DNA of 39,468 bases. It comes from Candidatus Binatia bacterium. Lineage in GTDB: Bacteria > Desulfobacterota > Binatia > UBA1149 > CAITLU01. Numbering within the stretch: position 1 is the stretch's first letter; the number at the start of each line of letters is the position of its first letter. The position numbers and the translations under genes were made by a program. Below, piece by piece: positions 1 through 39,468 of this stretch. The notes beneath the pieces were generated by a model that worked only from the letters and a program-made list of their open reading frames with translations, was not told the origin of the DNA and did not search any database. The DNA is taken from assembly GCA_046261745.1 (NCBI GenBank), contig JBHEOD010000004.1, forward strand, positions 2,528 to 41,995. The letters run 5' to 3'.

Positions 1-574
1 TCGCGAGGAATTCCCCCACCTGGCCGATGTGCTGACGCGCGCATTCGGGGCGGATCCTTTCCACCGCTGGCTGTTTCCGGACCAGGAGGCCCGCCCGCGA
101 CGCCAGAGAATGCTCTTCGAAAGGGTGCTCGCCATCTACGACCGTCACGGCGTGGTCTACACCACCACGGACGGCTCCGGCGTCGCGTTGTGGGACCCTC
201 CGCGCGACGGCGGGCCCAGCCTTACCGAGTTACTTTCGTTCGTGGTGAAGGTGCTGCCCGTGTTCGGCGTGCGGGCGCTCAGGATCGCCCAGGGGATGGC
301 GCCGCTCACCTCGATGCATCCCGCCGAGCCCCACTGGTACCTGTCGGTGCTCGGCACCGATCCCGCGCGTCAGCGCGGCGGGGTGGGCGCGGCGCTGCTC
401 TCTCCGGTGCTCGAACGCTGCGACGAGGAAAACACATCGGCCTACCTTGAATCGTCGCGGCTCGAGAATGTGCCGTACTACGAGCGCTTCGGCTTCGAAG
501 TGGTCGCGCCTGTGGCGATGCCCGCCGGCGGCCCGGTGGTGTACCGCATGAAGCGCGAGCCGCGGGGTCAGTAG
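1..574 (+). CDS. GNAT family N-acetyltransferase (5' truncated by window edge)
   Basis: Frame is open from position 2 (REEFPHLADVLTRAF...). Contains HWYLSVLGTDPARQRGGVGAALL (acetyl-CoA motif A) and YLESS...NVPYYERFGF. Confidence 0.9.
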   Translation, partial: REEFPHLADVLTRAFGADPFHRWLFPDQEARPRRQRMLFERVLAIYDRHGVVYTTTDGSGVALWDPPRDGGPSLTELLSFVVKVLPVFGVRALRIAQGMAPLTSMHPAEPHWYLSVLGTDPARQRGGVGAALLSPVLERCDEENTSAYLESSRLENVPYYERFGFEVVAPVAMPAGGPVVYRMKREPRGQ

Positions 575-594
575 GTGAAGCCTCGTCTCCCGAG

Positions 595-2169
595 ATGAAT
601 GACGCGTTCCCCTATCTCTCCCGCCGTATGCCGGTGCTGGCTGCCAACGTGGTCGCGACGTCGCAGCCGCTCGCCTCGCAAGCCGGGCTACGCATGCTCG
701 CCCGTGGCGGCAATGCGGTGGATGCTGCACTTGCCGCCGCCATCGCGCTGACGGTCGTCGAACCTGTCAACAACGGACTCGGCAGCGATGCATTCGCGAT
801 CGTCGCACACGACGGCGTGCTGCACGGCCTCAATGCGTCGGGGCGCAGCCCGGCTGCCATGACGGCGGCGCGTTTTGAGGGGCAGTCTCGAGTGCCGATG
901 CTCGGCTGGGACGCGGTGACGGTGCCCGGCGCGGTCTCGGCGTGGGTGGAGTTGTCTTCGCGCCTGGGCCGGCTTCCGTTCGAGGCCCTGTTCGAACCGG
1001 CCGTGGATTATGCGGAGCGCGGGTTCCTGGTCTCGCCCGTGATCGCCTCGCAGTGGGCGATGGTCAGCGGACTTTACGCAGGCTTCGAGGAATTTGCGCG
1101 GGTGTTCCTCCCCGGAGGGCGCGCGCCGCGCATGGGCGAGACAATGGTGCTGACGGATCTTGGCGCGAGCCTTCGGCAGGTAGCGGAAACACGCGGAGAG
1201 GCCCTCTACCGCGGGGGGCTCGGCGAGGCGTTCGTGGCGGCGTCCCGCGCCGGTGGAGGGTTCTTCACGCAGGAGGACCTGTCCATGCATCGCGCGGACT
1301 GGGTGGAGCCGATCTCCATTGAATTCGCCGGTGTGCGTCTGCACGAGATCCCGCCGAACGGGCAGGGCATCGCGGCGTTGATGGCGCTCGGAATTCTCGC
1401 CCATACCGATGTGCTTTCGCACGACGTCGATTCGGCCGGAAGCCTGCACCTGCAGATCGAGGCGATGAAACTCGCGTTCGCGGATGTGCATCGTGCCGTA
1501 TCGGACCCGGCCGCGATGACAGCGCGTGTCGCCGATCTGCTCGACGACGGCTACCTCGCGTCTCGCGCGACGCAGATCGATCCCCATCGGGCGCTTGATT
1601 TCCATGCAGGCAAGCCGGCGGTCGGCGACACCGTGTACCTGTGCGCGGCCGATGCCGACGGCACGATGGTGTCTTACATCCAGTCGAACTACTTCGCGTT
1701 CGGCTCGGGCATCGTCGTGCCGGGCACCGGCATGAGCCTGCAGAACCGCGGGAGCGGCTTTACGCTCGAGTCCGGCCATCCGAACGTGGTCGGCCCGGGC
1801 AAGCGGCCGTTCCACACGATCATTCCGGGCTTTGTCACGAAGGATGACGTGCCCGTCATGGCCTTCGGCGTGATGGGCGGAGCGATGCAGCCGCAGGGAC
1901 ACGTGCAGATGGTGATGCGCCTTTTCGGCCACGGCCAGAATCCGCAAGCGGCCGTGGACGCACCTCGCTGGCAGGTGACCGAAGGCCGCGGGGTGGCGGT
2001 GGAGGAGGGCGTATCTGCGAACGTGCGCGACGAGCTCATCGGGCGCGGTCACGACGTCACGGTCGCGCCGCCTCTCATGTTCGGCGGCGCGCAGGCGGCG
2101 ATGAAGATCGACGGCGGCTACATGGCCGCCACGGAGACCCGCAAGGACGGATTGGTCGCCGGATTTTGA
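595..2169 (+). CDS. ggt: Gamma-glutamyltransferase family protein (YwrD-like Ntn hydrolase)
   Basis: GGNAVDAA, EIPPNGQG, autocleavage Thr in GDTVYLCAAD, LQNRG, GKRPFHTIIP, FGVMGGAMQPQGH. Confidence 0.92.
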   Translation: MNDAFPYLSRRMPVLAANVVATSQPLASQAGLRMLARGGNAVDAALAAAIALTVVEPVNNGLGSDAFAIVAHDGVLHGLNASGRSPAAMTAARFEGQSRVPMLGWDAVTVPGAVSAWVELSSRLGRLPFEALFEPAVDYAERGFLVSPVIASQWAMVSGLYAGFEEFARVFLPGGRAPRMGETMVLTDLGASLRQVAETRGEALYRGGLGEAFVAASRAGGGFFTQEDLSMHRADWVEPISIEFAGVRLHEIPPNGQGIAALMALGILAHTDVLSHDVDSAGSLHLQIEAMKLAFADVHRAVSDPAAMTARVADLLDDGYLASRATQIDPHRALDFHAGKPAVGDTVYLCAADADGTMVSYIQSNYFAFGSGIVVPGTGMSLQNRGSGFTLESGHPNVVGPGKRPFHTIIPGFVTKDDVPVMAFGVMGGAMQPQGHVQMVMRLFGHGQNPQAAVDAPRWQVTEGRGVAVEEGVSANVRDELIGRGHDVTVAPPLMFGGAQAAMKIDGGYMAATETRKDGLVAGF

Positions 2170-2175
2170 GCGGCT

Positions 2176-2265
2176 GGAAATGGGGTCACAGGAAATGGGG
2201 TCAGACCCCATTTTCGGAAGCAGGGTCAGACCCATGCCCGGCGCTGCCGGAATCGGATCTGATCC
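2176..2265. repeat. Cluster of short REP-like palindromes (core GGGTC-A-GACCC)
   Basis: GGAAATGGGGTCA direct repeat at 2176-2188 and 2191-2203; palindrome AAATGGGGTC-A-GACCCCATTT at 2193-2213; GGGTCAGACCC at 2223-2233; variant GGATC-T-GATCC at 2255-2265. Confidence 0.6.
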
Positions 2266-2292
2266 CACTACCGCCAGGCCACGCTGCCGCGC

Positions 2293-2320
2293 TTGACGTA
2301 TTGCAAGGTCTTGCCAATCT
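2293..2320 (+). promoter_or_regulatory. Putative sigma70 promoter of the thiolase, with a palindromic operator in the spacer
   Basis: TTGACG (2293-2298), 16 nt spacer, CAATCT (2315-2320). GCAAG-GT-CTTGC palindrome at 2303-2314. Confidence 0.5.
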
Positions 2321-2416
2321 CCCGGCCAGCGGTATTCCAGAAGGCGCGCGCGTCGTGCGCCTCGAGCACCGGACGGGCCGCCGCTCGGCCCCTTTCGTCC
2401 AGGAGGATCAAAAGTC

Positions 2417-3607
2417 ATGCGTGAAGCCGTCATCGTCGATGCCATTCGTACTCCCCTCGGCCGCGGAAAGAAGAACGGAGCCCTTTCGGGCTGGCACGCC
2501 GTCGACCTGGCCGCCGAGCCGCTTCGCGCGCTGATCGCGCGCACCGGCCTCGATCCGGCCCTTGTCGAGGACGTGATCATGGGTTGCGTGGGCCAGGTGG
2601 GCGAGCAGGGGCTCAACATCGGCCGCAATGCGGCGCTGGCGGCCGGCTTTCCCGAAACCGTCTGCGGAACCACGGTGGACCGCCAGTGCGGATCGAGCCA
2701 GCAGGCACTGCATTTCGCCGCGCAAGGCGTGATGGCCGGCGCGTACGACTGCGTGATCGCGGCGGGCGTCGAGTCGATGAGTCGCGTACCGATGGGCACC
2801 ACCGCGATGGTCGGCGGCGCGCCGTTCGGACCGAAGATGATCGACCGCTACGTGGAGGCCAACCTCTACGGCCGCGGCGGGCTCGTGAACCAGGGCCTCT
2901 CGGCGGAGGAGATCTGCAAGAAGTGGAACCTCAAGCGCGAGGAACTCGACGCGTTCTCGGCGCAGTCGCACCAGCGCGCCGCCCGTGCGACGGAGATGGG
3001 CTGGTTTGCGCACGAGATCACGCCCGTCGAGCGCACCCACGACGACGGCGGCAAGGAACTCATCACGACCGACGAAGGAATCCGCGCCGAGACGACGGTG
3101 GAGAAGCTCGGAGCGCTGAGGCCTGCATTCGAGGAGACCGGCTGCATCACGGCCGGCAACTCGAGCCAGATCACCGACGGGGCTGCGGCGGTTCTGATCA
3201 TGGAGCGCGGCCGCGCCGAAGCGCTCGGCCTCAAGCCGCGTGCACGCTTTCATGCGTTCGCGCTCGGTTCCTGCGATCCGGTCATCATGCTGACGGCGCC
3301 GATTCCGGCCACCCACAACGTGCTCAAGCGTGCCGGTCTCGAGTTCTCGGACATCGACGCGGTCGAGATCAACGAAGCGTTCGCGCCGGTGGTGCTGGCC
3401 TGGGCGAAGGAGTTCGGGCCCGACATGTCGAAAGTGAATCCGAACGGCGGTGCGATCGCGCTCGGACATCCCCTCGGCTGCAGCGGCACGCGCCTGATGA
3501 CGACGCTTTTGAACCAGCTTGAGCGCTCGGGCGGCCGCTACGGCCTGCAGACGATGTGCGAAGGGGGCGGGATGGCGAACGCGACCGTCATTGAACGCCT
3601 GGGCTGA
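2417..3607 (+). CDS. Acetyl-CoA C-acyltransferase (thiolase), FadA6-like
   Basis: RBS AGGAGG upstream. Catalytic motifs VDRQCGSSQQA, NEAF, GHPLGCSG and GLQTMCEGGG. Confidence 0.93.
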   Translation: MREAVIVDAIRTPLGRGKKNGALSGWHAVDLAAEPLRALIARTGLDPALVEDVIMGCVGQVGEQGLNIGRNAALAAGFPETVCGTTVDRQCGSSQQALHFAAQGVMAGAYDCVIAAGVESMSRVPMGTTAMVGGAPFGPKMIDRYVEANLYGRGGLVNQGLSAEEICKKWNLKREELDAFSAQSHQRAARATEMGWFAHEITPVERTHDDGGKELITTDEGIRAETTVEKLGALRPAFEETGCITAGNSSQITDGAAAVLIMERGRAEALGLKPRARFHAFALGSCDPVIMLTAPIPATHNVLKRAGLEFSDIDAVEINEAFAPVVLAWAKEFGPDMSKVNPNGGAIALGHPLGCSGTRLMTTLLNQLERSGGRYGLQTMCEGGGMANATVIERLG

Positions 3608-3617
3608 CGTTTCGAAC

Positions 3618-3637
3618 GCTTGGGCCTCCGCCCAAGC
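3618..3637 (+). terminator. Hairpin just after the thiolase stop
   Basis: GCTTGGGC-CTCC-GCCCAAGC, an 8 bp perfect stem with no U-tract. Confidence 0.35.
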
Positions 3638-3714
3638 TATGGGAGAAACCTCGGCGGGCGCCCGAAGCGAGTGGGCACCCCGGGCGGAGTTACCGACAAG
3701 GGCCTGGGTGACGA

Positions 3715-4710
3715 ATGCAGACGGAAACACAGTACCGTTCTTTCGGCGCCCAGGCCCTTCACTATTTCCATCGTCCCCATGACGAGGTTGCGACCTCGCC
3801 GGTCGGCGGCGCGGCGGCGTGGCGCGGCCCCGAGGTGGCCGCACGCGACGACTGGATCGTGCGTTTCCCCGCTTCGGAAATCGACGAACTCGAGTCGGCT
3901 GCACGGCGCTGTTCGGATACACCGCTCGAATTTCTCGGACGCAACGACTTCGAATTGCCCACTCTCGCGCCGCGCATCGCCGCGTGGGCGGATACGTTTC
4001 GCAGCGGCCTCGGGCTCTTGCTGCTGCGCGGCCTTCCGGTCGAGCGCTGGGGAGAGGAACTCTCGTCGGTCGTGTTCTGGGGACTCGGACACCACCTGGG
4101 CGTGCCGGGCGGACAGAATCCGCAGGAAGAGCTGCTCGGCCACGTTCGCGACTACGGCGAGGATGCCGCCAGCCCGTTCGTACGCAAGTACCGCACGGCC
4201 GCGAACATCGCGTTCCACTGCGACCTCGCCGATATCGTCGGCCTGCTGTGCCTGCGCCCCGCGAAATCGGGCGGGGCAAGTCGCATCGTGAGTTCGGTTG
4301 CCGTCCACGACGAATTGCTGCGACAGCGGCCCGATCTCGCCCAAAGGCTCTACGAACCGTTCCTGCTCGATACGCGTGACGAATCGCGCGAGAGCCGCAT
4401 GCCCTGGGTACCCGTCCAGCCGTGTTGCTACAGCGAGGGCCGCCTTCGAACGTTCTACCACAGCGACTATTTCCGATCCGTGGAGCGCCACGCCGCGGCG
4501 CCGCGCTTTACGGAGCAAGAACGCGAACTACTCGACCTCTACGAGGAAATTGCCTCGTCTCCCGCGCTCTATCTCGACATGAGCTTCGAGCCCGGCGACG
4601 TGCAACTGATTTCCAACCACACCGTGCTGCACGCCCGCACGCAATACGAGGACTGGCCGGAACGGTCGCGTCGCCGGCATTTGCTCCGGCTTTGGCTCTC
4701 GCTGGAGTAA
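3715..4710 (+). CDS. TauD/TfdA family Fe(II)/2-oxoglutarate dioxygenase
   Basis: HxD facial-triad motif (AFHCD), distal His in NHTVLHARTQYED, and RRRHLLRLW at the C-terminus. Confidence 0.88.
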   Translation: MQTETQYRSFGAQALHYFHRPHDEVATSPVGGAAAWRGPEVAARDDWIVRFPASEIDELESAARRCSDTPLEFLGRNDFELPTLAPRIAAWADTFRSGLGLLLLRGLPVERWGEELSSVVFWGLGHHLGVPGGQNPQEELLGHVRDYGEDAASPFVRKYRTAANIAFHCDLADIVGLLCLRPAKSGGASRIVSSVAVHDELLRQRPDLAQRLYEPFLLDTRDESRESRMPWVPVQPCCYSEGRLRTFYHSDYFRSVERHAAAPRFTEQERELLDLYEEIASSPALYLDMSFEPGDVQLISNHTVLHARTQYEDWPERSRRRHLLRLWLSLE

Positions 4711-4729
4711 CCCGGGTTAAGGCCGGGCG

Positions 4730-5515
4730 TCAGCCGAACCGTCCTTCGATGTAATCCGCCGTGCGCTTGTCGCGCGGCGCAATGAAGAGATCTTCGGTGC
4801 GCCGGTGCTCGACGATTTCGCCAAGCAGCATGTAGACGCATTCGTCGCTGACACGGCGGGCCTGGGCCATGTTGTGGGTGACGATCACGATTGTGAACGT
4901 ACCGGCGAGCGCACGCATGAGCTCCTCGATGGCGGCGGTCGCGTCGGGGTCGAGCGTGGAGCAGGGCTCGTCCATCAGCAGGACCGACGGCTTGAGCGGT
5001 AGCAGTCGCGCGATGCAGAGTTTCTGCTGGGCCTCGAGCTGCAATTGGGTCGCCTTCAGGTCGAGGCGATCCTTCAGCGAGTCCCACAGCCGCACGGCCT
5101 TCAGCGCCGACTCGAGCTCGGCTTCCTCCGCGTCCCGGCTGCGCTGCCGCGACGGCGTGTGCAGGCGATAGCCGTAGAGCACGTTGTCGCGCACCGAGAT
5201 CGGCAGCGGATTGGGGCGCTGGAACACCATGCCCACCTGCTTGCGCAATTCCACCAGGTCGACGCCTTCGTCGTAGATGTTGTGGCCGTGGATGCGCACT
5301 TCGCCGGCCGTCGAGACGTAGTCGTGGCGCTCGTTGATGCGGTTGAAGCAGCGCAGCAGCGTCGACTTGCCGCAGCCCGACGGGCCGATCAATGCGGTGA
5401 TGCGACCATCGGTGATCTCCAGGTCGACGCCGCGCACGGCTTCGAACTTGCCGTAAAACAGCCGCAGGCCACGCGTGATGACGGCCGCCGTCCGGTTCTC
5501 GTCGAGCGTGGTCAT
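4730..5515 (-). CDS. pstB: Phosphate ABC transporter ATP-binding protein (downstream copy; degenerate signature motif)
   Basis: Real start is ATG 5515, overlapping the upstream stop. Motifs GPSGCGKS, VFQRPNP, LMDEPCSTLDP, VTHNMAQA, YIEGRFG; signature reads LQLEAQQK. Confidence 0.92.
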   Translation of the reverse strand: MTTLDENRTAAVITRGLRLFYGKFEAVRGVDLEITDGRITALIGPSGCGKSTLLRCFNRINERHDYVSTAGEVRIHGHNIYDEGVDLVELRKQVGMVFQRPNPLPISVRDNVLYGYRLHTPSRQRSRDAEEAELESALKAVRLWDSLKDRLDLKATQLQLEAQQKLCIARLLPLKPSVLLMDEPCSTLDPDATAAIEELMRALAGTFTIVIVTHNMAQARRVSDECVYMLLGEIVEHRRTEDLFIAPRDKRTADYIEGRFG

Positions 5516-6282
5516 CAGCCGAACAACCCCTGCACATACTGGTACGTGCGGGCATCCTGGGTGTTGCGCGAGTAGATGGTCTCGGTGGCGCCCACTTCGA
5601 TGAGACGACCGTCGAGGAAGAGGGCCGTGCGGTCGCCGAGGCGCCTGGCCTGCAGCACCAGGTTTGTCACCAGCACGACGGTCATCGTCGAGCGCAGCTC
5701 CTTGATGACTTCCTCGATGCGCATTGTGGTGACCGGGTCGACGGCGATCGAGAATTCGTCGAGGCAGAGGATCTCGGGCTCGAGCGACAGTGCACGCGCG
5801 ATCGTGAGGCGCTGCTGCTGGCCGCCGGACAGGCGGGTGCCGAGGTCTCCAAGCCGGTCCTTCACTTCGTCGAACAGCGCTGCCTGCCTCAGGCATCGTT
5901 CGACGAGATCGTCGAGCAGCGAGCGGCTGCGGATCCCGGCCATGCGCGGCGCGAAGGCGACATTGTCGTAGATCGACATCGGCAGGCCGACCGGCAGCGG
6001 AAACACGACGCCGATGCGGCGCCGCAGGGAGGCGACGTCGCGGATCGACATGACGTCTTCCCCGTCGATGCGGATGCATCCCTCCACCTTCATGCCGGGG
6101 ACCATGTCCGACATGCGGTTGATGCATTGCAGCAGCGTGGTCTTGCCGGCACCGGCCGGGCCGATGACGGCCAGGATCTCTCCCTCGAGCACGTCCAGCG
6201 ATACGCCGTCGAGCACCACGTGCTCGCCGTAGCGTACGCGCAGGTCGCGGATCTCGATCTTGGCGCGGGAGGTAGTCACCAT
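5515..6282 (-). CDS. pstB: Phosphate ABC transporter ATP-binding protein (upstream copy; degenerate Q-loop and H-loop)
   Basis: Start ATG 6282 overlaps the pstA stop. Motifs GPAGAGKT, LSGGQQQRL, CLDEFSIAVDP; Q-loop reads VFPLP and H-loop reads VTNL. Confidence 0.9.
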   Translation of the reverse strand: MVTTSRAKIEIRDLRVRYGEHVVLDGVSLDVLEGEILAVIGPAGAGKTTLLQCINRMSDMVPGMKVEGCIRIDGEDVMSIRDVASLRRRIGVVFPLPVGLPMSIYDNVAFAPRMAGIRSRSLLDDLVERCLRQAALFDEVKDRLGDLGTRLSGGQQQRLTIARALSLEPEILCLDEFSIAVDPVTTMRIEEVIKELRSTMTVVLVTNLVLQARRLGDRTALFLDGRLIEVGATETIYSRNTQDARTYQYVQGLFG

Positions 6283-7172
6283 TTTCTCCGCGCGCGCAGA
6301 TAGCTTCGCAACAGGATGGAGGAGAGGTTCACGCTCATGACCAGCACCACCAGCACCAGCGCGGTGGCGTAGGGCATCGCCGGCGGTACGTTGGGAACCT
6401 GGGTGGAAAGGGTGAACAGGTGCATCGACAGGGCCATGCACTGGTCGTGCACCGAATTCGGAAGGAAGGGCAGGTAGAAGGCCGCGCCCGTGAACATGAT
6501 CGGGGCGGTCTCGCCGGCTGCACGCGAGACCTGAAGGATCACGCCGGTGAGGATCCCCTGGATCGAGTTCGGAAGCACGACGTGGCGGATGGTCTGCCAG
6601 CGTGATGCGCCAAGCACCCAGCAGGCTTCCCGGAACGACATCGGAACCGCCGACAGCGCCTCCTTGGTGCTTGCGATGATCACCGGCAAGGTCATCACGG
6701 CGAGTGTCAGCGAAGCGGCCAGGATGCTGGTGCCGAGTTGCAGGAAAAGCACGAACGCGCCGACGCCGAACAGCGCGTGCACGATGCTCGGAACGCCGGC
6801 CAGGTTCACGATGGCGAGATGGATGATGCGCGTCATCCAGTTCTCCGGCGCGTACTCGTTGAGATAGATGGCGGCGAGGATGCCGATGGGCGCGGCGATC
6901 ATCAGGGACACGCCGACGAGCCAGAGGGTCCCGACGATGGTCGGGAAGATGCCGCCCGCGGTCATGCCGGCGGCCGGCGAGTCGAGCAGGAACGAGAGGC
7001 TCAGCGCCGGGGCGCCCTTCACGATGAGCAGCCCGAGGATCGCGGTGAGCGGAAGCACGAGCAGCACCGTCATCATCGCGAGGACCGCGCGCGCGACGCT
7101 TTCCGTGTGCCGGCCGGCCCGGGTTCGCTCCGTTGTGGTGAACGGGGAGGTGGCCTGGAATGGCTCACTCAT
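6276..7172 (-). CDS. pstA: Phosphate ABC transporter permease PstA
   Basis: ATG 7172 overlaps the pstC stop. YLNEYA, NLAGVPSIV, EAA-type loop SFREACWVLGASRWQTI, RAAGETAPI. Confidence 0.93.
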   Translation of the reverse strand: MSEPFQATSPFTTTERTRAGRHTESVARAVLAMMTVLLVLPLTAILGLLIVKGAPALSLSFLLDSPAAGMTAGGIFPTIVGTLWLVGVSLMIAAPIGILAAIYLNEYAPENWMTRIIHLAIVNLAGVPSIVHALFGVGAFVLFLQLGTSILAASLTLAVMTLPVIIASTKEALSAVPMSFREACWVLGASRWQTIRHVVLPNSIQGILTGVILQVSRAAGETAPIMFTGAAFYLPFLPNSVHDQCMALSMHLFTLSTQVPNVPPAMPYATALVLVVLVMSVNLSSILLRSYLRARRKW

Positions 7173-8101
7173 CGCGAGGCCTTGCGCCCGCGAACCATCA
7201 GGTCGGCGGTGAGGTTGACGATGAAGGTAAGCGTGAACAGCAGCACGCCGATGGCGAACAGGGCCTGGTAGTGGTCGCTGCCGCGTGCGGTCTCGCCGAG
7301 CTCGGCGGCGATGGTCGCGGTCAGCGTGCGCACGGAGTCGAGCGGGCTGTGCGGAATCTGCACCGCGTGACCGGTGGCCATCAGCACGGCGATGGTCTCC
7401 CCGATGGCGCGGCCGACACCGAGCAGCACGGCGGCCAGCAGACCGTTTCGAGCGGCCGGCAGCAGCACCTTCGTGATCGTCTGCCAGCGCGAGGCGCCCA
7501 TCGCGAGGGAGGCTTCCCGGTAGGAATCGGGAACCGCCTTGAGCGCGTCTTCCCCGATCGAGACGATGATCGGCACGCTCATCAGCCCGAGGATGAGTCC
7601 GCCGTTGAGCACGTTGAGCCCGATCGGCGCGTCGAACATCGCGATGATCATCGGGTTGACCATGGCCAGTCCGATGAAGCCCCACACGACGGAGGGGATG
7701 GCCGCGAGGAGCTCGATAACGACCTTGAGCAGTTCCTTGCGGCGGCCCGTGGTGAACTCGGACACGAAGATGGCGGCACCGAGGCCGAACGGCACGGCGA
7801 TCGCCATCGCGAGGGCCGTGACGCTGACGGTGCCGGCAATCAGCGCCAGCGTTCCGTAGCGCTTCTGGCCGACCGAGGTAGGCACCCACTCGGTGCTGAA
7901 CAGGAACTGTCCGAAGTCGAGCCGATTCACGATGAATTCGGCTCCCGAACCCACCACGAACACGAAGATCGCGAACACGAAAAAGATCGCGCTGAATCCG
8001 CATGCACGGATGAGCAACTCGACGAGTCGCTCGATGGTCACGGAGGCGAGGCTGCGCCCCCGGCGGACCGGGGGATGCCTTGTCACGGACGGTGATGTCA
8101 T
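7169..8101 (-). CDS. pstC: Phosphate ABC transporter permease PstC
   Basis: ELLAAIPSVVWG, EDALKAVP..REASLAMGASRWQT, GRAIGETIAV. Confidence 0.93.
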   Translation of the reverse strand: MTSPSVTRHPPVRRGRSLASVTIERLVELLIRACGFSAIFFVFAIFVFVVGSGAEFIVNRLDFGQFLFSTEWVPTSVGQKRYGTLALIAGTVSVTALAMAIAVPFGLGAAIFVSEFTTGRRKELLKVVIELLAAIPSVVWGFIGLAMVNPMIIAMFDAPIGLNVLNGGLILGLMSVPIIVSIGEDALKAVPDSYREASLAMGASRWQTITKVLLPAARNGLLAAVLLGVGRAIGETIAVLMATGHAVQIPHSPLDSVRTLTATIAAELGETARGSDHYQALFAIGVLLFTLTFIVNLTADLMVRGRKASR

Positions 8102-8235
8102 GGCCGGTGAATTCTCAGTCCGATGTCGATTGGGCGGATTGGGTGTTTCGATGTCGCGCTCGTCGGTTCATGGTCTGTTGCCCCGGTCGTCGCTGGATCG
8201 TCGCGCTTACTCGTCCCGGCTGGCGCTCTCGTGCT

Positions 8236-9102
8236 TCAAAGCGGGACGAACCCGTTCTCGCCGACGATTTTCTGGCCCGCCGGCGACAGGATCCAGTCGA
8301 GATAGGTTTTCGTCTCGCCCTGGGGCTCGCCGAGCGTGTACATGAAAAGGTTGCGCGAAAGCGGGTACTCGCCGCTCTTGGCGGTCTCGAGGGTCGGGGC
8401 CACGCAGGGAGTGGTAGTGTCCTTGGCCAGGCAGACCTGATGGACCTCGTGGGTGGCGTAGCCCATGCCGCTGTAGCCGATCGCGCACGGTGTCTTGGAG
8501 ACGAGATCGACGACATCCTTGCTGCCCTGCATGTCGCGCGATCCGAGTTTGAAGTCGCTCGTCGCACCGAGCACCGCTTCACGGAAATACTCGTATGTGC
8601 CCGAGTTCGACTGCCGGCTGACGCGGATGATCTTCTGGTCGGCGCAGCCCGGGACCTCCACGCCAACCGAGGTCCAGGTGTCGCAGGTTCCCTTCTCCCC
8701 GTAGATGCATGCGAGGTTTTCCATTGTGAGAGTCTTGGCGGGGTTGGCGGCGTGCACGTAGACCACGATGGCGTCTCGCGCCACCTTGAACTCGACCGCT
8801 TCCTTGCCGGTGTGGCTCTTGACCTGCTCGCGCTCGTCGGCGTGAATGTCGCGGCTTGAATTGGCGATGTCGACGTTGCCGTTGATCAGCGCGGCGATGC
8901 CGGTGCCGCTTCCGCCGCCGCTAACTGCTACGGCGACGGTCGGCTTCACGGTACGATAGGTTTCCGCCCAGGCCTGCGCGACGTTGACCAGGGTGTCGGA
9001 GCCCTTGTTCTGAAGAAGAACGCGGTCTCCGCTGCCGCGCGAGCACGCAGAGAGCATCGCCAACGCAGCCGCTGTCATGATTAGGGTGGTTCTCGAGCTC
9101 AT
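8236..9102 (-). CDS. pstS: Phosphate ABC transporter substrate-binding lipoprotein
   Basis: ATG 9102 with GGAG upstream; lipobox-like MLSAC; KGSDT, GGGSGTG, SRQSNSGT, YPLSRNLFMY. Confidence 0.92.
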   Translation of the reverse strand: MSSRTTLIMTAAALAMLSACSRGSGDRVLLQNKGSDTLVNVAQAWAETYRTVKPTVAVAVSGGGSGTGIAALINGNVDIANSSRDIHADEREQVKSHTGKEAVEFKVARDAIVVYVHAANPAKTLTMENLACIYGEKGTCDTWTSVGVEVPGCADQKIIRVSRQSNSGTYEYFREAVLGATSDFKLGSRDMQGSKDVVDLVSKTPCAIGYSGMGYATHEVHQVCLAKDTTTPCVAPTLETAKSGEYPLSRNLFMYTLGEPQGETKTYLDWILSPAGQKIVGENGFVPL

Positions 9103-9177
9103 TTCCAGTTTTCTCCGAATCGGCACGTCGTCATCGCCAAGGCCGGCGGGTTGGCTTCATCGAGACACGCGCGCCGT

Positions 9178-10284
9178 TCAGTTTGCCGTGTCCAGGCTCG
9201 AGACGGTGCCGTGCAGGCTCTGGATCAGCGTCGTGATGCGTTCGAGAAGGTCGTCGAAGAGGCCCGAAAGCGCTTCGGCCCCGGCATCCGCCAGTGCGTC
9301 GGGCATGTCCCAGTCCACCACCACCGTCCGGAAGCCGAGCGTCTGCTGGGAGACCGCGCGCGCGGCCTCGCGGTCCACCGCGACGATGATGCGGTAATTG
9401 CCGAGCGGACCCATCGTGGCCAGCGGCGAGGCCTCCCGGTCGGAGAGGTTGATGCCGCGCTTGGCCAGGAAGTCGAGGAGCGGGGCGTCGGGATGTCCGG
9501 GGGCGGTCGTCGCGGCGGCGAACGTGAACTGGTCGCCCGCGACCGTACTCGCGATGGCCTCGGCGATGGACGCCAGGGACGAGGTGCCCGACGACAGGAA
9601 CAGGATGGTGGCCGTGCCCTTCGACTGATGCTTCACACTCTCGCCGGTGAGCATGTAGTAGACCTCTTCGCAGATGTTCACGGCCTGGTCGGCCACGCGC
9701 TCGTAGCGGTTGGCCACCGACAACAGCGAGAACAGCCTGGAGAGTTCGTCCGAACTGACCGGGATCTCCGCCACGAGGTTCTGGTAGATGTCGTGGTGAA
9801 GGGCGTTGGCCGTTGCCTCGAGCGCGATCGTCCGCCTGGCGAGATCGAGATCCTCGTCGAGAAAGGAGCGAACAGCCTGCCGCATCATGTCGACCGCCAC
9901 TCCAGCTATCTTCTCGAAACTTTCGAATTTGTTGACTTTTTCGGTCTTGGCCAAAAGGATGGCTTGGCGGTTGATGCTCTCGGCGTAGTCTCCGACCCGC
10001 TCGAGCTCGGAGACGATCTTGGCCACGGAGTGCACGAAGCGGAGGTGGGTGGCCACCGGGATGTGACGGACGATGAACTCGACGCACATCGCGTCGATCA
10101 TGCTCTCGAGGTCGTCCACCCGGGAGTCGCGCAAAATGGCGGCGTACGCGAGCTTGGTGTCGCCGGCGGTGAGCGCGCGCACCGAGTCCTCCAGCCCGCG
10201 AAGGGCAAGATCGGCCATCTCACGAACGCGATCCCGGATGCGGTGGATGTCGTTCTGGAGCTTTTCTTCCAGGTGCGAGGTCAC
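9178..10284 (-). CDS. phoU: PhoU fused to a C-terminal degenerate ArsC/LMW-PTP-like domain
   Basis: The first ~215 aa carry two PhoU repeats (ELERVGDYA; YERVADQAVNICEEV). The C-terminal ~150 aa follow the LMW-PTP/ArsC pattern (ILFLSSGTSSLASIAEA ... RGINLS ... DWDMPDA). Confidence 0.88.
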   Translation of the reverse strand: MTSHLEEKLQNDIHRIRDRVREMADLALRGLEDSVRALTAGDTKLAYAAILRDSRVDDLESMIDAMCVEFIVRHIPVATHLRFVHSVAKIVSELERVGDYAESINRQAILLAKTEKVNKFESFEKIAGVAVDMMRQAVRSFLDEDLDLARRTIALEATANALHHDIYQNLVAEIPVSSDELSRLFSLLSVANRYERVADQAVNICEEVYYMLTGESVKHQSKGTATILFLSSGTSSLASIAEAIASTVAGDQFTFAAATTAPGHPDAPLLDFLAKRGINLSDREASPLATMGPLGNYRIIVAVDREAARAVSQQTLGFRTVVVDWDMPDALADAGAEALSGLFDDLLERITTLIQSLHGTVSSLDTAN

Positions 10285-10348
10285 GCCGCGAAGTCCTTGT
10301 TGTCGGCGAAATATGGGGGAATGCCCGGTGCCGACGAAGCCGCGGGTC

Positions 10349-10375
10349 TAACGCCCTGCTGACATCAAAGCAACC
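10349..10375 (-). promoter_or_regulatory. Possible Pho-box-like 11 bp-phased direct repeats upstream of phoU
   Basis: On the minus strand, GGTTG, TGTCA and CGTTA units start exactly 11 nt apart (plus-strand CAACC 10371, TGACA 10360, TAACG 10349). Only one unit matches well. Confidence 0.3.
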
Positions 10376-10459
10376 AGCCTCGGCGCAGTTACGCAGCCCC
10401 CTTTGACCCCCGTCGCACACGCGGCCCGAACGGGCGTTGGCAGAGAACGATGCTCCGTG

Positions 10460-10473
10460 TAGAACGCGTTCCA
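10460..10473. promoter_or_regulatory. KstR-type operator TnnAACnnGTTnnA
   Basis: TAGAACGCGTTCCA matches the KstR consensus at every defined position and ends 41 nt before the ATG of the sterol side-chain operon. Confidence 0.65.
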
Positions 10474-10514
10474 CTCTGAACGCGGTCACCGGCCGCCCAA
10501 GGAATCGCGCAAAC

Positions 10515-10997
10515 ATGAGCCAGGACAAGTTGAGGCACTACCAGGGGGTCCTCTCGGCGGTGCATACCCTCGAGTACCCGTACACGCGCTCGGTAGGAAC
10601 GGTGATCGGCACCTTCCTGGCGGGCCTTCGAGACGGCCGCATCCTCGGAACCCGGACACCGTCCGGCGACGTGCTGGTGCCGCCGAGCGAGTTCGATCCG
10701 GCCACCGCCGCCACGCTCACCGAGATGTGCGACGTGTCGGACACCGGTACGGTCACCACCTGGAGCTGGGTGGCCGAACCGCGAGCAAAGCATCCGCTGC
10801 AAACGCCGTTTGCGTGGGCGCTGATCCGCCTCGACGGCGCCGCAACCGCCTTGCTTCATGTCGTGGACGTCGCCGACGAGGCGTCGATGAAGACGGGAAT
10901 GCGCGTGAAGGCCAGGTGGCGGGCCGAGCGCAAGGGCATGATCACCGACATCGAGTGTTTCGAAGCCGCCGATGCCGGCTCGGGAGCAAAGTCATGA
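10515..10997 (+). CDS. DUF35/OB-fold acyl-CoA-binding protein lacking Zn-ribbon cysteines (Rv3521 N-half-like)
   Basis: YTRSVG, FLAGLRDGRILG, GTVTTWSWV, PFAWALIRLDGA, GMRVKARW...ITDI. Confidence 0.82.
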   Translation: MSQDKLRHYQGVLSAVHTLEYPYTRSVGTVIGTFLAGLRDGRILGTRTPSGDVLVPPSEFDPATAATLTEMCDVSDTGTVTTWSWVAEPRAKHPLQTPFAWALIRLDGAATALLHVVDVADEASMKTGMRVKARWRAERKGMITDIECFEAADAGSGAKS

Positions 10998-11515
10998 GCG
11001 ATCCACTGCCCGGGACGGTCCGCGAACTTCCGACGCCGATCAAGATGATCACCGTGCCGACAAGTCTGGAATACACCATCACGCCCGGCAAGGCGCCGGC
11101 GCGATTTCTCAAGGGCATGATGGAGGGACGCATCCTCGGCGAGCGCTGCCCGAAGTGCCGCAAGGTCTACATGCCCCCGCGCGGATCGTGTGCGACCTGC
11201 GCGATTCCCACCGAAGAGCAGGTGGAGTTGTCGAACAAGGGCACCGTCACGACATTCTGCGTGGTGAACCTGCCGTTTTACGGACAGGCAGTCGAGATTC
11301 CGTACGTGTGTGCGGCGGTGGTACTCGACGGCGCGGATCTTCCGTTTTTCTGTCTGCTGGCCGAATGCCCGGTCGACGACGTGCGCATGGGCATGCGCGT
11401 CGAAACGGTGTGGTGCGAACCGGCCGAGCGCAAGCCGTCGCTCGAGAACATCCGCTACATGCGACCGACCGGTGAGCCGGACGCGTCTTACGATTCCTTC
11501 AAGGAGCACCTGTGA
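10994..11515 (+). CDS. DUF35 Zn-ribbon/OB-fold protein (Rv3521 C-half-like)
   Basis: ATGA overlap with the previous gene. CPKC...CATC Zn ribbon, GTVTTFCVVN, GMRVETVW, PTGEPDA. Confidence 0.88.
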   Translation: MSDPLPGTVRELPTPIKMITVPTSLEYTITPGKAPARFLKGMMEGRILGERCPKCRKVYMPPRGSCATCAIPTEEQVELSNKGTVTTFCVVNLPFYGQAVEIPYVCAAVVLDGADLPFFCLLAECPVDDVRMGMRVETVWCEPAERKPSLENIRYMRPTGEPDASYDSFKEHL

Positions 11516-12582
11516 TGCGCGAGATTGCGGTCGTTTCCTTCGCGCAGGCTGTGTCGGTGCGTCGCGATATCATCCAGAACGAAGTGGAGATCCTGATGCC
11601 TGTGGTTGCCGAAGCGGTCGCCTCGAGCGGGCTGACGCGCGACCGTATCGGCTTCACTGTTTCCGGCAGCTGCGACTATCTCGCCGGCGTGCCGTTCTCG
11701 TTCGTGATGGCTCTCGACGGTGTCGGAGCCTGGCCGCCGATCGAGGAATCGCACGTCGAAATGGACGGAGCCTGGGCGCTGGCCGAGGCCTGGACGCGAC
11801 TTCAGCACGGCGACATCGACACGGCGCTCGTGTTCGGTTTCGGCAAGTCGTCGGTCGGCGAGCTTCCGGACGTGCTCACTCTTCAGCTCGATCCGTATCT
11901 CGTTGCGCCGCTGTGGCCGGATTCGATCAGCGTGGCCGCGCTGCAGGCCCGCGCGATGATCGATGCCGGTCTCTGCACCGAGAAGGACATGGCCGAGGTG
12001 GCGGTGCGCAGCCGTCGCGATGCGAAGTCGAATCCGTACGCGCAACTGACCGGCGACTTCTCCGTCGACCAACTGCTGGCCGACCGCTGCATCTCGTCGC
12101 CGCTGCGCCGTCACGATTGTGCGCCGATCTCCGACGGCGCCTCGGCCGTGATCCTGGCCGCTGGCGACGTCGCGCGAGCGCTGTGCGAGAAGACCGGCCG
12201 CACGCCGGCCTGGATCCGCGGCCTCGATCATCGTGTCGACTCGCAGAACCTCGGCGGTCGCGACCTCACCACCTGCCCCTCGGCGCGCATCGCGGCGCTC
12301 AAGGCGGGCGTGACCGACGGCCCCGTCGATATCGCCGAGATCTACGCGCCGTTCACTCACCAGGAGATCCTGCTGCGAAAGGAACTGGGCCTTTCCGCGT
12401 CCACGCGAGTGAATCCTTCCGGAGGCGTGCTCGCGGGCAATCCGATGATGGCGGCTGGACTCATCCGCATCGGCGAAGCTGCGTCGTACATTCACCGCGG
12501 CGAGGCGAAGCGAACCGTTGCCCACGCCACCTCGGGCCCTTGTCTTCAACAGAACCTCGTCTGCGTGCTGGAGGGAGAGTGA
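11515..12582 (+). CDS. ltp4: Thiolase-fold lipid-transfer protein, Ltp4-like (aldolase subunit)
   Basis: SGSCDYLAG, GAWPPIEESHVEMDGAWA, VNPSGG, AHATSGPCLQQNLV. Sits between DUF35 and ltp3, as in the mycobacterial order. Confidence 0.8.
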   Translation: MREIAVVSFAQAVSVRRDIIQNEVEILMPVVAEAVASSGLTRDRIGFTVSGSCDYLAGVPFSFVMALDGVGAWPPIEESHVEMDGAWALAEAWTRLQHGDIDTALVFGFGKSSVGELPDVLTLQLDPYLVAPLWPDSISVAALQARAMIDAGLCTEKDMAEVAVRSRRDAKSNPYAQLTGDFSVDQLLADRCISSPLRRHDCAPISDGASAVILAAGDVARALCEKTGRTPAWIRGLDHRVDSQNLGGRDLTTCPSARIAALKAGVTDGPVDIAEIYAPFTHQEILLRKELGLSASTRVNPSGGVLAGNPMMAAGLIRIGEAASYIHRGEAKRTVAHATSGPCLQQNLVCVLEGE

Positions 12583-13739
12583 TGGCCCGTCATTGTGCAG
12601 TCGTAGGAATCGGCCAGACCCGCCACGCGGCCAAGCGCGGCGACCTTTCGATGGTCGGACTCGTTCGCGAGGCCGCGCTCGCCGCGCTCGAAGACGCGGG
12701 GCTAGACTGGAAGGACGTCGAAGCGCTGGTGATCGGCAAGGCTCCGGACATGTTCGAGGGCGTGATGCAGCCGGAACTGTATCTTGCCGATGCCCTCGGC
12801 GCCGTCGGCAAGCCGATGATCCGCGTGCACACGGCCGGCAGCGTGGGCGGGTCGACCGCACTCGTCGCGGCGCACCTCGTGCAGTCGGGGCAGTTCTCGC
12901 GCGTGTTGACGGTGGCTTTCGAGAAGCAGTCGGAAAGCGAGGCCACCTGGGCGATCACGCCGAAGATCCCGTTCCAGCCGCCTCTCGTGGCCGGAGCCGG
13001 AGGCTACTTCGCGCCGATCATTCGCGCGTACATCGACCGTTCGAAGGCACCGGCCGACATCGGACTTCGCGTGGCCGTCAAGGACAGGCAGAACGCGATG
13101 CGCAATCCGTTCGCGCACCTGCACCTTCCGGACATCGACATGGAAACGGTGGCGAACTCGCCGCTGCTGTGGGACCCCTTGCACTATCTCGAGTGCTGCC
13201 CGTCGTCGGACGGCGCGTGCGCGATGGTGCTGGCCGACGAGAGCGCCGCCAGAAAGGCTCCCGCTCGTCCGGCATGGGTGCTCGGCACGGCGATGCGCAG
13301 CGAGCCGACGATGTTTCCCGGCCGTAACCAGATCAATCCGCGAGCGGGCCGTGAGTGCGCGCAGGCCGTCTACCGACAGGCCGGCATCGACAATCCGCGC
13401 AAGCAGATTGATACCGCCGAGATCTACGTGCCGTTCAGCTGGTACGAACCGATGTGGATGGAGAACCTCGGCTTCGCCGACTTGAACGAAGGCTGGAAAA
13501 TGACGCTCGACGGTGTGACGGCCTTCGACGGGGCGCTTCCGATCAATCCGTCCGGCGGTGTGCTGTCGTCGAATCCGATCGGGGCCTCGGGAATGCTGCG
13601 ATTCGCCGAGGCTGCGATGCAGGTGCGCGGTGCCGCCGGCGAGCATCAGGTGGACGGGGCGAAGATCGCGCTCGGACACGCGTACGGCGGCGGATCCCAA
13701 TTTTTCTCGATGTGGATGGTCGGCGCAGAAAAACGCTGA
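12582..13739 (+). CDS. ltp3: Thiolase-fold lipid-transfer protein, Ltp3-like (steroid side-chain aldolase)
   Basis: Real start ATG 12582 overlaps the previous stop. GKAPDMFEGVMQPE, RVHTAGSVGGST, EIYVPFSWYEPMW, SNPIGASG, GHAYGGGSQF. Confidence 0.85.
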   Translation: MARHCAVVGIGQTRHAAKRGDLSMVGLVREAALAALEDAGLDWKDVEALVIGKAPDMFEGVMQPELYLADALGAVGKPMIRVHTAGSVGGSTALVAAHLVQSGQFSRVLTVAFEKQSESEATWAITPKIPFQPPLVAGAGGYFAPIIRAYIDRSKAPADIGLRVAVKDRQNAMRNPFAHLHLPDIDMETVANSPLLWDPLHYLECCPSSDGACAMVLADESAARKAPARPAWVLGTAMRSEPTMFPGRNQINPRAGRECAQAVYRQAGIDNPRKQIDTAEIYVPFSWYEPMWMENLGFADLNEGWKMTLDGVTAFDGALPINPSGGVLSSNPIGASGMLRFAEAAMQVRGAAGEHQVDGAKIALGHAYGGGSQFFSMWMVGAEKR

Positions 13740-13804
13740 TCCGCCGGCGGGAACGCGCCGACGAAGGTCGCGGCTTCGAGCCGGACGGACAACGGGAGAC
13801 CCCG

Positions 13805-15421
13805 ATGGAACTGAATATCGCAGACCTGTTCGAAATGGTTGTCGACACGGTTCCCGAGCGCGAGGCGCTCATCTGCGGGGACAAGCGCTACACGTACGCA
13901 GAGCTGGACCGCGAGGCCAATCGGCTGGCCCACTTCCTTGCCGGCAAGGGCGTGAAGCCCGGCGAGCACGTCGGCATGTATCTTTACAACGGCGCCGAAT
14001 ACCTCGTGGCCGTCCTGGCCGCGTTCAAGATCCGCGCGGTTCCCGTCAATGTGAACTACCGTTACGTCGAGGACGAGCTGGCCTATCTGCTCTCCGACAG
14101 CGACCTCGTCGCGCTGTTCTATCAGCGCGAGCTCGGTTCGCGCGTGGCGGGCCTCAAGGGCCGCGTGCCGAAGGTGAGGGTGCTCGTCGAAGTGGACGAC
14201 GGCAGCGACGCGCCGCAAGCGTTGCCGGAGGCCGTGTCGTTCGGGGATGCGCTCGCGTCCGGAAAGAGCGAGCGCGATTTCGCAGCGCGCTCGGGCAAGG
14301 ACATCTACATCATCTACACCGGCGGCACGACGGGCATGCCGAAGGGCGTGATGTGGCGCCATGAAGACGTCTTTTATGCAGGCCTGCAGGGCGGCAACCC
14401 GGGCGGACCTCCGATTGCGAGGGGCGAAGACCTCGTCGACATCGTGCGCGGCGGCATGGGCCTGACCGTGTTGCCTTCGGCGCCGTTCATTCACGGTGCG
14501 GCGCAGTGGGCCTCGCTGATCGGCTTCTTCGGCGGCGGCAAGGTCGTCGTGCAGGGCGGAAAGAGCTTCGAGCCGCGGACGGTTGCGAGACTCATTCGCG
14601 ACGAGAGGGTCAATACGCTGACGCTGGTAGGCGATGCGATGGCCAGGCCGCTTGGCGAAGCCATCGAGGCGATGGGGGACGAGGCCGACGTGTCGTCCGT
14701 GTTCGTGATCGGCTCTGCCGGCGCGGTGCTGTCGGAGACGGTAAAGGAACAGCTGCGACGCGTGATGCCGTCGGTGATGATCGTCGACAGTTTCGGCGCC
14801 ACCGAGACCGGGCACCAGGGCTCGATGATGGCCGGTACGGGGCACGGCGCCGGCCAGGTGCCGCTCTTCTTCATGAACGACACCAACTGCGTGTTCGACG
14901 ACGAAATGAAGCCGGTGGTGCCGGGATCGGGCGTGATGGGCCGCCTCGCCCGTCGCGGCCACATCCCGGTCGGCTACTACAACGACCCCGAGAAGACGGC
15001 CAAGACGTTCTTCGAGATCGACGGCGTTCGCTGGGTGATGCCGGGCGATCTTGCCACCGTGGAGAGCGACGGCAGCATTCGCGTCTTCGGCCGCGGCGCG
15101 GTCTGCATCAACAGCGGCGGGGAGAAGATCTTTCCCGAAGAAGTGGAAGCGGCGCTCAAGGCGCATCCCGACGTCCTCGACGCCGTGGTGGTCGGCATTC
15201 CCGACGAGCGCTGGGGGCAGCGGGTGGCGGCGCTCGTGCAGCCGCGACCCGGTGCGAAGCCGAGTGCGGAGGATCTCGACCGCCACTGCCGTACCAAGGT
15301 GGCCGGCTACAAGATTCCCCGCTTCGTGCGTTTCGTCGATGAGGTGATGCGCCAACCGAGCGGCAAGCCCGACTACCGCTGGGCGGCGTCCTACGCCGCG
15401 GAGCAGGCCGCCGCGGTTTAA
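13805..15421 (+). CDS. fadD19: Acyl-CoA synthetase, FadD19-like (steroid-CoA ligase)
   Basis: ATG 13805 with GGAG upstream. MELNIADLFE start, YTGGTTGMPKGVMWRHED AMP-binding loop, CINSGGEKIFPEEVE, PSGKPDYRWA. Confidence 0.8.
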   Translation: MELNIADLFEMVVDTVPEREALICGDKRYTYAELDREANRLAHFLAGKGVKPGEHVGMYLYNGAEYLVAVLAAFKIRAVPVNVNYRYVEDELAYLLSDSDLVALFYQRELGSRVAGLKGRVPKVRVLVEVDDGSDAPQALPEAVSFGDALASGKSERDFAARSGKDIYIIYTGGTTGMPKGVMWRHEDVFYAGLQGGNPGGPPIARGEDLVDIVRGGMGLTVLPSAPFIHGAAQWASLIGFFGGGKVVVQGGKSFEPRTVARLIRDERVNTLTLVGDAMARPLGEAIEAMGDEADVSSVFVIGSAGAVLSETVKEQLRRVMPSVMIVDSFGATETGHQGSMMAGTGHGAGQVPLFFMNDTNCVFDDEMKPVVPGSGVMGRLARRGHIPVGYYNDPEKTAKTFFEIDGVRWVMPGDLATVESDGSIRVFGRGAVCINSGGEKIFPEEVEAALKAHPDVLDAVVVGIPDERWGQRVAALVQPRPGAKPSAEDLDRHCRTKVAGYKIPRFVRFVDEVMRQPSGKPDYRWAASYAAEQAAAV

Positions 15422-15542
15422 CCGGGTTCCACGGCCGCGCGGCGCGGCACGCGCTTTCACGTCGCGCGAGTCCCGAATCGAGTGGCTACGGGGAGATCCG
15501 CCCGTTCATCAATCCATCCAGGGCATCCAGGAGGAACCGCCA

Positions 15543-16355
15543 GTGTCCGAACAACCAGCTTTGCTCGTCGAACGCGACGGTCACGTCGCCACCGTCACCA
15601 TGAACCGGCCCGAGTCGCGCAACGCGCTCAACCCGGAGATGATCTGCCGCATGGCTGATGCGTGGGACATGATCGATACGGACGACGACGTTCGCGTTGC
15701 GATCCTCACCGGCGCGGGCGGTCATTTCTGTGCCGGCGCCGACCTCGACAAGCTGGTGTCGCGTTCGCTCAAGGGACTACCTCCCGAGAACGAATGGGAA
15801 CAGCGCATCCGCGACGACTACCAGGTCATTTTCCGCGGCCTCTTGCGCACCAGCCGCACGATCAAACCACTGATCGCGGCCATCGAAGGCTCGTGCATCG
15901 CCGGCGGAGTCGAGATCCTGCAGGCCACCGACATTCGCGTGGCGGCCGAGAGTTCGAAGCTCGGAGTGTCGGAAGCGCGGTGGGGCCTGTTTCCGCAAGG
16001 CGGCTCGACGACACGACTGCCGCGCCAGATTCCGTTCACTCGTGCGATGGAAATGCTGCTGACGGGCGACCACTACAGCGCACGCGAAGCGCTCGACATG
16101 GGGCTCATCGGTCGGGTCGTGGCCGACGGTACCGCGCTCGAGACGGCCCGCGCGATCGCCGCGCGCATCGCCGAGAACGGCCCGGTGGCCGTGCGCAACA
16201 TCAAGCGCGCGGTCCTCGAAGTGGAAGGCATGACCGAAGAGCAGGCCCGGGAAGTCGAGATGCGCCTGGGCATGGAGGTGTTCTCCACCGAGGACGCCAA
16301 GGAGGGGCCGCGCGCGTTCAAGGAAAAGCGCAAGCCCGAGTTCAAGGGCCGCTGA
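15543..16355 (+). CDS. echA19: Enoyl-CoA hydratase, EchA19-like
   Basis: AGGAGG RBS then GTG. FCAGADL, KPLIAAIEGSCIAGGVEILQATDIRVA, SEARWGLFPQGGS, EGPRAFKEKRKP. Confidence 0.8.
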   Translation: MSEQPALLVERDGHVATVTMNRPESRNALNPEMICRMADAWDMIDTDDDVRVAILTGAGGHFCAGADLDKLVSRSLKGLPPENEWEQRIRDDYQVIFRGLLRTSRTIKPLIAAIEGSCIAGGVEILQATDIRVAAESSKLGVSEARWGLFPQGGSTTRLPRQIPFTRAMEMLLTGDHYSAREALDMGLIGRVVADGTALETARAIAARIAENGPVAVRNIKRAVLEVEGMTEEQAREVEMRLGMEVFSTEDAKEGPRAFKEKRKPEFKGR

Positions 16356-16383
16356 GTCCTTCGCACCGCCACGGCGACCAACC

Positions 16384-16416
16384 GGCGAGCACATGCCTGG
16401 CCGGCATGTGCTCGCC
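16384..16416. terminator. Strong hairpin between convergent genes (likely bidirectional terminator)
   Basis: GGCGAGCACATGCC-TGGCC-GGCATGTGCTCGCC, a 14 bp perfect stem. Confidence 0.65.
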
Positions 16417-16427
16417 ATCGTTTGACG

Positions 16428-18044
16428 TTACGGGCAGCCGCCGCTGCCTGGCGTGTAGACTGTCTGCGGGGTCGTTCCGCACAGCAGTGAGACGAGCGAC
16501 TGCAGCTCGAGCCTGCCCGGGCCCGGAAATCCCGCGACAATGTTCACGGTCTGACTCGTGGTGGCCGGCGAGCAGAAAGTGCCGCCGGCGAACGGGATGA
16601 CCGGATGCGGCGCGCCCTCGGTGACGATTGGATCGAGGAAGCACGGCCTTCGTTCGACAAGACCGCACTCTCCGCCGTCCACGCCGATCTGGCCAGGCTC
16701 GCAGTCGCTGTTGGTCTGGCAGGCGAGAAGGCCCGTGCCGTCCGCGCGAACGATGCCGTCGCAGAACGTGTCGTCGGGACCTTCGGCGCACAGCCCTTCC
16801 TCGTCACCGGCGTCCTCGCACACTCCCGTGGTGCATGCGTTCGGCAGCGTCTGTTCGCCGTTGCCATTACTCGAACAAGTTCCTGCCCCGGCGGCTTCGC
16901 ACACGGAATCGAGGTCGCAAGGAATGGAGAAGTCGCCGCTGCAGACCCGGCACGGACAGTCGAGCTCGGCTGCCACACCGTCGACCGCGCAGGGGATTTT
17001 CGCGTGGAGTTCGTCGCGGCCCGTGGTCAGGTCAATCTCGATCGACAGGCCGGGCCCCGCGATGTTCGCCTCCGGAAGCGGGAAGCAGTCGAGACTGTAA
17101 AGAGCGCCGGTGGGCGGTGGGAAGGTGGTGTTGCCGGCCTGCGCATCGCAACTCTCGGTGTCGTTGAGGCCGCCCACGCAAACGCCGTCGCGCATGCCGT
17201 CCGCCGGCGTGGTGTCGTTGATGCAAATGGGGCAGGGCTGCAGGTTGCTGAGACCGGAGAATACCTTTTCCCTCAGATGAAGCCCGATCGTGCCCGAACC
17301 CTGATCCACGTTGGCCATGCCATCGGGCTGCCCGGCCAGCGTGTTCAGCACGCAGACCGGAACGTTCGCGGAATTGAGCGGCAGCGGCGGTCCGAAGTTG
17401 CAGGTGCAGTTTCCGCCGCCGCACAGTTCGTCGGGTCCGGCGACGGTGAAACAGCGCTGCCGGTTGTCGTTGTCACAGCGGCAGTTGCCGAGTGACGGAT
17501 CGTGACCGGTGATCGTGCACTCGCCGCACGGCGCCGGCCCCTGGCAGTCGAGGAAGACGCGGGCGGGCACCGGATCGTTCAGGTCGAAATTGTGCGAGAT
17601 CCCGGTCCATCCGACGTCGGTTTCGCTGCGGGTACGACACCTGCCGATGGACGGGTCGCAAACGGAGAACGCGGCGCATTCGGCGTTCGTGGCGCAGGTG
17701 CCGCGAATCCCGGCAAACAGCGCGAACTGCGCCACCACCGGGCATTCGTCCGCCGGATCGCAATCGGGACAGTCCAGCGTGACCGGCAGTCCCACTGCTC
17801 CCTGCAGCACGAGGAGTGCGTCGCTGGCTGTGATGGTGCTCGAACTGTTGACGTCGCAGACGCAGATGTTGCAGGGCAACACCTCGACGGCCGCGTTCAG
17901 AACGTAGAGGGAATCGGTCGTGGTTTCCGGCGCAGTGCCGTCGACCGGAAGGCCACAGGCACGTTCCTGCGCAAGAGCAGACACCGGCAGAAGAAGACAG
18001 CAGAAAAAGAAGGGCGCGAAATAACAGCGAGTGAAATGATCCAT
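16428..18044 (-). CDS. Secreted cysteine-rich protein with an N-terminal dockerin/EF-hand-like module
   Basis: ATG 18044 after GGAGGTG. Signal peptide ending ALA-Q; CDVNSSSTITASDALLVL motif; about 47 Cys by hand count. Confidence 0.8.
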   Translation of the reverse strand: MDHFTRCYFAPFFFCCLLLPVSALAQERACGLPVDGTAPETTTDSLYVLNAAVEVLPCNICVCDVNSSSTITASDALLVLQGAVGLPVTLDCPDCDPADECPVVAQFALFAGIRGTCATNAECAAFSVCDPSIGRCRTRSETDVGWTGISHNFDLNDPVPARVFLDCQGPAPCGECTITGHDPSLGNCRCDNDNRQRCFTVAGPDELCGGGNCTCNFGPPLPLNSANVPVCVLNTLAGQPDGMANVDQGSGTIGLHLREKVFSGLSNLQPCPICINDTTPADGMRDGVCVGGLNDTESCDAQAGNTTFPPPTGALYSLDCFPLPEANIAGPGLSIEIDLTTGRDELHAKIPCAVDGVAAELDCPCRVCSGDFSIPCDLDSVCEAAGAGTCSSNGNGEQTLPNACTTGVCEDAGDEEGLCAEGPDDTFCDGIVRADGTGLLACQTNSDCEPGQIGVDGGECGLVERRPCFLDPIVTEGAPHPVIPFAGGTFCSPATTSQTVNIVAGFPGPGRLELQSLVSLLCGTTPQTVYTPGSGGCP

Positions 18045-18052
18045 GTGTTCAC

Positions 18053-18075
18053 CTCCACGGTGCATCACCGTGGAG
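18053..18075 (-). promoter_or_regulatory. RBS-sequestering hairpin in the 5' UTR of the Cys-rich gene
   Basis: CTCCACGGTG-ATG-CACCGTGGAG on the minus strand, a 10 bp perfect stem whose 3' arm contains the GGAG of the SD. Confidence 0.5.
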
Positions 18076-18136
18076 TATGAGACAGATCACCAAGGCTTGG
18101 CAACGCCCCCAATCGCCCGCTCGATGGGGGGATGCT

Positions 18137-18331
18137 TCACTCTTCTGCGATGGAGATCGCCTGCCGCGGACACAGGCGCACGGCTTCTTTCAGCTTGTCC
18201 CGCATGGATTCGGGGGGGTGTTCGATGAGGATGTTGAGCGAGTCCTGGTCATCCACCTGGAACACGTCAGGGAGGATGCGCATGCACACGGCATTGGCTT
18301 CGCACAGATCGTAGTCGACGACGACTTTCAT
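18137..18331 (-). CDS. Ferredoxin, single-cluster [3Fe-4S] type (P450 partner, FdxD-like)
   Basis: 64 aa with CEANAVC ... CPRQAI, directly downstream of the P450. Confidence 0.9.
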   Translation of the reverse strand: MKVVVDYDLCEANAVCMRILPDVFQVDDQDSLNILIEHPPESMRDKLKEAVRLCPRQAISIAEE

Positions 18332-18365
18332 GATGGTCGGACTCTAGCTGTGACGGTTCGCCCAG

Positions 18366-19667
18366 TTAAGCGGTCGCTGCACCGGCTTCGACCTGGTGGA
18401 ACGGACATCCGCCGGCGGCCGATTTCGACTCGCTCGCCGCGCTGCGCGGGGCGGGCGTGTAGCGCACCGGCATCTCCTTGATGCCGTGGATGAAGTTGGA
18501 GCGCAGGTAGCGGATCGGGCCGGCCAGCTCGATGTCGGGCACCCGCGTCAGGATCTCCGTGAAGATCGAGCAGAGCTGCGCACGCGCGAAGCTGGCGCCG
18601 AGGCAGTAATGCTCGCCGATGCCGAGGCCGAGGTGCTCCGGGATGTTGCGGGTGACGTCGAAACGGTCGGGGTCGGTGAATACGTCCTCGTCGCGATTGG
18701 CCGACGGGTACCACATCACCACCTTGTCGCCCTTCTTCAGCGTCTTGCCGCGCAGTTCGTAGTCCTCGGTCAGCGTACGCCGGAAGTGCATGACGGCCGG
18801 GTTGTAGCGCAGGAACTCCTCGACGGCGTTCGGGATCAGCGAGGGGTCCTCGACGAGCTTGCGGCGCTCTTCGGGATTCTCGATCAGCAGGCGCATGCCG
18901 TTGGCGGTGAGCGTGCGGGTCGTCTCGTTTCCGGCCACCATCAGCATCAGGAAGAAATAGTTGTACTGGAGCGCGTCGAGGGATTCGCCGTCGACCTTGC
19001 CGTGGTAGAGGGCGCTCGCGAGGTTGTTCATCGGGCATTCGCCGACCAGCTCGCGCAGCTTCTGGCCGTACATGCAGACTTCCGCGGCGGCCATGCGACC
19101 TTCGTCGAAGGAACCCTGCAGCTCGGGGTCGTCGAAACCGACCAGCTTGTTGCTGATGTCGAAGAGGCGTTGCTGGTCTTCCTCGGGCACGCCGACGATC
19201 TCCATGATGGTCTTCATGGGGAGTTGGGCGGCTACGTCGGAGACGAAGTCGCAGCTGCCGCGCTCGGCGATGTCGTCGATGATTTCACGGGCAAGGTCGC
19301 GGATGTGCGGCTCGAGCTGGTCGATCATCCGCGGCGTGAAGTTCTTGGCGACCAGACGCCGGTACTTAACGTGCAGGGGAGGGTCCATGTTGAGCATCAT
19401 GGAGCGGGAGCCCTCGAGATCGTCCCCCTGGAGCTCGAAGATGTTGGTGCCGCCCTGCCAGGACGAGAACAGCGTGGGGTTTCGCGACATCATCTTGACG
19501 TCTTCGTATTTGGTGATGTCCCAGAACCCGCGGCCGTTACGCTCGACGTCGAAGTGTGTCTCGTTCCAGTGCACCGGGTCCTCGCGCCGGAGCCGGCGGA
19601 AGTACTCGTGGGGAAAGCCGTTGGCGAAGGAATCGGGATCGGACAGGTCCAGTTCGTTGAAGGTCAT
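18366..19667 (-). CDS. Cytochrome P450, CYP124/CYP125-like (probable steroid or branched-lipid terminal oxidase)
   Basis: ATG 19667 after GGGAG. MLNMDPPLH, I-helix AGNETT, EEFLR (ExxR), HFRRT, heme ligand GEHYCLG. Confidence 0.92.
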   Translation of the reverse strand: MTFNELDLSDPDSFANGFPHEYFRRLRREDPVHWNETHFDVERNGRGFWDITKYEDVKMMSRNPTLFSSWQGGTNIFELQGDDLEGSRSMMLNMDPPLHVKYRRLVAKNFTPRMIDQLEPHIRDLAREIIDDIAERGSCDFVSDVAAQLPMKTIMEIVGVPEEDQQRLFDISNKLVGFDDPELQGSFDEGRMAAAEVCMYGQKLRELVGECPMNNLASALYHGKVDGESLDALQYNYFFLMLMVAGNETTRTLTANGMRLLIENPEERRKLVEDPSLIPNAVEEFLRYNPAVMHFRRTLTEDYELRGKTLKKGDKVVMWYPSANRDEDVFTDPDRFDVTRNIPEHLGLGIGEHYCLGASFARAQLCSIFTEILTRVPDIELAGPIRYLRSNFIHGIKEMPVRYTPAPRSAASESKSAAGGCPFHQVEAGAATA

Positions 19668-19784
19668 GTTGTGCGCTCCCCAGTGTGGTCTTGGTCGCGA
19701 TGCCGTCCTAGACTCCGCGCTCGTTCCGGCCGTCCCCGTGGCCGTCCGGGGTGAAGCTTGTCGTTCCTGCCGCGACCGGGCATG

Positions 19785-19798
19785 AACGAACGTTTGTT
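19785..19798. promoter_or_regulatory. Candidate TetR operator in the divergent P450/TetR intergenic region
   Basis: AACGAACGTTTGTT, an AT-rich near-palindrome with one mismatched pair, in GC-rich surroundings. Confidence 0.5.
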
Positions 19799-19886
19799 GG
19801 GTAACAGTTTCCGCGCACTGCGGCAAGACGAGAATGGCTCCCAGCGCGTCCATGACGCCCAAGGGCGTGTGACCTCAGGTGATTCC

Positions 19887-20522
19887 ATGACAACCGGCCC
19901 CCTGGACCCTAGCCTTGGTGAGTCGCGCACGACCCGCGAGCGCATTCTCGATGCGGCCGAACAGGTCTTCGCGGAGAAAGGCCTCGGCGCGGCCCCGGTG
20001 CGTGACATCGCGGCCCGGGTCGGCCTCAATCCCGCAAGCCTTTACAACCACTTCGCCGGCAAGGAGGAACTCTACGAGGCCGTCCTCGAAAGGGGCCTGA
20101 CGCCCGTGCTCGAGATGCTCTCCGATCTCATGGGTGGTGCGAGGACGCGCGATCGTGAGGAGCTCGTGATCGACCGGGTCGTGCTGCACTTCGCGGCCAG
20201 TCCCAACCTCGCCAAGCTGATTCATTACGAGACGCTGGCCGGGGGAGAGCGCCTCGCCCGCATCGCCGGCCGCTGGTTTGAGCCCGTCTACCAGCGCGGC
20301 ATCGAGGTCCTGCACGCGAGCCGCGCGGCCGAGGTCTGGTCCGAAGAGGACCTGCCGCTGCTGCTGCTGGCTTTCCAGAATCTCATCGTCGGCTACTTCG
20401 CAATGGCGCCGCTCGTCCGCCAGGTCTTCGGATTCGACCCGGTCTCCGAGGAGGGCATCTCACGTCAGACGGCATTCCTGCACCGGGTTGCCCACCTGTT
20501 GGTGCCGCCGCGCGAAGAATAG
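19887..20522 (+). CDS. TetR/AcrR family transcriptional regulator
   Basis: TRERILDAAEQVFAEKG...VRDIAARVGLNPASLYNHFAGKEELY helix-turn-helix. ATG 19887 preferred as start. Confidence 0.92.
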   Translation: MTTGPLDPSLGESRTTRERILDAAEQVFAEKGLGAAPVRDIAARVGLNPASLYNHFAGKEELYEAVLERGLTPVLEMLSDLMGGARTRDREELVIDRVVLHFAASPNLAKLIHYETLAGGERLARIAGRWFEPVYQRGIEVLHASRAAEVWSEEDLPLLLLAFQNLIVGYFAMAPLVRQVFGFDPVSEEGISRQTAFLHRVAHLLVPPREE

Positions 20523-22627
20523 TGGCCGGCGAAACGCAGTCCGAGAAGACGCAGTCCGATATTGCGCGGCCCCACGAAGCGCGTTCCGAAGTCGCGCAGC
20601 CCGGCGGTCGACCGCCGCGCCGGCGCCGGCTCCTGGTCGTGGTCGCGGCGCTCGTCGCCACCGCGGCGGCGCTTCGCTTCGTGCTCGGTTTCTTCGCGGC
20701 GGACTTGTTCGCCGCGGCCGTTCGGCAGGCTGCGGCCCGCAACGGCCTCGAGGTGTTTATCGACGCACCGCCGGAAGTGACGACCAGCGGCTTCATGGCG
20801 CGGGGGGTCATCGTGCGGTCGGCCGAGGGACAGGAGTGGCTTCGGGCCGACACGGTCGCGGGCAGCACGCGCTTCTTCCTGCGAAGTCCTTTTCTCGGAA
20901 TCTCTGTGGCGCTGGGGGGCGCGCGCGCAAACTGGCCGCAAGCAGACGCTTCCGCGGAGGCTGCCGCCCTGACGTTGCCGGTCCTTCCGGCCGTGCTCTC
21001 GCAGGTGGAATTCGACGATGCGCGAATCGACCTCGGCGAGGGACGAAAGATCACGTTCGACGGCGCCGCGAGGATGGATGGCGGCGGCGCGCTCATCATT
21101 CATGCGACGCGCCTGGAGTATAGCGACAGGACCGGCGAGAACGCGGCCGAGAAAATGTCGGGCTCCCTTCGACTGACGTCCCATGTTCCGGGGCTGATTC
21201 CGAAGAGCGCCGTTGCGTCGGCGAACGCGAAACCATCCAGCGACGCGCTCGGCGCGACAGGCCTGCGCTTCGAGGTCGAGGCAGGCTCGGGCGCGGCTCT
21301 GATCGGCTCCGTGCTTCTCGACTTCGCGGCCCATCCGCTTGCGCTCGCGGGAGTGCTCGAATCGCGCAAGGGCGGACGGCTTCGCGTGTCGGGCCTTGCG
21401 CTTGGGTTCGGCAAGCTTGTGGCCGCGTCCGGCAGCGTGGATCTCGCGCGCGACGGTTCGGTCGAGCGCGCCGACATCGTGGGCTCCTCGGACAACCTGA
21501 TGCCTGCTTTCGTGACGCTCGTACGCGAACCGTTCGCGGGCGTTGTGCCGGCCTTTGCCGATGCGGCCGTCGATGGGCACGCCCGCGTCAGTCTGTACCT
21601 GGGTTCACGGTCGCGGCATTCCGCCGATGCGACCATCACCCTGACGGCGAAGTCGCTGCGCACGCGGTCGGTGATGTCGGAAACTCTCGTCGTTGAGTTT
21701 CCGTGGATCGGTGCCGCGCTTTCCGGACGAAAGCCGCGCCCCGGGCACCTGCGCGCCGCGAAGATCTCGCTGCTCGGGTTGCCGTGGACCGGGGTCGACA
21801 CGGCGCTCACTGCCGAGCCGGGCCGCCTGCGGGCAACGACGAACCAGGAATGGAAATCGGCCGGCGGCACGCTGCGCATTTCCAACCTCGTCCTCGAGGA
21901 CGACGCGCGAGCGGGGCCGAGGCTGACGGCGAATCTTGAACTGGTCGGCTTCGACCTTGCGAGGCTCGGCGAGCCGTTCGGAATCCGGTGGATGAACGGC
22001 AGTCTCGGCGGGAACCTCGGGCGGGTTCGCCTCGATGCGGACGCGCTCCGCGCCGACGGAACCGTCGAGATGAAAACGTTCGGCGGCACGGTGCGCTTCT
22101 CCAACCTGGCTATCGAGCAGCCGTTCGGCCGGGTGCCGGAGTTCGGCCTGGACGCAAAAGTCGAAGGCATCGATCTCGGAGCGCTCACGCAGGAAGTGGG
22201 GTTCGGGCGTGTGAGCGGTGTTCTCGAGGGCCATGTCACCGGGCTCGTCGTGGCGGCCGGCCAGGCCCAGTCCTTCGACGCCGACCTGCACACCGTGTCG
22301 CGGCGCGGCGTGTCGCAGACGGTGGACGTGCGCGCGATCGTCCAGCTCGGAGTGCTCGGCGGCGGCGACCGCGGCTCGGTCACCGGAGCCCTGCTGCGCG
22401 TGGTGGATCGCTACCGCTACTCGAAGCTCGGCCTGCGTTGTCGCTTGCGCAACGACGTCTTCGAGATTCGCGGCGTCGAAACGGATGGCGACAAGGACTA
22501 CATCGTGAAGGGAAGCCTGCTGCCGCCGTCGGTCAGCGTGGTGAGTCATTCGCAAGTCGTCTCGTTCTCGGAGATGCTCCGCCGTGTCCAGAGGATCAAC
22601 ACGATCGAGGAAGGAGGTTCCCCCTGA
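20522..22627 (+). CDS. YdbH/AsmA-like intermembrane beta-groove protein (probable lipid bridge)
   Basis: One N-terminal TM segment, then a long run of amphipathic beta-strands. C-terminal FGGTV...FGRVSGVLEG...YRYSKLGLRCRLRND...LLPPSVSVV. Coupled to a YdbL-type gene. Confidence 0.65.
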   Translation: MAGETQSEKTQSDIARPHEARSEVAQPGGRPPRRRRLLVVVAALVATAAALRFVLGFFAADLFAAAVRQAAARNGLEVFIDAPPEVTTSGFMARGVIVRSAEGQEWLRADTVAGSTRFFLRSPFLGISVALGGARANWPQADASAEAAALTLPVLPAVLSQVEFDDARIDLGEGRKITFDGAARMDGGGALIIHATRLEYSDRTGENAAEKMSGSLRLTSHVPGLIPKSAVASANAKPSSDALGATGLRFEVEAGSGAALIGSVLLDFAAHPLALAGVLESRKGGRLRVSGLALGFGKLVAASGSVDLARDGSVERADIVGSSDNLMPAFVTLVREPFAGVVPAFADAAVDGHARVSLYLGSRSRHSADATITLTAKSLRTRSVMSETLVVEFPWIGAALSGRKPRPGHLRAAKISLLGLPWTGVDTALTAEPGRLRATTNQEWKSAGGTLRISNLVLEDDARAGPRLTANLELVGFDLARLGEPFGIRWMNGSLGGNLGRVRLDADALRADGTVEMKTFGGTVRFSNLAIEQPFGRVPEFGLDAKVEGIDLGALTQEVGFGRVSGVLEGHVTGLVVAAGQAQSFDADLHTVSRRGVSQTVDVRAIVQLGVLGGGDRGSVTGALLRVVDRYRYSKLGLRCRLRNDVFEIRGVETDGDKDYIVKGSLLPPSVSVVSHSQVVSFSEMLRRVQRINTIEEGGSP

Positions 22628-23262
22628 TGCTGCGTCTTCATGATCACGCTGCTCCTGCGCTCACCGCAGGCCTGCCGCTTTCCCGTCTCCTTCTCACCAC
22701 CGTCTGCCCGGCGGTCTTCGCGATGGCCTGCGTGACGGTGAACATCTACTTCCCCGCGCCCGAGGTGCGCGAGGCGGCGGAGCAGATCGTGGACGAAACC
22801 TGGGGCGGACCTGCCGCCGCGGTGCCGGGCCCGCAATCGGGCGTGGCCGGGCGCGTGCTGCTTGCCGTCGTCGGATCGTTGTTGCCGGCCGAGGCACACG
22901 CGGCCGACGTTGACGTGAACGTGTCCACGGCCGGCATCCGGGCGCTCAAGGAAGGGATGAAGCAGCGCTCCGGGGAGCTGAAGCCGTTCCTGGCCAGCGG
23001 CGGCGTCGGCATTGGAAAGGACGGCCTGCTCGTCCAGCGCGACGCGGGGGCAATGGACCTTGCGACCAAGGCGAGGGTTCGGCGTCTCGTGGACGCCGAA
23101 AACAAGGACCGCGAGGCGCTGTACCGGGAGATCGCGTCGGCCAACAAATACGGCGCCGAACGCGTGGCCGACATCCGTTCCATCTTTGCACAGACCTGGA
23201 AGGACAAGGCCGAACGCGGCTGGTTCGTGCAGGGATCGGACGGCTCCTGGAAGAAGAAGTAG
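22627..23262 (+). CDS. YdbL/DUF1318 family lipoprotein
   Basis: ATG 22627 overlaps the previous stop. Lipobox-like AMA-CVTVNIYFPA; LVDAENKDREALYREIA; GWFVQ...GSWKKK. Confidence 0.8.
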   Translation: MLRLHDHAAPALTAGLPLSRLLLTTVCPAVFAMACVTVNIYFPAPEVREAAEQIVDETWGGPAAAVPGPQSGVAGRVLLAVVGSLLPAEAHAADVDVNVSTAGIRALKEGMKQRSGELKPFLASGGVGIGKDGLLVQRDAGAMDLATKARVRRLVDAENKDREALYREIASANKYGAERVADIRSIFAQTWKDKAERGWFVQGSDGSWKKK

Positions 23263-23308
23263 CCGCGCAGGCCCGACCGCGGGACAGCGGGCGATCCTCC
23301 CGCGGCCG

Positions 23309-24937
23309 CTACGCCTCTTCGTGCCTTGCGTTCCAGCGCCGCCGTAGTCCGTACAGCATCGAGAAGGCCGCCATCAATCCCGCCATGCCGGGAATCAGTC
23401 CCGGCAGCGTCGCCGCGATGGTCATCCGTCTCGAAGGGGACGGAATCGTGTACAACCCGACGGCCTTGTGGCGGACGATCGGGAACCCGATCTCCTTGCC
23501 GTCGGGACCGAATGCCCCCGAGATGCCGCCGTTGGACGCGCGTACCATCGAACGCCGGAGCTCGACCGTTCGCATCAGGCTCATCGCGTGATGTTGTTCG
23601 GGGCCTGCGCCGCCGGCGAACCACGCGTCGTTCGACAGGTTGACGAGCAGGCTCGCCCCATTGAGGACTGCCTCGCGGGCATACTGCCGGTAGACGGCCT
23701 CGAAGCAGATCAGCGGAGCAATGCGCCATCCGCGCACGTCGAACCATTGCGCGGATTCTCCCGCGCGGTAGTCGGATGTGTCCGGGATTTCCGATCCGGT
23801 GACCGGCGAGCTCTCGACGTAGGGTAGAAGGCGCCGCTTGTCGTAGGTTCGCGGCTGATCCGCGCCGGGCGCGAAGAAGTACACGCTGTTGTAGAGCGCG
23901 GCGCGGCCGTTGCCGAGATCTTCCGAACGGGGCGCGCCGAGCATGATGGCGGCGCCGGTGGACTTGGCCAGCTCGACCAGCCGGTTGCGAGAAGTTGCAT
24001 CGGCGTCGAGCAAAAACGGCGCGGCACTCTCCGGCCATACCACCAGGTCCACGCTGCCCGGGTGCAGCCCCTCGGTGGCGCTGATGTAGGCGTTCCAGTT
24101 CGCCATGCGCTGGGCGGGATCCCAGACGTCTCGGCTCGGTATCTCGGCCTGCACGACGGCCACGCGCAGCGGCTGGATCGGAGAGAGTTCGGGGTCGCGC
24201 CATTGCTCGACTCCCCCGAGCAGCATGAGCAGCAGCGGGGACCCGAAGGCGATGAACATGCAGACCCTCGAACTACGTGCGTCCACGTCGGGTTGCAGGC
24301 CGGTGCCGACGGCCGCGCCGCACAGCGCCGCCACCCAGCCGAGCAGCGGCTCTCCGCCGTAGGCAGCCGCTTCTCGCAGCAGCGGGATGTGCGCGAAGCT
24401 CTGGCCGAGCGTGGCCCACGCATTGCCGGCCGGGTCCGCGGCGCGCAGCGTCTCGCAGGTGATCCATACCGAGGCCACGCCGAACACGCGCACCACGGGC
24501 GGAGCCCAGGCCAGCAGCCGTAACGCGACGAAGGCGGGCGCATAAAGAAGGGCAACGTAGCCGGCGTTGACCCAGACAGTGAAGCCGAGAGACCACAGCG
24601 AGCCCTGGTCGAAGTAGTCGACCGAAGCCGAGTACATCCACGGGCCGACAATGCCGAGGGCGGCCAGCAGTCCGAATATGAACCCGAACATGGCCGCGCG
24701 CAGCAGCGAGCACTCCCAGGTTTTGTTCGTGAGGACGAGGGTGATGGGCGTCAGCGCAAGAAAGACGACAGTGCCGGCGTGAAAGGGATCGTACAGAACG
24801 GTGAACATGACGGCCGCGACGACGACGGCGGCCAGTTGCGGCACGATCGGCGCACTTCCTCTCGACGACCCGCGCGGAAGGAGGGCGCGACACGTACGGA
24901 CGCCCGACTCCGCAAGATGGCGCAGCACTGCGTTCAC
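23309..24937 (-). CDS. lnt: Apolipoprotein N-acyltransferase
   Basis: Multi-TM N-terminus and a nitrilase-fold triad: VVWPES, YDKRRLLPYVE, PLICFE; also NLSNDAWF and RASNGGIS. Confidence 0.9.
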   Translation of the reverse strand: MNAVLRHLAESGVRTCRALLPRGSSRGSAPIVPQLAAVVVAAVMFTVLYDPFHAGTVVFLALTPITLVLTNKTWECSLLRAAMFGFIFGLLAALGIVGPWMYSASVDYFDQGSLWSLGFTVWVNAGYVALLYAPAFVALRLLAWAPPVVRVFGVASVWITCETLRAADPAGNAWATLGQSFAHIPLLREAAAYGGEPLLGWVAALCGAAVGTGLQPDVDARSSRVCMFIAFGSPLLLMLLGGVEQWRDPELSPIQPLRVAVVQAEIPSRDVWDPAQRMANWNAYISATEGLHPGSVDLVVWPESAAPFLLDADATSRNRLVELAKSTGAAIMLGAPRSEDLGNGRAALYNSVYFFAPGADQPRTYDKRRLLPYVESSPVTGSEIPDTSDYRAGESAQWFDVRGWRIAPLICFEAVYRQYAREAVLNGASLLVNLSNDAWFAGGAGPEQHHAMSLMRTVELRRSMVRASNGGISGAFGPDGKEIGFPIVRHKAVGLYTIPSPSRRMTIAATLPGLIPGMAGLMAAFSMLYGLRRRWNARHEEA

Positions 24938-25002
24938 CGGTTGCCCGCCGTCTGCACGCTCGCGGTGTTGCGAACGGACGCCGCGTGCGGCATCCGGGCT
25001 TC

Positions 25003-25581
25003 ATGAGTGACGAGCGGTTTGCGGGAGTCTACGTGGCGCCCACGGCGGCCATCTACGGCAACGTGGAGATCGGGGCCGGTTCTTCCGCGTGGCCGAATGC
25101 GGTCGTGCGCGCCGAGTGCGAGCACGTTCGCATCGGTCGCGTCACCAACCTGCAGGATTTCGTGATGATCCATGTCGGTTACGATTACCCGACCGTGATC
25201 GGGGACTTCTGCTCGATTACGCATCATGCCACCGTCCACGGCGCCACCGTTGGGGACGCGTGCCTGGTGGGAATAGGGGCCGTGCTGATGGACGGGGTTG
25301 TGCTCGGCGCGGGCTCCATCGTGGCCGGCGGGGCCGTGCTGACCGAGGGTTCGGTGTTCGAGCCCGGTTCGATCGTCGCCGGTGTTCCGGCCAGGGCCAT
25401 CAAGCGTCGAGACTCCACGCGCGAAAACCGGATGAATGCATGGCTGTACCATCGTAACGCCGCGGCCTACGCGGGTGGGGAGCATCGCGCCTGGCACGGT
25501 CCGGACTTCGAACGGTGGAAGACCGACCTGCTGGCCGAGCTGGCGACGGATGCGGATCTGAAGCGGCTCGACGCAATCTGA
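25003..25581 (+). CDS. Gamma carbonic anhydrase family protein (YrdA/PaaY-like hexapeptide repeat)
   Basis: IYGNVEIG, TNLQD..MIH, THHATVHG Zn-ligand histidines, GVPAR. Confidence 0.88.
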   Translation: MSDERFAGVYVAPTAAIYGNVEIGAGSSAWPNAVVRAECEHVRIGRVTNLQDFVMIHVGYDYPTVIGDFCSITHHATVHGATVGDACLVGIGAVLMDGVVLGAGSIVAGGAVLTEGSVFEPGSIVAGVPARAIKRRDSTRENRMNAWLYHRNAAAYAGGEHRAWHGPDFERWKTDLLAELATDADLKRLDAI

Positions 25582-25610
25582 ACCGCGGCCGGCGACAGGC
25601 AAGTGTTTCT

Positions 25611-26027
25611 TCACGAGAAGACGACAACGGCCGACCCGGGCGTCGTCTTTTTCCCTTCGGCATTCTCGACCCAGACGTCGAGTTCGACGACCCTCTGGCC
25701 TGCGTCAGTCGTCTTTTTCTTCTTCACCACGCCCTTGCAGACGAACTCCTTGTCGGGAAGGTCCATGCCGCGGTACTGGCACGACAGCTTGCGGATGCGT
25801 CCGTCGTGCCCGAGCCAGTTCGACACCAGTTCGCCGAGCGATGCGTACTTGAAGCGCCCGTGCACGATGATCGAGCCGATCTGCCTGGCCTGCGCAAAGT
25901 TGTAGTCGTGGTGAAGGGGGTTGAAGTCGCCGCCTCCGGCCGAGTACTTCACGAGAGTCTGCAGCGTGGGGGTCTTGCGCAGTTCCGGAAGCGTGTCGCC
26001 TTCGTTGATGTCATCGAATCGGGGCAT
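25611..26027 (-). CDS. MaoC-like (R)-hydratase/dehydratase, catalytic subunit
   Basis: YSAGGGDFNPLHHD (D-x4-H hydratase 2 motif) and IIVHG. Confidence 0.85.
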   Translation of the reverse strand: MPRFDDINEGDTLPELRKTPTLQTLVKYSAGGGDFNPLHHDYNFAQARQIGSIIVHGRFKYASLGELVSNWLGHDGRIRKLSCQYRGMDLPDKEFVCKGVVKKKKTTDAGQRVVELDVWVENAEGKKTTPGSAVVVFS

Positions 26028-26100
26028 GAGAGAATCCTTTGCTTTTCCGACAGCGAAAGTTCCTTGCGGGCGCGAGCCGAATTCGCCCGGCCGGGAGTCG

Positions 26101-26144
26101 AGGATCGGAAGATCCTCAGTAGAGGATCAGAAGCTCCTCAGTAG
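26101..26144. repeat. 22 bp tandem duplication spanning the stop codon of the upstream MaoC gene
   Basis: AGGATCGGAAGATCCTCAGTAG followed by AGGATCAGAAGCTCCTCAGTAG (20/22 identical). Confidence 0.55.
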
Positions 26145-26635
26145 TAAATGACCTGCGAGGTTTGGCGCGCAGCAACCTTGCCGGTGAACTTGTCGGCGTA
26201 AGTCGTCACGATCGTCATCACGAGCATCTTGCCGCCCAGGGCCGCGCTGGAGGCAACCTTCATGTCCTCGAGTCGCTGCACGGCCACCAGCGTGTCGCCG
26301 GCGCAGATGTCCTCGAGGTATTCGGTCTCGGTGCCGCCGTCGAGCAGACCCTTGAGACCGTGCTTTACCGAAGGAATGCCCTCGGTGGGACCACTGAACG
26401 TATCGCTGCAGCGTCCGGGCAGGAAGACCGCCGTTCCGAGGTAGGTCGGAGGCGCCGGAAGGCTCCGGTAGCCGGCGTTCCTGGCCGCGTCGAGGTCGAA
26501 GTAGACGGGATCGGTGTAGCCGACCCCGCGCGCGAACATTCGCACGCTGGTGGTGGTCACCTCGAAATCCCACGGCGGGGATTCCTTGCCGATTTGGGAC
26601 TTCATGTCGGCGGACAGTTCGATGCTCTCGGCCAC
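26138..26635 (-). CDS. MaoC N-terminal-type hot-dog protein (HadA-like partner subunit)
   Basis: GTG 26635 after GAGGAG. VRMFARGVG..DPVYFD..AARNAGY..LPAPPT, LLDGGTETEY...AGDTL. Confidence 0.8.
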   Translation of the reverse strand: MAESIELSADMKSQIGKESPPWDFEVTTTSVRMFARGVGYTDPVYFDLDAARNAGYRSLPAPPTYLGTAVFLPGRCSDTFSGPTEGIPSVKHGLKGLLDGGTETEYLEDICAGDTLVAVQRLEDMKVASSAALGGKMLVMTIVTTYADKFTGKVAARQTSQVIYY

Positions 26636-26840
26636 GGGTTGCTCCTCAATTGCTCCTGGCCGGATGGTCCGGCGGGAGCAGCGGCCGCACGGTGGGGCGG
26701 CGGCAGGCGAAGTGAAGCAGCCGGGGTTGGGGAGAGCAACGGGACGGTGTGCCGCCGGCAGGGTCGCTGCCCGCGTCTTTTGGAGGCAGGGAGGCCGCGT
26801 GCACGCCAGCGGCTCGCTTTCCCCGCACTGCTCCGGTAAC

Positions 26841-26854
26841 TGCAAGATCGTGCA
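26841..26854. promoter_or_regulatory. Second copy of the TGCAAG-nn-CtTGC operator-like motif
   Basis: TGCAAGATCGTGCA, ending 41 nt before the SCP2-thiolase ATG; compare TGCAAGGTCTTGCC at 2302-2315. Confidence 0.35.
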
Positions 26855-26895
26855 CCGCCGCGGAGGCGGGAGCCAACCGCTTAAGGAGACAACCC

Positions 26896-28083
26896 ATGGG
26901 CAGGAAAGTATTCGTCGTCGGCGTCGGAATGACCAAGTTCGAGAAGCCCGGATCCAAGGCCTGGGACTATCCCGACATGGCACGGGAGGCCGGCACCAAG
27001 GCATTGGCCGACGCGGGCCTCAGCTTCGACAAGATCGAACAGGTGGCGGTCGGCTACTGCTACGGCGACTCCACCGCCGGCCAGCGCGCCGTCTACGAGC
27101 TCGGCATCACCGGTGTGCCCATCTACAACGTCAACAACAACTGTTCGACGGGATCGACGGCGTTGTTCATGGCGAAGCAGTTCATCGAAGGCGGCCTGGC
27201 CGACTGCACGATGGCTCTCGGTTTCGAGAAAATGGAGAAGGGGTCCTTGGGCATGAAGTTCCAGGACCGCACCAACCCGATGGACAAGCACTTCGGTGAG
27301 ATGGTGAAGCTGCGCGGTTTCGCCAATGCCCCCGGCGCTCCGCAGTTCTTCGGCAACGCCGGCATCGAACACATGGAGAAGTACGGCACCACGGCCGAAT
27401 CCTTCGCCCGCATCGGCGCGAAGAATCACAAGCACTCCGTCAACAACCCCTACTCGCAGTTCCGCGACGAATACTCGCTCCAGGACATTCTCAACTCGCC
27501 GACGGTCTACGGACCGCTGACCAAGCTGCAGTGCTGCCCGACGTCGGACGGCTCCGGCGCCGCCATCCTCGCGAGCGAAGACTTCGTAAAGAAACACGGA
27601 CTCGAGAAAACCGCCGTCGAGATCGCCGGCATGGCGATGGCCACCGACTTCCCGTCCACCTTCGACGAGTCGTCCTGCATCAAGCTCGTCGGCTCGGACA
27701 TGACGCGCAAGGCGGCCGAAAAGGTCTATGCGCAGGCTGGAATGGGTCCCGACGACGTGCAGGTGGTCGAGCTTCACGACTGCTTCTCCTGCAATGAACT
27801 GATCACTTACGAGGGCCTCGGCCTTTGCGAGGAAGGAAAGGGCGGTGAGCTGATCGACAGCGGTGCGGTGACGTACGGCGGCAAGTGGGTCGTCAATCCG
27901 TCCGGCGGCCTGATCTCCAAAGGCCACCCGCTCGGCGCCACCGGCCTCGCGCAGTGCGCCGAGCTCAACTGGCAGCTTCGCGGCGAGGCCGACAAGCGCC
28001 AGGTAGAAGGCGCGAAGGTGGCGCTGCAGCACAACCTCGGTCTCGGCGGTGCGGCCGTCGTGGCCATGTACCGAAGGGACTGA
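26896..28083 (+). CDS. SCP2/SCPx-type thiolase (lipid-transfer protein, Ltp1-like)
   Basis: AAGGAG RBS, ATG 26896. [46 protein letters not shown]. Confidence 0.92.
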
Positions 28084-28086
28084 GGC

Positions 28087-28773
28087 ATGGCCGAGCTCGA
28101 CCTGACTCGTGATGGAGACATCTTCGTGCTTCGCATGAAGAGCGGGGAGAATCGCTTCAACCCCGACTTCCTCGCCGCAATGCACGGTGCACTCGACGAG
28201 GTGGAAGCGAGCCGCGGCGCGGCTGCGCTGGTCACGACGGGGGAGGGGAAGTTCTACTCGAACGGCCTCGACCTCGACTGGCTCTCGCAGCAGGAGCACG
28301 CCGACGCGATGAAATTCATCGGCACCGTGCTGGCGCTCTTCGCGCGCATCGTCGCGTTCCCGATGGCGACGGCGGCGGCCTGCAACGGACACGTGTTCGC
28401 CGGCGGAGCGATGCTCGCGCTGGCCCACGACTGGCGCGTGATGCGCAGCGACCGCGGCTTCTTCTGCCTGCCCGAGCTCGATCTCGGGATGCCTCTTCCG
28501 GTGGGCATGCGCTCGCTGATCAAGGAAAAGCTCGATCCGCGCGTGTTCCGCGACACGATCCTGACGGCAGGACGTTTCGGGGCCGAGGACTGCGTGCGGC
28601 TCGGCATCGTCGACCAGGCGGCGGCCGAGGCCGACGTGTTGGCCTCGACTGTGGAGCGGCTGCGGCCGCTGGCCGGCAAGAGCCGTGAAGCATTCAAGGC
28701 GCTCAAGCGCGGGATGTACGCAGAACTGCTCGAAGACCTGACGGGACCTCGAGCGGTGGCGATTCCGCAGTAG
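28087..28773 (+). CDS. Enoyl-CoA hydratase/isomerase (Delta3-Delta2 isomerase-like)
   Basis: ENRFNP, KFYSNGLDL, NGHVFAGGAMLALAHDWRVMRSDRGFFCLPELDLG. Confidence 0.88.
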   Translation: MAELDLTRDGDIFVLRMKSGENRFNPDFLAAMHGALDEVEASRGAAALVTTGEGKFYSNGLDLDWLSQQEHADAMKFIGTVLALFARIVAFPMATAAACNGHVFAGGAMLALAHDWRVMRSDRGFFCLPELDLGMPLPVGMRSLIKEKLDPRVFRDTILTAGRFGAEDCVRLGIVDQAAAEADVLASTVERLRPLAGKSREAFKALKRGMYAELLEDLTGPRAVAIPQ

Positions 28774-28803
28774 CTTCGAAAGAAAAACGAAGGTCGAATG
28801 AAC

Positions 28804-28838
28804 AAAGGCCCGGCGTGCCCATGCACGCCGGGCCTTTT
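28804..28838. terminator. Bidirectional intrinsic terminator
   Basis: AAAGGCCCGGCGTGC-CCAT-GCACGCCGGGCCTTT(T), a 15 bp stem with A/T tails between convergent genes. Confidence 0.8.
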
Positions 28839-28848
28839 CTGTCCGTGT

Positions 28849-29775
28849 TCAGCGCTGGTGCACCATCGGCAGGCCCGCCACCGGACTGCGCGCATGCAGC
28901 ACGTAGTCCGACACGATGCTTCCGATGTAGAGGTCGCGCATGTCGGCCCCGCCCCACGTCACGTTGGTCGGATGATTGACGAGCGTGCCGGTCGGATCCT
29001 CGATGATGGTGACGACTTCTCCGCTCGGCCGGATCGCGACCACCTTGTTCGCGGTGACCAGAGTCACCCAGAGGTTTCCCTCCACATCGAAGCCGCAGCC
29101 ATCGGTGAGACCGAGCGTGCGCATGACCTCAGGCTCGGGCGGACTTCCAGTGTCGGGAATTTGCGCCCCGAGCTGCGGACCGTAGGCCTCGGGCGCCCCG
29201 AGAGAGCCATCCTCGCGAATCGCAAAGCGCAGCACGTTGCAGCCCGTCGTCTGGCACACGTAGACGTACGACTCGTCCACATCGAGCGCGATGCCGTTGG
29301 CAAACTGGATGCCGCGCGCGAGCACCTTCGCAGATCCGTCCGGAGCGACCCGGAAAAGGTAGCCGTCGGCGCGGCCGTCGAGCGCGAGTTCCCACGGGTC
29401 GGCTTCCGTCGAGTTCGTGCACCAGATGTTGCCGCGGCTGTCGACTTGCGGGTAGTTCGCGTGCGCGACTCTCACGCCGTCGATCTCGGAGACGATCGTG
29501 GTGACTTCGCCGGTGGTCACGTCGAGGCGCTGGAGCGGTCCGTCGAGGAAGTTCGCGATCAAGATGTTGCCGTCTCGGTCCATGTTGATGCCGTTGGGGG
29601 CGCCGCCGGCCTTGCCGATGCGCCGCAGGCTGCCGTCGGGGAGGATCTCGGCGCACGCGCTCTGCTGGTCGGACGCCCAGACCCGTCCGTCGCGGGAAAC
29701 GACCACGTCCTCGGGGCGAACGAGCCCGAGGCCGGCTTTGCGCAGGGAGGAGAGGGGAATGGGCTGAAGGGGCAT
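28849..29775 (-). CDS. SMP-30/gluconolactonase/LRE family beta-propeller protein
   Basis: ATG 29775 after AGGAG. RPEDV, APNGI, HANY, FANGIAL, TDGCGFDVEGNLWV, PTNVTWGG. Confidence 0.88.
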   Translation of the reverse strand: MPLQPIPLSSLRKAGLGLVRPEDVVVSRDGRVWASDQQSACAEILPDGSLRRIGKAGGAPNGINMDRDGNILIANFLDGPLQRLDVTTGEVTTIVSEIDGVRVAHANYPQVDSRGNIWCTNSTEADPWELALDGRADGYLFRVAPDGSAKVLARGIQFANGIALDVDESYVYVCQTTGCNVLRFAIREDGSLGAPEAYGPQLGAQIPDTGSPPEPEVMRTLGLTDGCGFDVEGNLWVTLVTANKVVAIRPSGEVVTIIEDPTGTLVNHPTNVTWGGADMRDLYIGSIVSDYVLHARSPVAGLPMVHQR

Positions 29776-29844
29776 CGCGGTCTCCTGGGGATCGCGCCGT
29801 CGTGCGGCGCTGTTGCTTGGTGAAGACCTCTGCATAAAAGGCCC

Positions 29845-30876
29845 ATGGTGGACGCCATCTCCCAGACTTGCGGAAACGACAACCGCGCGGGGGAAGCTGC
29901 CGTGGCGGCGAAGTGCTTCTCCCGCATCGTCGTGCTCGACGGCGCTACTCTGGATCCCGGCGACAATCCCTGGGACGAGATCGCGGCGCTCGGCCCCCTC
30001 GAGGTTCACGCCCGCACGCCCCCCGCCCTCGTGCTGGAACGGGCGCGCGGCGCCGACGTGATCCTCACGAACAAGACCGTTCTCGATGACGTGACGCTGG
30101 CTGAGCTTCCGGACCTGCGACTGCTCGGGGTGCTGGCGACCGGCGTCAACGTGGTGGACGTGGCCGCGGCCACGCGTCAAGGCATCACGGTCTGCAACGT
30201 TCCCGGCTACTCCGCCTACTCCGTGCCCCAGCACGTGTTCGCGCTGCTTCTCGAGCTGACCAACGCGGTGGGCGAACATGCAAACGCGGTACGGGGCGAC
30301 GAGTGGGCGCGGGCGGTCGATTTCTCGTTCTGGAAACGACCGCTGACCGAACTGGCCGGCAAGACGATCGGCATCATCGGCCACGGCCGCATCGGCGCCC
30401 GCGTGGGAGAGATCGCCCATGCACTCGGAATGAAGGTGCTCGCGTACAGCCCGAGCCGGAGCAACGGCGCGGGCTACGACGGTTTTGCGTGGGCTTCCAT
30501 CGCAGAGATCTTCGCCACCGCCGACGTAGTCACGCTGCATTGCCCGCTGACGAACGACAACGTGCGCTTCGTCAACTCCGACCTGCTGTCGACGATGCGC
30601 GACGGAAGCATCCTGGTGAACACCGCCCGCGGGGACCTCGTTGACGAAGCCGCGCTGGTGGATGCCCTGAACGCAGGGCGCCCGTCCGCCGCTGCCCTTG
30701 ACGTGCTCTCGCAGGAACCGCCGCCGACGGGCCATCCGCTAGCAACGCATCGCCGCTGCATCGTCACGCCGCACATAGCATGGGCGACGCTCGCCGCACG
30801 AAAGCGCGTGATGACGATCACTGCCGCCAACATTCGCACCTTCGCCGAGGGCTGTCCGCAAAACACCGTGCGCTGA
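29845..30876 (+). CDS. D-2-hydroxyacid dehydrogenase (glycerate dehydrogenase/hydroxypyruvate reductase-like); start uncertain
   Basis: IVVLDGATLDPGD, LATGVNVVD, GIIGHGRIG, LHCPLT, NTARG, LDVLSQEPP, TPHIAW. Confidence 0.9.
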   Translation: MVDAISQTCGNDNRAGEAAVAAKCFSRIVVLDGATLDPGDNPWDEIAALGPLEVHARTPPALVLERARGADVILTNKTVLDDVTLAELPDLRLLGVLATGVNVVDVAAATRQGITVCNVPGYSAYSVPQHVFALLLELTNAVGEHANAVRGDEWARAVDFSFWKRPLTELAGKTIGIIGHGRIGARVGEIAHALGMKVLAYSPSRSNGAGYDGFAWASIAEIFATADVVTLHCPLTNDNVRFVNSDLLSTMRDGSILVNTARGDLVDEAALVDALNAGRPSAAALDVLSQEPPPTGHPLATHRRCIVTPHIAWATLAARKRVMTITAANIRTFAEGCPQNTVR

Positions 30877-30896
30877 GCGCAACCGAGGAGACGTTC

Positions 30897-31277
30897 ATGG
30901 CCGACCGAACCACGAAAGCGCCCAAGACCTACGATTCGTTCGTGCAGGAATTTCCCCGCCTCGGCGAAGCGTGGGAGTCGATGCGCCGGGCAGAGGAGGA
31001 AGGCCCCTTCGACAGGCGGACCATCCGGCTGCTCAAGCTCGCCGTCGCCGTCGGCTCCGGCAAGGAGGGCCCGGTTCATTCGAGCGTGCGCAAGGCAAGG
31101 TCGGCCGGCGTGAGCGACGCGGAGATCCGTCACGTCGTCGCGCTCGCAGCCAGTACCATCGGGCTGCCTCCGGCCGTCGCAGCCTACTCGTGGGTGATCG
31201 AAGAACTCGCGAAAGGCGACGCGAGAAAGACAGACGGAGCAGTGGAAACTGTGGACAACGGCACGCGCAACGCTTGA
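30897..31277 (+). CDS. Carboxymuconolactone decarboxylase/AhpD-like family protein
   Basis: GAGGAG RBS, ATG 30897. RLLKLAVAVG..EGPVHSSVRKA..AGVSDAEIRHVV...TIGLP; no CxxC. Confidence 0.8.
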   Translation: MADRTTKAPKTYDSFVQEFPRLGEAWESMRRAEEEGPFDRRTIRLLKLAVAVGSGKEGPVHSSVRKARSAGVSDAEIRHVVALAASTIGLPPAVAAYSWVIEELAKGDARKTDGAVETVDNGTRNA

Positions 31278-31302
31278 CCGCTGCGGCGTCGCCGCGTACA
31301 AA
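31274..31302 (+). promoter_or_regulatory. Putative sigma70 promoter for the leader-MFS transcript
   Basis: TTGACC (31274-31279), 17 nt spacer, TACAAA (31297-31302). Confidence 0.55.
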
Positions 31303-31313
31303 CGACGCTCATC

Positions 31314-31397
31314 ATGTTCGCCGCCTTTATTACGAACCTTCCGGTAACGTCCAAGCGCATGCGTTGGCATGGCGCCAAGGCGTTGCGGTTCGTTTGA
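31314..31397 (+). CDS. Putative 27-aa leader peptide MFAAFITNLPVTSKRMRWHGAKALRFV
   Basis: ATG 11 nt after the -10 box; TGA at 31395-31397. Its last codons form one arm of an alternative hairpin. Below the ORF-track length cutoff. Confidence 0.5.
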   Translation: MFAAFITNLPVTSKRMRWHGAKALRFV

Positions 31398-31513
31398 AGC
31401 GCTGAGCTCCAGGAACCGCAACCCTTCGCCGACGCCGGCCGAAGGTTGAAGCGGTTCTCCTCCTCTCCTCCCGCTTTCTCTCTCCGGTTCCGGCTTCGGC
31501 GCGGAGAGAGGCC
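31382..31513 (+). promoter_or_regulatory. Putative ribosome-dependent attenuator (alternative hairpins, anti-SD stem)
   Basis: 31382-31391 pairs with 31413-31422 (10 bp); 31413-31428 can instead pair with 31440-31457; CTCTCTCCG (31478-31486) pairs with CGGAGAGAG (31502-31510), covering the SD. Confidence 0.6.
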
Positions 31514-32734
31514 ATGCGAGAAACGATAGTCCCGACAAGCATTTCCGCGGCAATCCCGTTCGTGGACACGTCCACGCGCACCGCGCTGTGGTCGCCCGCC
31601 TTCGTGCGCCTGCTGCTCGCCGGCAGCGCGTACGGCTTCGCCTTCTCGAGCTTTCACCTGATGCCCAAGTATCTCGCGGTCGAGTTCGGTGCTTCGCCGT
31701 CGGCGATCGGCTGGTCGGCGGGTGTCTTCGGCATCGCGTCAGTCCTCACCAGCGTGCTGGTGGGAGCCTGGATCGATCGCGTGTCGCGCCGGAGCATGTT
31801 CGCGGCGTCCGCGTTCCTGCTAGCGGCGACCTCGATCGGTTTCGCATTCGTTGACGCGATGGGACCGGCCGTGTTCGTGCTGCGTGCGCTGCAGGGTGTC
31901 GCATTCACGATGCAGATGGCCTCGTTCTCGACACTCGTGGCCGAGCTCGCGCCGGCCGCTCGCCTCGGCGAAGCGGTCGGTCTGGCCGGCAGCAGCATGC
32001 TGATCATGAACGCGATTGCGCCGGCCATCGACGAACCGCTCGCGCGCGCCGCCGGCTGGCCTGCCGCCTACCTGCTGGCGGCCCTGGCATCGCTGGCGTC
32101 AGCTGCGCTGGTGCTCGAGACGCGCACGAAGAGGCGCGTGCTGCGCGCCGGCAACGGCTCGCTGGTCGCGGTGCTGCGCCGCCCGACCACACGCGTGTAC
32201 TGCGGCGTCACGTTCCTGACATCGATCGCGTTCGCCACCATGTTCACGTTCCTTCAGCCGGCGGCCCTCGCCGCCGGATACCGGGACGTCGGATCCTTCT
32301 TTGTGGCGTATGCGGCAGCGGCCTGCGCGGTGAGGCTTCTGGCCGGCTGGCTGCCCGATCGGTACGGACGCCGGCGCGTCGCGATCTGGGCGCTGGTGCC
32401 GTACGCGGCGGTGGTGGCCTACGTGGCGGGCTTTGGTCCCACGTCCCTCGTTGCGATCGGCGCGGTGTTCGGGTTCGCGCACGGCGTGTTCTTTCCCGCG
32501 CTCAATGCGCTGGCCATCGAGAGAACCTTGGTGGACGAGCGCGGCCGCTTGCTGACGGTGTTCGCGGGCACCTTCAACCTGGGAGCGTGGGGTGGGGCGG
32601 CCGTGCTGGGACCGGTGGTGGAGACCTGGGGCTACGGCGCGGTGTTTGCGATCGGCGCGGCGTGCGCCGTCGCCGCCCTGGTGGTGCTCGCCCGCACGAG
32701 TGGTTTTACGCTGCCTGAAGAAGCAGTGGCGTGA
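31514..32734 (+). CDS. MFS transporter
   Basis: About 12 hydrophobic segments; motif A in GAWIDRVSRR and GWLPDRYGRR; LRALQG. Confidence 0.9.
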   Translation: MRETIVPTSISAAIPFVDTSTRTALWSPAFVRLLLAGSAYGFAFSSFHLMPKYLAVEFGASPSAIGWSAGVFGIASVLTSVLVGAWIDRVSRRSMFAASAFLLAATSIGFAFVDAMGPAVFVLRALQGVAFTMQMASFSTLVAELAPAARLGEAVGLAGSSMLIMNAIAPAIDEPLARAAGWPAAYLLAALASLASAALVLETRTKRRVLRAGNGSLVAVLRRPTTRVYCGVTFLTSIAFATMFTFLQPAALAAGYRDVGSFFVAYAAAACAVRLLAGWLPDRYGRRRVAIWALVPYAAVVAYVAGFGPTSLVAIGAVFGFAHGVFFPALNALAIERTLVDERGRLLTVFAGTFNLGAWGGAAVLGPVVETWGYGAVFAIGAACAVAALVVLARTSGFTLPEEAVA

Positions 32735-32770
32735 AGTCGCGCGAGTGGCAGACTGCCGAAATGCAGGCTG

Positions 32771-33292
32771 CTACGCGCGCGGCGCGCTCGCCCAACCGCC
32801 CTGCGTGCGGTTCCATTCCTCGACCATGCGCTCGGCGCTGGCGGCGTCGTCCGGACCAAGAGGCCGCGCCTGGAACGTGATTTCGAGCAGCAGCCCGTTG
32901 GGATCCGGGAAATAGATCGATTTCCAGATGCCGCCATGGTCGACGACAGCGCTGACGTCGACGCCTTCGCGGCGAAGGCGGGAGCGCCAGTCGAGCATCT
33001 CCTGCTCGGTGTCGACGCCGAATGCGACGTGGCGCGTGAACACCGGCGCGCCGTCCTTGTTCGGCTTGGGCCGGAAGCCCGGAATCTCGAAGAACGCGAT
33101 GCATTCGCCGCTCGTCGTGCTGAAGAACGTGTGGATGTGGGGATGGTCTTCCTCGGTCGTGCCTGCGACGTCGGGGCGTACGGCTCCGACCAGCTTCATG
33201 CCGAGGACTTCGGTGTAGAAGCGGCAGGTCGCGGCGGTGTCCATCGTCGGAAACGCAATGTGGTTGAAGTGGCGTGCGGGGCGAAGCTCCAT
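32771..33292 (-). CDS. VOC/glyoxalase family protein
   Basis: FNHIAF...FYTEVLGMKL, HIHTFF, RHVAF, SIYFPDPNGLLLEIT; AAGGAG RBS. Confidence 0.88.
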   Translation of the reverse strand: MELRPARHFNHIAFPTMDTAATCRFYTEVLGMKLVGAVRPDVAGTTEEDHPHIHTFFSTTSGECIAFFEIPGFRPKPNKDGAPVFTRHVAFGVDTEQEMLDWRSRLRREGVDVSAVVDHGGIWKSIYFPDPNGLLLEITFQARPLGPDDAASAERMVEEWNRTQGGWASAPRA

Positions 33293-33307
33293 TGGGGACT
33301 CCTTCGG

Positions 33308-34729
33308 TCAGGTTCCGAGGACGCGAATGTAGTCGGCTCGGATGGCTTCGATGCGTTCCTCGAGATCGTCGTGGTTCCAGTTGGTGGTTGGTACGGGCGG
33401 CAGCACCGTGACGGCCACGCTCGCCGGGCGAATGATGACGCCGTGCTTGGGCAGGGCATCGATCGAGTTGTGAATCACGATCGGCACGACGGGCACGCCG
33501 CCGGCCATCGCCATGCGAAAGGCACCTTTCTTGAAGTGTCCGAGCCGCGGCCCGAGGCTGCGCGTGCCTTCCGGCGCGATTGCGATCGAAAGGCCCCGGC
33601 GCAGCGCCTCAACCGCCGGCTCGAGTGCCTTGATCGCCTCCGCGTGATTGAAGCGGTCGATGAAAATGGTGCCGGCCAGTTCGAAGAGCTGTCCGAGCAC
33701 CGGAATCCCACGCACCTCCTGCTTGCTGATGCCGACGAAGTCGCGGCGAAGCAGCTTGCAGATCAACAACGGATCGATGCCGCTCTGGTGATTGAAGATG
33801 AACACGGCCGGCCGTTTCGACCACAGGTGCTCCTCGCCCTCGACCGTCACGTGAATGCCGGCCAGCGCGGTTCCGAGCTCGCCCCACGTCGTGGCGGCGA
33901 GGTTCACGGCCTGGCGAAGATCGCCGTCGAGAATCGCCGCCGGCAGCCCGAGCAGAAAGGACGGCACCACGCTCGCCATCGACAGCGAGCTGCGTACGAT
34001 GTCTGTCACGCTGGGCAATCCGCGACTCGAGAACGTACGAGCCGGCCAGATACGCTTGGCAGCGATCGACTGCAGGCGGCGCGAAGGATTGATCGGGCGC
34101 GGCTTGCCGACCATCAGCAGCAGCGGCAGGTCCTCGTCGCTGTCGGTGTAGAAATAGCTGTCGCCGAGTGCGATGCCGCGCTGGTTCGCGAAGAGCTGGG
34201 CGGCATCCGCCTTGCCTTGGCCGTAGCAGGCGGGCCGGACGATGTCGCCGGTGAGCTTGCCTTCCTTCACTTCGAGCTCGGTACAGAACACGTGCTCGAT
34301 GCCGAGCTCGCGGGCCACGGGCGCAACCTGGGAGCGCGTGGCCGACGAGATCACGGCCAGCGAGTGCCCCTTGGCACGATGCGCATCGACGAGCGCGCGT
34401 GATTCGGGGTAGATGCTGGCCGCGATGCTGCTTCCGAAGATGCGCTCGCCGATGGCTTCGAATTCGGCCTCGGACAGCCCGCGGACCATCGCGAGGCTCT
34501 CGGAAACGAAGGCCGAGAAGTTTTTCTGCCCGAGCTGGAACGCGGTGCCGGCCGCCAGCGCGGCGGCGATGTCGGTCGGTGCTGCGCGTCCACTTGTCAG
34601 CCATTCGCGCACGAAGGCGCCAGCGGAGAAACCCGCGATGAGGGTGCGGTCGAGGTCGAAGAACGCGCCGATCGCGGGGCCGGAAGGGCCTTCGTCGATC
34701 TCGCGGGTGAGGATGCCGTGATTGGTCAT
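33308..34729 (-). CDS. plsC: Bifunctional HAD-IB hydrolase / 1-acylglycerol-3-phosphate acyltransferase (Rv2483c-like)
   Basis: HAD motifs FFDLDRTL, ISSAT, GKA, YTDSDED; acyltransferase motifs NHQSGID, FIDR, PEGTRS. Confidence 0.88.
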   Translation of the reverse strand: MTNHGILTREIDEGPSGPAIGAFFDLDRTLIAGFSAGAFVREWLTSGRAAPTDIAAALAAGTAFQLGQKNFSAFVSESLAMVRGLSEAEFEAIGERIFGSSIAASIYPESRALVDAHRAKGHSLAVISSATRSQVAPVARELGIEHVFCTELEVKEGKLTGDIVRPACYGQGKADAAQLFANQRGIALGDSYFYTDSDEDLPLLLMVGKPRPINPSRRLQSIAAKRIWPARTFSSRGLPSVTDIVRSSLSMASVVPSFLLGLPAAILDGDLRQAVNLAATTWGELGTALAGIHVTVEGEEHLWSKRPAVFIFNHQSGIDPLLICKLLRRDFVGISKQEVRGIPVLGQLFELAGTIFIDRFNHAEAIKALEPAVEALRRGLSIAIAPEGTRSLGPRLGHFKKGAFRMAMAGGVPVVPIVIHNSIDALPKHGVIIRPASVAVTVLPPVPTTNWNHDDLEERIEAIRADYIRVLGT

Positions 34730-34770
34730 GGCCGGGGCGCGGACCATAGCACACGAACGCGTGCGTTGCG

Positions 34771-37311
34771 TTGCCCCCGGTCGCTGCTCTACAAGGACCG
34801 CTGGTGACTTCTTCCGCCCCCTCGCAGATCTCCGCCGTCGCGCCGGAACCGTATCCGGCAGCGACCTCTCGTTCGGCCTCCACAGACCTGGCGGCCGAGC
34901 CCGGCTGGCCCGTCGGGGCAGGCCGAGTCGTGTTCCTGCTCGATGCGTGCAGCAACCTCGAGAAGCGCATGCTCGAGGACTGGATCCGCCGCGCGAAGCC
35001 GGAGGCTACTCCGGACACGGCGATCGAAGCCGTGCCGATCCCCCCGTCGCGGCGCCGTTCCGCGCGCAAGCCGCGACCGAGCCTGGCCCGCCTCGAATCT
35101 GCCATCGCCGCCGGCGGCGATCCTTTGATGGCGCCGCTTCGCGTCGCCTGGTTCTCGGAGGCCACCGACGGGATTCGCCACTTGAGCGCGCTCGATATCG
35201 TGACGTTGACCGATCCACGCGACCCGGGGCCGCTGCGGCAGCGTTGGACGGCCGCGCGCCATCCCGGACGCGTGCGCGTGGTGGCCGGCGAACCTGCCCG
35301 CTTGTCGGAACTGCGCGATCGCTGGCGCGAGAGCGGAGGGCAGTACGAAACCGAAACGACGGGCCTCGCCGAGTTCGTCGCACGCCGGGCGGCGCTGGCG
35401 CTGGAGAGGGCGGAGCGACGACTGCGCGGCGCGCGGTACAAGGTTCCGCGCCTGGTCAGCGAGGATATTCTTGCGCGGCCTGCCTTTCGAGGCGGCATCG
35501 CGCGCCTCGCGCGCGAGCTCGGCAAGCCGGAGGACAAGGTTGCCGCGGATGCGGCGCGCTACCTTGCCGAGATCGCGGCCACGCACGATCCCTTCGTCAT
35601 CGACGTGGTCGCATGGTTGATCCGTGCTCTGTACCGGCGCGGCTACGGCGAGAACATCCACTACGACCGCGAAAGGCTCGAGCGTATCTACGCCACCGCC
35701 CAGCGCTACCCCGTGGTGTTCCTCCCCACGCACAAGTCGAATCTCGACCACCTGGTGCTGCAGTACGTGCTGCACGAGAACGGCCATCCGCCCAACCACA
35801 CCGCGGGCGGCATCAACATGAACTTCTTCCCGATCGGGCCGCTGATGCGCCGGGCAGGAGTGTTTTTCATCCGTCGCACGTTCAAGGACAACGCGATCTA
35901 CAAGTTCGTCCTCCATCACTACGTCGACTACCTGATCGAGAAGCGCTTCACGCTCGAATGGTACCTCGAGGGCGGACGGTCGCGCTCCGGCAAGCTCCTT
36001 CCGCCGCGCTTCGGAATGCTCGCCTACGTGGTCGACGCGTGGCAGCGCGGCAAGAGCGAGGACGTGGTGCTGCTGCCCGTCTCGATCGCGTACGACCAGA
36101 TCCAGGACGTCGGCGAGTACGTGGCCGAGCAGAGGGGGGCGGGCAAGGAGCGCGAGAGCTTCAGCTGGTTCCTGAAGGTGGTGCGCCGCCTGCGGCGCCG
36201 CTACGGCGACATTCATGTCCGCTTCGGCGAGCCGGTGTCCCTGCGGGAGTTCTACGGCGAGGCGGCCGCGCCGGCCGTCGCGGGGGATCCGGACGAGCGA
36301 AACCTCACGCTCCAGAAGCTCGCCTTCGAGCTGAGCGTGCGCATCAACCGCGCCACGCCCATCACGCCGACCTCGCTCGTGACGCTTGCGCTGCTCGGGG
36401 TGGGCGATCGCGCGCTCACCGTCGAAGAAACGGCCGCGGCCCTTACCAATCTCGTTGCCTACGTGGAGCGGCGCTGCCTGCCGACCACCGAGGAAGTCGA
36501 CCTTCGCCGGCCCGATGAGGTCAAGCGCGTGCTCGATCACCTCGTCGAGAACGGCGTGGTGTCGGTGTTCACCGAAGGCCCCGAGGCTGTCTACGCCATT
36601 CGCTCCGAGGAGTTCCTCACGGCCGCCTATTATCGCAACACCGTCATCCATTTCTTTGTGACAGGATCGATTGGCGAGGTGGCGCTCGCGGCCGCGATGG
36701 AAGCCGCGACCGGTGACCGGCTCGAGCTGTTCTGGTCGAAGGCCCTCGCGCTTCGCGACCTTCTGAAGTTCGAGTTCTTCTTCTCGGACCGCGCGGATTT
36801 CCGCGAGGAACTTCGCGCGGAGATGGCCGTTCACGATCCGGACTGGGAAGACCGGGTTCGGGCGGGAGGAAAGGAAGCCGAAGCCCTGCTTCTGTCGATC
36901 AAGCCGTTCAACTCGCATCGCGTGCTGCGGCCTTTTCTCGAAGCCTACCGCGTGGTCGGCGATCAACTCGCGCGTCTGCCCGCCGGAGTGAAGGTGGACG
37001 AGACGCGGTTCGTCGCGCAGTGCCTGGCCCTCGGCAAGCAGTACCAGCTGCAGCGTCGTGTCACGCGCGCGGAGTCGATCTCGAAAGTACTTTTCCAGAA
37101 CACGCTCCGGCTGGCTGCCAATCGCAACCTGCTCGAGGGCGGGCAAGGCGAGGAACTGGCCGCGCGGCGCCTTGCGTTTTCGCAGGAGATCCAGCGTGCG
37201 ATCCGGCGCGTGGATGCGATCGGCGTTCTTGCGGCCGGCCGGCGCACGGGCCTGCTCGGCCGCATTGACGAATCGGACGCCGGCGCGGCCGATCCGGGGA
37301 GGGAACCATGA
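34771..37311 (+). CDS. plsB: Glycerol-3-phosphate 1-O-acyltransferase (PlsB2-like); start uncertain (possibly GTG ~34804)
   Basis: HKSNLD (Hx4D), GVFFIRR, YLEGGRSRSGKL, PVSIAYDQ, LRDLLKFEFFF. Confidence 0.9.
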   Translation: MPPVAALQGPLVTSSAPSQISAVAPEPYPAATSRSASTDLAAEPGWPVGAGRVVFLLDACSNLEKRMLEDWIRRAKPEATPDTAIEAVPIPPSRRRSARKPRPSLARLESAIAAGGDPLMAPLRVAWFSEATDGIRHLSALDIVTLTDPRDPGPLRQRWTAARHPGRVRVVAGEPARLSELRDRWRESGGQYETETTGLAEFVARRAALALERAERRLRGARYKVPRLVSEDILARPAFRGGIARLARELGKPEDKVAADAARYLAEIAATHDPFVIDVVAWLIRALYRRGYGENIHYDRERLERIYATAQRYPVVFLPTHKSNLDHLVLQYVLHENGHPPNHTAGGINMNFFPIGPLMRRAGVFFIRRTFKDNAIYKFVLHHYVDYLIEKRFTLEWYLEGGRSRSGKLLPPRFGMLAYVVDAWQRGKSEDVVLLPVSIAYDQIQDVGEYVAEQRGAGKERESFSWFLKVVRRLRRRYGDIHVRFGEPVSLREFYGEAAAPAVAGDPDERNLTLQKLAFELSVRINRATPITPTSLVTLALLGVGDRALTVEETAAALTNLVAYVERRCLPTTEEVDLRRPDEVKRVLDHLVENGVVSVFTEGPEAVYAIRSEEFLTAAYYRNTVIHFFVTGSIGEVALAAAMEAATGDRLELFWSKALALRDLLKFEFFFSDRADFREELRAEMAVHDPDWEDRVRAGGKEAEALLLSIKPFNSHRVLRPFLEAYRVVGDQLARLPAGVKVDETRFVAQCLALGKQYQLQRRVTRAESISKVLFQNTLRLAANRNLLEGGQGEELAARRLAFSQEIQRAIRRVDAIGVLAAGRRTGLLGRIDESDAGAADPGREP

Positions 37312-38762
37312 GCGGCGGTTTCGCGTACGAGCCGTTGTCGGCCGCCGACAACACTTTTCTTGCGCTGGAGAACGGCGGCGCGCACATGCACATCGCCGCG
37401 ACCTCGGTGTTCGATTGCGGTTCGCTCGCGAACGCGGACGGCGGTGTGGACATCGACCGGATCCGCGCCTACGTCGAGTCACGCCTGCACCTCATCCCGC
37501 GCTACCGGCAGCGCCTCGCGTATGTCCCGTTCGGGCGCCTGCCGGTGTGGGTGGACGACGAGCACTTCAATATTTCTTATCACGTGCGGCACACGAGCCT
37601 GCCGCGGCCCGGAACAATCGAACAGCTCAAGCTGCTCGCCGCGCGTATCCAGTCGCAGCGCATCGACCGCGCCAAGCCGTTGTGGGAGTTCTGGGTCGTC
37701 GAAGGCCTGGAGGACGGCCGGCGCTTCGCGGTCATCCAGAAGACCCACCACTGCATGATCGACGGAATCTCCGGAGTGGACCTGCTGGCCGTGCTTCTCA
37801 GCCCGTTCCCGTCGACCAGCTTCGAGGCCGGACCGCAGTTCGTTCCGAGGCCTGCACCCACGGCCCCTGCGCTCGCGTTGTCGGAAGCCTGGCGCGGCGT
37901 GGCCGAACCTCTCGGGGCGCTCTTCTCGCTGACCTCACGCGTGGGTGATCCGCTGGGCCTCATGCGCGACGTGTTCGATGGGGTAGAAGGAATCGCCGAG
38001 ACGCTCACTTCCACCGCGAGGCCGGCGTCGGAGACGCCGTGGAACCGGCCGATCGGACCGCACCGGCGCTTCGATTGGCTGCGTCTCGATCTGGCCGAGA
38101 TCAAGAGCGTCAAGAACGTGCTTGGTGGAACGGTCAACGACGTGGTGCTCGCCACGGTGGCGGGTGCGGTGCGTCGCTTCCTGTTGCGGCGAGGCGTCGA
38201 TCCCGACGAACTTCGGATTCGCGCCAACGTGCCGGTAAGCGTGCGCAGCCTCGACGAACGAGGCAGCCTCGGCAATCGTATCGCGCTGTGGATGACCGAC
38301 CTGCCCGTGGACGAAGCCGATGCGATCGCACGCATCGAGCGAATCCGCATCACCACGCATCGCCTGAAGGAATCCAAGCAGGCGCTGGGAGCGCAGGTTC
38401 TCGCGAGCGTCAGCGACATGACCACGTGGAGACTGCTCGCCACCGCCGCGCGGCTGTCGATGCGCTCGCGGCCGTTCAACCTCGTGGTGACGAATGTGCC
38501 CGGCCCCCAGCTCGAACTTTTTATGCTCGATGCCGGCCTGCGCGAAATCTATCCGATGGTGAACCTGCTCGAGAACCAGGGGATCGGCGTGGCCCTCTTC
38601 AGCTACTGCGGCACGCTGCACTGGGGCGTCCTCGCCGACTGGGACCTGGTTCCCGACCTCGACGAGTTCGTCGCTGCCCTCGAGCGCTCCTTCGACGAAC
38701 TCCGCATCGCGGCGGGCTTGCCGGCGAGCGGAGCGAGCGGGGCCGCAAGCATCGGGATCTGA
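37308..38762 (+). CDS. Wax ester synthase/diacylglycerol acyltransferase (WS/DGAT)
   Basis: ATGA overlap with plsB. LSAADNTFL, PLWEFWVVEGL, catalytic HHCMIDG, TVNDVVL, NLVVTNVPGP. Confidence 0.93.
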   Translation: MSGGFAYEPLSAADNTFLALENGGAHMHIAATSVFDCGSLANADGGVDIDRIRAYVESRLHLIPRYRQRLAYVPFGRLPVWVDDEHFNISYHVRHTSLPRPGTIEQLKLLAARIQSQRIDRAKPLWEFWVVEGLEDGRRFAVIQKTHHCMIDGISGVDLLAVLLSPFPSTSFEAGPQFVPRPAPTAPALALSEAWRGVAEPLGALFSLTSRVGDPLGLMRDVFDGVEGIAETLTSTARPASETPWNRPIGPHRRFDWLRLDLAEIKSVKNVLGGTVNDVVLATVAGAVRRFLLRRGVDPDELRIRANVPVSVRSLDERGSLGNRIALWMTDLPVDEADAIARIERIRITTHRLKESKQALGAQVLASVSDMTTWRLLATAARLSMRSRPFNLVVTNVPGPQLELFMLDAGLREIYPMVNLLENQGIGVALFSYCGTLHWGVLADWDLVPDLDEFVAALERSFDELRIAAGLPASGASGAASIGI

Positions 38763-38817
38763 CGCGCGGCGAGCGGCGAGGGCCTCCCGCCGCCGCCGGC
38801 GTGCGTCGGGCGAAACT

Positions 38818-39468
38818 CTACGCAGCTTCGCTGTAGAACTGCTTGCACCATGTGCGGAAAACGCCGATCGGGCCGTCCCCGTCGCACAGCACCGGGCGGT
38901 CGAGGAAGGCCTTGTTCTCCCAGATCGGGATGTCCTCGCGCATCTGCTTCTCGATGTCGGCGATCAGTGCCTTGCCGACGCCGCGCGTGGTTCGTTCGTC
39001 GCCGAGACTCTTGACGCTGAACGAGAAGCGTACGTCGACGTATTCGCCGTCGATCGGCGTGACGGACGTCACGAGTGAGGTTTCGACGATGCCGCGGAAG
39101 GCGACCTGACCGAACCCGAAGCCGTACGACTTCGATTCGATGCTGCCGTCGACTTCCCCGGCCGGCGTTCCCATCTTCATCTGCGAGACGACATGAAGGC
39201 ACGGGCCTTCGGTGGTGGCTTGGCTCTGGGGCACGGTCAGGGTGCCGTGCACGTAACGGAAGTGCGCCTGGTCCACCGAGTTCTCGGCCATGTCCTGGTT
39301 GTGCGTGCGGATTTTCCAGCGCCTCTTCACGTAGGGCGTCCAGCCTTCAAGGCCGTACTGCGGCACCACCGGGATCTCCCAGTCGGGCGACTTGCCGCCA
39401 GCGTGATGCCACAGCATCACGAGTCCGTTGCGCTCGACCACCGGATGCGAATGCAGGCGGGCCGAGGG
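38818..39468 (-). CDS. Rieske oxygenase catalytic domain, KshA / Neverland (cholesterol 7-desaturase)-like; 5' part lies outside the window
   Basis: Frame is open to the window end. ENSVDQAHFRYVHG (D-x2-H-x4-H iron site); C-terminal DIPIWENK...PVLCDGDGPIGVFRTWCKQFY. Confidence 0.82.
   Translation of the reverse strand, partial: PSARLHSHPVVERNGLVMLWHHAGGKSPDWEIPVVPQYGLEGWTPYVKRRWKIRTHNQDMAENSVDQAHFRYVHGTLTVPQSQATTEGPCLHVVSQMKMGTPAGEVDGSIESKSYGFGFGQVAFRGIVETSLVTSVTPIDGEYVDVRFSFSVKSLGDERTTRGVGKALIADIEKQMREDIPIWENKAFLDRPVLCDGDGPIGVFRTWCKQFYSEAA

Follow-up and report, generated by a model that had tools for sequence, protein, structure and literature searches.

The window, a 39,468-nucleotide stretch of a Candidatus Binatia contig, contains six genes in the order phoU-pstS-pstC-pstA-pstB1-pstB2 on the minus strand between positions 4730 and 10284. 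All six reading frames are intact, and stop and start codons overlap at the pstC/pstA, pstA/pstB1 and pstB1/pstB2 junctions. The region is composed of the following features:

9178..10284, minus strand: phoU fusion, 368 aa, a PhoU bundle joined to a pseudo-enzyme domain of ArsC/LMW-PTP fold (TIGR02135, PF01895, LMWPc, Foldseek)
8236..9126 (longest ORF), minus strand: pstS, lipoprotein phosphate-binding protein (TIGR02136)
7169..8101, minus strand: pstC, permease (TIGR02138)
6276..7172, minus strand: pstA, permease (TIGR00974), whose ATG overlaps the pstC stop (ATGA)
5515..6282, minus strand: pstB1, degenerate nucleotide-binding subunit (best match TIGR00972, motif alignment)
4730..5515, minus strand: pstB2, nucleotide-binding subunit with catalytic motifs complete except for the signature, LQLEA (best match TIGR00972, motif alignment)
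10285..10436, no strand: intergenic stretch, presumed to hold the promoter, that separates the phoU fusion from a divergently oriented gene

The phoU fusion matched TIGR02135 with 162.5 bits over residues 8-216 (cut-off 130.25), which places it in PhoU at equivalog level. PstS (TIGR02136, 228.9 bits, cut-off 206.6), PstC (TIGR02138, 284.1 bits, cut-off 196.45) and PstA (TIGR00974, 265.4 bits, cut-off 193.45) likewise passed the thresholds of the binding-protein family and of the two permease families, and all three are ordinary. TIGR00972 was the best match for both PstB copies, yet their scores of 288.4 and 310.7 bits stayed below its cut-off of 343.2 and thus below the equivalog level.

The motifs of PstB1 and PstB2 were read off their alignment to the solved PstB 9k3x. 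PstB1 has VFPLP at the Q-loop, where PstB has VFQKP (Gln to Pro), and VTN at the H-loop in place of VTH (His to Asn), and it retains Walker A (GPAGAGKT), Walker B (LDEF) and LSGGQ. The sole altered motif of PstB2 is its signature, with LQLEA instead of LSGGQ, so that Walker A and B, Q-loop and H-loop of this copy are intact. Since the altered elements are the Q-loop and H-loop of PstB1 and the signature of PstB2, all defects fall into the same composite ATP site, with the second one fully canonical: two different nucleotide-binding domains carry substitutions confined to one composite site. The two copies are paralogues of separate lineages with 38% identity, not two identical PstB subunits, and the predicted motor is an obligate PstB1/PstB2 heterodimer with no PstB homodimer.

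The same substitutions recur in the relatives. Among genome loci, all 66 rows of the first copy showed Pro for the Q-loop Gln and Asn for the H-loop His, with LSGGQ and LDEF kept, and LSGGQ was found in none of the 64 rows of the second copy. Metagenomic PstB1 kept LSGGQ, contained DEF and had Asn at the His position in all 81 rows; metagenomic PstB2 kept the Q-loop Gln and the His in 67/67 rows, and the six commonest forms of its signature, accounting for 63 of these 67, were all different from LSGGQ. Identical substitutions in every relative examined are explained neither by chance nor by decay, and mean column identities across phyla of 75% for PstB1 and 80% for PstB2 indicate purifying selection instead of decay. 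In a quick tree of PstB sequences, PstB2 formed a clade with SH-aLRT support of 100, and a branch of support 100 parted PstB1 from all canonical PstB. One row of this tree (can_L197) is a wrong-frame translation with a branch length of 10 and should be disregarded; because of it, PstB1 was scored with two changes instead of one.

If the motor works like other heterodimeric ABC transporters with one degenerate site, ATP would be hydrolysed at the consensus site only. The degenerate site likely still binds ATP, since PstB1 has kept the Walker A Lys and the Walker B Asp-Glu, and on the same comparison it could hold ATP without turnover and serve as a hinge or in regulation. Residual hydrolysis may occur there, because PstB1 retains the catalytic Glu of Walker B.

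The second unusual feature is the fusion protein, whose GTG start agrees with the N-termini of its homologues. It consists of a six-helix PhoU bundle (about residues 1-213), a flexible linker (219-223) and a pseudo-enzyme domain of ArsC/LMW-PTP fold (about 226-358). The PhoU part matched PF01895 with two stretches, and its helical bundle was modelled at pLDDT above 90. The C-terminal domain matched Pfam LMWPc (PF01451) weakly, with an E value of 9.8e-4 and 19.8 bits, below the gathering cut-off of 23.2; its model (pLDDT 84.6) matched 1rxe, 1jl3 and 1lk0 in Foldseek with TM scores of 0.72-0.87 and a probability of 1.00, which assigns the fold. Among relatives, 75 of 78 C-terminal domains matched LMWPc at E <= 1e-3, down to 5.1e-17 for the strongest match. 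The original prediction, which had placed a six-gene operon with two pseudo-enzyme features here, is thus confirmed by gene calls, motifs and fold. In the full-length model (pTM 0.62) the linker has a pLDDT below 50 and the relative orientation of the two domains is left undefined, and co-folding of PstB1, PstB2 and the PhoU C-terminal domain, run without controls, gave a score of 0.00 and a mark of 0.32, which counts neither for nor against a contact.

As a whole, the region is probably best explained, with somewhat better than even confidence, as a second and complete phosphate ABC importer that belongs to a conserved cassette, phoU(ArsC-like)-pstS-pstC-pstA-pstB1-pstB2. The fusion PhoU could act as the transporter's own regulator, docking on the asymmetric pair of PstB subunits in the way that E. 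coli PhoU docks on PstB, and its pseudo-enzyme domain may be a non-catalytic binding or sensing module.

The expected co-occurrence of the PhoU-LMWPc fusion with the degenerate PstB pair was clearly borne out. The same pstB pair was present in 64/64 genome loci selected by the fusion and with enough contig, and the fusion or its C-terminal domain in 42 of 43 metagenome loci selected by PstB1 and with room for it. Of 301 genomes sampled without such selection, seven contained both features, on the same contig, and none was found with only one, fusion-only genomes being sought among the best 150 matches listed, with 176 weaker ones beyond; a second phylum sample had the pair in 2/151 genomes, each time accompanied by the fusion on that contig. 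The cassette spans many phylum-level groups of uncultured soil, sediment and water bacteria.

The further claim of a distinct, co-evolved signalling architecture was sustained only in part: the co-occurrence is tight, but descent of one operon may suffice for it, since the genes are shared by that operon. It is a realistic, though minority, possibility that both features arose once in an ancestral operon and have since been co-inherited as neighbours with no interaction or dependence. In every case both features fall inside about 3.3 kb of a single operon, and the C-terminal domain has a mean column identity of only 48% against the 75-80% of the PstB pair. Moreover, in one lineage (L148) a plain PhoU of 217 aa accompanies the same PstBB', which indicates that the link is not obligatory and that PstBB' does not require the fusion; two others (L145 and L167) probably have the same arrangement, and in L129, L150 and L180 a plain PhoU lies directly 3' of pstB2, so that the C-terminal domain seems dispensable in some lineages. 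Against uncoupled linkage, the fusion is retained in several phylum-level groups and also where the gene order is altered to pstS-phoU fusion-pstC... (L108, L140 and L187), suggesting that selection maintains the C-terminal domain beside the PstB pair with few exceptions.

A coupled arrangement can be put forward as a tentative and rather unlikely proposal, in which the degenerate PstB1/PstB2 site and the dead ArsC-like domain of PhoU would form one cytoplasmic sensing unit. The asymmetric motor would offer a single docking site for one PhoU, and the domain would read phosphate, arsenate or a phosphorylated partner (e.g., a Pho kinase) and gate import or Pho signalling. If this were true, the cassette would encode a type I ABC importer that is asymmetric by nature, with the long-sought signalling contact between PhoU and PstB hard-wired.

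What the C-terminal domain could bind or convert is constrained by its P-loop. In the window's PhoU this loop reads SSGTSSLAS and contains no Cys, Asn or Arg, so that the C-x5-R motif is absent. The first position among 78 relatives is Asp in 63, Ser in seven, Gly in five, Glu in two and Cys in one; the nucleophilic Cys is thus missing in 77/78, and the P-loop Arg is missing in 29 and kept in 49. A cytoplasmic oxyanion sensor, binding phosphate or arsenate without converting it and shutting the importer through PhoU at high anion levels (trans-inhibition), would agree with the nearest structures being ArsC, the arsenate reductase of this fold, and with a P-loop in which N-x-C-R-S is mostly kept (N 65, C 62, R 49 and S 65 of 78) and the nucleophile alone is lost. 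We nevertheless regard it as doubtful, given that the nucleophile is replaced by the negatively charged Asp in most relatives, that the window's own loop has no binding residue at all, and that loss of Arg in 29/78 relatives, including the window's protein, argues against a conserved anion-binding role. It is very unlikely that the domain is still an enzyme with Asp or Ser as nucleophile in place of Cys: one relative (L085) retains the full C-x5-R motif, and W and DP-loop residues are widely retained, but the variable first position and the frequent loss of Arg are incompatible with a conserved catalytic mechanism.

In PstS, translation likely starts at the ATG at 9102. The lipobox (LSAC) Cys, retained in 77/77 relatives, is followed by six further Cys, which had been taken to suggest disulfides. 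Three pairs (140/148, 161/214 and 232/241) co-vary, but they occur only in a minority of relatives; the six extra Cys are a lineage trait outside the module.

The absence of phoBR from the window, remarked on earlier, is correct, and the window's contig (C219) gave no PhoB-like or PhoR-like matches; it is misleading for the genome, in which another contig (C214) carries a complete canonical phoB-phoR-pstSCAB-phoU locus whose PstB has all motifs. In one other genome (G303) the cassette provides the only PstB and PhoU detected, indicating that it can stand alone as a Pst system. From this genome and the equivalog matches of PstS, PstC and PstA, we infer that the cassette would transport phosphate. 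A reading of the operon as a decaying copy of the canonical one, which the presence of both in one genome and the sub-threshold scores of both PstB copies might suggest, is hardly credible with intact frames, identical replacement residues fixed across phyla and a genome relying on the cassette as its only detected PstB/PhoU, and the pseudogene reading was ruled out by the conservation of motifs and columns across relatives.

Between positions 4500 and 10600, a promoter scan found no sigma-70-like site and a terminator scan found one terminator-like site, inside pstA, below the shuffle mean of 3.2. CTAAC-N6-CTAAC occurs three times in the genome, against about 2.2 expected, and two of these occurrences lie upstream of phoB and pstS of the canonical locus. 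The CTAACCGAA..CTAAC repeat of that locus was absent upstream of the variant operon, even when three mismatches were allowed, a pattern too slight to bear on regulation. A search of sequencing runs for this DNA listed no RNA run, and DNA runs only with a small share of it.

Taken together, the cassette looks to us like a conserved variant of the Pst importer, with one predicted catalytic site and with a PhoU of its own that carries a putative pseudo-enzyme module. A literature search, with subscription journals and supplements outside its scope, found no paper on a PhoU-phosphatase (LMWPc) fusion or on a degenerate PstB pair, and this six-gene cassette, present in many bacterial phyla, seems to be undescribed. 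The source annotation hides the distinct system under names such as 'phosphate transport system protein' and 'phosphate signaling complex protein PhoU'. The field has yet to settle how the state of the Pst transporter is read by PhoU and PhoR, and the cassette offers a naturally occurring case of an ATPase pair fixed in asymmetry together with a PhoU that carries an added module, giving a defined geometry for PhoU docking. It is also an example of a degenerate ATP site in an importer that depends on a binding protein; such sites have been studied almost exclusively in exporters. The cassette further bears on the control of phosphate uptake in its uncultured hosts, at least one of which has it as its sole detected Pst system.

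Compared with E. coli PstSCAB-PhoU, for which passages of PMC12976172 describe contacts of PhoU with PstB and PhoR, the likeness is extensive, as the alignments of PstB1 and PstB2 to solved PstB (9k3x/9k3s) run over the full length, at 216 and 243 bits, and the variant's PhoU domain lies above the equivalog cut-off. The variant differs in having two diverged PstB paralogues with one degenerate composite site in place of a homodimer, in having phoU first and not last in the operon, and in the extra ArsC-fold domain. Cyanobacteria carry pstB/pstB' pairs. Firmicutes have tandem pstB genes as well, pstB1/pstB2 in E. faecalis (PMC12096839) and PstBA/PstBB in B. subtilis (PMC11466899), which are likewise adjacent in one pst operon and presumably form a heterodimer but, unlike the variant cassette, have neither a degenerate site nor a PhoU fusion. 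The C-terminal domain shares the four-stranded alpha/beta fold of ArsC and LMW protein tyrosine phosphatase (1jl3, 1rxe, 1lk0; PF01451), and differs from thioredoxin-coupled ArsC and LMW-PTP in its fusion to PhoU and in its missing nucleophilic Cys and, often, P-loop Arg. Pseudophosphatases of the STYX type belong to the eukaryotic dual-specificity fold, in which the catalytic Cys is naturally replaced and binding takes the place of catalysis, and their likeness to the PhoU C-terminal domain is conceptual only. The passages of PMC7756269 on importers describe no degenerate-site case for type I importers, and those on heterodimeric transporters with one degenerate site concern the exporters TM287/288, BmrCD, TAP and CFTR. 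These share with the cassette the confinement of substitutions to one composite site, made up of one subunit's Walker side and its partner's signature, with a fully canonical second site. According to passages of PMC7544095, the hallmark loss in degenerate-site exporters is that of the Walker B Glu, whereas the variant keeps this residue, loses the Q-loop Gln, the H-loop His and LSGGQ, and, unlike all of these exporters, belongs to an importer.

The importer encoded by the operon in the window is complete, and its motor is a heterodimer in which one ATP site is canonical and the other degenerate. The operon comprises six genes running in the same direction on the minus strand (4730-10284), hereafter the cassette:

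9178-10284, minus strand, phoU fusion
8236-9126, minus strand, pstS (likely start, the ATG at 9102)
7169-8101, minus strand, pstC
6276-7172, minus strand, pstA
5515-6282, minus strand, pstB1
4730-5515, minus strand, pstB2

Stop and start codons overlap at the pstC/pstA, pstA/pstB1 and pstB1/pstB2 junctions, as expected of co-translated subunits, and G+C is even over the operon region (0.64-0.66). PhoU, PstS-family, PstC and PstA passed the cut-offs of curated models. Both PstB copies had the PstB equivalog as best match, at 288.4 and 310.7 bits, below its cut-off of 343.2; they share 38% identity with each other, and 46% and 48% with the other PstB of the same genome.

In an ABC dimer, each ATP site pairs one subunit's Walker side with its partner's signature. 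Aligned to a solved canonical PstB chain (9k3x), PstB1 has an intact Walker A Lys (GPAGAGKT), Walker B Asp-Glu (LDEF) and LSGGQQQRL, together with Pro for Gln in the Q-loop (VFPLP versus VFQKP in 9k3x) and Asn for His in the H-loop (VTN versus VTH). PstB2 carries LQLEA in place of LSGGQ and retains Walker A, Q-loop, Walker B and H-loop. Because a site combines one Walker side with the partner's signature, these defects all fall in a single ATP site, and the second is fully canonical, the same arrangement as in heterodimeric transporters that have a single degenerate site. The asymmetric PstB pair of the original prediction is thus borne out, with the same pattern in relatives.

Across phyla, this importer stays together with a PhoU that carries a non-catalytic, ArsC-fold extension (the C-domain). 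The fusion-selected scan of species-representative genomes found 504 relatives and retained the best 80 loci; in all 64 with sufficient contig, phoU fusion-pstS-pstC-pstA preceded a pair of pstB genes, and the remaining 16 ended too soon (pstB absent in 14, single in 2). These loci came from Binatia/'Deltaproteobacteria', Verrucomicrobiota, Acidobacteriota, Myxococcota, KSB1, Calditrichaceae, Planctomycetaceae, Lentisphaerae and others. The PstB1 pattern was present in 66/66 first-copy rows, and LSGGQ in 0/64 second-copy rows, five of which were partly unreadable where frames were broken or bases masked (L029, L036, L037, L048, L080). Among the 80 loci retained from a PstB1-selected metagenome scan, with motif states equal to those of the genome loci, PstB2 adjoined PstB1 in 73 and the other 7 reached the contig end; upstream, 39 had the full fusion, 3 a C-domain cut by the contig edge and 37 no room, while one, L148, lacked the fusion despite 3.3 kb of room.

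Within the window's phylum, an unselected sample of 301 genomes contained 7 with PstB1-type matches; these scored 400-484 bits, set off by a gap from canonical PstB (at most 292 bits), and in all 7 genomes a C-domain lay on the same strand of the same contig at a distance of about 3.3 kb. No PhoU domain was found in nine other long-frame LMWPc hits among the matches listed; fusion-only genomes were sought among the 150 C-domain matches listed, with 176 weaker ones outside, so that this sample may still contain fusions that lack PstB1 and whose C-domain scores low. A second phylum sample, with 17 candidates scored per genome, gave PstB1-type matches in 2/151 genomes, and in each of these the contig also carried the fusion. 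The predicted co-occurrence of fusion and degenerate PstB pair held in the fusion-selected and unselected genomes and, apart from L148, in the PstB1-selected metagenome loci with room. Tandem cassettes were seen in L186 (190-8700), where pstB1-pstB2 and a PstS-like gene precede a complete phoU fusion-pstSCA-pstB1-pstB2. In L108 (G202:C170), L140, L169, L184 and L187 the genes ran pstS-phoU fusion-pstC-pstA-pstB1-pstB2, and the C-domain scored lower.

L148 contains pstS-pstC-pstA-pstB1-pstB2 with the usual motif pattern, and a divergent peptidase gene, rather than a PhoU fusion, lies upstream. Three extra genes follow pstB2 (8744-11157), encoding a 283-aa permease-like protein, a third PstB-like protein with changes of its own (VFRKP, LSIGQ, VTN) and a plain 217-aa PhoU. 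The downstream parts of L145 and L167 resemble L148, and plain PhoU lies directly 3' of pstB2 in L129 (2148-2731), L150 (1602-2249) and L180 (2023-2673), on contigs too short to show the upstream part. These loci suggest that the PstB pair can work with unfused PhoU.

In a quick maximum-likelihood tree, with one mistranslated row disregarded, PstB2 formed a single clade (support 100), and PstB1 as a whole was set apart from canonical PstB, from PstB2 and from the L148-type third copy by a branch of length 0.94 (support 100), so that each paralogue looks like a single old lineage. PstB1 and PstB2 are highly conserved (mean column identity 75% and 80%), whereas the C-domain is much less so (48%).

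In the fusion, residues 8-216 are a standard PhoU, and the last 154 residues gave a weak Pfam LMWPc match that did not reach the gathering score (E 9.8e-4), plus a match to an ArsC chain (E 1.1e-3); LMWPc was matched at E <= 1e-3 by 75 of 78 C-domain relatives. Folded with an alignment of these relatives, the C-domain gave a confident model (pLDDT 84.6, pTM 0.80), whose top structural matches were the thioredoxin-coupled arsenate reductases 1rxe, 1jl3 and 1lk0 (TM 0.72-0.87, probability 1.00), ahead of LMW tyrosine and arginine phosphatases. The full-length model (pTM 0.62) joins PhoU bundle and C-domain through a low-confidence linker (residues 219-223), leaving their mutual orientation undefined. 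There is no conserved catalytic loop: the window's SSGTSSLAS has no Cys, Arg or Asn, position 1 of the P-loop, the nucleophilic Cys site, is D in 63, S in 7, G in 5, E in 2 and C in 1 of the 78 relatives, and the Arg is present in 49, L071 among them, and absent in 29. This agrees with the dead phosphatase domain originally proposed.

The single complete C-x5-R loop among the 78 (CDKNDCRS) belongs to L085 (967-1434), whose C-domain may be still active or may represent the ancestral state. In two genomes of one genus (L101, G083:C55:24853-26371; L107, G045:C2), a stand-alone LMWPc-like gene without a PhoU domain lies directly upstream of pstS-pstC and may be related, in unfused form, to the fusion arrangement.

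The window lacks phoBR, as had been stated, but the organism does not: contig C214 of the same genome carries a complete canonical locus with phoB (6108-6776), phoR (6782-8575), pstS, a long pstC, pstA, one pstB whose motifs are all canonical and a plain phoU (15509-16171), making the window operon a second Pst system. The canonical pstC lies within an unusually long open frame of 862 aa (C214:10114-12702), the end of which is PstC-like. A GCTAACCGAA..CTAAC repeat (CTAAC-N6-CTAAC) occurs at C214:6025-6040 and 8950-8965, upstream of phoB and of pstS, and may be this organism's Pho box; the genome holds 3 such sites (about 2.2 expected), and none was found upstream of the variant operon.

The lipobox Cys of PstS is present in all 77 relatives. 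The six further Cys, suggested earlier to form disulfides, make three pairs whose members always occur or are missing together (140/148 in 8, 161/214 in 18 and 232/241 in 8 of the 77), which fits three disulfides restricted to the clade of the window plus a few others; they are not part of the cassette definition.

ATP hydrolysis would probably be restricted to the site built from the PstB2 Walker side and the PstB1 signature, while the degenerate site, by analogy with exporters of the same kind, could bind ATP and hold or regulate the dimer. The PhoU fusion may dock onto the PstB pair, contacts of PhoU with PstB and with PhoR being cited in PMC12976172 and in other abstracts, and the C-domain could provide an additional binding or sensing surface. 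Its variable P-loop speaks against a conserved anion site. In G303, the genome of L059 (completeness not given), the PstB and PhoU detected were the cassette's own, and neither a canonical PstB (E <= 1e-40) nor a second PhoU (E <= 1e-10) was found, indicating that a Pst system can consist of the cassette alone.

Public sources label these proteins plainly PhoU or phosphate transport system protein, and a literature search for 'PhoU' together with 'LMWPc' returned no paper. The words 'asymmetr' and 'degenerate' are absent from the recent PstSCAB structure paper PMC12976172. Degenerate ATP sites have been reviewed for exporters (PMC7756269), and the 'importer' passages of that review contain no type I importer with such a site. 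Tandem pstB genes are known from Firmicutes, with identical canonical motifs according to the relevant passages of PMC12096839 and PMC11466899, whereas the PstB1/PstB2 pair of the window has one site degenerate.

What the first reader, a model, noticed from the sequence alone, without database searches (positions are those of the whole stretch)
4730..6282. Two PstB subunits with complementary degeneracy: an asymmetric Pst ATPase with one active site
Seen: upstream PstB keeps the LSGGQ signature but has lost the Q-loop Gln (VFPLP, ~5992-6006) and the switch His (VTNL, ~5659-5670), and has an altered D-loop (SIAVDP). Downstream PstB keeps Walker A/B, Q-loop and His but its signature is LQLEAQQK (5021-5044). 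Known: each ABC ATP site combines the Walker/Q/H motifs of one NBD with the signature of the other. Inference: in a heterodimer all intact motifs meet in one site and all defects in the other, as in CFTR/TAP/SUR-type exporters, and either homodimer should be impaired. I know of no description of this for a type I phosphate importer. The dead site could serve as a nucleotide sensor.
Basis: partly seen in the sequence, partly recalled or inferred. Interest (0 to 1): 0.8.

Follow-up and report, generated by a model that had tools for sequence, protein, structure and literature searches.

The report
Asymmetric PstB pair in phosphate importer
Two neighbouring ATPase genes of a phosphate-uptake system have each lost the opposite half of an ATP-splitting site, so that only together can they build one working site and one silent one; this pairing is conserved in many environmental bacteria, and I found no description of it for phosphate importers.

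Summary
Window 4730-10284 (minus strand) holds phoU(+ArsC-like domain)-pstS-pstC-pstA-pstB1-pstB2. PstB1 keeps Walker A, Walker B and LSGGQ but has Pro for the Q-loop Gln, Asn for the switch His and an altered D-loop. PstB2 keeps Walker A, Q-loop, Walker B and His, but its signature reads LQLEAQQK.

This is not decay. All 119 listed PstB1 homologues keep the substitutions. dN/dS is 0.11-0.17. The altered motifs are among the most conserved segments.

The two defects co-occur wherever I could look. All 14 PstB1-type loci from six or more phyla carry a PstB2-type gene downstream, as do 21 of 21 examined relatives. Four relatives without PstB1 also lack PstB2. In two 96-98% complete relatives the pair belongs to the only Pst system detected.

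On a careful tree each paralogue forms one clade. Milder sister pairs (Q to A, H to N, with partner LSGEQ or LSLEQ) suggest a graded series.

Best reading: an obligate PstB1-PstB2 heterodimer with one consensus and one non-hydrolytic ATP site. This is inferred from sequence, not shown biochemically. PstB1 keeps the catalytic Glu, unlike classical degenerate sites. Six literature searches found no description. Verdict: new variant of a known kind.

The parts
9178..10284 (-). phoU fused to a C-terminal ArsC/LMW-phosphatase-like domain (368 aa); first gene of the operon
   Evidence: TIGR02135 PhoU 162.5 bits, above cut-off 130.25, on residues 8-216. A profile of the C-terminal domain hits B. subtilis ArsC 1jl3 at E=2.6e-21. 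Pfam LMWPc matches 8 of 12 members. The long form lies in the same operon, upstream of pstC, in 12 of 13 related loci with enough DNA.
8236..9126 (-). pstS, phosphate-binding protein
   Evidence: TIGR02136 229 bits, above cut-off 206.6; PBP_like_2.
7169..8101 (-). pstC permease
   Evidence: TIGR02138 284.1 bits, above cut-off 196.45.
6276..7172 (-). pstA permease; its start overlaps the pstC stop, and its stop overlaps the pstB1 start
   Evidence: TIGR00974 265.4 bits, above cut-off 193.45; coordinates.
5515..6282 (-). pstB1 (255 aa): NBD with intact Walker A, Walker B, catalytic Glu, A-loop Tyr and LSGGQ, but Q-loop Gln to Pro, H-loop His to Asn and D-loop SALD to IAVD
   Evidence: (TIGR00972 288.4 bits, below cut-off 343.2). 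AF2 model pLDDT 89.9; best fold match E. coli PstB 9k3x_C, TM 0.91/0.95, rmsd 1.6 A.
5992..6006 (-). PstB1 altered Q-loop VFPLP (P95 in place of Gln)
   Evidence: The segment VFPLPVGLPMS is invariant at 10 of 11 positions in 15 sequences.
5659..5670 (-). PstB1 altered H-loop VTNL (N207 in place of His)
   Evidence: T206, N207 and L208 invariant.
5734..5751 (-). PstB1 altered D-loop SIAVDP
   Evidence: The segment LCLDEFSIAVDPVTT is invariant at 13 of 15 positions.
5818..5832 (-). PstB1 intact signature LSGGQ, which would complete the consensus site with PstB2
   Evidence: invariant.
4730..5515 (-). pstB2 (261 aa): NBD with intact Walker A, Q-loop, Walker B, D-loop and H-loop, but a degenerate signature
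   Evidence: (TIGR00972 310.7 bits, below cut-off 343.2). AF2 model pLDDT 89.2.
5021..5044 (-). PstB2 degenerate signature LQLEAQQK (canonical LSGGQQQR)
   Evidence: L158, L160, E161, Q163, Q164 and K165 invariant in 14 sequences.

Best explanation
The operon encodes a Pst-type phosphate ABC importer, PstS-PstC-PstA, whose motor is an obligate heterodimer of two diverged paralogues, PstB1 and PstB2.

In the head-to-tail NBD dimer the two ATP sites differ.
- Consensus site: PstB2's Walker A, Q-loop, Walker B and His, closed by PstB1's intact LSGGQ. All catalytic elements are present.
- Non-canonical site: PstB1's Walker A, Walker B and A-loop are retained, so nucleotide binding is expected. The Q-loop Gln and the switch His are missing, and the site is closed by PstB2's LxLExQQK in place of LSGGQQQR.

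Hydrolysis at the single consensus site would drive transport. The other site would hold ATP and act structurally or in regulation. Either homodimer would have two defective sites. The overlapping stop and start codons favour equimolar synthesis.

What is shown: the sequences, their conservation, their co-occurrence, purifying selection, single clades, intact predicted folds, and that the pair sits in the only Pst system detected in some genomes.

What is inferred: heterodimer formation, lack of hydrolysis at the second site, and its role.
For: 1. Motifs and their mapping onto solved E. coli PstB. Passages of PMC12976172 state that in PstB, ATP is bound by Walker A and B of one monomer and LSGGQ of the other.

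2. Conservation.
- All 120 sequences (the query plus 119 homologues, 72-94% identical) have Pro in the Q-loop, Asn in the H-loop and FSIA[VI]DP.
- Among 15 PstB1 from six or more phyla, the altered Q-loop is invariant at 10 of 11 positions and the D-loop segment at 13 of 15, against 88 of 255 overall.
- Among 14 PstB2, the altered signature is invariant at 6 of 8 positions, against 91 of 261 overall.
- Binding residues are invariant in PstB1: A-loop Tyr, Walker A Lys, Walker B Asp-Glu.

3. Purifying selection. dN/dS against four same-genus loci is 0.106-0.153 for PstB1 and 0.138-0.169 for PstB2, at dS 0.60-0.69.

4. Co-occurrence.
- All 14 PstB1-type loci among the 80 loci of the genome-contig scan have a PstB2-type gene directly downstream. 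The signature was readable in 13, all L[QSPT]LE[QAE]QQK. The other 66 loci showed one canonical PstB each.
- 26 of 30 same-order relatives carry a PstB1 type, against 0 of 10 genomes of other families in the class.
- 21 of those 26 were examined and all 21 have the pair.
- The 4 relatives lacking PstB1 have only canonical PstB.

5. Necessity. G014, G015 and G019 (96-98% complete) have no TIGR00972 hit at E<=1e-50 other than the tandem pair. G014 and G015 have a single PstC and a single PstA, both adjacent to the pair.

6. Phylogeny (careful IQ-TREE, 71 rows; supports are ultrafast bootstrap / SH-aLRT).
- PstB1 clade 100/100; PstB2 clade 100/100.
- All Q-loop-less PstBs together 100/100; all signature-degenerate PstBs together 98/94.
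- With 40 motif columns dropped, a quick tree still gives SH-aLRT of 98 and 92.
- Pairwise identities of PstB1 and PstB2 correlate, r=0.77 over 66 pairs.

7. Both proteins are predicted to fold as complete NBDs (pLDDT 89.9 and 89.2). The best structural match of PstB1 is E. coli PstB.

8. Milder sister pairs show the same complementarity in 4 of 4 loci with room to see it: L090, L140, L151 and L160 have Q to A and H to N upstream, and LPMDQ, LSLEQ or LSGEQ downstream.
Against: - There are no biochemical or structural data on the complex. The complex prediction could not be run.
- PstB1 keeps the Walker B catalytic Glu (E176, invariant). The abstract of PMC7544095 (search listing) calls loss of that Glu the hallmark of a degenerate site. 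Slow hydrolysis at the second site is therefore not excluded.
- A related Q-loop-less PstB that keeps its His (L126: Q to D, VPHNI) sits alone between pstA and phoU. Loss of the Q-loop Gln alone is thus compatible with a single-gene, presumably homodimeric, system.
- In E. faecalis, excess PstB2 replaces PstB1 (abstract of PMC12096839). Tandem pstB genes need not form obligate heterodimers.
- The tree groups were defined by the trait and the root is unknown.
- The relatives are kin, not independent samples.
Confidence: 0.75

Rival explanations
1. PstB2 alone, as a homodimer, powers transport and tolerates its unusual signature. PstB1 is a non-transporting regulatory pseudo-ATPase, for example a docking partner for the long PhoU protein.
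For: - PstB2 has every catalytic residue of its own.
- In E. faecalis one paralogue is sufficient when over-expressed (PMC12096839 abstract).
- The operon carries an unusual PhoU fusion, conserved in 12 of 13 loci.
- PhoU is reported to interact with PstB in E. coli. I saw this only as the title of a reference in the reference list of PMC12976172.
Against: - A PstB2 homodimer would have LxLExQQK at both sites. Ser-Gly-Gly is replaced by Gln/Ser-Leu-Glu, and LSGGQ is described as essential for ATP binding in PstB (PMC12976172 passages).
- PstB1's intact LSGGQ, Walker A and Walker B are invariant. That is hard to explain if it never pairs with a catalytic partner.
- Co-presence and co-absence are strict.
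Confidence: 0.1
2. The pair is a heterodimer but both sites still turn over ATP. The conserved replacement residues (PstB2 signature Glu, PstB1 Asn and retained catalytic Glu) would form an alternative catalytic arrangement rather than a silent site.
For: - The catalytic Glu E176 is retained and invariant in PstB1.
- The replacement residues are themselves strongly conserved rather than drifting.
- Single-gene Q-loop-less relatives exist (L126).
Against: Three elements that contact the gamma-phosphate or the attacking water are lost together in one site: the Q-loop Gln, the H-loop His and the signature Ser-Gly-Gly. Their roles are summarised in passages of PMC7756269. The pattern matches the consensus/degenerate split of heterodimeric exporters.
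Confidence: 0.12
3. The substitutions are decay of a redundant second pst operon, or sequencing or assembly error.
For: - The genome has a third, canonical pstB elsewhere (384.5 bits).
- Both window PstBs score below the NCBIfam cut-off.
Against: - The frames are open and dN/dS is 0.11-0.17.
- The same substitutions occur in 119 of 119 listed homologues and across phyla.
- The pair belongs to the only Pst system detected in G014 and G015.
- GC3 is 0.83-0.89, similar to the six neighbouring genes checked (0.77-0.86).
Confidence: 0.01

Closest known systems
Heterodimeric ABC exporters and channels with one degenerate nucleotide-binding site (TM287/288, TmrAB, BmrCD, TAP1/2, CFTR, SUR)
   Same: Two different NBDs. 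All substitutions fall into one composite site while the other stays consensus. The H-loop His and the partner's signature are replaced. A non-hydrolytic, ATP-holding site is expected (PMC7756269 passages).
   Different: - This is a binding-protein-dependent type I importer with separate NBD polypeptides.
- The Walker B catalytic Glu is retained, whereas its loss is called the hallmark of a degenerate site (PMC7544095 abstract in listing).
- The Q-loop Gln is replaced by Pro.
- There is no common ancestry of the asymmetry: both paralogues nest among PstB proteins.
Tandem pstB1-pstB2 of Firmicutes (Enterococcus faecalis; PstBA/PstBB of Bacillus subtilis)
   Same: Two adjacent pstB paralogues at the end of a pst operon. 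A PstBA-PstBB-PstC-PstA-PstS complex is modelled for B. subtilis (table in PMC11466899).
   Different: [quoted passage not shown] Here each paralogue lacks what the other keeps.
RbsA and NupO, importer ATPases with two fused NBDs and one degenerate site
   Same: An importer with one predicted non-functional ATP site (PMC11466899 passages).
   Different: - Those are single polypeptides of the ribose/nucleoside class, listed under type II importers in that paper.
- Their second Walker A lacks the Lys, so binding itself is lost.
- Here there are two separate subunits and the Walker A Lys is retained.
E. coli PstSCAB (PstB homodimer; PDB 9k3x, 9k3y, 9k3s)
   Same: Same subunit set and the same NBD fold. 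The PstB1 model matches 9k3x_C with TM 0.91/0.95. Sequence matches have E=5e-63 and 3e-71.
   Different: E. coli uses two copies of one canonical PstB. Here the two positions are filled by different, complementary paralogues, and PhoU carries an extra ArsC-like domain and is encoded first.

Membership tests
PstB (NCBIfam TIGR00972, equivalog) | Whole-protein score at or above the curated cut-off of 343.2 bits | tested here: not met
   PstB1 288.4 and PstB2 310.7 bits. The genome's third copy scores 384.5. TIGR00972 is still the best-scoring family for both.
PstB (NCBIfam TIGR00972, equivalog) | Encoded with pstS, pstC and pstA, and folds as a PstB-like NBD | tested here: met
   The operon partners score above their cut-offs. 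The best PDB sequence and fold match is E. coli PstB.
PstB (NCBIfam TIGR00972, equivalog) | Full canonical motif set in one polypeptide (Walker A, Q-loop Gln, LSGGQ, Walker B-Glu, H-loop His) | tested here: not met
   PstB1 lacks the Gln and the His. PstB2 lacks Ser-Gly-Gly of the signature.
ABC NBD heterodimer with one consensus and one degenerate ATP site | Two non-identical NBDs whose substitutions all map to the same composite site | tested here: met
   Mapping of motifs onto the head-to-tail geometry stated for PstB (PMC12976172 passages).
ABC NBD heterodimer with one consensus and one degenerate ATP site | Loss of the Walker B catalytic Glu in the degenerate site (called the hallmark in the PMC7544095 abstract) | tested here: not met
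   PstB1 E176 is present and invariant in 15 sequences.
ABC NBD heterodimer with one consensus and one degenerate ATP site | The two subunits physically form a heterodimer | not tested
   The complex-prediction job never entered the queue (for example). Support is indirect only: strict co-occurrence, overlapping stop and start codons, and correlated divergence, r=0.77.
ABC NBD heterodimer with one consensus and one degenerate ATP site | The degenerate site binds but does not hydrolyse ATP | not testable with these tools
   Binding residues are retained (Y18, K47, D175). Hydrolysis needs an assay.
PhoU (TIGR02135) | Score above the cut-off of 130.25 bits over the two PhoU repeats | tested here: met
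   162.5 bits on residues 8-216; Pfam PhoU matched in 2 stretches.
ArsC / LMW phosphatase family (Pfam LMWPc), for the PhoU C-terminal domain | Sequence membership | tested here: inconclusive
   The window's copy scores 19.8 bits, below the gathering score of 23.2. 8 of 12 members match at E<=0.01, best 5e-17. The family profile hits ArsC 1jl3 at E=2.6e-21.
ArsC / LMW phosphatase family (Pfam LMWPc), for the PhoU C-terminal domain | Catalytic Cys-X5-Arg loop | tested here: not met
   The Cys column holds Cys in 1 of 12 sequences (L015) and Ser in the window. The Arg column holds Arg in 5 of 12 and Leu in the window (aligned to 1jl3).

The most novel reading that the evidence does not exclude
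The PstB1-PstB2 pair and the PhoU-ArsC-like protein form one regulatory machine. The silent ATP site keeps the NBDs pre-engaged, so that transport costs one ATP per cycle. The catalytically dead oxyanion-binding ArsC-like domain of PhoU reads cytoplasmic phosphate (or arsenate) and gates the asymmetric ATPase. That would be an energy-saving, feedback-controlled phosphate importer that arose once and spread among phyla of environmental bacteria.
Probability: 0.2. Interest if true: 0.8.

Novelty: new variant of a known kind. Interest (0 to 1): 0.62.

Why it matters
ABC importers with separate ATPase subunits are generally treated as having two equivalent catalytic sites. Asymmetric one-site motors are a theme of exporters and channels such as CFTR and TAP.

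Here nature has built the same split in a type I, binding-protein-dependent importer, as two small soluble subunits that can be expressed and mutated separately. That gives a clean system for three questions:
- Does import need one or two ATP per cycle?
- What does a non-hydrolytic site contribute?
- How does such asymmetry evolve? Milder intermediate pairs exist.

The system is also the only Pst transporter detected in some near-complete genomes of the same order. It therefore bears on how those bacteria acquire phosphate, and on automatic annotation, since both subunits fall below the PstB equivalog threshold.

Tried and rejected
- Complex prediction. Searches answered that the queue was full. 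Searches were not sent on. It never ran, so there is no result either way.
- Full transporter model. PstC+PstA+PstB1+PstB2 (1124 residues) exceeds the tool's 1000-residue limit and was not tried.
- Expression: no RNA holder listed.
- The metagenome scan with the milder-clade alignment used generic peptide patterns. Only 9 of its 80 loci carried a PstB with altered motifs; 70 showed a single canonical PstB, and one (L149) showed two overlapping canonical ORFs that I did not interpret.
- The cluster look-up gave no names for the milder clade.
- Foreign origin by composition: GC3 of the pst genes is 0.83-0.89, against 0.77-0.86 for the six neighbouring genes checked, so there is no clear sign.
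- Decay or sequencing error: rejected.
- A literature listing for PhoU plus arsenate reductase plus fusion showed no paper on such a fusion among the 12 listed.
- Searches failed on an out-of-frame pstA coordinate. I corrected it and repeated them.
Full report
**1. What is in the window**

Six co-directional genes lie on the minus strand between 4730 and 10284:
- phoU, carrying an extra C-terminal domain (9178-10284)
- pstS (8236-9126)
- pstC (7169-8101)
- pstA (6276-7172)
- pstB1 (5515-6282)
- pstB2 (4730-5515)

PstS, PstC, PstA and PhoU all score above their NCBIfam cut-offs. Both PstB proteins have TIGR00972 as best family but fall below its cut-off of 343.2 bits, at 288.4 and 310.7 bits. 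Successive genes overlap: the pstB1 stop and pstB2 start share a base (TGATG), and the pstB1 ATG lies inside the end of pstA. GC3 of the six genes is 0.83-0.89, against 0.77-0.86 for the six neighbouring genes checked.

**2.

PstB1:
- Intact: Walker A (GPAGAGKT), Walker B with the catalytic Glu (ILCLDE), and LSGGQ.
- Altered: VFPLP where the Q-loop Gln should be, VTNL where the switch His should be, and SIAVDP for the D-loop.

PstB2:
- Intact: GPSGCGKS, VFQRP, LLMDE, CSTLDP and VTHN.
- Altered: its signature is LQLEAQQK.

I did not rely on remembered consensus. Both proteins align without gaps over these regions to the solved E. coli PstB (9k3x_C). PstB1 P95, N207 and E176 align with Q98, H210 and E179. 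PstB2 Q159-L160-E161 align with S155-G156-G157.

AlphaFold2 models from the family alignments are confident (pLDDT 89.9 and 89.2). The best structural match of PstB1 is E. coli PstB in PstSCAB (TM 0.91/0.95, rmsd 1.6 A). Both are therefore complete NBDs, not remnants.

**3. Not decay**

- The 119 listed homologues of PstB1 (72-94% identity) all carry Pro in the Q-loop, Asn in the H-loop and FSIA[VI]DP, together with an intact LSGGQQQR.
- Against four same-genus loci, dN/dS is 0.106-0.153 for PstB1 and 0.138-0.169 for PstB2, at unsaturated dS of 0.60-0.69.
- I aligned 15 PstB1 and 14 PstB2 sequences from loci whose record titles name Myxococcota, Verrucomicrobiota, Acidobacteriota, Gemmatimonadota, Rhodothermales and Planctomycetes, plus one record labelled Enterobacterales. 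The altered segments are among the best conserved.
  - PstB1 Q-loop segment: 10 of 11 positions invariant. D-loop segment: 13 of 15. Whole protein: 88 of 255.
  - PstB2 signature: 6 of 8 positions invariant. Whole protein: 91 of 261.
- The residues needed to bind nucleotide stay invariant in PstB1: A-loop Tyr18, Walker A Lys47 and Walker B Asp175-Glu176.

**4. The two defects co-occur**

Genome-contig scan (80 loci kept):
- 14 loci (L009-L022, 56-81% identical) have a PstB1-type gene, and all 14 have a PstB2-type gene directly downstream.
- The signature could be read in 13 and is L[QSPT]LE[QAE]QQK in all 13. In L018 the contig ends inside the gene.
- In the remaining 66 loci my ORF/phmmer screen (E<=1e-40) found one PstB, canonical at all three positions.

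Whole genomes:
- A PstB1 type (65% identity or more) was found in 26 of 30 relatives of the same order: 4 of 5 in the same genus, 6 of 7 in the same family, and 16 of 18 in other families of the order.
- It was found in 0 of 10 genomes of other families of the same class.
- I fetched 20 of the 26 loci and saw a 21st. All 21 have the adjacent PstB2 type. The signature was readable in 20 and degenerate in all 20. L188 is cut by the contig end.
- Five carriers (G020, G025, G027, G029, G030) were not examined.
- The four relatives without PstB1 (G002, G008, G016, G017; 94-98% complete) have only canonical PstB and no PstB2 type.

These relatives are kin, so the counts show stable co-inheritance rather than independent events. 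The 14 cross-phylum loci are the more independent sample.

**5. The pair can be the only PstB**

The window's genome (77.7% complete) has a third, canonical pstB in a pstA-pstB-phoU context on another contig (384.5 bits). However, G014, G015 and G019 (96-98% complete) show no TIGR00972 hit at E<=1e-50 besides the tandem pair. G014 and G015 show a single PstC and a single PstA, both next to the pair. G019 has one further partial hit at a contig end. Within the limits of draft genomes, the asymmetric system is the only Pst transporter found there. That argues it is a working phosphate importer.

**6. Evolution**

The careful IQ-TREE run had 71 rows. Supports are ultrafast bootstrap / SH-aLRT:
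- PstB1 is a clade at 100/100.
- PstB2 is a clade at 100/100.

The representative search and a metagenome scan revealed milder relatives.
- An 'NN' group has Q to A/S and H to N with a canonical D-loop. In the 4 of 4 loci with room to see it (L090, L140, L151, L160), its downstream partner has LPMDQ, LSLEQ or LSGEQ.
- A 'QH' group has Q to A/D but retains the His (L105, L126, L142, L162).
- All Q-loop-less proteins together form one side of a branch (100/100). All signature-degenerate partners form another (98/94).
- After I removed 40 motif columns, a quick tree still gave SH-aLRT of 98 and 92.
- Within the two main clades the branching is similar, and pairwise identities correlate (r=0.77 over 66 pairs).

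This fits one ancient duplication followed by stepwise, complementary loss and spread of the operon among phyla. The root is not known and the groups were defined by the trait, so the order of events is an inference.

L126 matters as a caution. There a Q-loop-less PstB that keeps its His stands alone between pstA and phoU, so loss of the Gln alone does not demand a partner.

**7. Mechanism**

In PstSCAB, ATP is held by Walker A and B of one PstB and LSGGQ of the other, and ATP binding closes the dimer (PMC12976172 passages). Applied here, only a PstB1-PstB2 heterodimer yields a complete site: PstB2's catalytic half with PstB1's LSGGQ. The reciprocal site keeps the binding residues but lacks the Gln, the His and Ser-Gly-Gly. 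A PstB1 homodimer would lack the Gln and His at both sites. A PstB2 homodimer would lack the signature at both.

My best explanation (confidence 0.75) is an obligate heterodimeric motor with one catalytic site and one ATP-holding site.

The parts that remain inferred are physical pairing, absence of turnover at the second site, and its purpose. Candidate purposes are keeping the NBDs engaged, halving ATP cost, or sensing nucleotide.

The retained catalytic Glu distinguishes this site from the classical degenerate site of exporters (PMC7544095 abstract in listing). It leaves room for slow hydrolysis.

**8. Comparison with what is known**

- Tandem pstB genes are known in Firmicutes. In E. faecalis both paralogues are reported to have motifs identical to E. 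coli PstB, and excess PstB2 substitutes for PstB1 (PMC12096839 passages and abstract). That paper states that no earlier study had compared tandem pstB paralogues.
- Degenerate sites are reviewed for type I exporters (PMC7756269 passages).
- Degenerate sites are noted in the fused-NBD importers RbsA and NupO (PMC11466899 passages).
- Six full-text searches returned no paper describing complementary motif loss in PstB. The library holds open-access papers and bioRxiv only, so a description in a subscription journal cannot be excluded.

I therefore file this as a new variant of a known kind.

**9. An accompanying feature**

The PhoU of this operon is about 365 aa long. Its C-terminal 145 residues are an ArsC/LMW-phosphatase-like domain: the profile hits B. 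subtilis ArsC 1jl3 at E=2.6e-21, and Pfam LMWPc matches 8 of 12 members. The long form lies in the same operon, upstream of pstC, in 12 of 13 related loci with enough DNA. It is the first gene in eight of them and follows pstS in four. L022 has a short PhoU downstream instead, and the milder pairs have a short PhoU downstream where one is visible. The catalytic Cys is kept in 1 of 12 sequences and the loop Arg in 5 of 12. The window's copy has neither. It is probably a non-catalytic oxyanion-binding or interaction domain. Whether it talks to the asymmetric ATPase is open.

**10. What could not be done**

- The complex prediction never entered the queue.
- The full transporter exceeds the size limit.
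- No RNA run was listed for the stretch.

Noticed in passing
window 9178-9840 (minus strand; C-terminal part of the phoU gene 9178-10284): PhoU is fused to an ArsC/LMW-phosphatase-like domain (profile hit to ArsC 1jl3, E=2.6e-21). The catalytic Cys is replaced in 11 of 12 family members. The fusion accompanies the PstB1/PstB2 operon in 12 of 13 related loci. No paper on such a fusion appeared in one search listing.
   Followed up: partly
L001 (own genome, another contig), 1288-2241 and flanks: The same genome also has a canonical pstB (384.5 bits, all motifs intact) between a long pstA and a short phoU. The organism therefore carries both a symmetric and an asymmetric Pst system, while some relatives show only the asymmetric one.
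   Followed up: partly
L090, L140, L151, L160 (metagenome loci): These are milder asymmetric pairs. The upstream PstB has Q to A and H to N with a normal D-loop. The downstream partner has LPMDQ, LSLEQ or just LSGEQ. A short PhoU lies downstream in the two loci with enough DNA to see it (L090, L140). They look like intermediate stages of the same complementarity.
   Followed up: partly
L126 239-1060; also L105, L142: These PstB relatives have the Q-loop Gln replaced (Asp or Ala) but the His retained. L126 stands as the only pstB between pstA and phoU. This implies that a Pst ATPase can do without the Q-loop Gln at both sites.
   Followed up: no
L162 (metagenome locus), 2393-7898: Three PstB genes lie in 6 kb: a Q-loop-less one after pstS-C-A, a canonical one, and a close paralogue of the canonical one with signature LSIGEQQR beside phoU on the other strand. 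This may be an independent second route to signature loss.
   Followed up: no
L011-L014, L016, L021, L022 (PstB1 and PstB2 D-loops): In this subclade PstB2's D-loop ends in Val or Ala instead of Pro (SALDV, SALDA) while PstB1's reads SIAIDP instead of SIAVDP. These are correlated changes in the two loops that face each other in an NBD dimer. However, they are confined to one clade, and L010 has SIAIDP with SALDP.
   Followed up: no
window 10407-20519 and 25614-39468: The neighbourhood is rich in lipid or steroid-type catabolism and storage-lipid genes: ChsH2-type OB-fold protein, thiolase-like proteins, acyl-CoA ligase, enoyl-CoA hydratase, P450, TetR, MaoC dehydratase, KshA C-terminal domain, GPAT-like acyltransferase and WS/DGAT. 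No link to the pst operon is evident.
   Followed up: no
window 16431-18086 (minus strand): A 552-aa open frame with gene-like GC3 (0.79) had no Pfam match at E<=1e-5.
   Followed up: no

Follow-up and report, generated by a model that had tools for sequence, protein, structure and literature searches.

The 14-bp sequence TAGAACGCGTTCCA at positions 10460 to 10473 of the 39.5-kb window (the whole stretch of DNA analysed here) is very probably the operator for a KstR-like repressor of a sterol side-chain operon; binding, promoter elements, and inducer we infer. Mechanistically this is conventional, and what is new is the taxonomic setting. As read from sequence, an uncultured diderm lineage has all three components (operator code, repressor, and target operon), and counterparts occur in dozens of MAGs that carry Binatia, Myxococcota, or Deltaproteobacteria labels. 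The sequence-only reading that had singled out the site held that regulatory code and enzymes are common across phyla, and this is borne out by the box, a divergent KstR homologue, and the ltp operon in a non-actinobacterial host.

In the model we propose, a KstR-like TetR repressor would switch off the DUF35-DUF35-ltp4-ltp3-fadD19-echA19 operon via 10460 to 10473, its dimer sitting on the core promoter and excluding RNA polymerase. The same protein would also repress its own gene, with the kshA-like gene behind it, via a box 8 nt before the start codon. At least five more promoters, serving three KshA-like oxygenases, an acyl-CoA dehydrogenase pair, and a luciferase-like monooxygenase, have the box as well. 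By analogy with M. tuberculosis KstR, the repressor may be released by the CoA thioester of an early sterol catabolite.

Results

The box is the sole match to the KstR consensus TnnAACnnGTTnnA across the whole window. It had been described as a perfect KstR box, which is true of the consensus, matched perfectly by the 14-mer TAGAACGCGTTCCA, and not of the palindrome, which is imperfect (6 of 7 pairs) because A2 faces C13. The further remark that G and C extend the symmetry by one base on each side is accurate, since G (10459) and C (10474) form one extra symmetrical pair around the site, to which no strand is assigned. Taken from the window alone, the motif is weak and nonsignificant evidence, because at least one TnnAACnnGTTnnA match also arises in 14 of 100 dinucleotide-preserving shuffles of the window. 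A degenerate copy was said to follow immediately, and the sequence in question, CTGAACGCGGTCAC, is present at 10476 to 10489 (no strand). As a second box it was rejected, given that it matches 5 of 8 specified positions, lies more than two mismatches from the strict pattern, and is conserved in none of the five same-genus genomes, unlike the box itself; it is probably due to chance.

The box lies in the 230-bp gap between two divergent genes, phoU (9178 to 10284, minus strand, start at 10284) and the first DUF35 gene, and its end is 41 nt from the ATG of the latter at 10515. Beyond phoU come pstS, pstC, pstA, and pstB (Pfam PhoU, PBP_like_2, BPD_transp_1, and ABC_tran), and this divergent phoU-pst neighbour is not part of the sterol system. 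Genes of the operon behind the box were called from Pfam, the GC3 frame profile, NCBIfam, and inspection of start codons. The order agrees with the DUF35-ltp4-ltp3-fadD19-echA19 arrangement proposed earlier, with two DUF35 genes in place of one, and all are on the plus strand. The operon opens with an Rv3521-like DUF35/ChsH2-C OB-fold protein (10515 to 10997; Pfam OB_ChsH2_C, 1e-13), preceded by AAGGAA at 10499 to 10504. The start of the second DUF35 gene (10994 to 11515; zinc ribbon and OB fold, Pfam zf-ChsH2 and OB_ChsH2_C) overlaps the stop of the first (ATGA). There follow genes for an ltp4-like lipid-transfer/thiolase-like protein (11512 to 12582; NCBIfam PRK07937, 538.6 bits, cut-off 419) and an ltp3-like thiolase-domain protein (12579 to 13739; PRK08313, 659.5 bits, cut-off 514), the reading frame of the latter having been settled by the GC3 profile. 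The last two encode a fadD19-like acyl-CoA synthetase (13805 to 15421, ATG at 13805; PRK07798, 736 bits, cut-off 543) and an echA19-like enoyl-CoA hydratase (15543 to 16355; PRK07799, 371.9 bits, cut-off 316), which scores 351.8 bits on the EchA19 equivalog, below its cut-off of 400. The ltp3, ltp4, fadD19, and echA19 genes have roles in the degradation of C24-branched sterol side chains.

A putative -35-like hexamer, TTGGCA, is found at 10437 to 10442 on the plus strand, 17 nt upstream of the box, and the left half of the box (TAGAAC) would serve as its -10. The succession of TTGGCAGAG, 17 nt, and TAGAA is kept in all six genomes of the genus (the window genome and five others), while the spacer varies. 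Because a strict sigma-70 and terminator scan of 10250 to 10560 found nothing, this -35/-10 reading draws on conservation alone. A look-up of public sequencing runs for 10200 to 12200 gave DNA runs sharing small fractions of its words and no RNA run. A sigma-54 reading of TTGGCA...GC was rejected, since most members of the genus either lack the GC or have a GG-GC spacing that exceeds the required one by a base. In several other families TTGAC(T/A) is followed by 5 nt and then the box, which would therefore fill the -35/-10 spacer, and at two other promoters of the window genome the box comes after a TATAAT- or CATAAT-like hexamer. In every one of these arrangements RNA polymerase would be kept out by a bound dimer, the mechanism put forward for KstR in the available text of the study that defined its motif (PMC1995591).

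The sequence-only reading judged the TetR inside the window (19887 to 20522, helix LNPASLYNHF) to be unlike KstR and supposed the binder to be encoded elsewhere; the first point is confirmed and the second is supported. The best matches of that TetR are of the AmtR, PsrA, and ScbR types, and a KstR homologue with its own box is encoded just past the window end, on the same contig (C219). The gene occupies C219:42247-42864 on the minus strand (window 39720-40337), 0.25 kb beyond the window end and ~30 kb downstream of the box, and encodes 205 aa from a GTG start. Its box, TAGAACAGGTTCCA, at C219:42873-42886 (TGGAACCTGTTCTA when read on the strand of the gene), lies 8 nt before the GTG. Among the 33 TetR_N matches in the genome, the one at C219:42703-42843 (PF00440, 57.3 bits) is directly beside this second box; for the protein and its relatives, precomputed annotation gives PF00440 and PF17925.

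The protein shares the TetR fold of KstR and has KstR as its best match by sequence, family profile, and structure. In a phmmer search of the PDB, the top four distinct sequences were all M. tuberculosis KstR (E 5.7e-24, 88 bits), with the alignment extending over residues 3-139 and 157-199 and thus covering both the DNA-binding and the ligand domains; the next protein followed at E 3.4e-14. The best NCBIfam family was transcr_KstR NF033703 (123.6 bits, E 6.7e-36, profile positions 8-184 of 185), with 43 bits for the second-best family. Genome-wide, this profile gave one strong match, at 118 bits versus 38 for the next. Because 123.6 bits is below the NF033703 equivalog cut-off of 280 bits, the protein is a divergent homologue and not an equivalog by NCBI's rule. 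An AlphaFold model (32-sequence alignment, pLDDT 89.5, pTM 0.82) was compared with the PDB by Foldseek, and ranks 1-14 were all KstR (best E 2e-09; best match TM 0.76/0.88, rmsd 2.3 A, 31% identity), followed by a Rhodococcus TetR and the acyl-CoA-binding FadR. When the protein was set against six actinobacterial equivalog KstR sequences, 32 of 62 residues of the DNA-binding domain were identical, and the recognition helix VA(L/V)GTLYRYF was near-invariant and common to both. In the ligand domain, 31 of 123 residues (~25%) were identical and there was an insertion of ~20 residues, so the inducer may differ from that of KstR.

The stop codon of the regulator gene lies 26 nt before the start of a kshA-like gene on the same strand, an arrangement which suggests that kstR and kshA form one operon governed by the autoregulatory box. 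On its other side, the regulator gene faces a divergent 4HBT thioesterase gene. The 3' part of the kshA-like gene is at 38818 to 39468 (minus strand, Pfam KshA_C) and its 5' end is beyond the window. The gene cannot be read through because a short run of N shifts its frame; this run interrupts it at the right end of the window (locus L012 ~780-800, C219 ~41990).

The box also stands before other steroid-type genes of this genome, as the proposed sharing of regulatory code had implied. The window genome comprises 3.84 Mb in 284 contigs (66.7% G+C, 77.7% complete, 3.8% contamination). The loose consensus TnnAACnnGTTnnA has 26 matches in it versus ~8.5 expected from base composition. Many of these are intragenic, for example of the TCGAAC..GTTCGA type, and for this reason the stricter TRRAAC..GTTYYA was chosen. 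This strict pattern, TRRAACNNGTTYYA, occurs at 7 sites genome-wide versus 0.47-0.81 expected (Markov orders 1-3), and its reversed control pattern at 1. All seven strict sites are promoter-proximal, 8-110 nt before start codons, and the genes behind them are mostly of steroid type. Besides the window box before the ltp operon (C219:12987) and the site before the KstR-like gene (C219:42873), they lie before a KshA-like oxygenase (C146:16960), before a KshA-like oxygenase followed by an SDR (C71:4772), and between a kshA-like gene, itself followed by a gene for a kstD-like FAD-binding protein, and SDR-ECH-MFS genes in divergent orientation (C280:2319). The remaining two precede a tandem pair of acyl-CoA dehydrogenases (C97:1427) and a luciferase-like monooxygenase (C146:5725). 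A position weight matrix, circular because it was trained on the exact matches, was used solely to list near-sites. One-mismatch near-sites were found before an amidohydrolase (C146:11147), before an O-methyltransferase (C146:2097), and, as TAGAACCTGTTCCC, 54 nt before a DUF1329/LolA-like gene (C246:10308). The last of these genes (locus L108, ~5309) adjoins one for an 853-aa protein without a Pfam family, and this locus may provide outer-membrane uptake for the regulon in place of the actinobacterial Mce4 transporter.

The regulator was surveyed with one genome per species, giving 71 loci, of which 57 had a full-length relative (44-86% identity); the closest relatives are in MAGs labelled Binatia, Myxococcales, or Deltaproteobacteria. 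A TnnAACnnGTTnnA box is present within -150 to +30 of the regulator gene in 45 of the 57 relatives' loci, usually in the form TGAAACGTGTT(C/T)(T/C)A. The other 12 have no box near the gene, two of them keeping a half-site alone. As a positive control, TAGAAC(G/A)TGTTCTA was found upstream in 6 of 6 actinobacterial loci above the KstR cut-off (equivalogs with 333-341 bits on NF033703; one further locus, belonging to a genome flagged unpublished, was left out of this analysis). In some Myxococcota-labelled MAGs (L049, L051, L064, L070, L084), two boxes exactly 22 bp apart precede the regulator, a spacing of two helical turns that suggests, on geometry, two dimers bound on one face of the DNA.

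Conservation at the ltp locus was similar. Of the 40 relatives' genomes, 28 encode an ltp4-like protein. At 22 of the 28 loci examined in other genomes the box lies 977-1316 nt upstream of ltp4, before the DUF35 genes, and it persists at ltp4 identities as low as 61% despite divergence of the flanks. In the aligned ltp regions, TAGAAC(A/G)(C/T)GTT(T/C)CA is almost invariant amid diverged surroundings, and the box is conserved at this locus in all five same-genus genomes. The six loci without it comprise one that departs from the pattern at one base (TAGAACACGTTTCC), one truncated at the edge of its contig, an additional copy with 55% identity, and three from relatives without the regulator.

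The presence of the box also followed that of the regulator. With a threshold of E <= 1e-25, the regulator was found in 27 of the 40 relatives (f1, 12/12; f2, 7/7; f3, 5/5; f4, 3/3) and was not found in family f5 (0/3) or in other families of the class (0/10). Strict boxes averaged 8.3 per genome in the 27 relatives with the regulator (reversed control, 0.8) and 1.1 in the 13 without it (reversed control, 2.6), a pattern that would be overstated if read as statistics, because relatives do not count as independent samples. Genus g2 (G006 and G011), from the same family as the window genome, departs from the pattern: it keeps the regulator, but neither a strict box nor an ltp4 match occurs in its genomes. 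The g2 regulators (L035, L036, L195, L196) are 66-70% identical to that of the window genome, and their own upstream site has decayed to the half-site GGCCACCTGTTCTA; this genus may represent a regulon in decay or a regulator of changed specificity. A search of 250 other genomes, sampled evenly across the phylum, recovered the regulator from just 2, and these belong to the window's family. Farther afield, four distant MAGs labelled Myxococcota or Deltaproteobacteria had 7-9 strict boxes versus 0-3 in the control, their TGT being 45-52% identical to that of the window genome.

The host is not actinobacterial, so the earlier impression of a non-actinobacterial genome stands. Committing to no more than this, we call it Binatia-like, an uncultured soil diderm (Gram-negative type) of the Binatia or 'delta-proteobacterial' kind. 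The genome encodes LpxC (267 bits), and the named control genomes that have LpxC are all diderms. The TGT encoded on the contig of the box has named relatives labelled Candidatus Binatia at 84, 80, and 77% identity; other relatives are labelled 'Candidatus Limnocylindrales' (84 and 75%) and Deltaproteobacteria (76%), and none among the 120 matches listed is labelled Actinobacteria. The same contig also carries queA, yajC, secD, and secF. With regard to such labels, depositors have assigned the same GTDB genus either to 'uncultured Myxococcales' or to 'Candidatus Binatia' (L032/L033, G003/G004). Single MAGs labelled Nitrosopumilus, Spirochaetales, Opitutales, and Gammaproteobacteria have regulators nested among Myxococcota-labelled ones, and these odd-phylum labels are probably labelling or binning errors.

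A tree of the regulators (89 rows, method 'quick', SH-aLRT support) was rooted by two very long outgroup branches (9-10). The 29 actinobacterial sequences form one clade (SH-aLRT 100, branch length 1.71), and the regulator of the window genome groups outside it, with Binatia- and Myxococcales-labelled sequences (SH-aLRT 99). This rules out a recent acquisition from a donor resembling Mycobacterium or Rhodococcus. With the outgroup root, the whole actinobacterial clade, mycobacterial sequences included, stands beside a Binatia-labelled group (SH-aLRT 92), inside the diversity of the MAGs; we claim no direction of transfer because the root depends on the two very long outgroup branches.

Discussion

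The closest known counterpart of the system found here is that of KstR (Rv3574, or KstR1; Mycobacterium, Rhodococcus, and Nocardia). Kendall 2007 defined the KstR motif and showed dimer binding (PMC1995591), and the operator consensus TnnAACnnGTTnnA in the available part of that paper is the one matched by our box. In the same text, the Rv3520c/Rv3521 and Rv3515c (fadD19)/Rv3516 (echA19) intergenic KstR sites are EMSA-positive, both being orthologous targets and the former the orthologous promoter, which upholds the statement of the sequence-only reading that the KstR operator controls the homologous actinobacterial genes. Both systems have a box at the gene of the regulator itself (predicted autoregulation), a box overlapping the core promoter (predicted in the present case), and orthologous targets (Rv3521-ltp4-ltp3, fadD19, echA19, and kshA-type genes). 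The differences concern host, protein, and gene order. Unlike the hosts of KstR, the present one is a diderm, as its LpxC indicates. The protein is ~31% identical to KstR overall and departs from it in profile score (123.6 vs 280 bits) and in its ligand domain. Mycobacterial kstR is divergent from fadE34, whereas here kshA lies downstream and a thioesterase gene is divergent; likewise, fadD19 and echA19 are joined to the ltp operon here and have their own KstR site in M. tuberculosis, as far as the accessible text describes it (PMC1995591). Because it scores below the equivalog threshold and lacks the mycobacterial synteny, we file the regulator as a divergent member predicted to work like KstR.

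Other regulators are more distant from the present protein. Among actinobacterial homologues below the equivalog cut-off (Streptomyces-type and others), TetR proteins with 119-199 bits on NF033703 likewise have a TnnAACnnGTTnnA box upstream of their own gene in 12 of the 23 analysed, but in the tree they lie within the actinobacterial clade, whereas the present protein is placed with MAG sequences beyond it. KstR2 (Rv3557c; HIP-CoA-responsive, C/D-ring genes) is also a TetR repressor of steroid catabolism responsive to a CoA thioester, but it is a weaker match (PDB 4w97/4w1u, E ~2.6e-06, N-terminal part only). The operator of KstR2 differs from that of KstR. TesR/TeiR and others of Comamonas testosteroni resemble our regulator in controlling steroid degradation (9,10-seco pathway) in diderm bacteria, but they belong to unrelated protein families.

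Published accounts place KstR in Actinobacteria. In the text available of the defining study, convincing KstR orthologues are confined to mycobacteria and Nocardia, with one doubtful case in Streptomyces, SCO2319, named as a 'possible orthologue' (PMC1995591). Reviews, in the portions accessible, treat KstR as an actinobacterial regulator and name other regulators for Proteobacteria (PMC6678751), and the available part of a 2021 review describes KstR homologues as absent from bile-acid-degrading Proteobacteria. Bergstrand 2016 mentions, in the text at hand, KstR2 alone and in Actinobacteria (PMC4810484). Sterol biosynthesis genes have been reported in sponge-associated Binatia, according to the part of that report available (PMC9531527). 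In the literature searched, most subscription journals and supplements excepted, we encountered no account of KstR or its box from bacteria other than Actinobacteria; a few relatives are already called 'cholesterol catabolism regulator' in JGI automatic annotation.

Several other explanations of the box were weighed. It is very improbable that the box is a real operator of a different regulator, such as the window TetR or another of the ~33 TetR proteins, with the KstR-like protein binding elsewhere. Candidates are plentiful given the 33 TetR_N matches, and one TetR is encoded on the steroid-type contig C146, itself with four boxes or near-boxes. However, only the KstR-like gene has a box at its own start, a feature also seen in 45 of 57 relatives; the recognition helix of its product corresponds to that of KstR, the binder of the same motif; box counts track its presence across the 40 relatives; and both the window TetR and the C146 TetR have their best matches in other families. 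We regard it as very unlikely that what is conserved is a core promoter element (a -10-like TAGAAC and its surroundings) and not a repressor site. The genus-wide conservation of TTGGCA, 17 nt, and TAGAA would fit a promoter element, as would genome L116, where TAGAAG holds that spacing and the full box lies 10 nt further on. Yet both halves of the palindrome are conserved across families, the sequence of the box stays constant while its place relative to the promoter varies (in the spacer between TTGAC(T/A) and the -10, or after a TATAAT-like hexamer), and in the 13 relatives without the regulator the strict pattern and its control are of similar rarity (1.1 vs 2.6 per genome).

A chance palindrome, or a contig that entered the bin as actinobacterial contamination, is scarcely credible. 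From the window alone chance could be entertained, as 14 of 100 shuffles match, and the genome is a bin of 284 contigs with 77.7% completeness and 3.8% contamination. Chance is contradicted by the conservation of the box, its enrichment at promoters, and its co-occurrence with the regulator. Against contamination, the housekeeping TGT, QueA, YajC, and SecDF are encoded on the same contig, with the named relatives of TGT labelled Binatia; the same locus with its box recurs in all five same-genus genomes; and a long branch sets the 29 actinobacterial regulators apart as a clade of their own (SH-aLRT 100, 1.71).

The reading of the box as the operator of a KstR-like repressor has several implications. 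The regulator together with its box provides a cheap sequence marker for predicting sterol-degrading regulons in metagenomes, and it draws attention to groups from soil and sea that are not known to degrade steroids. The proteins also represent naturally occurring KstR-type sensors whose ligand domain has diverged while their DNA code is unchanged, and they could be of use for biosensors and for the study of TetR specificity evolution. A bolder idea, which we hold to be rather unlikely, is that regulator, operator, and sterol-catabolic enzymes are one horizontally mobile module, most diverse in uncultured diderms (Binatia- and Myxococcota-labelled MAGs). If this were true, the cholesterol regulon on which M. 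tuberculosis depends would be rooted outside Actinobacteria.

The window holds further gene sets of possible interest. A cytochrome P450 gene (minus strand) and the gene for the non-KstR TetR (plus strand) are divergent at 18366 to 20522 with no KstR box between them, and this pair is probably a separate local switch. Genes for a ChsH2-like MaoC protein, a ChsH1-like dehydratase, an ltp2-like thiolase (PRK08256, 673 bits), and an enoyl-CoA hydratase lie at 25611 to 28773 and make up a second steroid side-chain module, with no strict KstR box preceding it. The stretch from 33308 to 38762, which separates the steroid side-chain genes from kshA, contains neutral-lipid/phospholipid genes, encoding a HAD-acyltransferase fusion, a PlsB-like GPAT, and a WS/DGAT wax-ester/triacylglycerol synthase.

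Follow-up and report, generated by a model that had tools for sequence, protein, structure and literature searches.

A cluster of six co-oriented genes (g1 to g6) spans positions 10515 to 16355 on the plus strand of the window, by which we mean the whole 39,468-nt stretch of DNA that was analyzed. Overall, the cluster is best explained as what is probably a sterol side-chain operon in a diderm, from a lineage without KstD, HsaABCD, and IpdAB. As part of this explanation, g1 to g6 would constitute a single operon whose orthologues are the Rv3521-ltp4-ltp3, fadD19, and echA19 genes that KstR controls in mycobacteria and Rhodococcus. Most likely, this KstR-regulated module uses a retro-aldol reaction to take the branch off branched sterol-type side chains, and in this host it does so without canonical ring cleavage.

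Gene cluster and family assignments

The coordinates of the cluster confirmed what a sequence-only reading of the window had described, namely, six co-oriented genes of which the first four have overlapping stop and start codons (Table 1). Read directly from the sequence, the overlap between g1 and g2 is ATGA (positions 10994 to 10997), and those between g2 and g3 and between g3 and g4 are GTGATG (11512 to 11517 and 12579 to 12584), where the start, be it GTG or ATG, shares nucleotides with the preceding TGA. The next two gaps measure 65 nt (g4-g5) and 121 nt (g5-g6), and both contain a GGAG-type Shine-Dalgarno sequence. The inverted repeat beyond g6 is followed by no T-run and was not listed by the terminator scan; it may nevertheless act as a terminator.

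Table 1. Features of the window and of its contig (positions are those of the window unless a contig is given)
Feature	Position	Strand	Description
FadA5/FadA6-like 3-ketoacyl-CoA thiolase	2417..3607	+	Possible partner step
KstR-type operator	10460..10473	.	TAGAACGCGTTCCA; predicted; 41 nt upstream of g1 ATG
g1	10515..10997	+	DUF35 OB-fold protein without zinc ribbon, 160 aa; N-terminal half of Rv3521-type protein
g2	10994..11515	+	DUF35, Cys4 zinc ribbon and OB fold, 173 aa; C-terminal half of Rv3521-type protein
g3	11512..12582	+	Ltp4-type thiolase-fold protein without nucleophilic Cys, 356 aa
g4	12579..13739	+	Ltp3-type thiolase-fold protein without nucleophilic Cys, 385-386 aa
g5	13805..15421	+	FadD19-type acyl-CoA synthetase, 538 aa
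g6	15543..16355	+	EchA19-type enoyl-CoA hydratase, 270 aa
Inverted repeat	16384..16416	.	Perfect, 14-bp arms, 5-nt loop; between convergent g6 and next gene
Single-cluster ferredoxin	18137..18331	-	64 aa, directly downstream of P450
CYP125/CYP124-type P450	18366..19667 (ORF to 19862)	-	Predicted omega-hydroxylase of sterol or methyl-branched chains
KshA-family Rieske oxygenase, C-terminal part	38818..39468	-	KshA_C, 125.4 bits
KstR-like TetR	C219:42247-42864		Same contig, just past the window; has its own operator

The first two genes have the layout of an Rv3521-type DUF35 pair, with two OB domains directly upstream of ltp4 and a zinc ribbon in the second only. Pfam OB_ChsH2_C matched g1 at 51.8 bits and g2 at 51.0 bits, while zf-ChsH2 matched g2 (35.9 bits) and not g1. 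Identity between g1 and the DUF35 region of Rhodococcus is 52%. Three of the remaining genes scored as members of their NCBIfam families: g3 of NF005924/PRK07937 (Ltp4; full length, 538.6 bits, cutoff of 419), g4 of NF006180/PRK08313 (Ltp3; 659.5 bits, cutoff of 514), and g5 of NF005863/PRK07798 (FadD19; 735.8 bits, cutoff of 543). g6 exceeded the cutoff of NF005864/PRK07799 (371.9 bits versus 316) but fell under that of the EchA19 equivalog NF051848 (351.8 bits versus 400) and is therefore filed as EchA19-type and not as an equivalog.

Each cluster gene had the same top NCBIfam model as its Rhodococcus counterpart, with Rhodococcus Ltp4 scoring 617.7 bits against NF005924 and Ltp3 scoring 754.7 bits against NF006180. 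When Rhodococcus Ltp3, Ltp4, DUF35, EchA19, and FadD19 were used as queries, their best matches in the whole MAG were the window genes (identities of 62%, 55%, 52 to 53%, 57%, and 46 to 47%, respectively). In the reverse search, g5 found the Rhodococcus fadD19 locus, which adjoins echA19, at 500.6 bits, compared with 150.3 bits for the next match; two more FadD19-like paralogues lie on contigs C146 and C73 of the genome. Both the NCBIfam cutoffs and the reciprocal best hits against a Rhodococcus genome thus bear out the ltp3, ltp4, Rv3521, fadD19, and echA19 identities first proposed from the sequence alone.

Cysteine loss and the DUF35 partner

Next, we looked into the column of the nucleophilic Cys in an alignment with the window's own PRK08256-type (SCP2-type) thiolase, which carries Cys there (NNNCSTG). 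This column holds Gly in Ltp3 (TAGSVGG) and Met/Asp in Ltp4 (EMD-GAW), and the window agrees with Rhodococcus. Both g3 and g4 therefore lack the nucleophilic Cys, as aldol-lyase-type proteins do. For Ltp3 and Ltp4 of actinobacteria as well, the evidence for an aldol-lyase function consists of knockouts and homology; in one account, fadD19 is required there for beta-sitosterol but not for cholesterol, and ltp3 and ltp4 are reported likewise (PMC6273163).

We modeled g2 as a partner of g4 plus g3 and obtained a score of 0.90, compared with 0.47 for the best of three controls; of 157 solved complexes, 116 reach that mark, as do 2 of 215 mismatched pairs. Since similar complexes have been solved (6ok1, 7pxp, and 6esq), the high score may reflect structures already known to the predictor and indicates no more than resemblance. 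Contacts agreed by at least 92% between runs, the partner pLDDT was at least 87, and g2 was placed on a surface built jointly by g3 and g4.

Operator and KstR-like regulon

The KstR-type motif TnnAACnnGTTnnA has a single match in the window, in the promoter of g1 (0.14 matches expected; 14 of 100 shuffles had at least one). Across other genomes, the motif stood within 400 nt upstream of the first DUF35 gene in 33 of 79 loci, versus about 3 expected from background density, and genome-wide there were 26 operator matches, versus about 1.6 per Mb in Markov simulations. Seven sites, all noncoding, differ from TAGAACNNGTTCTA by at most one mismatch. Five of these have a tighter form, which was defined only after the matches were seen, and belong to g1, the TetR gene, two KshA-like genes (C280 and C71), and an LLM gene (C146); the other two are both on C146. 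The tighter form occurs at two further sites, each with two mismatches: one is 30 nt ahead of a third KshA-like gene (C146), and the other precedes the start of a FadE26-like gene (C97) by 49 nt. AAC..GTT half-sites are also used by other fatty-acid TetR regulators.

The top NCBIfam model of the TetR protein is KstR, over its full length (123.6 bits, versus 43 for the next; 35% identity to KstR), and as its score is under the cutoff of 280 of the KstR equivalog NF033703, we call it KstR-like only. In mycobacteria, the same motif is described between Rv3520c and Rv3521, and ltp3, ltp4, fadD19, and echA19 are placed in the KstR regulon (PMC1995591).

Neighboring genes

The CYP125-like P450 and ferredoxin of the sequence-only reading are both present, and the P450 scores CYP124 and CYP125A1 alike. 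Among PDB entries, it matched a reconstructed CYP125 (8vxi) at 461 bits, CYP125A1 and CYP124 both at about 280 bits, and CYP142 at 212 bits; it adjoins the operon in a same-family genome too. The ferredoxin matched Pfam Fer4_15 (42.4 bits) and Fer4_13 (35.6 bits). A KshA-like oxygenase had also been placed in the window; its KshA_C domain does lie inside, but the Rieske part is separated from it by a 10-N assembly gap and falls just beyond the window. There are five KshA_C-domain Rieske oxygenase genes in the genome. The nearest PDB entries of the KshA-like proteins are KshA enzymes (140 bits, versus 66 for other Rieske oxygenases), with only 26 to 31% identity to Rhodococcus KshA. The FadA5/FadA6-like thiolase is 46 to 53% identical to Rhodococcus steroid-cluster thiolases, scores under the NF005077 and NF005865 cutoffs, and may be linked to the operon. 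Wax-ester/TAG and phospholipid acyltransferase genes fill the operon neighborhood.

Host and distribution

The MAG is 77.67% complete and encodes LpxC (267.2 bits) and three Omp85-family proteins, which bears out the Gram-negative envelope that had been read from ydbH/ydbL-type genes. Of those two genes themselves, a YdbL-type DUF1318 domain was found near 22960 to 23259, but the 701-aa "ydbH-type" open reading frame had no Pfam match (E ≤ 0.1). Five of the six named homologues with at least 75% identity are labeled Candidatus Binatia, in agreement with the lineage first suggested, and the diderm host probably belongs to the class Binatia. The host is a soil bacterium, and the Binatia are little known.

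The order and strand of g1 to g4 were identical in 77 of 80 loci of other genomes, the other three being cut by contig ends, so this arrangement is more than chance. The full six-gene order recurs in one of these loci (L008) and in two same-family genomes. We found the four-gene core in Myxococcota, Acidimicrobiia, Gammaproteobacteria, and Sterolibacterium; it is too widespread to be specific to actinobacteria, and the copy in the window falls outside the main clade of actinomycetes. The label "actinobacterial-type" given earlier thus holds for the history of its discovery only.

Ring-degradation genes

We searched the MAG (78% complete) with Rhodococcus KstD, HsaA, HsaB, HsaC, HsaD, IpdA, IpdB, and all Mce4 proteins, and none was found by tblastn at an E value of ≤1e-15. 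By HMM, the best KstD candidate (72 + 70 bits) was a Tat-signal FAD_binding_2 flavoprotein, the best HsaC score was 20.5 bits, and HsaA gave nothing; HsaD was searched by tblastn only. In four sampled family relatives (94 to 100% complete), two of which have the operon, there were no KstD-like (E ≤ 1e-60), HsaC-like (E ≤ 1e-30), or IpdA genes (E ≤ 1e-15, with one Rhodococcus protein as the query). One of these relatives is 100% complete and keeps the whole 40-kb neighborhood.

In the wider class, HsaC-like genes occurred in none of the 26 genomes that carry Ltp4, while 22 of the 26 with Ltp4 over the cutoff had IpdA orthologues, as did all 5 genomes behind other loci. IpdA, KstD-like genes, and the module occurred together in about one-fifth of a 101-genome sample of the class. 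The sequence-only reading had seen a phytosterol degrader here and had named missing ring-degradation genes as evidence to the contrary. The orthology of the side-chain gene set stands, but searches of the MAG yielded no KstD, HsaA to HsaD, or IpdAB, and the phytosterol-degrader reading is thus supported only in part.

Proposed function and alternatives

In the mechanism that we propose, the CYP125/124-type P450 and its ferredoxin would oxidize an isoprenoid-type (sterol) side chain at its end, giving an acid, and the FadD19-type ligase, judging by its orthology, would make the CoA thioester. A ChsE4/E5-like pair on C97, behind the same operator, is the candidate acyl-CoA dehydrogenase; with the EchA19-type hydratase, it would yield a tertiary beta-hydroxyacyl-CoA at the alkyl-branched carbon. 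A heteromeric complex of Ltp3 and Ltp4, with the two DUF35 proteins attached, would then cleave this product by a retro-aldol reaction and not by thiolysis. For this step, the Cys loss is observed, complex formation is what the modeling predicts, and the retro-aldol chemistry is what we infer. The KstR-like TetR would repress the operon by binding the putative operator upstream of g1. The module would run in this lineage without the genes for 9,10-seco ring opening (KstD and HsaABCD) or for rings C/D (IpdAB), and the fate of sterol-type molecules in this organism is most likely trimming or partial transformation, not mineralization.

A complete phytosterol degrader, whose operon feeds the aerobic 9,10-seco pathway as first proposed, would account for the orthology to the actinobacterial set, the CYP125-type P450, the KstR-like regulon, and five Rieske oxygenases whose nearest structures are KshA; moreover, in other genomes the module accompanies IpdA and KstD-like genes. 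It is very unlikely, however, given that KstD, HsaA to HsaD, IpdA/B, and Mce4 were not found in the MAG (tblastn, with HMMs for KstD, HsaA, and HsaC), that no KstD-like, HsaC-like, or IpdA genes were found in the four relatives, and that the KshA-like proteins are so far from Rhodococcus KshA. Less remote, if still somewhat unlikely, is a role on nonsteroid beta-alkyl-branched lipids (isoprenoid acids or methyl-/ethyl-branched chains), with the steroid link ancestral only. Such lipids fit the enzymes equally well, since the P450 is as close to CYP124, deposited as a "methyl-branched lipid omega-hydroxylase," as to CYP125A1. The ring-degradation genes not found in the host family and the acyltransferase genes around the operon also favor this role, and retro-aldol cleavage at a tertiary beta-hydroxyl would not be steroid specific. 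On the other hand, a KstR-type operator is kept and is common to KshA-family oxygenases and the ChsE4/E5-like dehydrogenase, conservation relative to steroid-degrader orthologues is high (55 to 62%), and outside the host family the module is nearly always found with IpdA. That g3 and g4 encode ordinary beta-ketothiolases for the beta-oxidation of fatty acids, in a cluster for generic lipid catabolism, is scarcely credible: their homologues are named "acetyl-CoA acetyltransferase" in the sources and they have a thiolase fold (Pfam Thiolase_C_1), but both lack the nucleophilic Cys, both fall in specific subfamily models and not in acetyl-CoA C-acyltransferase models, and their homologues are always paired with two DUF35 genes.

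The reading that we prefer, a sterol side-chain operon in a lineage without canonical ring cleavage, leads to a bolder conjecture, which we consider rather doubtful. In one Binatia family, the KstR-like regulon might combine the branch-removal module and the ChsE4/E5-like dehydrogenase with five divergent oxygenases of the KshA family (an SDR neighbor accompanies each), luciferase-like monooxygenases, an HgmA_N-like dioxygenase-type protein, and Amidohydro_2 proteins, all without KstD, HsaABCD, or IpdAB. If true, this would mean either a "sterol-trimming" lifestyle, in which the side chain is harvested and modified nuclei are released, or a noncanonical route into the steroid nucleus.

Until now, degradation of the alkyl side chain of sterols has been linked almost exclusively with actinobacteria. 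Bergstrand (2016) examined Proteobacteria and reports neither CYP125/142 orthologues nor use of cholesterol in them (PMC4810484), and Holert (2018), in its account of 9,10-seco degraders, places them only in Actinobacteria and Proteobacteria (PMC5790920). The Ltp3/Ltp4-DUF35 module and KstR-type operator are common to many phyla, and one family has kept the side-chain module but not ring cleavage. Soil and sea thus gain further likely sterol transformers, which suggests cross-feeding of steroid nuclei, and a compact, translationally coupled four-gene version of Ltp3/Ltp4 is on offer for biochemistry and structure work.

Comparison with known systems

The closest parallel is the ltp3/ltp4-Rv3521 system of Rhodococcus rhodochrous, Mycolicibacterium, and M. 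tuberculosis (Rv3521-Rv3523), which shares the order DUF35-DUF35-ltp4-ltp3, the NCBIfam subfamilies, the loss of the catalytic Cys, and a KstR-type operator before the DUF35 gene, with 55 to 62% identity between the window and Rhodococcus copies. The DUF35 halves are two genes here and in 57 of 80 loci, whereas they are fused in 23, including those of Rhodococcus, Lentzea, and Nocardioides. Likewise, fadD19 and echA19 directly follow ltp3 in the operon here but form a divergent pair 3 to 9 kb upstream in actinomycetes; FadD19, a steroid-26-oyl-CoA ligase, and EchA19 share NCBIfam models and two-way best hits between the window and Rhodococcus at 46 to 47% and 57% identity, with g6 under the equivalog cutoff. 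The hosts differ as well, this one being a diderm in whose MAG Mce4 and Kst/Hsa/Ipd genes were not found. The mycobacterial KstR regulon has the palindrome TnnAACnnGTTnnA before the same kinds of genes (the regulator's own and ltp, fadE26, and kshA-type genes). Here, in contrast, the regulator is distant, no kstD, hsa, or mce4 genes were found in the regulon, and luciferase-like monooxygenases, an HgmA_N-like protein, and Amidohydro_2 proteins are included.

A DUF35 zinc-ribbon/OB partner is likewise present in the BbsAB benzoylsuccinyl-CoA thiolase (7pxp) and in the archaeal thiolase/HMG-CoA synthase/DUF35 complex (6esq and 6et9), a likeness drawn from PDB matches and a weak BbsA match of g2. 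These complexes differ in keeping thiolase or synthase chemistry on other substrates, and scores against their families are far under the cutoffs (27 versus 250 for g2 and 119.5 versus 750 for g4). The Ltp2-ChsH2(DUF35) aldolase (6ok1) shares a Cys-less thiolase-fold protein bound to a DUF35 partner, a likeness from which retro-aldol chemistry would be expected. Like Ltp2, g3 and g4 have Tyr at the "LY/IY" position, where SCP2-type thiolases carry His. Tyr residues of Ltp2 are catalytic. Ltp2-ChsH2 is a distant relative (90 and 28 bits), with Ltp2 in another NCBIfam subfamily (PRK07855), and the system described here differs from it in having two different thiolase-fold subunits and two DUF35 proteins.

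Operon layout, orthology, and a modelled complex

The six operon genes (g1 to g6; see the table below) encode two DUF35 proteins, Ltp4, Ltp3, and FadD19- and EchA19-type proteins. Genes of the window (G+C content, 64 to 68%) were called from G+C at third codon positions, with Pfam and NCBIfam as a check. The junction sequences ATGA (g1/g2), GTGATG (g2/g3), and GTGATG (g3/g4) mean that the stop codon of each of g1, g2, and g3 overlaps the start of the next gene; the sequence-only reading, of six co-oriented genes with the first four overlapping, was thus accurate. Gaps of 65 nt (g4-g5) and 121 nt (g5-g6) separate the remaining genes. Scored against the EchA19 equivalog NF051848, g6 fell below the cut-off (351.8 bits; cut-off, 400). 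Consensus scans of positions 10200 to 16600 found no promoter-like sites and four terminator-like sites (4.0 expected), no excess over chance.

Coordinates of the operon genes and other features (window positions unless a contig or fetched stretch of the MAG is named)
Feature	Position	Strand	Description
KstR core motif	10460-10473		41 nt before g1
g1	10515-10997	+	160 aa, DUF35, OB fold only
g2	10994-11515	+	173 aa, DUF35 and zinc ribbon
g3 (Ltp4)	11512-12582	+	356 aa, NF005924/PRK07937, 538.6 bits (cut-off, 419)
g4 (Ltp3)	12579-13739	+	386 aa, NF006180/PRK08313, 659.5 bits (cut-off, 514)
g5 (FadD19 type)	13805-15421	+	538 aa, NF005863/PRK07798, 735.8 bits (cut-off, 543)
g6 (EchA19 type)	15543-16355	+	270 aa, NF005864, 371.9 bits (cut-off, 316)
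Inverted repeat	16384-16416		perfect, 14-bp, after g6
Phosphate-uptake operon	4730-10284	-	pstSCAB-phoU
Cysteine-rich protein	16428-18068	-	546 aa, signal-peptide-like start, between operon and ferredoxin/P450 pair
Window TetR	19758-20522
ORF pair	20522-23259		701-aa ORF, followed in another frame by an ORF that ends in DUF1318 (YdbL type)
Divergent cluster	25611-28773		MaoC-like dehydratase pair (-) facing SCP2-type thiolase and short enoyl-CoA hydratase
SCP2-type thiolase	26749-28083		subfamily PRK08256, 673 bits
Lipid gene group	33308-38762		HAD-acyltransferase fusion, PlsB-type glycerol-3-phosphate acyltransferase, WS/DGAT wax-ester/triacylglycerol synthase
10-N run	C219:41996-42005 (L102:697-706)		between Rieske and KshA_C parts of a KshA-like gene
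KstR-like TetR	C219:42247-42864		just past the window
FAD_binding_2 gene	C280:1-1248	-	truncated by contig end
Operator sites on C146	L103:1-20000		four sites

We compared the operon with 180 kb of Rhodococcus sequence around the homologous locus, in which NCBIfam served to name 135 of 150 called ORFs, the other 15 being left out by size. The top models of Rhodococcus Ltp3, Ltp4, FadD19, and EchA19 are those of g4, g3, g5, and g6, respectively. In tblastn searches of the whole MAG, the best matches of the Rhodococcus ORFs fell exactly on window genes (identities: Ltp3, 62%; Ltp4, 55%; DUF35 halves, 52 to 53%; EchA19, 57%; FadD19, 46%), and the reverse search with g5 returned fadD19 (500.6 bits; next match, 150.3), in keeping with the earlier assignment. 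An alignment of Ltp3 and Ltp4 with the neighboring SCP2-type thiolase showed that the thiolase nucleophile Cys is absent from both proteins, in the window and Rhodococcus alike, and retained by the neighbor. A PDB search returned no solved structure of the Ltp3/Ltp4 subfamily; the best match was 4yzo, with the Ltp2 aldolase 6ok1 weaker.

Modelled with g4 and g3, g2 scored 0.90 (best of three controls, 0.47). Of 157 solved complexes, 116 attained that mark, as did 2 of 215 mismatched pairs. At least 92% of contacts agreed between runs, with a partner pLDDT of at least 87, and g2 contacted both thiolase-fold chains. The model supports binding of g2 to g4 and g3; DUF35-thiolase complexes have already been solved (6ok1, 7pxp, and 6esq), and the score may therefore reflect likeness to them.

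Host genome and regulation

The MAG (3.84 Mb in 284 contigs, 77.67% complete, 3.76% contaminated) encodes LpxC and three Omp85 proteins, and the host is therefore a diderm, as had been proposed from ydbH/ydbL-type genes. The ydbL part of that proposal was confirmed (DUF1318 domain); the ydbH part was not, the 701-aa ORF having no Pfam match at an E value of ≤0.1; the start of the DUF1318-ending ORF resembles a small lipoprotein. Of six named homologues with at least 75% identity to g3 or the PlsB-type gene, five are labelled Candidatus Binatia and one, a PlsB homologue at 76%, Candidatus Limnocylindrales; the taxon labels given by submitters vary within this lineage. The ~40-kb neighborhood keeps its order in a family member whose genome is 100% complete.

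PMC1995591 gives the KstR core motif as TnnAACnnGTTnnA, places it between Rv3520c and Rv3521 in mycobacteria, and includes ltp3, ltp4, fadD19, and echA19 in the mycobacterial KstR regulon. The window holds one match, upstream of g1 (0.14 expected per window), and the MAG holds 26; first-order Markov simulations gave ~1.6 per Mb. A tighter form of the motif had seven matches, preceding g1, a TetR gene, three KshA-like genes, a luciferase-like monooxygenase gene, and a FadE26-like gene (contig C97); it was set only after the matches had been viewed, so this gene list is partly circular. Seven sites lie within one mismatch of TAGAACNNGTTCTA, all of them non-coding. For the TetR gene that lies just beyond the window end, the best-scoring NCBIfam model is KstR (full-length, 123.6 bits; next model, 43; cut-off, 280), and the product of this gene would repress the operon. 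We could evaluate 79 homologous loci, and 33 of them, from several phyla and with Rhodococcus and both family relatives among them, carry the motif no more than 400 nt before the first DUF35 gene; a background of 0.088 per kb predicts ~3.

The TetR inside the window has no KstR similarity in NCBIfam and was ruled out as KstR. Beside the C146 sites lie three luciferase-like monooxygenases, a catechol-type O-methyltransferase, an HgmA_N-like protein, a cyclase, Amidohydro_2, SDRs, an AMP-ligase, a KshA-like oxygenase, and an alpha/beta hydrolase. An SDR is found near each KshA-like gene on contigs C71, C146, C240, and C280.

Rest of the pathway in the MAG and across the class

The P450 and ferredoxin noticed in the sequence-only reading are present 2 kb downstream of the operon, the P450 being of the CYP125/124 type by its PDB scores (reconstructed CYP125, 461 bits; CYP125A1 and CYP124, ~280 bits each). 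The MAG also encodes a FadE26/FadE27-like pair (56% and 42% identity), a FadA5/6-like thiolase (46 to 53%), and five KshA_C-domain oxygenases, which share 26 to 31% identity with KshA and have KshA enzymes as their closest solved structures. The ring genes whose search had been proposed, kstD, hsaABCD, and ipdAB, all gave no match by tblastn (E value ≤1e-15), and neither did ChsH1/2 or any Mce4 protein; KstD, HsaC, and HsaA were not found by HMM either. As to endogenous sterol/hopanoid synthesis as the substrate source, SQHop_cyclase_C had no match in the MAG at an E value of ≤1e-10 (one relative has only two partial matches, of 44 to 47 bits). Sterol_MT_C had no match in five genomes, nor in controls, so this negative carries no information.

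The sole KstD-HMM match of the MAG is the truncated FAD_binding_2 protein; it has a twin-arginine signal (RRDFLRLAG), probably resides in the periplasm, and is unlikely to be a KstD orthologue. Its gene adjoins a KshA-like gene and an operator site. The 10-N run shifts the apparent frame of another KshA-like gene; it is an assembly gap and no evidence of a pseudogene.

Because the MAG is incomplete, we sampled its class (101 genomes including the MAG), counting Ltp4 as present when its score exceeded the cut-off, as it did in 26 genomes. An IpdA orthologue (53 to 59% identity, one split) was found in 23 of the 101 and in 22 of the 26 with Ltp4, and a KstD-like protein (290 to 729 bits, none above the 788 cut-off) in 20 and 17, respectively. 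HsaC-like genes (E value ≤1e-30) occurred in 28 genomes and HsaA over its cut-off in one, none of them with Ltp4. The four Ltp4 genomes without IpdA are the MAG, two family relatives with completeness of 100% and 95%, and a further genome at 88%; KstD-like, IpdA, and HsaC-like genes were found in none of the five family genomes. IpdA was present in all five genomes searched behind other loci (three labelled Deltaproteobacteria/Myxococcota and two Acidimicrobiales; 54 to 62% identity). These results indicate that the module travels with ring C/D genes outside the family only. Roughly one-fifth of the sampled genomes combine the Ltp4 module with a KstD-like gene and IpdA (53 to 59% identity to Rhodococcus), and steroid catabolism in the class may take a path through rings A/B that differs from canonical meta-cleavage.

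Spread and phylogeny of the module

At least 8,000 homologues of g3 exist (all 8,000 scored candidates had E values of ≤0.001). The nearest share 85 to 95% identity, and MAG proteins labelled Dadabacteria, Hyphomicrobiaceae, Deltaproteobacteria, Dehalococcoidia, and Actinomycetota share 67 to 72%. A module scan with one genome per species gave at least 593 relatives among the 600 stretches listed. The best 80 loci, which we compared, belong to Myxococcota or "Deltaproteobacteria," Acidimicrobiia, and Actinomycetes, plus single records of Spirochaetaceae, Spongiibacteraceae, Cellvibrionales, Endozoicomonas, Rickettsiales, Chloroflexota, and Sterolibacterium. Among these 80, g1 to g4 are colinear in 77 (contig ends interrupt the other three), a FadD19-like gene follows directly in 11, and the DUF35 halves are split in 57 and fused in 23; the full six-gene order recurs in one, L008, as well as in two family relatives.

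In a quick maximum-likelihood tree of Ltp4 plus Ltp3 (69 of 82 loci and the window; 13 left out for coverage, identity, or stop codons), the window grouped with its two family relatives, with L008 and a second homologous locus, L006, as sister (SH-aLRT, 99). This group lies outside a 40-row clade that includes Rhodococcus, Lentzea, Nocardioides, and most Acidimicrobiia (95). The term "actinobacterial-type" used in the sequence-only reading is therefore a label of history and not of descent.

A second, more divergent Ltp4-like/Ltp3-like tandem occurs in ~20 further class genomes (330 to 390 bits to NF005924, below the cut-off; neighbor gene, 90 to 100 bits) and may be a paralogous module that handles a different substrate.

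Function of the module

We read the orthologous operon with its Cys loss, its operator and KstR-like regulator, and the missing canonical ring genes of the family, with somewhat better than even confidence, as a KstR-regulated module that removes branches from sterol-type side chains and works without canonical ring cleavage. The P450 would act first, followed by the ligase, the dehydrogenase, the hydratase, and retro-aldol cleavage, on a substrate that is presumably a sterol-type side chain. In M. smegmatis and R. rhodochrous, fadD19 has been tied genetically to C24-branched sterols, and ltp3/ltp4 by citation (PMC6273163). That the real substrates are non-steroid branched lipids is a minority possibility that we take seriously; the lack of ring genes in the family speaks for it, and the KstR-type operator against it.

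The P450 and the KshA-like oxygenases of the MAG would fit a complete phytosterol degrader, a reading that is improbable with KstD-like, HsaC-like, and IpdA genes not found even in the 100%-complete relative. Least probable by far is that Ltp3 and Ltp4 are plain thiolases; they have the fold and lack the nucleophile. We found no literature link between Binatia and steroid degradation, though relatives may figure in the supplementary heat maps (Bergstrand 2016) and MAG tables (Holert 2018); a bioRxiv candidate concerned MAG names of Steroidobacteraceae, not steroids. Sponge Binatia are described as carrying sterol biosynthesis clusters (PMC9531527). Three points reach beyond the branch-removal operon itself: the conserved operator that accompanies the module across phyla, the combination of IpdA and KstD-like genes with no HsaC-like gene in a fifth of the class sample, and one family with side-chain genes only.

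Neighboring genes

The phosphate-uptake operon stands back to back with the sterol-type operon, an arrangement kept in a same-family genome; its PstB ORF, at 465 aa, is unusually long, and the ABC domain runs from residue 232. The cysteine-rich protein belongs to no Pfam or NCBIfam family, and in three 20-kb stretches around the same-family operon tblastn gave no match that covered more than half of it at ≥40% identity. The lipid gene group points to neutral-lipid storage beside the catabolic genes. The SCP2-type thiolase was ruled out as an Ltp2 orthologue: it belongs to a subfamily other than that of Ltp2 (PRK07855), keeps its catalytic Cys, and is a true SCP2-type thiolase. The divergent cluster in which it lies is also kept in a same-family genome; it resembles side-chain hydratase/thiolase sets but differs from the ChsH1/ChsH2/Ltp2 set.

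Follow-up and report, generated by a model that had tools for sequence, protein, structure and literature searches.

The question raised by this locus is how an MFS transporter gene is controlled, and whether the DNA ahead of it is read by a ribosome as part of that control. The window, by which the whole analysed stretch of 39,468 nucleotides of Candidatus Binatia DNA is meant, had been described in an earlier note as carrying a leader peptide and an attenuator in front of this gene, and all the elements listed there are present in the sequence where they had been placed. An answer would matter in two respects. The leader offers a regulatory element that can be tested, its lineage being known from metagenomes alone, and identifying its signal would point to the substrate of an MFS family that carries no functional annotation. 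The parts of the leader and the MFS gene itself lie on the + strand.

The MFS gene and the conservation of its leader

The regulated gene occupies positions 31514–32734, starts with the ATG at 31514 and encodes an MFS transporter of 406 aa that matches Pfam MFS_1 (E = 4.7e-42). No NCBIfam family comes near its cut-off for this protein: cmlA_floR reaches 21.4 bits against a cut-off of 450, and the Tet families score 18–20 bits against cut-offs of 650–975. A PDB sequence search returned no relative, and the nearest protein-atlas clusters are MFS groups of Binatota and Myxococcota; none of these three sources gave a clue to the substrate. The gene neighbourhood offered no clue to function either, as the neighbours vary between lineages. 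In the window, the MFS gene has a HAD-acyltransferase fusion gene nearby (33308–34747), as it has at L036 and L037, the two family-level loci scored for it.

The whole leader is kept 5' of the orthologous MFS gene at all 41 distinct loci with upstream DNA and a recognisable relative, and a covariance-model search added seven loci with the leader, giving a family of about 48 members carried by dozens of uncultured soil bacteria. The same anatomy recurs at each locus, namely a promoter-like pair, a uORF of 26–45 codons, complementarity between the 3' end of this uORF and the 5' side of a central hairpin, and, usually, a hairpin that sequesters the SD. Conservation of the uORF at orthologous MFS genes had been named in the earlier note as a point to look for, and the uORF is indeed present in 41 of 41 leaders and in the seven further ones from the covariance-model search. 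The gene upstream varies by lineage, yet the leader remains with the MFS gene, and this conservation across lineages is the strongest support for the predicted leader. Rfam covariance models gave no match at E <= 1 in the leader of the window and none at E <= 0.5 in seven related loci, and a literature search found no description of the leader family. A weak match to gabT RNA within the MFS gene, also from the Rfam search, was regarded as noise.

The promoter-like pair and the near-leaderless uORF

The leader begins with a promoter-like sequence pair (31274–31302), in which TTGACC (31274–31279) and TACAAA (31297–31302) are separated by a 17-nt spacer. The −35 hexamer shares bases with the stop codon of the CMD-family gene that lies upstream (30780–31277). 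In 10 family-level relatives, both hexamers and the 17-nt spacing are constant while the spacer sequence varies, and in almost every one of the 41 leaders a comparable pair ends 6–12 nt 5' of the start of the uORF. A consensus promoter scan returned 0 sites and did not flag the promoter of the window, because TACAAA is without the final T.

The uORF at 31314–31397 is a predicted leader peptide of 27 codons, followed by a TGA stop. Its ATG (31314) lies 11 nt 3' of the −10 hexamer and has no SD ahead, and across the leaders no SD precedes the uORF start. The spacing of the −10 hexamer and the ATG makes a transcription start a few bases 5' of this ATG probable, and the uORF would be read as a near-leaderless message. 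Such a near-leaderless uORF had been proposed in the earlier note, and its position, frame and stop placement all prove to be conserved. Length differences within groups are whole codons, the GC content by codon position is 0.61/0.57/0.75 as against 0.67 in the non-coding leader, and 23 representative uORFs contain 0 in-frame stops, where about 13 in all are expected from dinucleotide shuffles.

Tryptophan is the sole residue common to every uORF, with a Trp codon in 41 of 41 and in 7 of 7 further uORFs; there are one or two such codons per uORF and never a run. An in-frame Trp codon is found in 23 of 23 lineage representatives, for which the chance product is 10^-9.7 if the representatives are treated as independent. 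The most enriched residues are Lys (z = 7.6) and Trp (z = 5.4), and in-frame enrichment extends to Val, Thr and His, with depletion of Asp, Pro and Arg. Codons flanking Trp often end in A or T (third-position GC of 0.54 at −1 and 0.57 at +1), and the Arg codon after Trp alternates between CGA and CGC, by which a lineage-specific motif around Trp is kept through synonymous changes. Selection on the peptide is weak overall, with pN/pS between 0.34 and 1.13 by group and near 1 in most, and no peptide motif apart from Trp is common to the lineages. The RMR sequence, interpreted earlier as an R-x-R macrolide-arrest motif, does not sustain that interpretation: it occurs in only four of six genus members and is absent outside the genus, and Lys and Trp are enriched instead. 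In the window, a candidate stall region is formed by Lys14-Arg-Met-Arg-Trp18 (31353–31367, with the Trp codon at 31365–31367), where a ribosome may be held.

Third-position GC, Lys/Trp enrichment, the open frame and the universal Trp codon mark the uORF, by sequence criteria, as coding. It is very improbable that the uORF is not read at all and that the leader acts instead as a protein- or metabolite-binding RNA, or as a terminator of the upstream gene joined to a structured 5' UTR, with the ORF as a high-GC by-product. Although open frames are common at 66% GC and the constraint on the peptide is weak, a by-product fits poorly with a start codon whose short distance from a conserved promoter is constant, with the lack of in-frame stops, and with in-frame Lys/Trp enrichment and codon-position GC periodicity. 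It also fits poorly with a stop codon that always lies just 3' of the antiterminator strand described below, with the runs of Leu codons in leuA leaders on the same scaffold, and with a leader that stays with the MFS gene although the upstream gene differs by lineage; the missing Rfam match speaks against the whole reading as well.

The central hairpin and related leuA leaders

The central hairpin (31423–31445) is the homologue of a terminator stem in sister families. In the alignment, 91.5% of its cells are paired and both-side changes occur in 9 of 10 pairs, a level that 0 of 500 shuffles reach. The motif has a single copy in the genome of the window, as searched with a relaxed pattern. Its sequence is more conserved than a terminator would require, which would also suit a structured RNA whose uORF is not read.

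In the sister families, 5–7 T in 8 nt follow the same hairpin, which is there a predicted intrinsic terminator of the classical kind. In the window, the 8 nt that follow the stem contain 4 T, and all 10 family members are without a U-tract. Plain intrinsic termination is doubtful in the window because this U-tract is missing while the leuA attenuator of the same genome (L112) has one, in the form of a canonical U-tract terminator. Related genomes thus hold one attenuator with and without a U-tract, a natural comparison that could reveal the rewiring of an intrinsic-termination switch to another control of expression.

The covariance model R1 also matches leaders 5' of 2-isopropylmalate synthase genes at four loci (L100, L106, L107 and L108), and NCBIfam confirms this gene at L100, L106 and L108. 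The uORFs of these leuA leaders carry 3–6 Leu codons directly before the antiterminator, an arrangement whose apparent logic is Leu-codon attenuation on the same scaffold as that of the MFS leader. In close relatives, long-form LeuA gave no match in 13 genomes at the strict cut-off of E <= 1e-60; a bacterial-type leuA was found in the genome of the window. Three chorismate-binding genes were also found there, and the likely trpE is without a comparable leader.

Alternative pairings of the leader RNA

The leader of the window is more stable than its dinucleotide shuffles (z = −3.04; 1 of 200 shuffles as stable), and its segments can pair in alternative ways. The antiterminator strand (31371–31391) consists of segment 1 (31382–31391) and of bases upstream of it, which pair with the 5' arm of the central hairpin. 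Its duplex with the 5' side of this hairpin has a calculated energy of −28.9 kcal/mol compared with −15.9 in shuffles (z = −4.4; 0 of 200 as good). A fixed-column antiterminator helix, placed on a 41-sequence MAFFT alignment, displayed no covariation, with 53% of cells paired and 496 of 500 shuffles scoring as high, and a per-sequence complementarity test was substituted for it. In this test, the last 36 nt of the uORF against the hairpin 5' side gave a mean z of −2.34, with p <= 0.05 in 25 of 37 leaders (dinucleotide shuffles). The strand ends 0–17 nt short of the last base of the stop codon, where a terminating ribosome would cover it; judged by its distance from the Trp codon, a ribosome stalled at that codon would leave it uncovered in every lineage.

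Segment 2 (31413–31422) is the putative switch strand, as it pairs with either segment 1 or segment 3. Segments 1:2 form a 10-bp perfect inverted repeat (31382–31391 with 31413–31422; −20.1 kcal/mol), and an inverted repeat of 10 bp or more without a mismatch turns up by chance in 12 of 500 shuffles. Segment 3 (31451–31458) pairs with 31412–31419 and so closes the base of the central hairpin, the compound hairpin of segments 2:3 (31413–31457) having −23.4 kcal/mol. Alternatively, segment 3 pairs with 31471–31477, where AAGCGG meets CCGCTT (31471–31476) in a helix of segments 3:4 of only −5.7 kcal/mol. The 1:2 and 2:3 pairings of the earlier note are real and conserved within the family, with standard pairs in 85% and 78.8% of cells, respectively. 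Covariation, which it had suggested looking for, is present in the central hairpin and in segments 2:3, where there is one A-U to G-C compensatory pair and 2 of 500 shuffles reach the covariation score, but within the family segments 1:2 do not rise above shuffles (95–106 of 500).

A further element, segment 0 (31332–31351), had been overlooked earlier. It is the upstream partner of segment 1, with MFE helices at 31332–31338:31387–31393 and 31344–31351:31379–31386. The region 31332–31393 folds at −30.8 kcal/mol, with 31332–31351 paired to 31379–31393, and this pairing sets the Trp codon in the apical loop.

Proposed control at the SD of the MFS gene

A pyrimidine tract (31456–31488) follows, a putative loading site for Rho, which includes segment 4 (31471–31477) and the anti-SD strand (31477–31486); positions 31456–31492 comprise 19 C, 14 T, 4 G and 0 A. 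The SD-sequestering hairpin (31477–31511; −20.2 kcal/mol) has a 10-bp helix, 31477–31486:31502–31511, with the SD within 31502–31511. It corresponds to the SD-burying stem noticed earlier and is retained even where hairpins are inserted in its loop, as in L002, L004 and L006. The SD lies about 105 nt from the uORF stop, and its partner (31477–31486) about 80 nt past that stop.

In the window, the SD helix is closed in every thermodynamic state modelled. Comparing folds with and without the ribosome-covered segment, as had been proposed, gave no clear switch at equilibrium: with a ribosome mask at the stop or at the Trp codon, the central hairpin and the SD hairpin both persist. Masking the 5' arm of the central hairpin is predicted to open the SD in 24 of 41 leaders, leaves it unchanged in 13 and acts in the opposite direction in 4; the SD of the window stays closed (0.07 to 0.08 unpaired). 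In these models, the opening of the SD under the mask hints at a relay by which the terminator's 3' arm would act on the anti-SD strand. A second uORF after the 3' arm of the hairpin, which could open the SD by coupling, was considered as well and rejected, being absent from most of 26 leaders examined.

Proposed mechanism

The U-tract terminator of the sister families and the Leu-run scaffold before leuA are among the reasons for which the leader is read as a ribosome-mediated attenuator controlling the MFS gene, and this reading is held with considerable confidence. The same evidence upholds the core of the earlier proposal, a ribosome-read attenuator; the macrolide motif and the logic of ermC, cat and cmlA are not supported.

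In the OFF state, an unhindered ribosome at the TGA would cover the antiterminator strand, and segments 2:3 would close the compound hairpin. In the ON state, a ribosome would be held earlier, most likely between Lys14 and Trp18, leaving the antiterminator strand free to pair with segment 2 and with the central hairpin's 5' arm; the OFF hairpin would then be blocked and the transporter expressed. When no ribosome is present, segment 0 would hold segment 1, likewise favouring OFF. Since the U-tract is gone in the family of the window, its OFF state most likely acts through the closed SD and Rho-type polarity, by analogy with what has been proposed for toiL-topAI, and weak intrinsic termination is the second choice.

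The nature of the signal

As for the signal that would hold the ribosome, a shortage of charged tRNA, for Trp or perhaps Lys, is the first candidate, put forward tentatively. Nascent-peptide-dependent arrest triggered by a ligand or drug is ranked below it, as rather unlikely, and a response to any slowing of elongation ranks lower again.

The first candidate has a stricter form, namely classical hungry-codon attenuation for tryptophan, possibly lysine, in which the ribosome would stall at codon 18 on account of uncharged tRNA-Trp, and the MFS protein would import Trp or a precursor. This form is itself rather doubtful. Only Trp occurs in every uORF, it is flanked by A/T-ending codons, a ribosome stalled at its codon would keep off the antiterminator strand in every lineage, and related genomes put Leu codons on the same scaffold before leuA. 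The codon is, however, a single one and not part of a run, and a lone Trp codon is unusual for a hungry-codon sensor when compared with the trp, leu and his leaders. Moreover, Lys enrichment exceeds that of Trp, the trpE of the window genome has no such leader, and neither NCBIfam, the PDB sequence search, the neighbourhood nor the atlas links the MFS protein to Trp.

The composition of the uORF can also be read as that of an arrest peptide, of which TnaC, SpeFL and the Erm leaders are examples: a Lys/Trp chain would arrest the ribosome together with a small molecule, either the substrate or a ribosome-targeting drug. The enrichment of Lys, Trp, Val, Thr and His with depletion of Asp, Pro and Arg, the motifs around Trp kept by lineage through synonymous CGA/CGC changes, and the fact that the controlled gene encodes a transporter are consistent with this. 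It is nevertheless unlikely, as no motif beyond Trp crosses lineages, pN/pS is near 1 in most groups, RMR is not conserved, the TnaC residues (Asp at +4 and a terminal Pro) are absent, and the MFS protein has no resistance-pump score. A more specific version, in which the nascent Lys/Trp chain is a new arrest peptide and detects a small molecule within the ribosome, plausibly the transporter substrate or free tryptophan, and acts through a hairpin relay on transcript elongation and SD opening, is less probable still. If it were true, an arrest-peptide sensor would be common to two uncultured or poorly studied lineages, Binatia and Polyangiaceae.

Comparison with known systems

The preferred reading, a ribosome-mediated attenuator, places the leader closest to the classical attenuators (trp, leu, his and ilv). 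Like them, it has a short uORF, an antiterminator at the 3' end of this uORF that is set against a downstream hairpin, an upstream protector pairing and, in sister families, a U-tract terminator. Unlike them, it has a single conserved Trp codon in place of a run of regulatory codons, its uORF is near-leaderless, and the controlled gene is a transporter and not a biosynthetic enzyme; the family of the window lacks the U-tract, and its leaders continue into a strong SD-sequestering hairpin. Of the features by which a classical attenuator is recognised, a leader ORF and mutually exclusive pairings are thus found in the window, and a U-tract terminator and tandem codons are not.

With ermC, cat and cmlA, to which the earlier note had compared it, the leader has in common a leader ORF, alternative hairpins and a sequestered SD. 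In those systems, an arm of the SD hairpin lies in or next to the leader ORF. Here, the SD lies too far from the uORF stop for the likeness to hold, no arrest motif is conserved, and the MFS protein is near no resistance-family cut-off. The comparison with TnaC fares similarly. TnaC is marked by a conserved Trp, by Asp at the fourth residue after it and by a final Pro codon directly ahead of the stop, and of these only the Trp is present: in the window the +4 residue is Lys and the last residue is Val, and the Asp/Pro pattern is absent from the uORFs of every lineage.

The mycobacterial whiB7 5' leader is reported to have a uORF of variable sequence that is enriched for one amino acid (Ala), in which stalling leads to antitermination and the coding sequence sets which amino-acid starvation is sensed (PMC10274678). 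A variable uORF enriched for a particular residue is a feature it has in common with the MFS leader; the differences are Ala as against Trp and Lys here, the control of a transcription factor and another bacterial lineage. Mycobacterial leaderless polycysteine uORFs are reported to form a short first cistron that regulates downstream genes, and they resemble the MFS leader in being leaderless short ORFs and differ from it in their runs of Cys codons (bioRxiv 10.1101/834739).

For the variant without a U-tract, toiL-topAI of E. coli is the favoured model by analogy. Its uORF is reported to respond to stalled ribosomes; the ribosome-binding site of the main gene is blocked by an RNA structure, and mRNA that goes untranslated is subject to Rho-dependent termination (PMC12121999). 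The two differ in that there is no sequence relation between them and the partner of the SD helix in the window does not adjoin the uORF. Set beside these systems, the leader is an undescribed member of a known attenuator class, and the hallmarks of its family are a near-leaderless uORF, an invariant Trp, a covarying hairpin and a predicted SD relay.

Organisation of the leader

The leader (31274-31516) is flanked upstream by a carboxymuconolactone-decarboxylase-family gene (30780-31277) and downstream by the gene for a 406-aa MFS transporter (31514-32734). It opens with a promoter-like pair (TTGACC, 17-nt spacer, TACAAA); a consensus promoter scan found 0 sites in the leader. The ATG of a 27-codon uORF follows 11 nt past the -10 hexamer, without a Shine–Dalgarno (SD) sequence, and the TGA stop is at 31395-31397. 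The 3' end of the uORF carries segment 1 (31382-31391), which forms a perfect 10-bp inverted repeat with segment 2 (31413-31422); such a repeat arose in 12 of 500 shuffles. Downstream are a central hairpin (31423-31445), a third strand (segment 3, 31451-31458) able to pair with 31412-31419, a weak pairing of 31449-31454 with 31471-31476, a pyrimidine tract (31456-31492; 19 C, 14 T, 4 G and no A) and a 10-bp helix (31477-31486 with 31502-31511) that buries the SD of the MFS gene. All elements of the leader peptide and attenuator described in the earlier note were thus located in the sequence.

Segments 1:2 have a predicted energy of -20.1 kcal/mol, the 2:3 compound hairpin -23.4 and the SD hairpin -20.2; the central stem by itself reaches -12.3 and segments 3:4 (segment 4, 31471-31477) reach -5.7. 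An additional partner was found at 31332-31351, which pairs with 31379-31393 (-30.8 kcal/mol for 31332-31393), so that an untranslated uORF would form one long hairpin with a Trp codon in its apical loop. The leader fold is more stable than dinucleotide shuffles (z = -3.04). Rfam gave no match for the leader in the window or in seven related loci; a weak gabT RNA match within the MFS coding region (31972-32040, minus strand; 23.7 bits against a gathering score of 45, E = 0.47) is taken as noise. A second ORF, of 26 codons and in a different frame (31369-31449, plus strand), extends over the end of the uORF and the central hairpin; only L004 has a comparable one, and this ORF is probably due to chance at such GC content.

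Distribution and genomic context

The source genome is metagenome-assembled (284 contigs, 77.7% complete), and a pattern scan found one copy of the hairpin motif in it. Its nearest relatives have records under the titles Candidatus Binatia, uncultured Myxococcales or Deltaproteobacteria. From a first set of 30 loci, 20 were read (L001-L019 and L021), and 19 of these carry the leader, L021 being the exception; L020 ends at a contig edge, and L022-L030, relatives at 28-33% identity, were covered by a motif scan only. A second set of 46 loci comprised 13 duplicates of the first, 22 new loci with a leader, L076 without upstream DNA, and 10 more distant loci with no recognisable leader (L057-L060, L062, L067, L069-L071 and L077). 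Both sets combined yield 41 distinct leaders. The covariance model R1, built from these and run with strict filters on 151 genomes of the class, matches in 27; the MFS gene is present at 24 of the 30 loci returned, and all 16 R1 MFS loci that were read have the uORF, seven of them new. Two R1 matches, L103 (genome G013) and L092 (genome G039), are followed by short ORFs without a family match, with only a C-terminal MFS-like piece downstream in G013; both may represent copies that have decayed or were mis-assembled.

The transporter carries Pfam MFS_1, comes close to no NCBIfam cut-off and has no relative by sequence in the PDB; in the protein atlas, the clusters nearest to it are MFS groups from Binatota and Myxococcota. 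The genes next to the leader and MFS gene vary among lineages. In the window, a lipid-metabolism run follows (33308-38762), consisting of a HAD-hydrolase/1-acylglycerol-3-phosphate acyltransferase fusion (33308-34747, minus strand), a PlsB-like GPAT (34771-37311) and a wax-ester synthase/DGAT (37308-38762), and the HAD-acyltransferase gene also adjoins MFS in L036 and L037. Four loci titled Polyangiaceae or Polyangiales (L065, L068, L072 and L074) have a second same-strand MFS gene directly after the leader-controlled one and a Ser/Thr protein kinase gene upstream.

Conservation of the promoter and uORF

Conservation of the uORF upstream of orthologous MFS genes, a check suggested in the earlier note, extends to 41 of 41 leaders and the seven new ones. 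Nearly every leader has a TTGnnn-17-TAnnnn-like pair with its end 6-12 nt ahead of the uORF start, again without an SD (about 22 nt in L014; ambiguous in L011 and L012). Across 10 family-level sequences, both hexamers are nearly invariant and the spacer is variable. The start codon is ATG, or GTG in three leaders; uORFs span 26-45 codons, and 87-144 nt separate their stop from the MFS ATG.

Constraint on the peptide is weak overall, with pN/pS by group of 0.34, 0.53, 0.84, 0.85, 0.88, 1.09 and 1.13. The frame is nonetheless recognisable as coding by its GC content at codon positions 1, 2 and 3 (0.61, 0.57 and 0.75, compared with 0.67 in the non-coding leader and 0.86 at third positions of the MFS gene), by in-frame enrichment of Lys (z = 7.6), Trp (5.4), Val, Thr and His, and by depletion of Arg, Pro, Asp and stop codons, relative to in-frame shuffles. 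A Trp codon is present in 41 of 41 uORFs and 7 of 7 new ones. It occurs in all 23 lineage representatives, for which shuffles give 0.20-0.66 each; the chance product of 10^-9.7 assumes independent lineages and overstates the case. Across all lineages, A- or T-ending codons flank this Trp codon: the preceding Lys codon is often AAA, several families have a CTA Leu codon four codons past it, and third-position GC falls to 0.54-0.57 at -1, +1 and +6. The RMR motif, interpreted earlier as an R-x-R macrolide-arrest signal, is confined to 4 of 6 genus members and occurs nowhere else, which does not favour that interpretation.

Conservation of RNA pairing

The central hairpin is supported by covariation, with 91.5% of cells paired (31-70% in slid controls), changes on both sides at 9 of 10 pairs and 0 of 500 shuffles as good. 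Most Binatia-type families have 5-7 T within the 8 nt after it, so in those families it is a canonical intrinsic terminator; this U-tract is absent in the family of the window (L001-L010) and in records titled Polyangiaceae or Polyangiales. Within the window's family, covariation upheld the proposed segments 2:3 (78.8% of cells paired, one A-U to G-C pair, a score reached by 2 of 500 shuffles) and not segments 1:2, for which 85% of cells pair and covariation does not exceed the shuffle level. The SD helix is retained despite extra loop hairpins in L002, L004 and L006.

Tested on the MAFFT alignment as one helix of fixed columns, the antiterminator gave no covariation signal; its register varies among lineages. 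Complementarity between the last 36 uORF nt and the 5' side of the central hairpin nonetheless exceeds that of shuffles (mean z = -2.34), with p <= 0.05 in 25 of 37 leaders by a per-sequence shuffle test. In the window, this pairing reaches -28.9 kcal/mol against -15.9 for shuffles, none of 200 being as good.

Leucine leaders as a control

In several genomes, R1 also matches a second site, with 2-isopropylmalate synthase downstream at L100, L106, L107 and L108. NCBIfam NF002991 matches the genes of L100, L106 and L108 (672-792 bits against a cut-off of 455), and the L107 product begins like that of L106. These four leaders have the same promoter, short uORF, G-rich antiterminator and terminator core, the last with a U-tract, and their uORFs contain 3-6 Leu codons, including several CTA codons, immediately 5' of the antiterminator strand. 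Judged by sequence, this is textbook leucine attenuator logic on the scaffold of the MFS leader, and by analogy the leuA versions show the function of the scaffold. On another contig (L112), the window's own genome has a leucine leader before leuA, in which a 24-codon uORF with its own SD and four Leu codons in a row is joined by a canonical terminator of stem plus T-run. The organism therefore uses such terminators, which makes their absence from the MFS leader meaningful.

Proposed mechanism and comparison with known systems

From these features, it is concluded that the MFS leader acts as a putative ribosome-mediated attenuator. A ribosome at the stop codon would cover the antiterminator strand (31371-31391, the uORF 3' end), allowing segments 2:3 to close the OFF hairpin; a ribosome delayed earlier would leave this strand available for pairing with segment 2 and the hairpin 5' arm, giving the ON state. 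The Trp codon lies 14 nt 5' of segment 1, so a stall there is compatible with the switch geometry. Equilibrium folding with the ribosome-covered segment masked did not reproduce the envisaged switch in the window, where the SD was closed in all states. When the hairpin 5' arm was masked in the 41 leaders, the SD opened in 24, in which the G-rich 3' arm then pairs with the anti-SD strand; the reverse was seen in 4 and no change in 13, including the window.

For the OFF effect in the window's genus, closed-SD polarity or Rho-dependent termination is favoured by analogy with the proposal for toiL-topAI (PMC12121999); the second choice is weak termination by the 2:3 hairpin. Candidate signals are a shortage of Trp (or Lys) tRNA, peptide-dependent arrest, or any slowing of elongation, as with the whiB7 uORF (PMC10274678). 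The literature search returned no account of such a leader, and neither Binatota nor Binatia appeared in the papers that one of its queries matched. The leader is rated as an undescribed instance of a known attenuator type.
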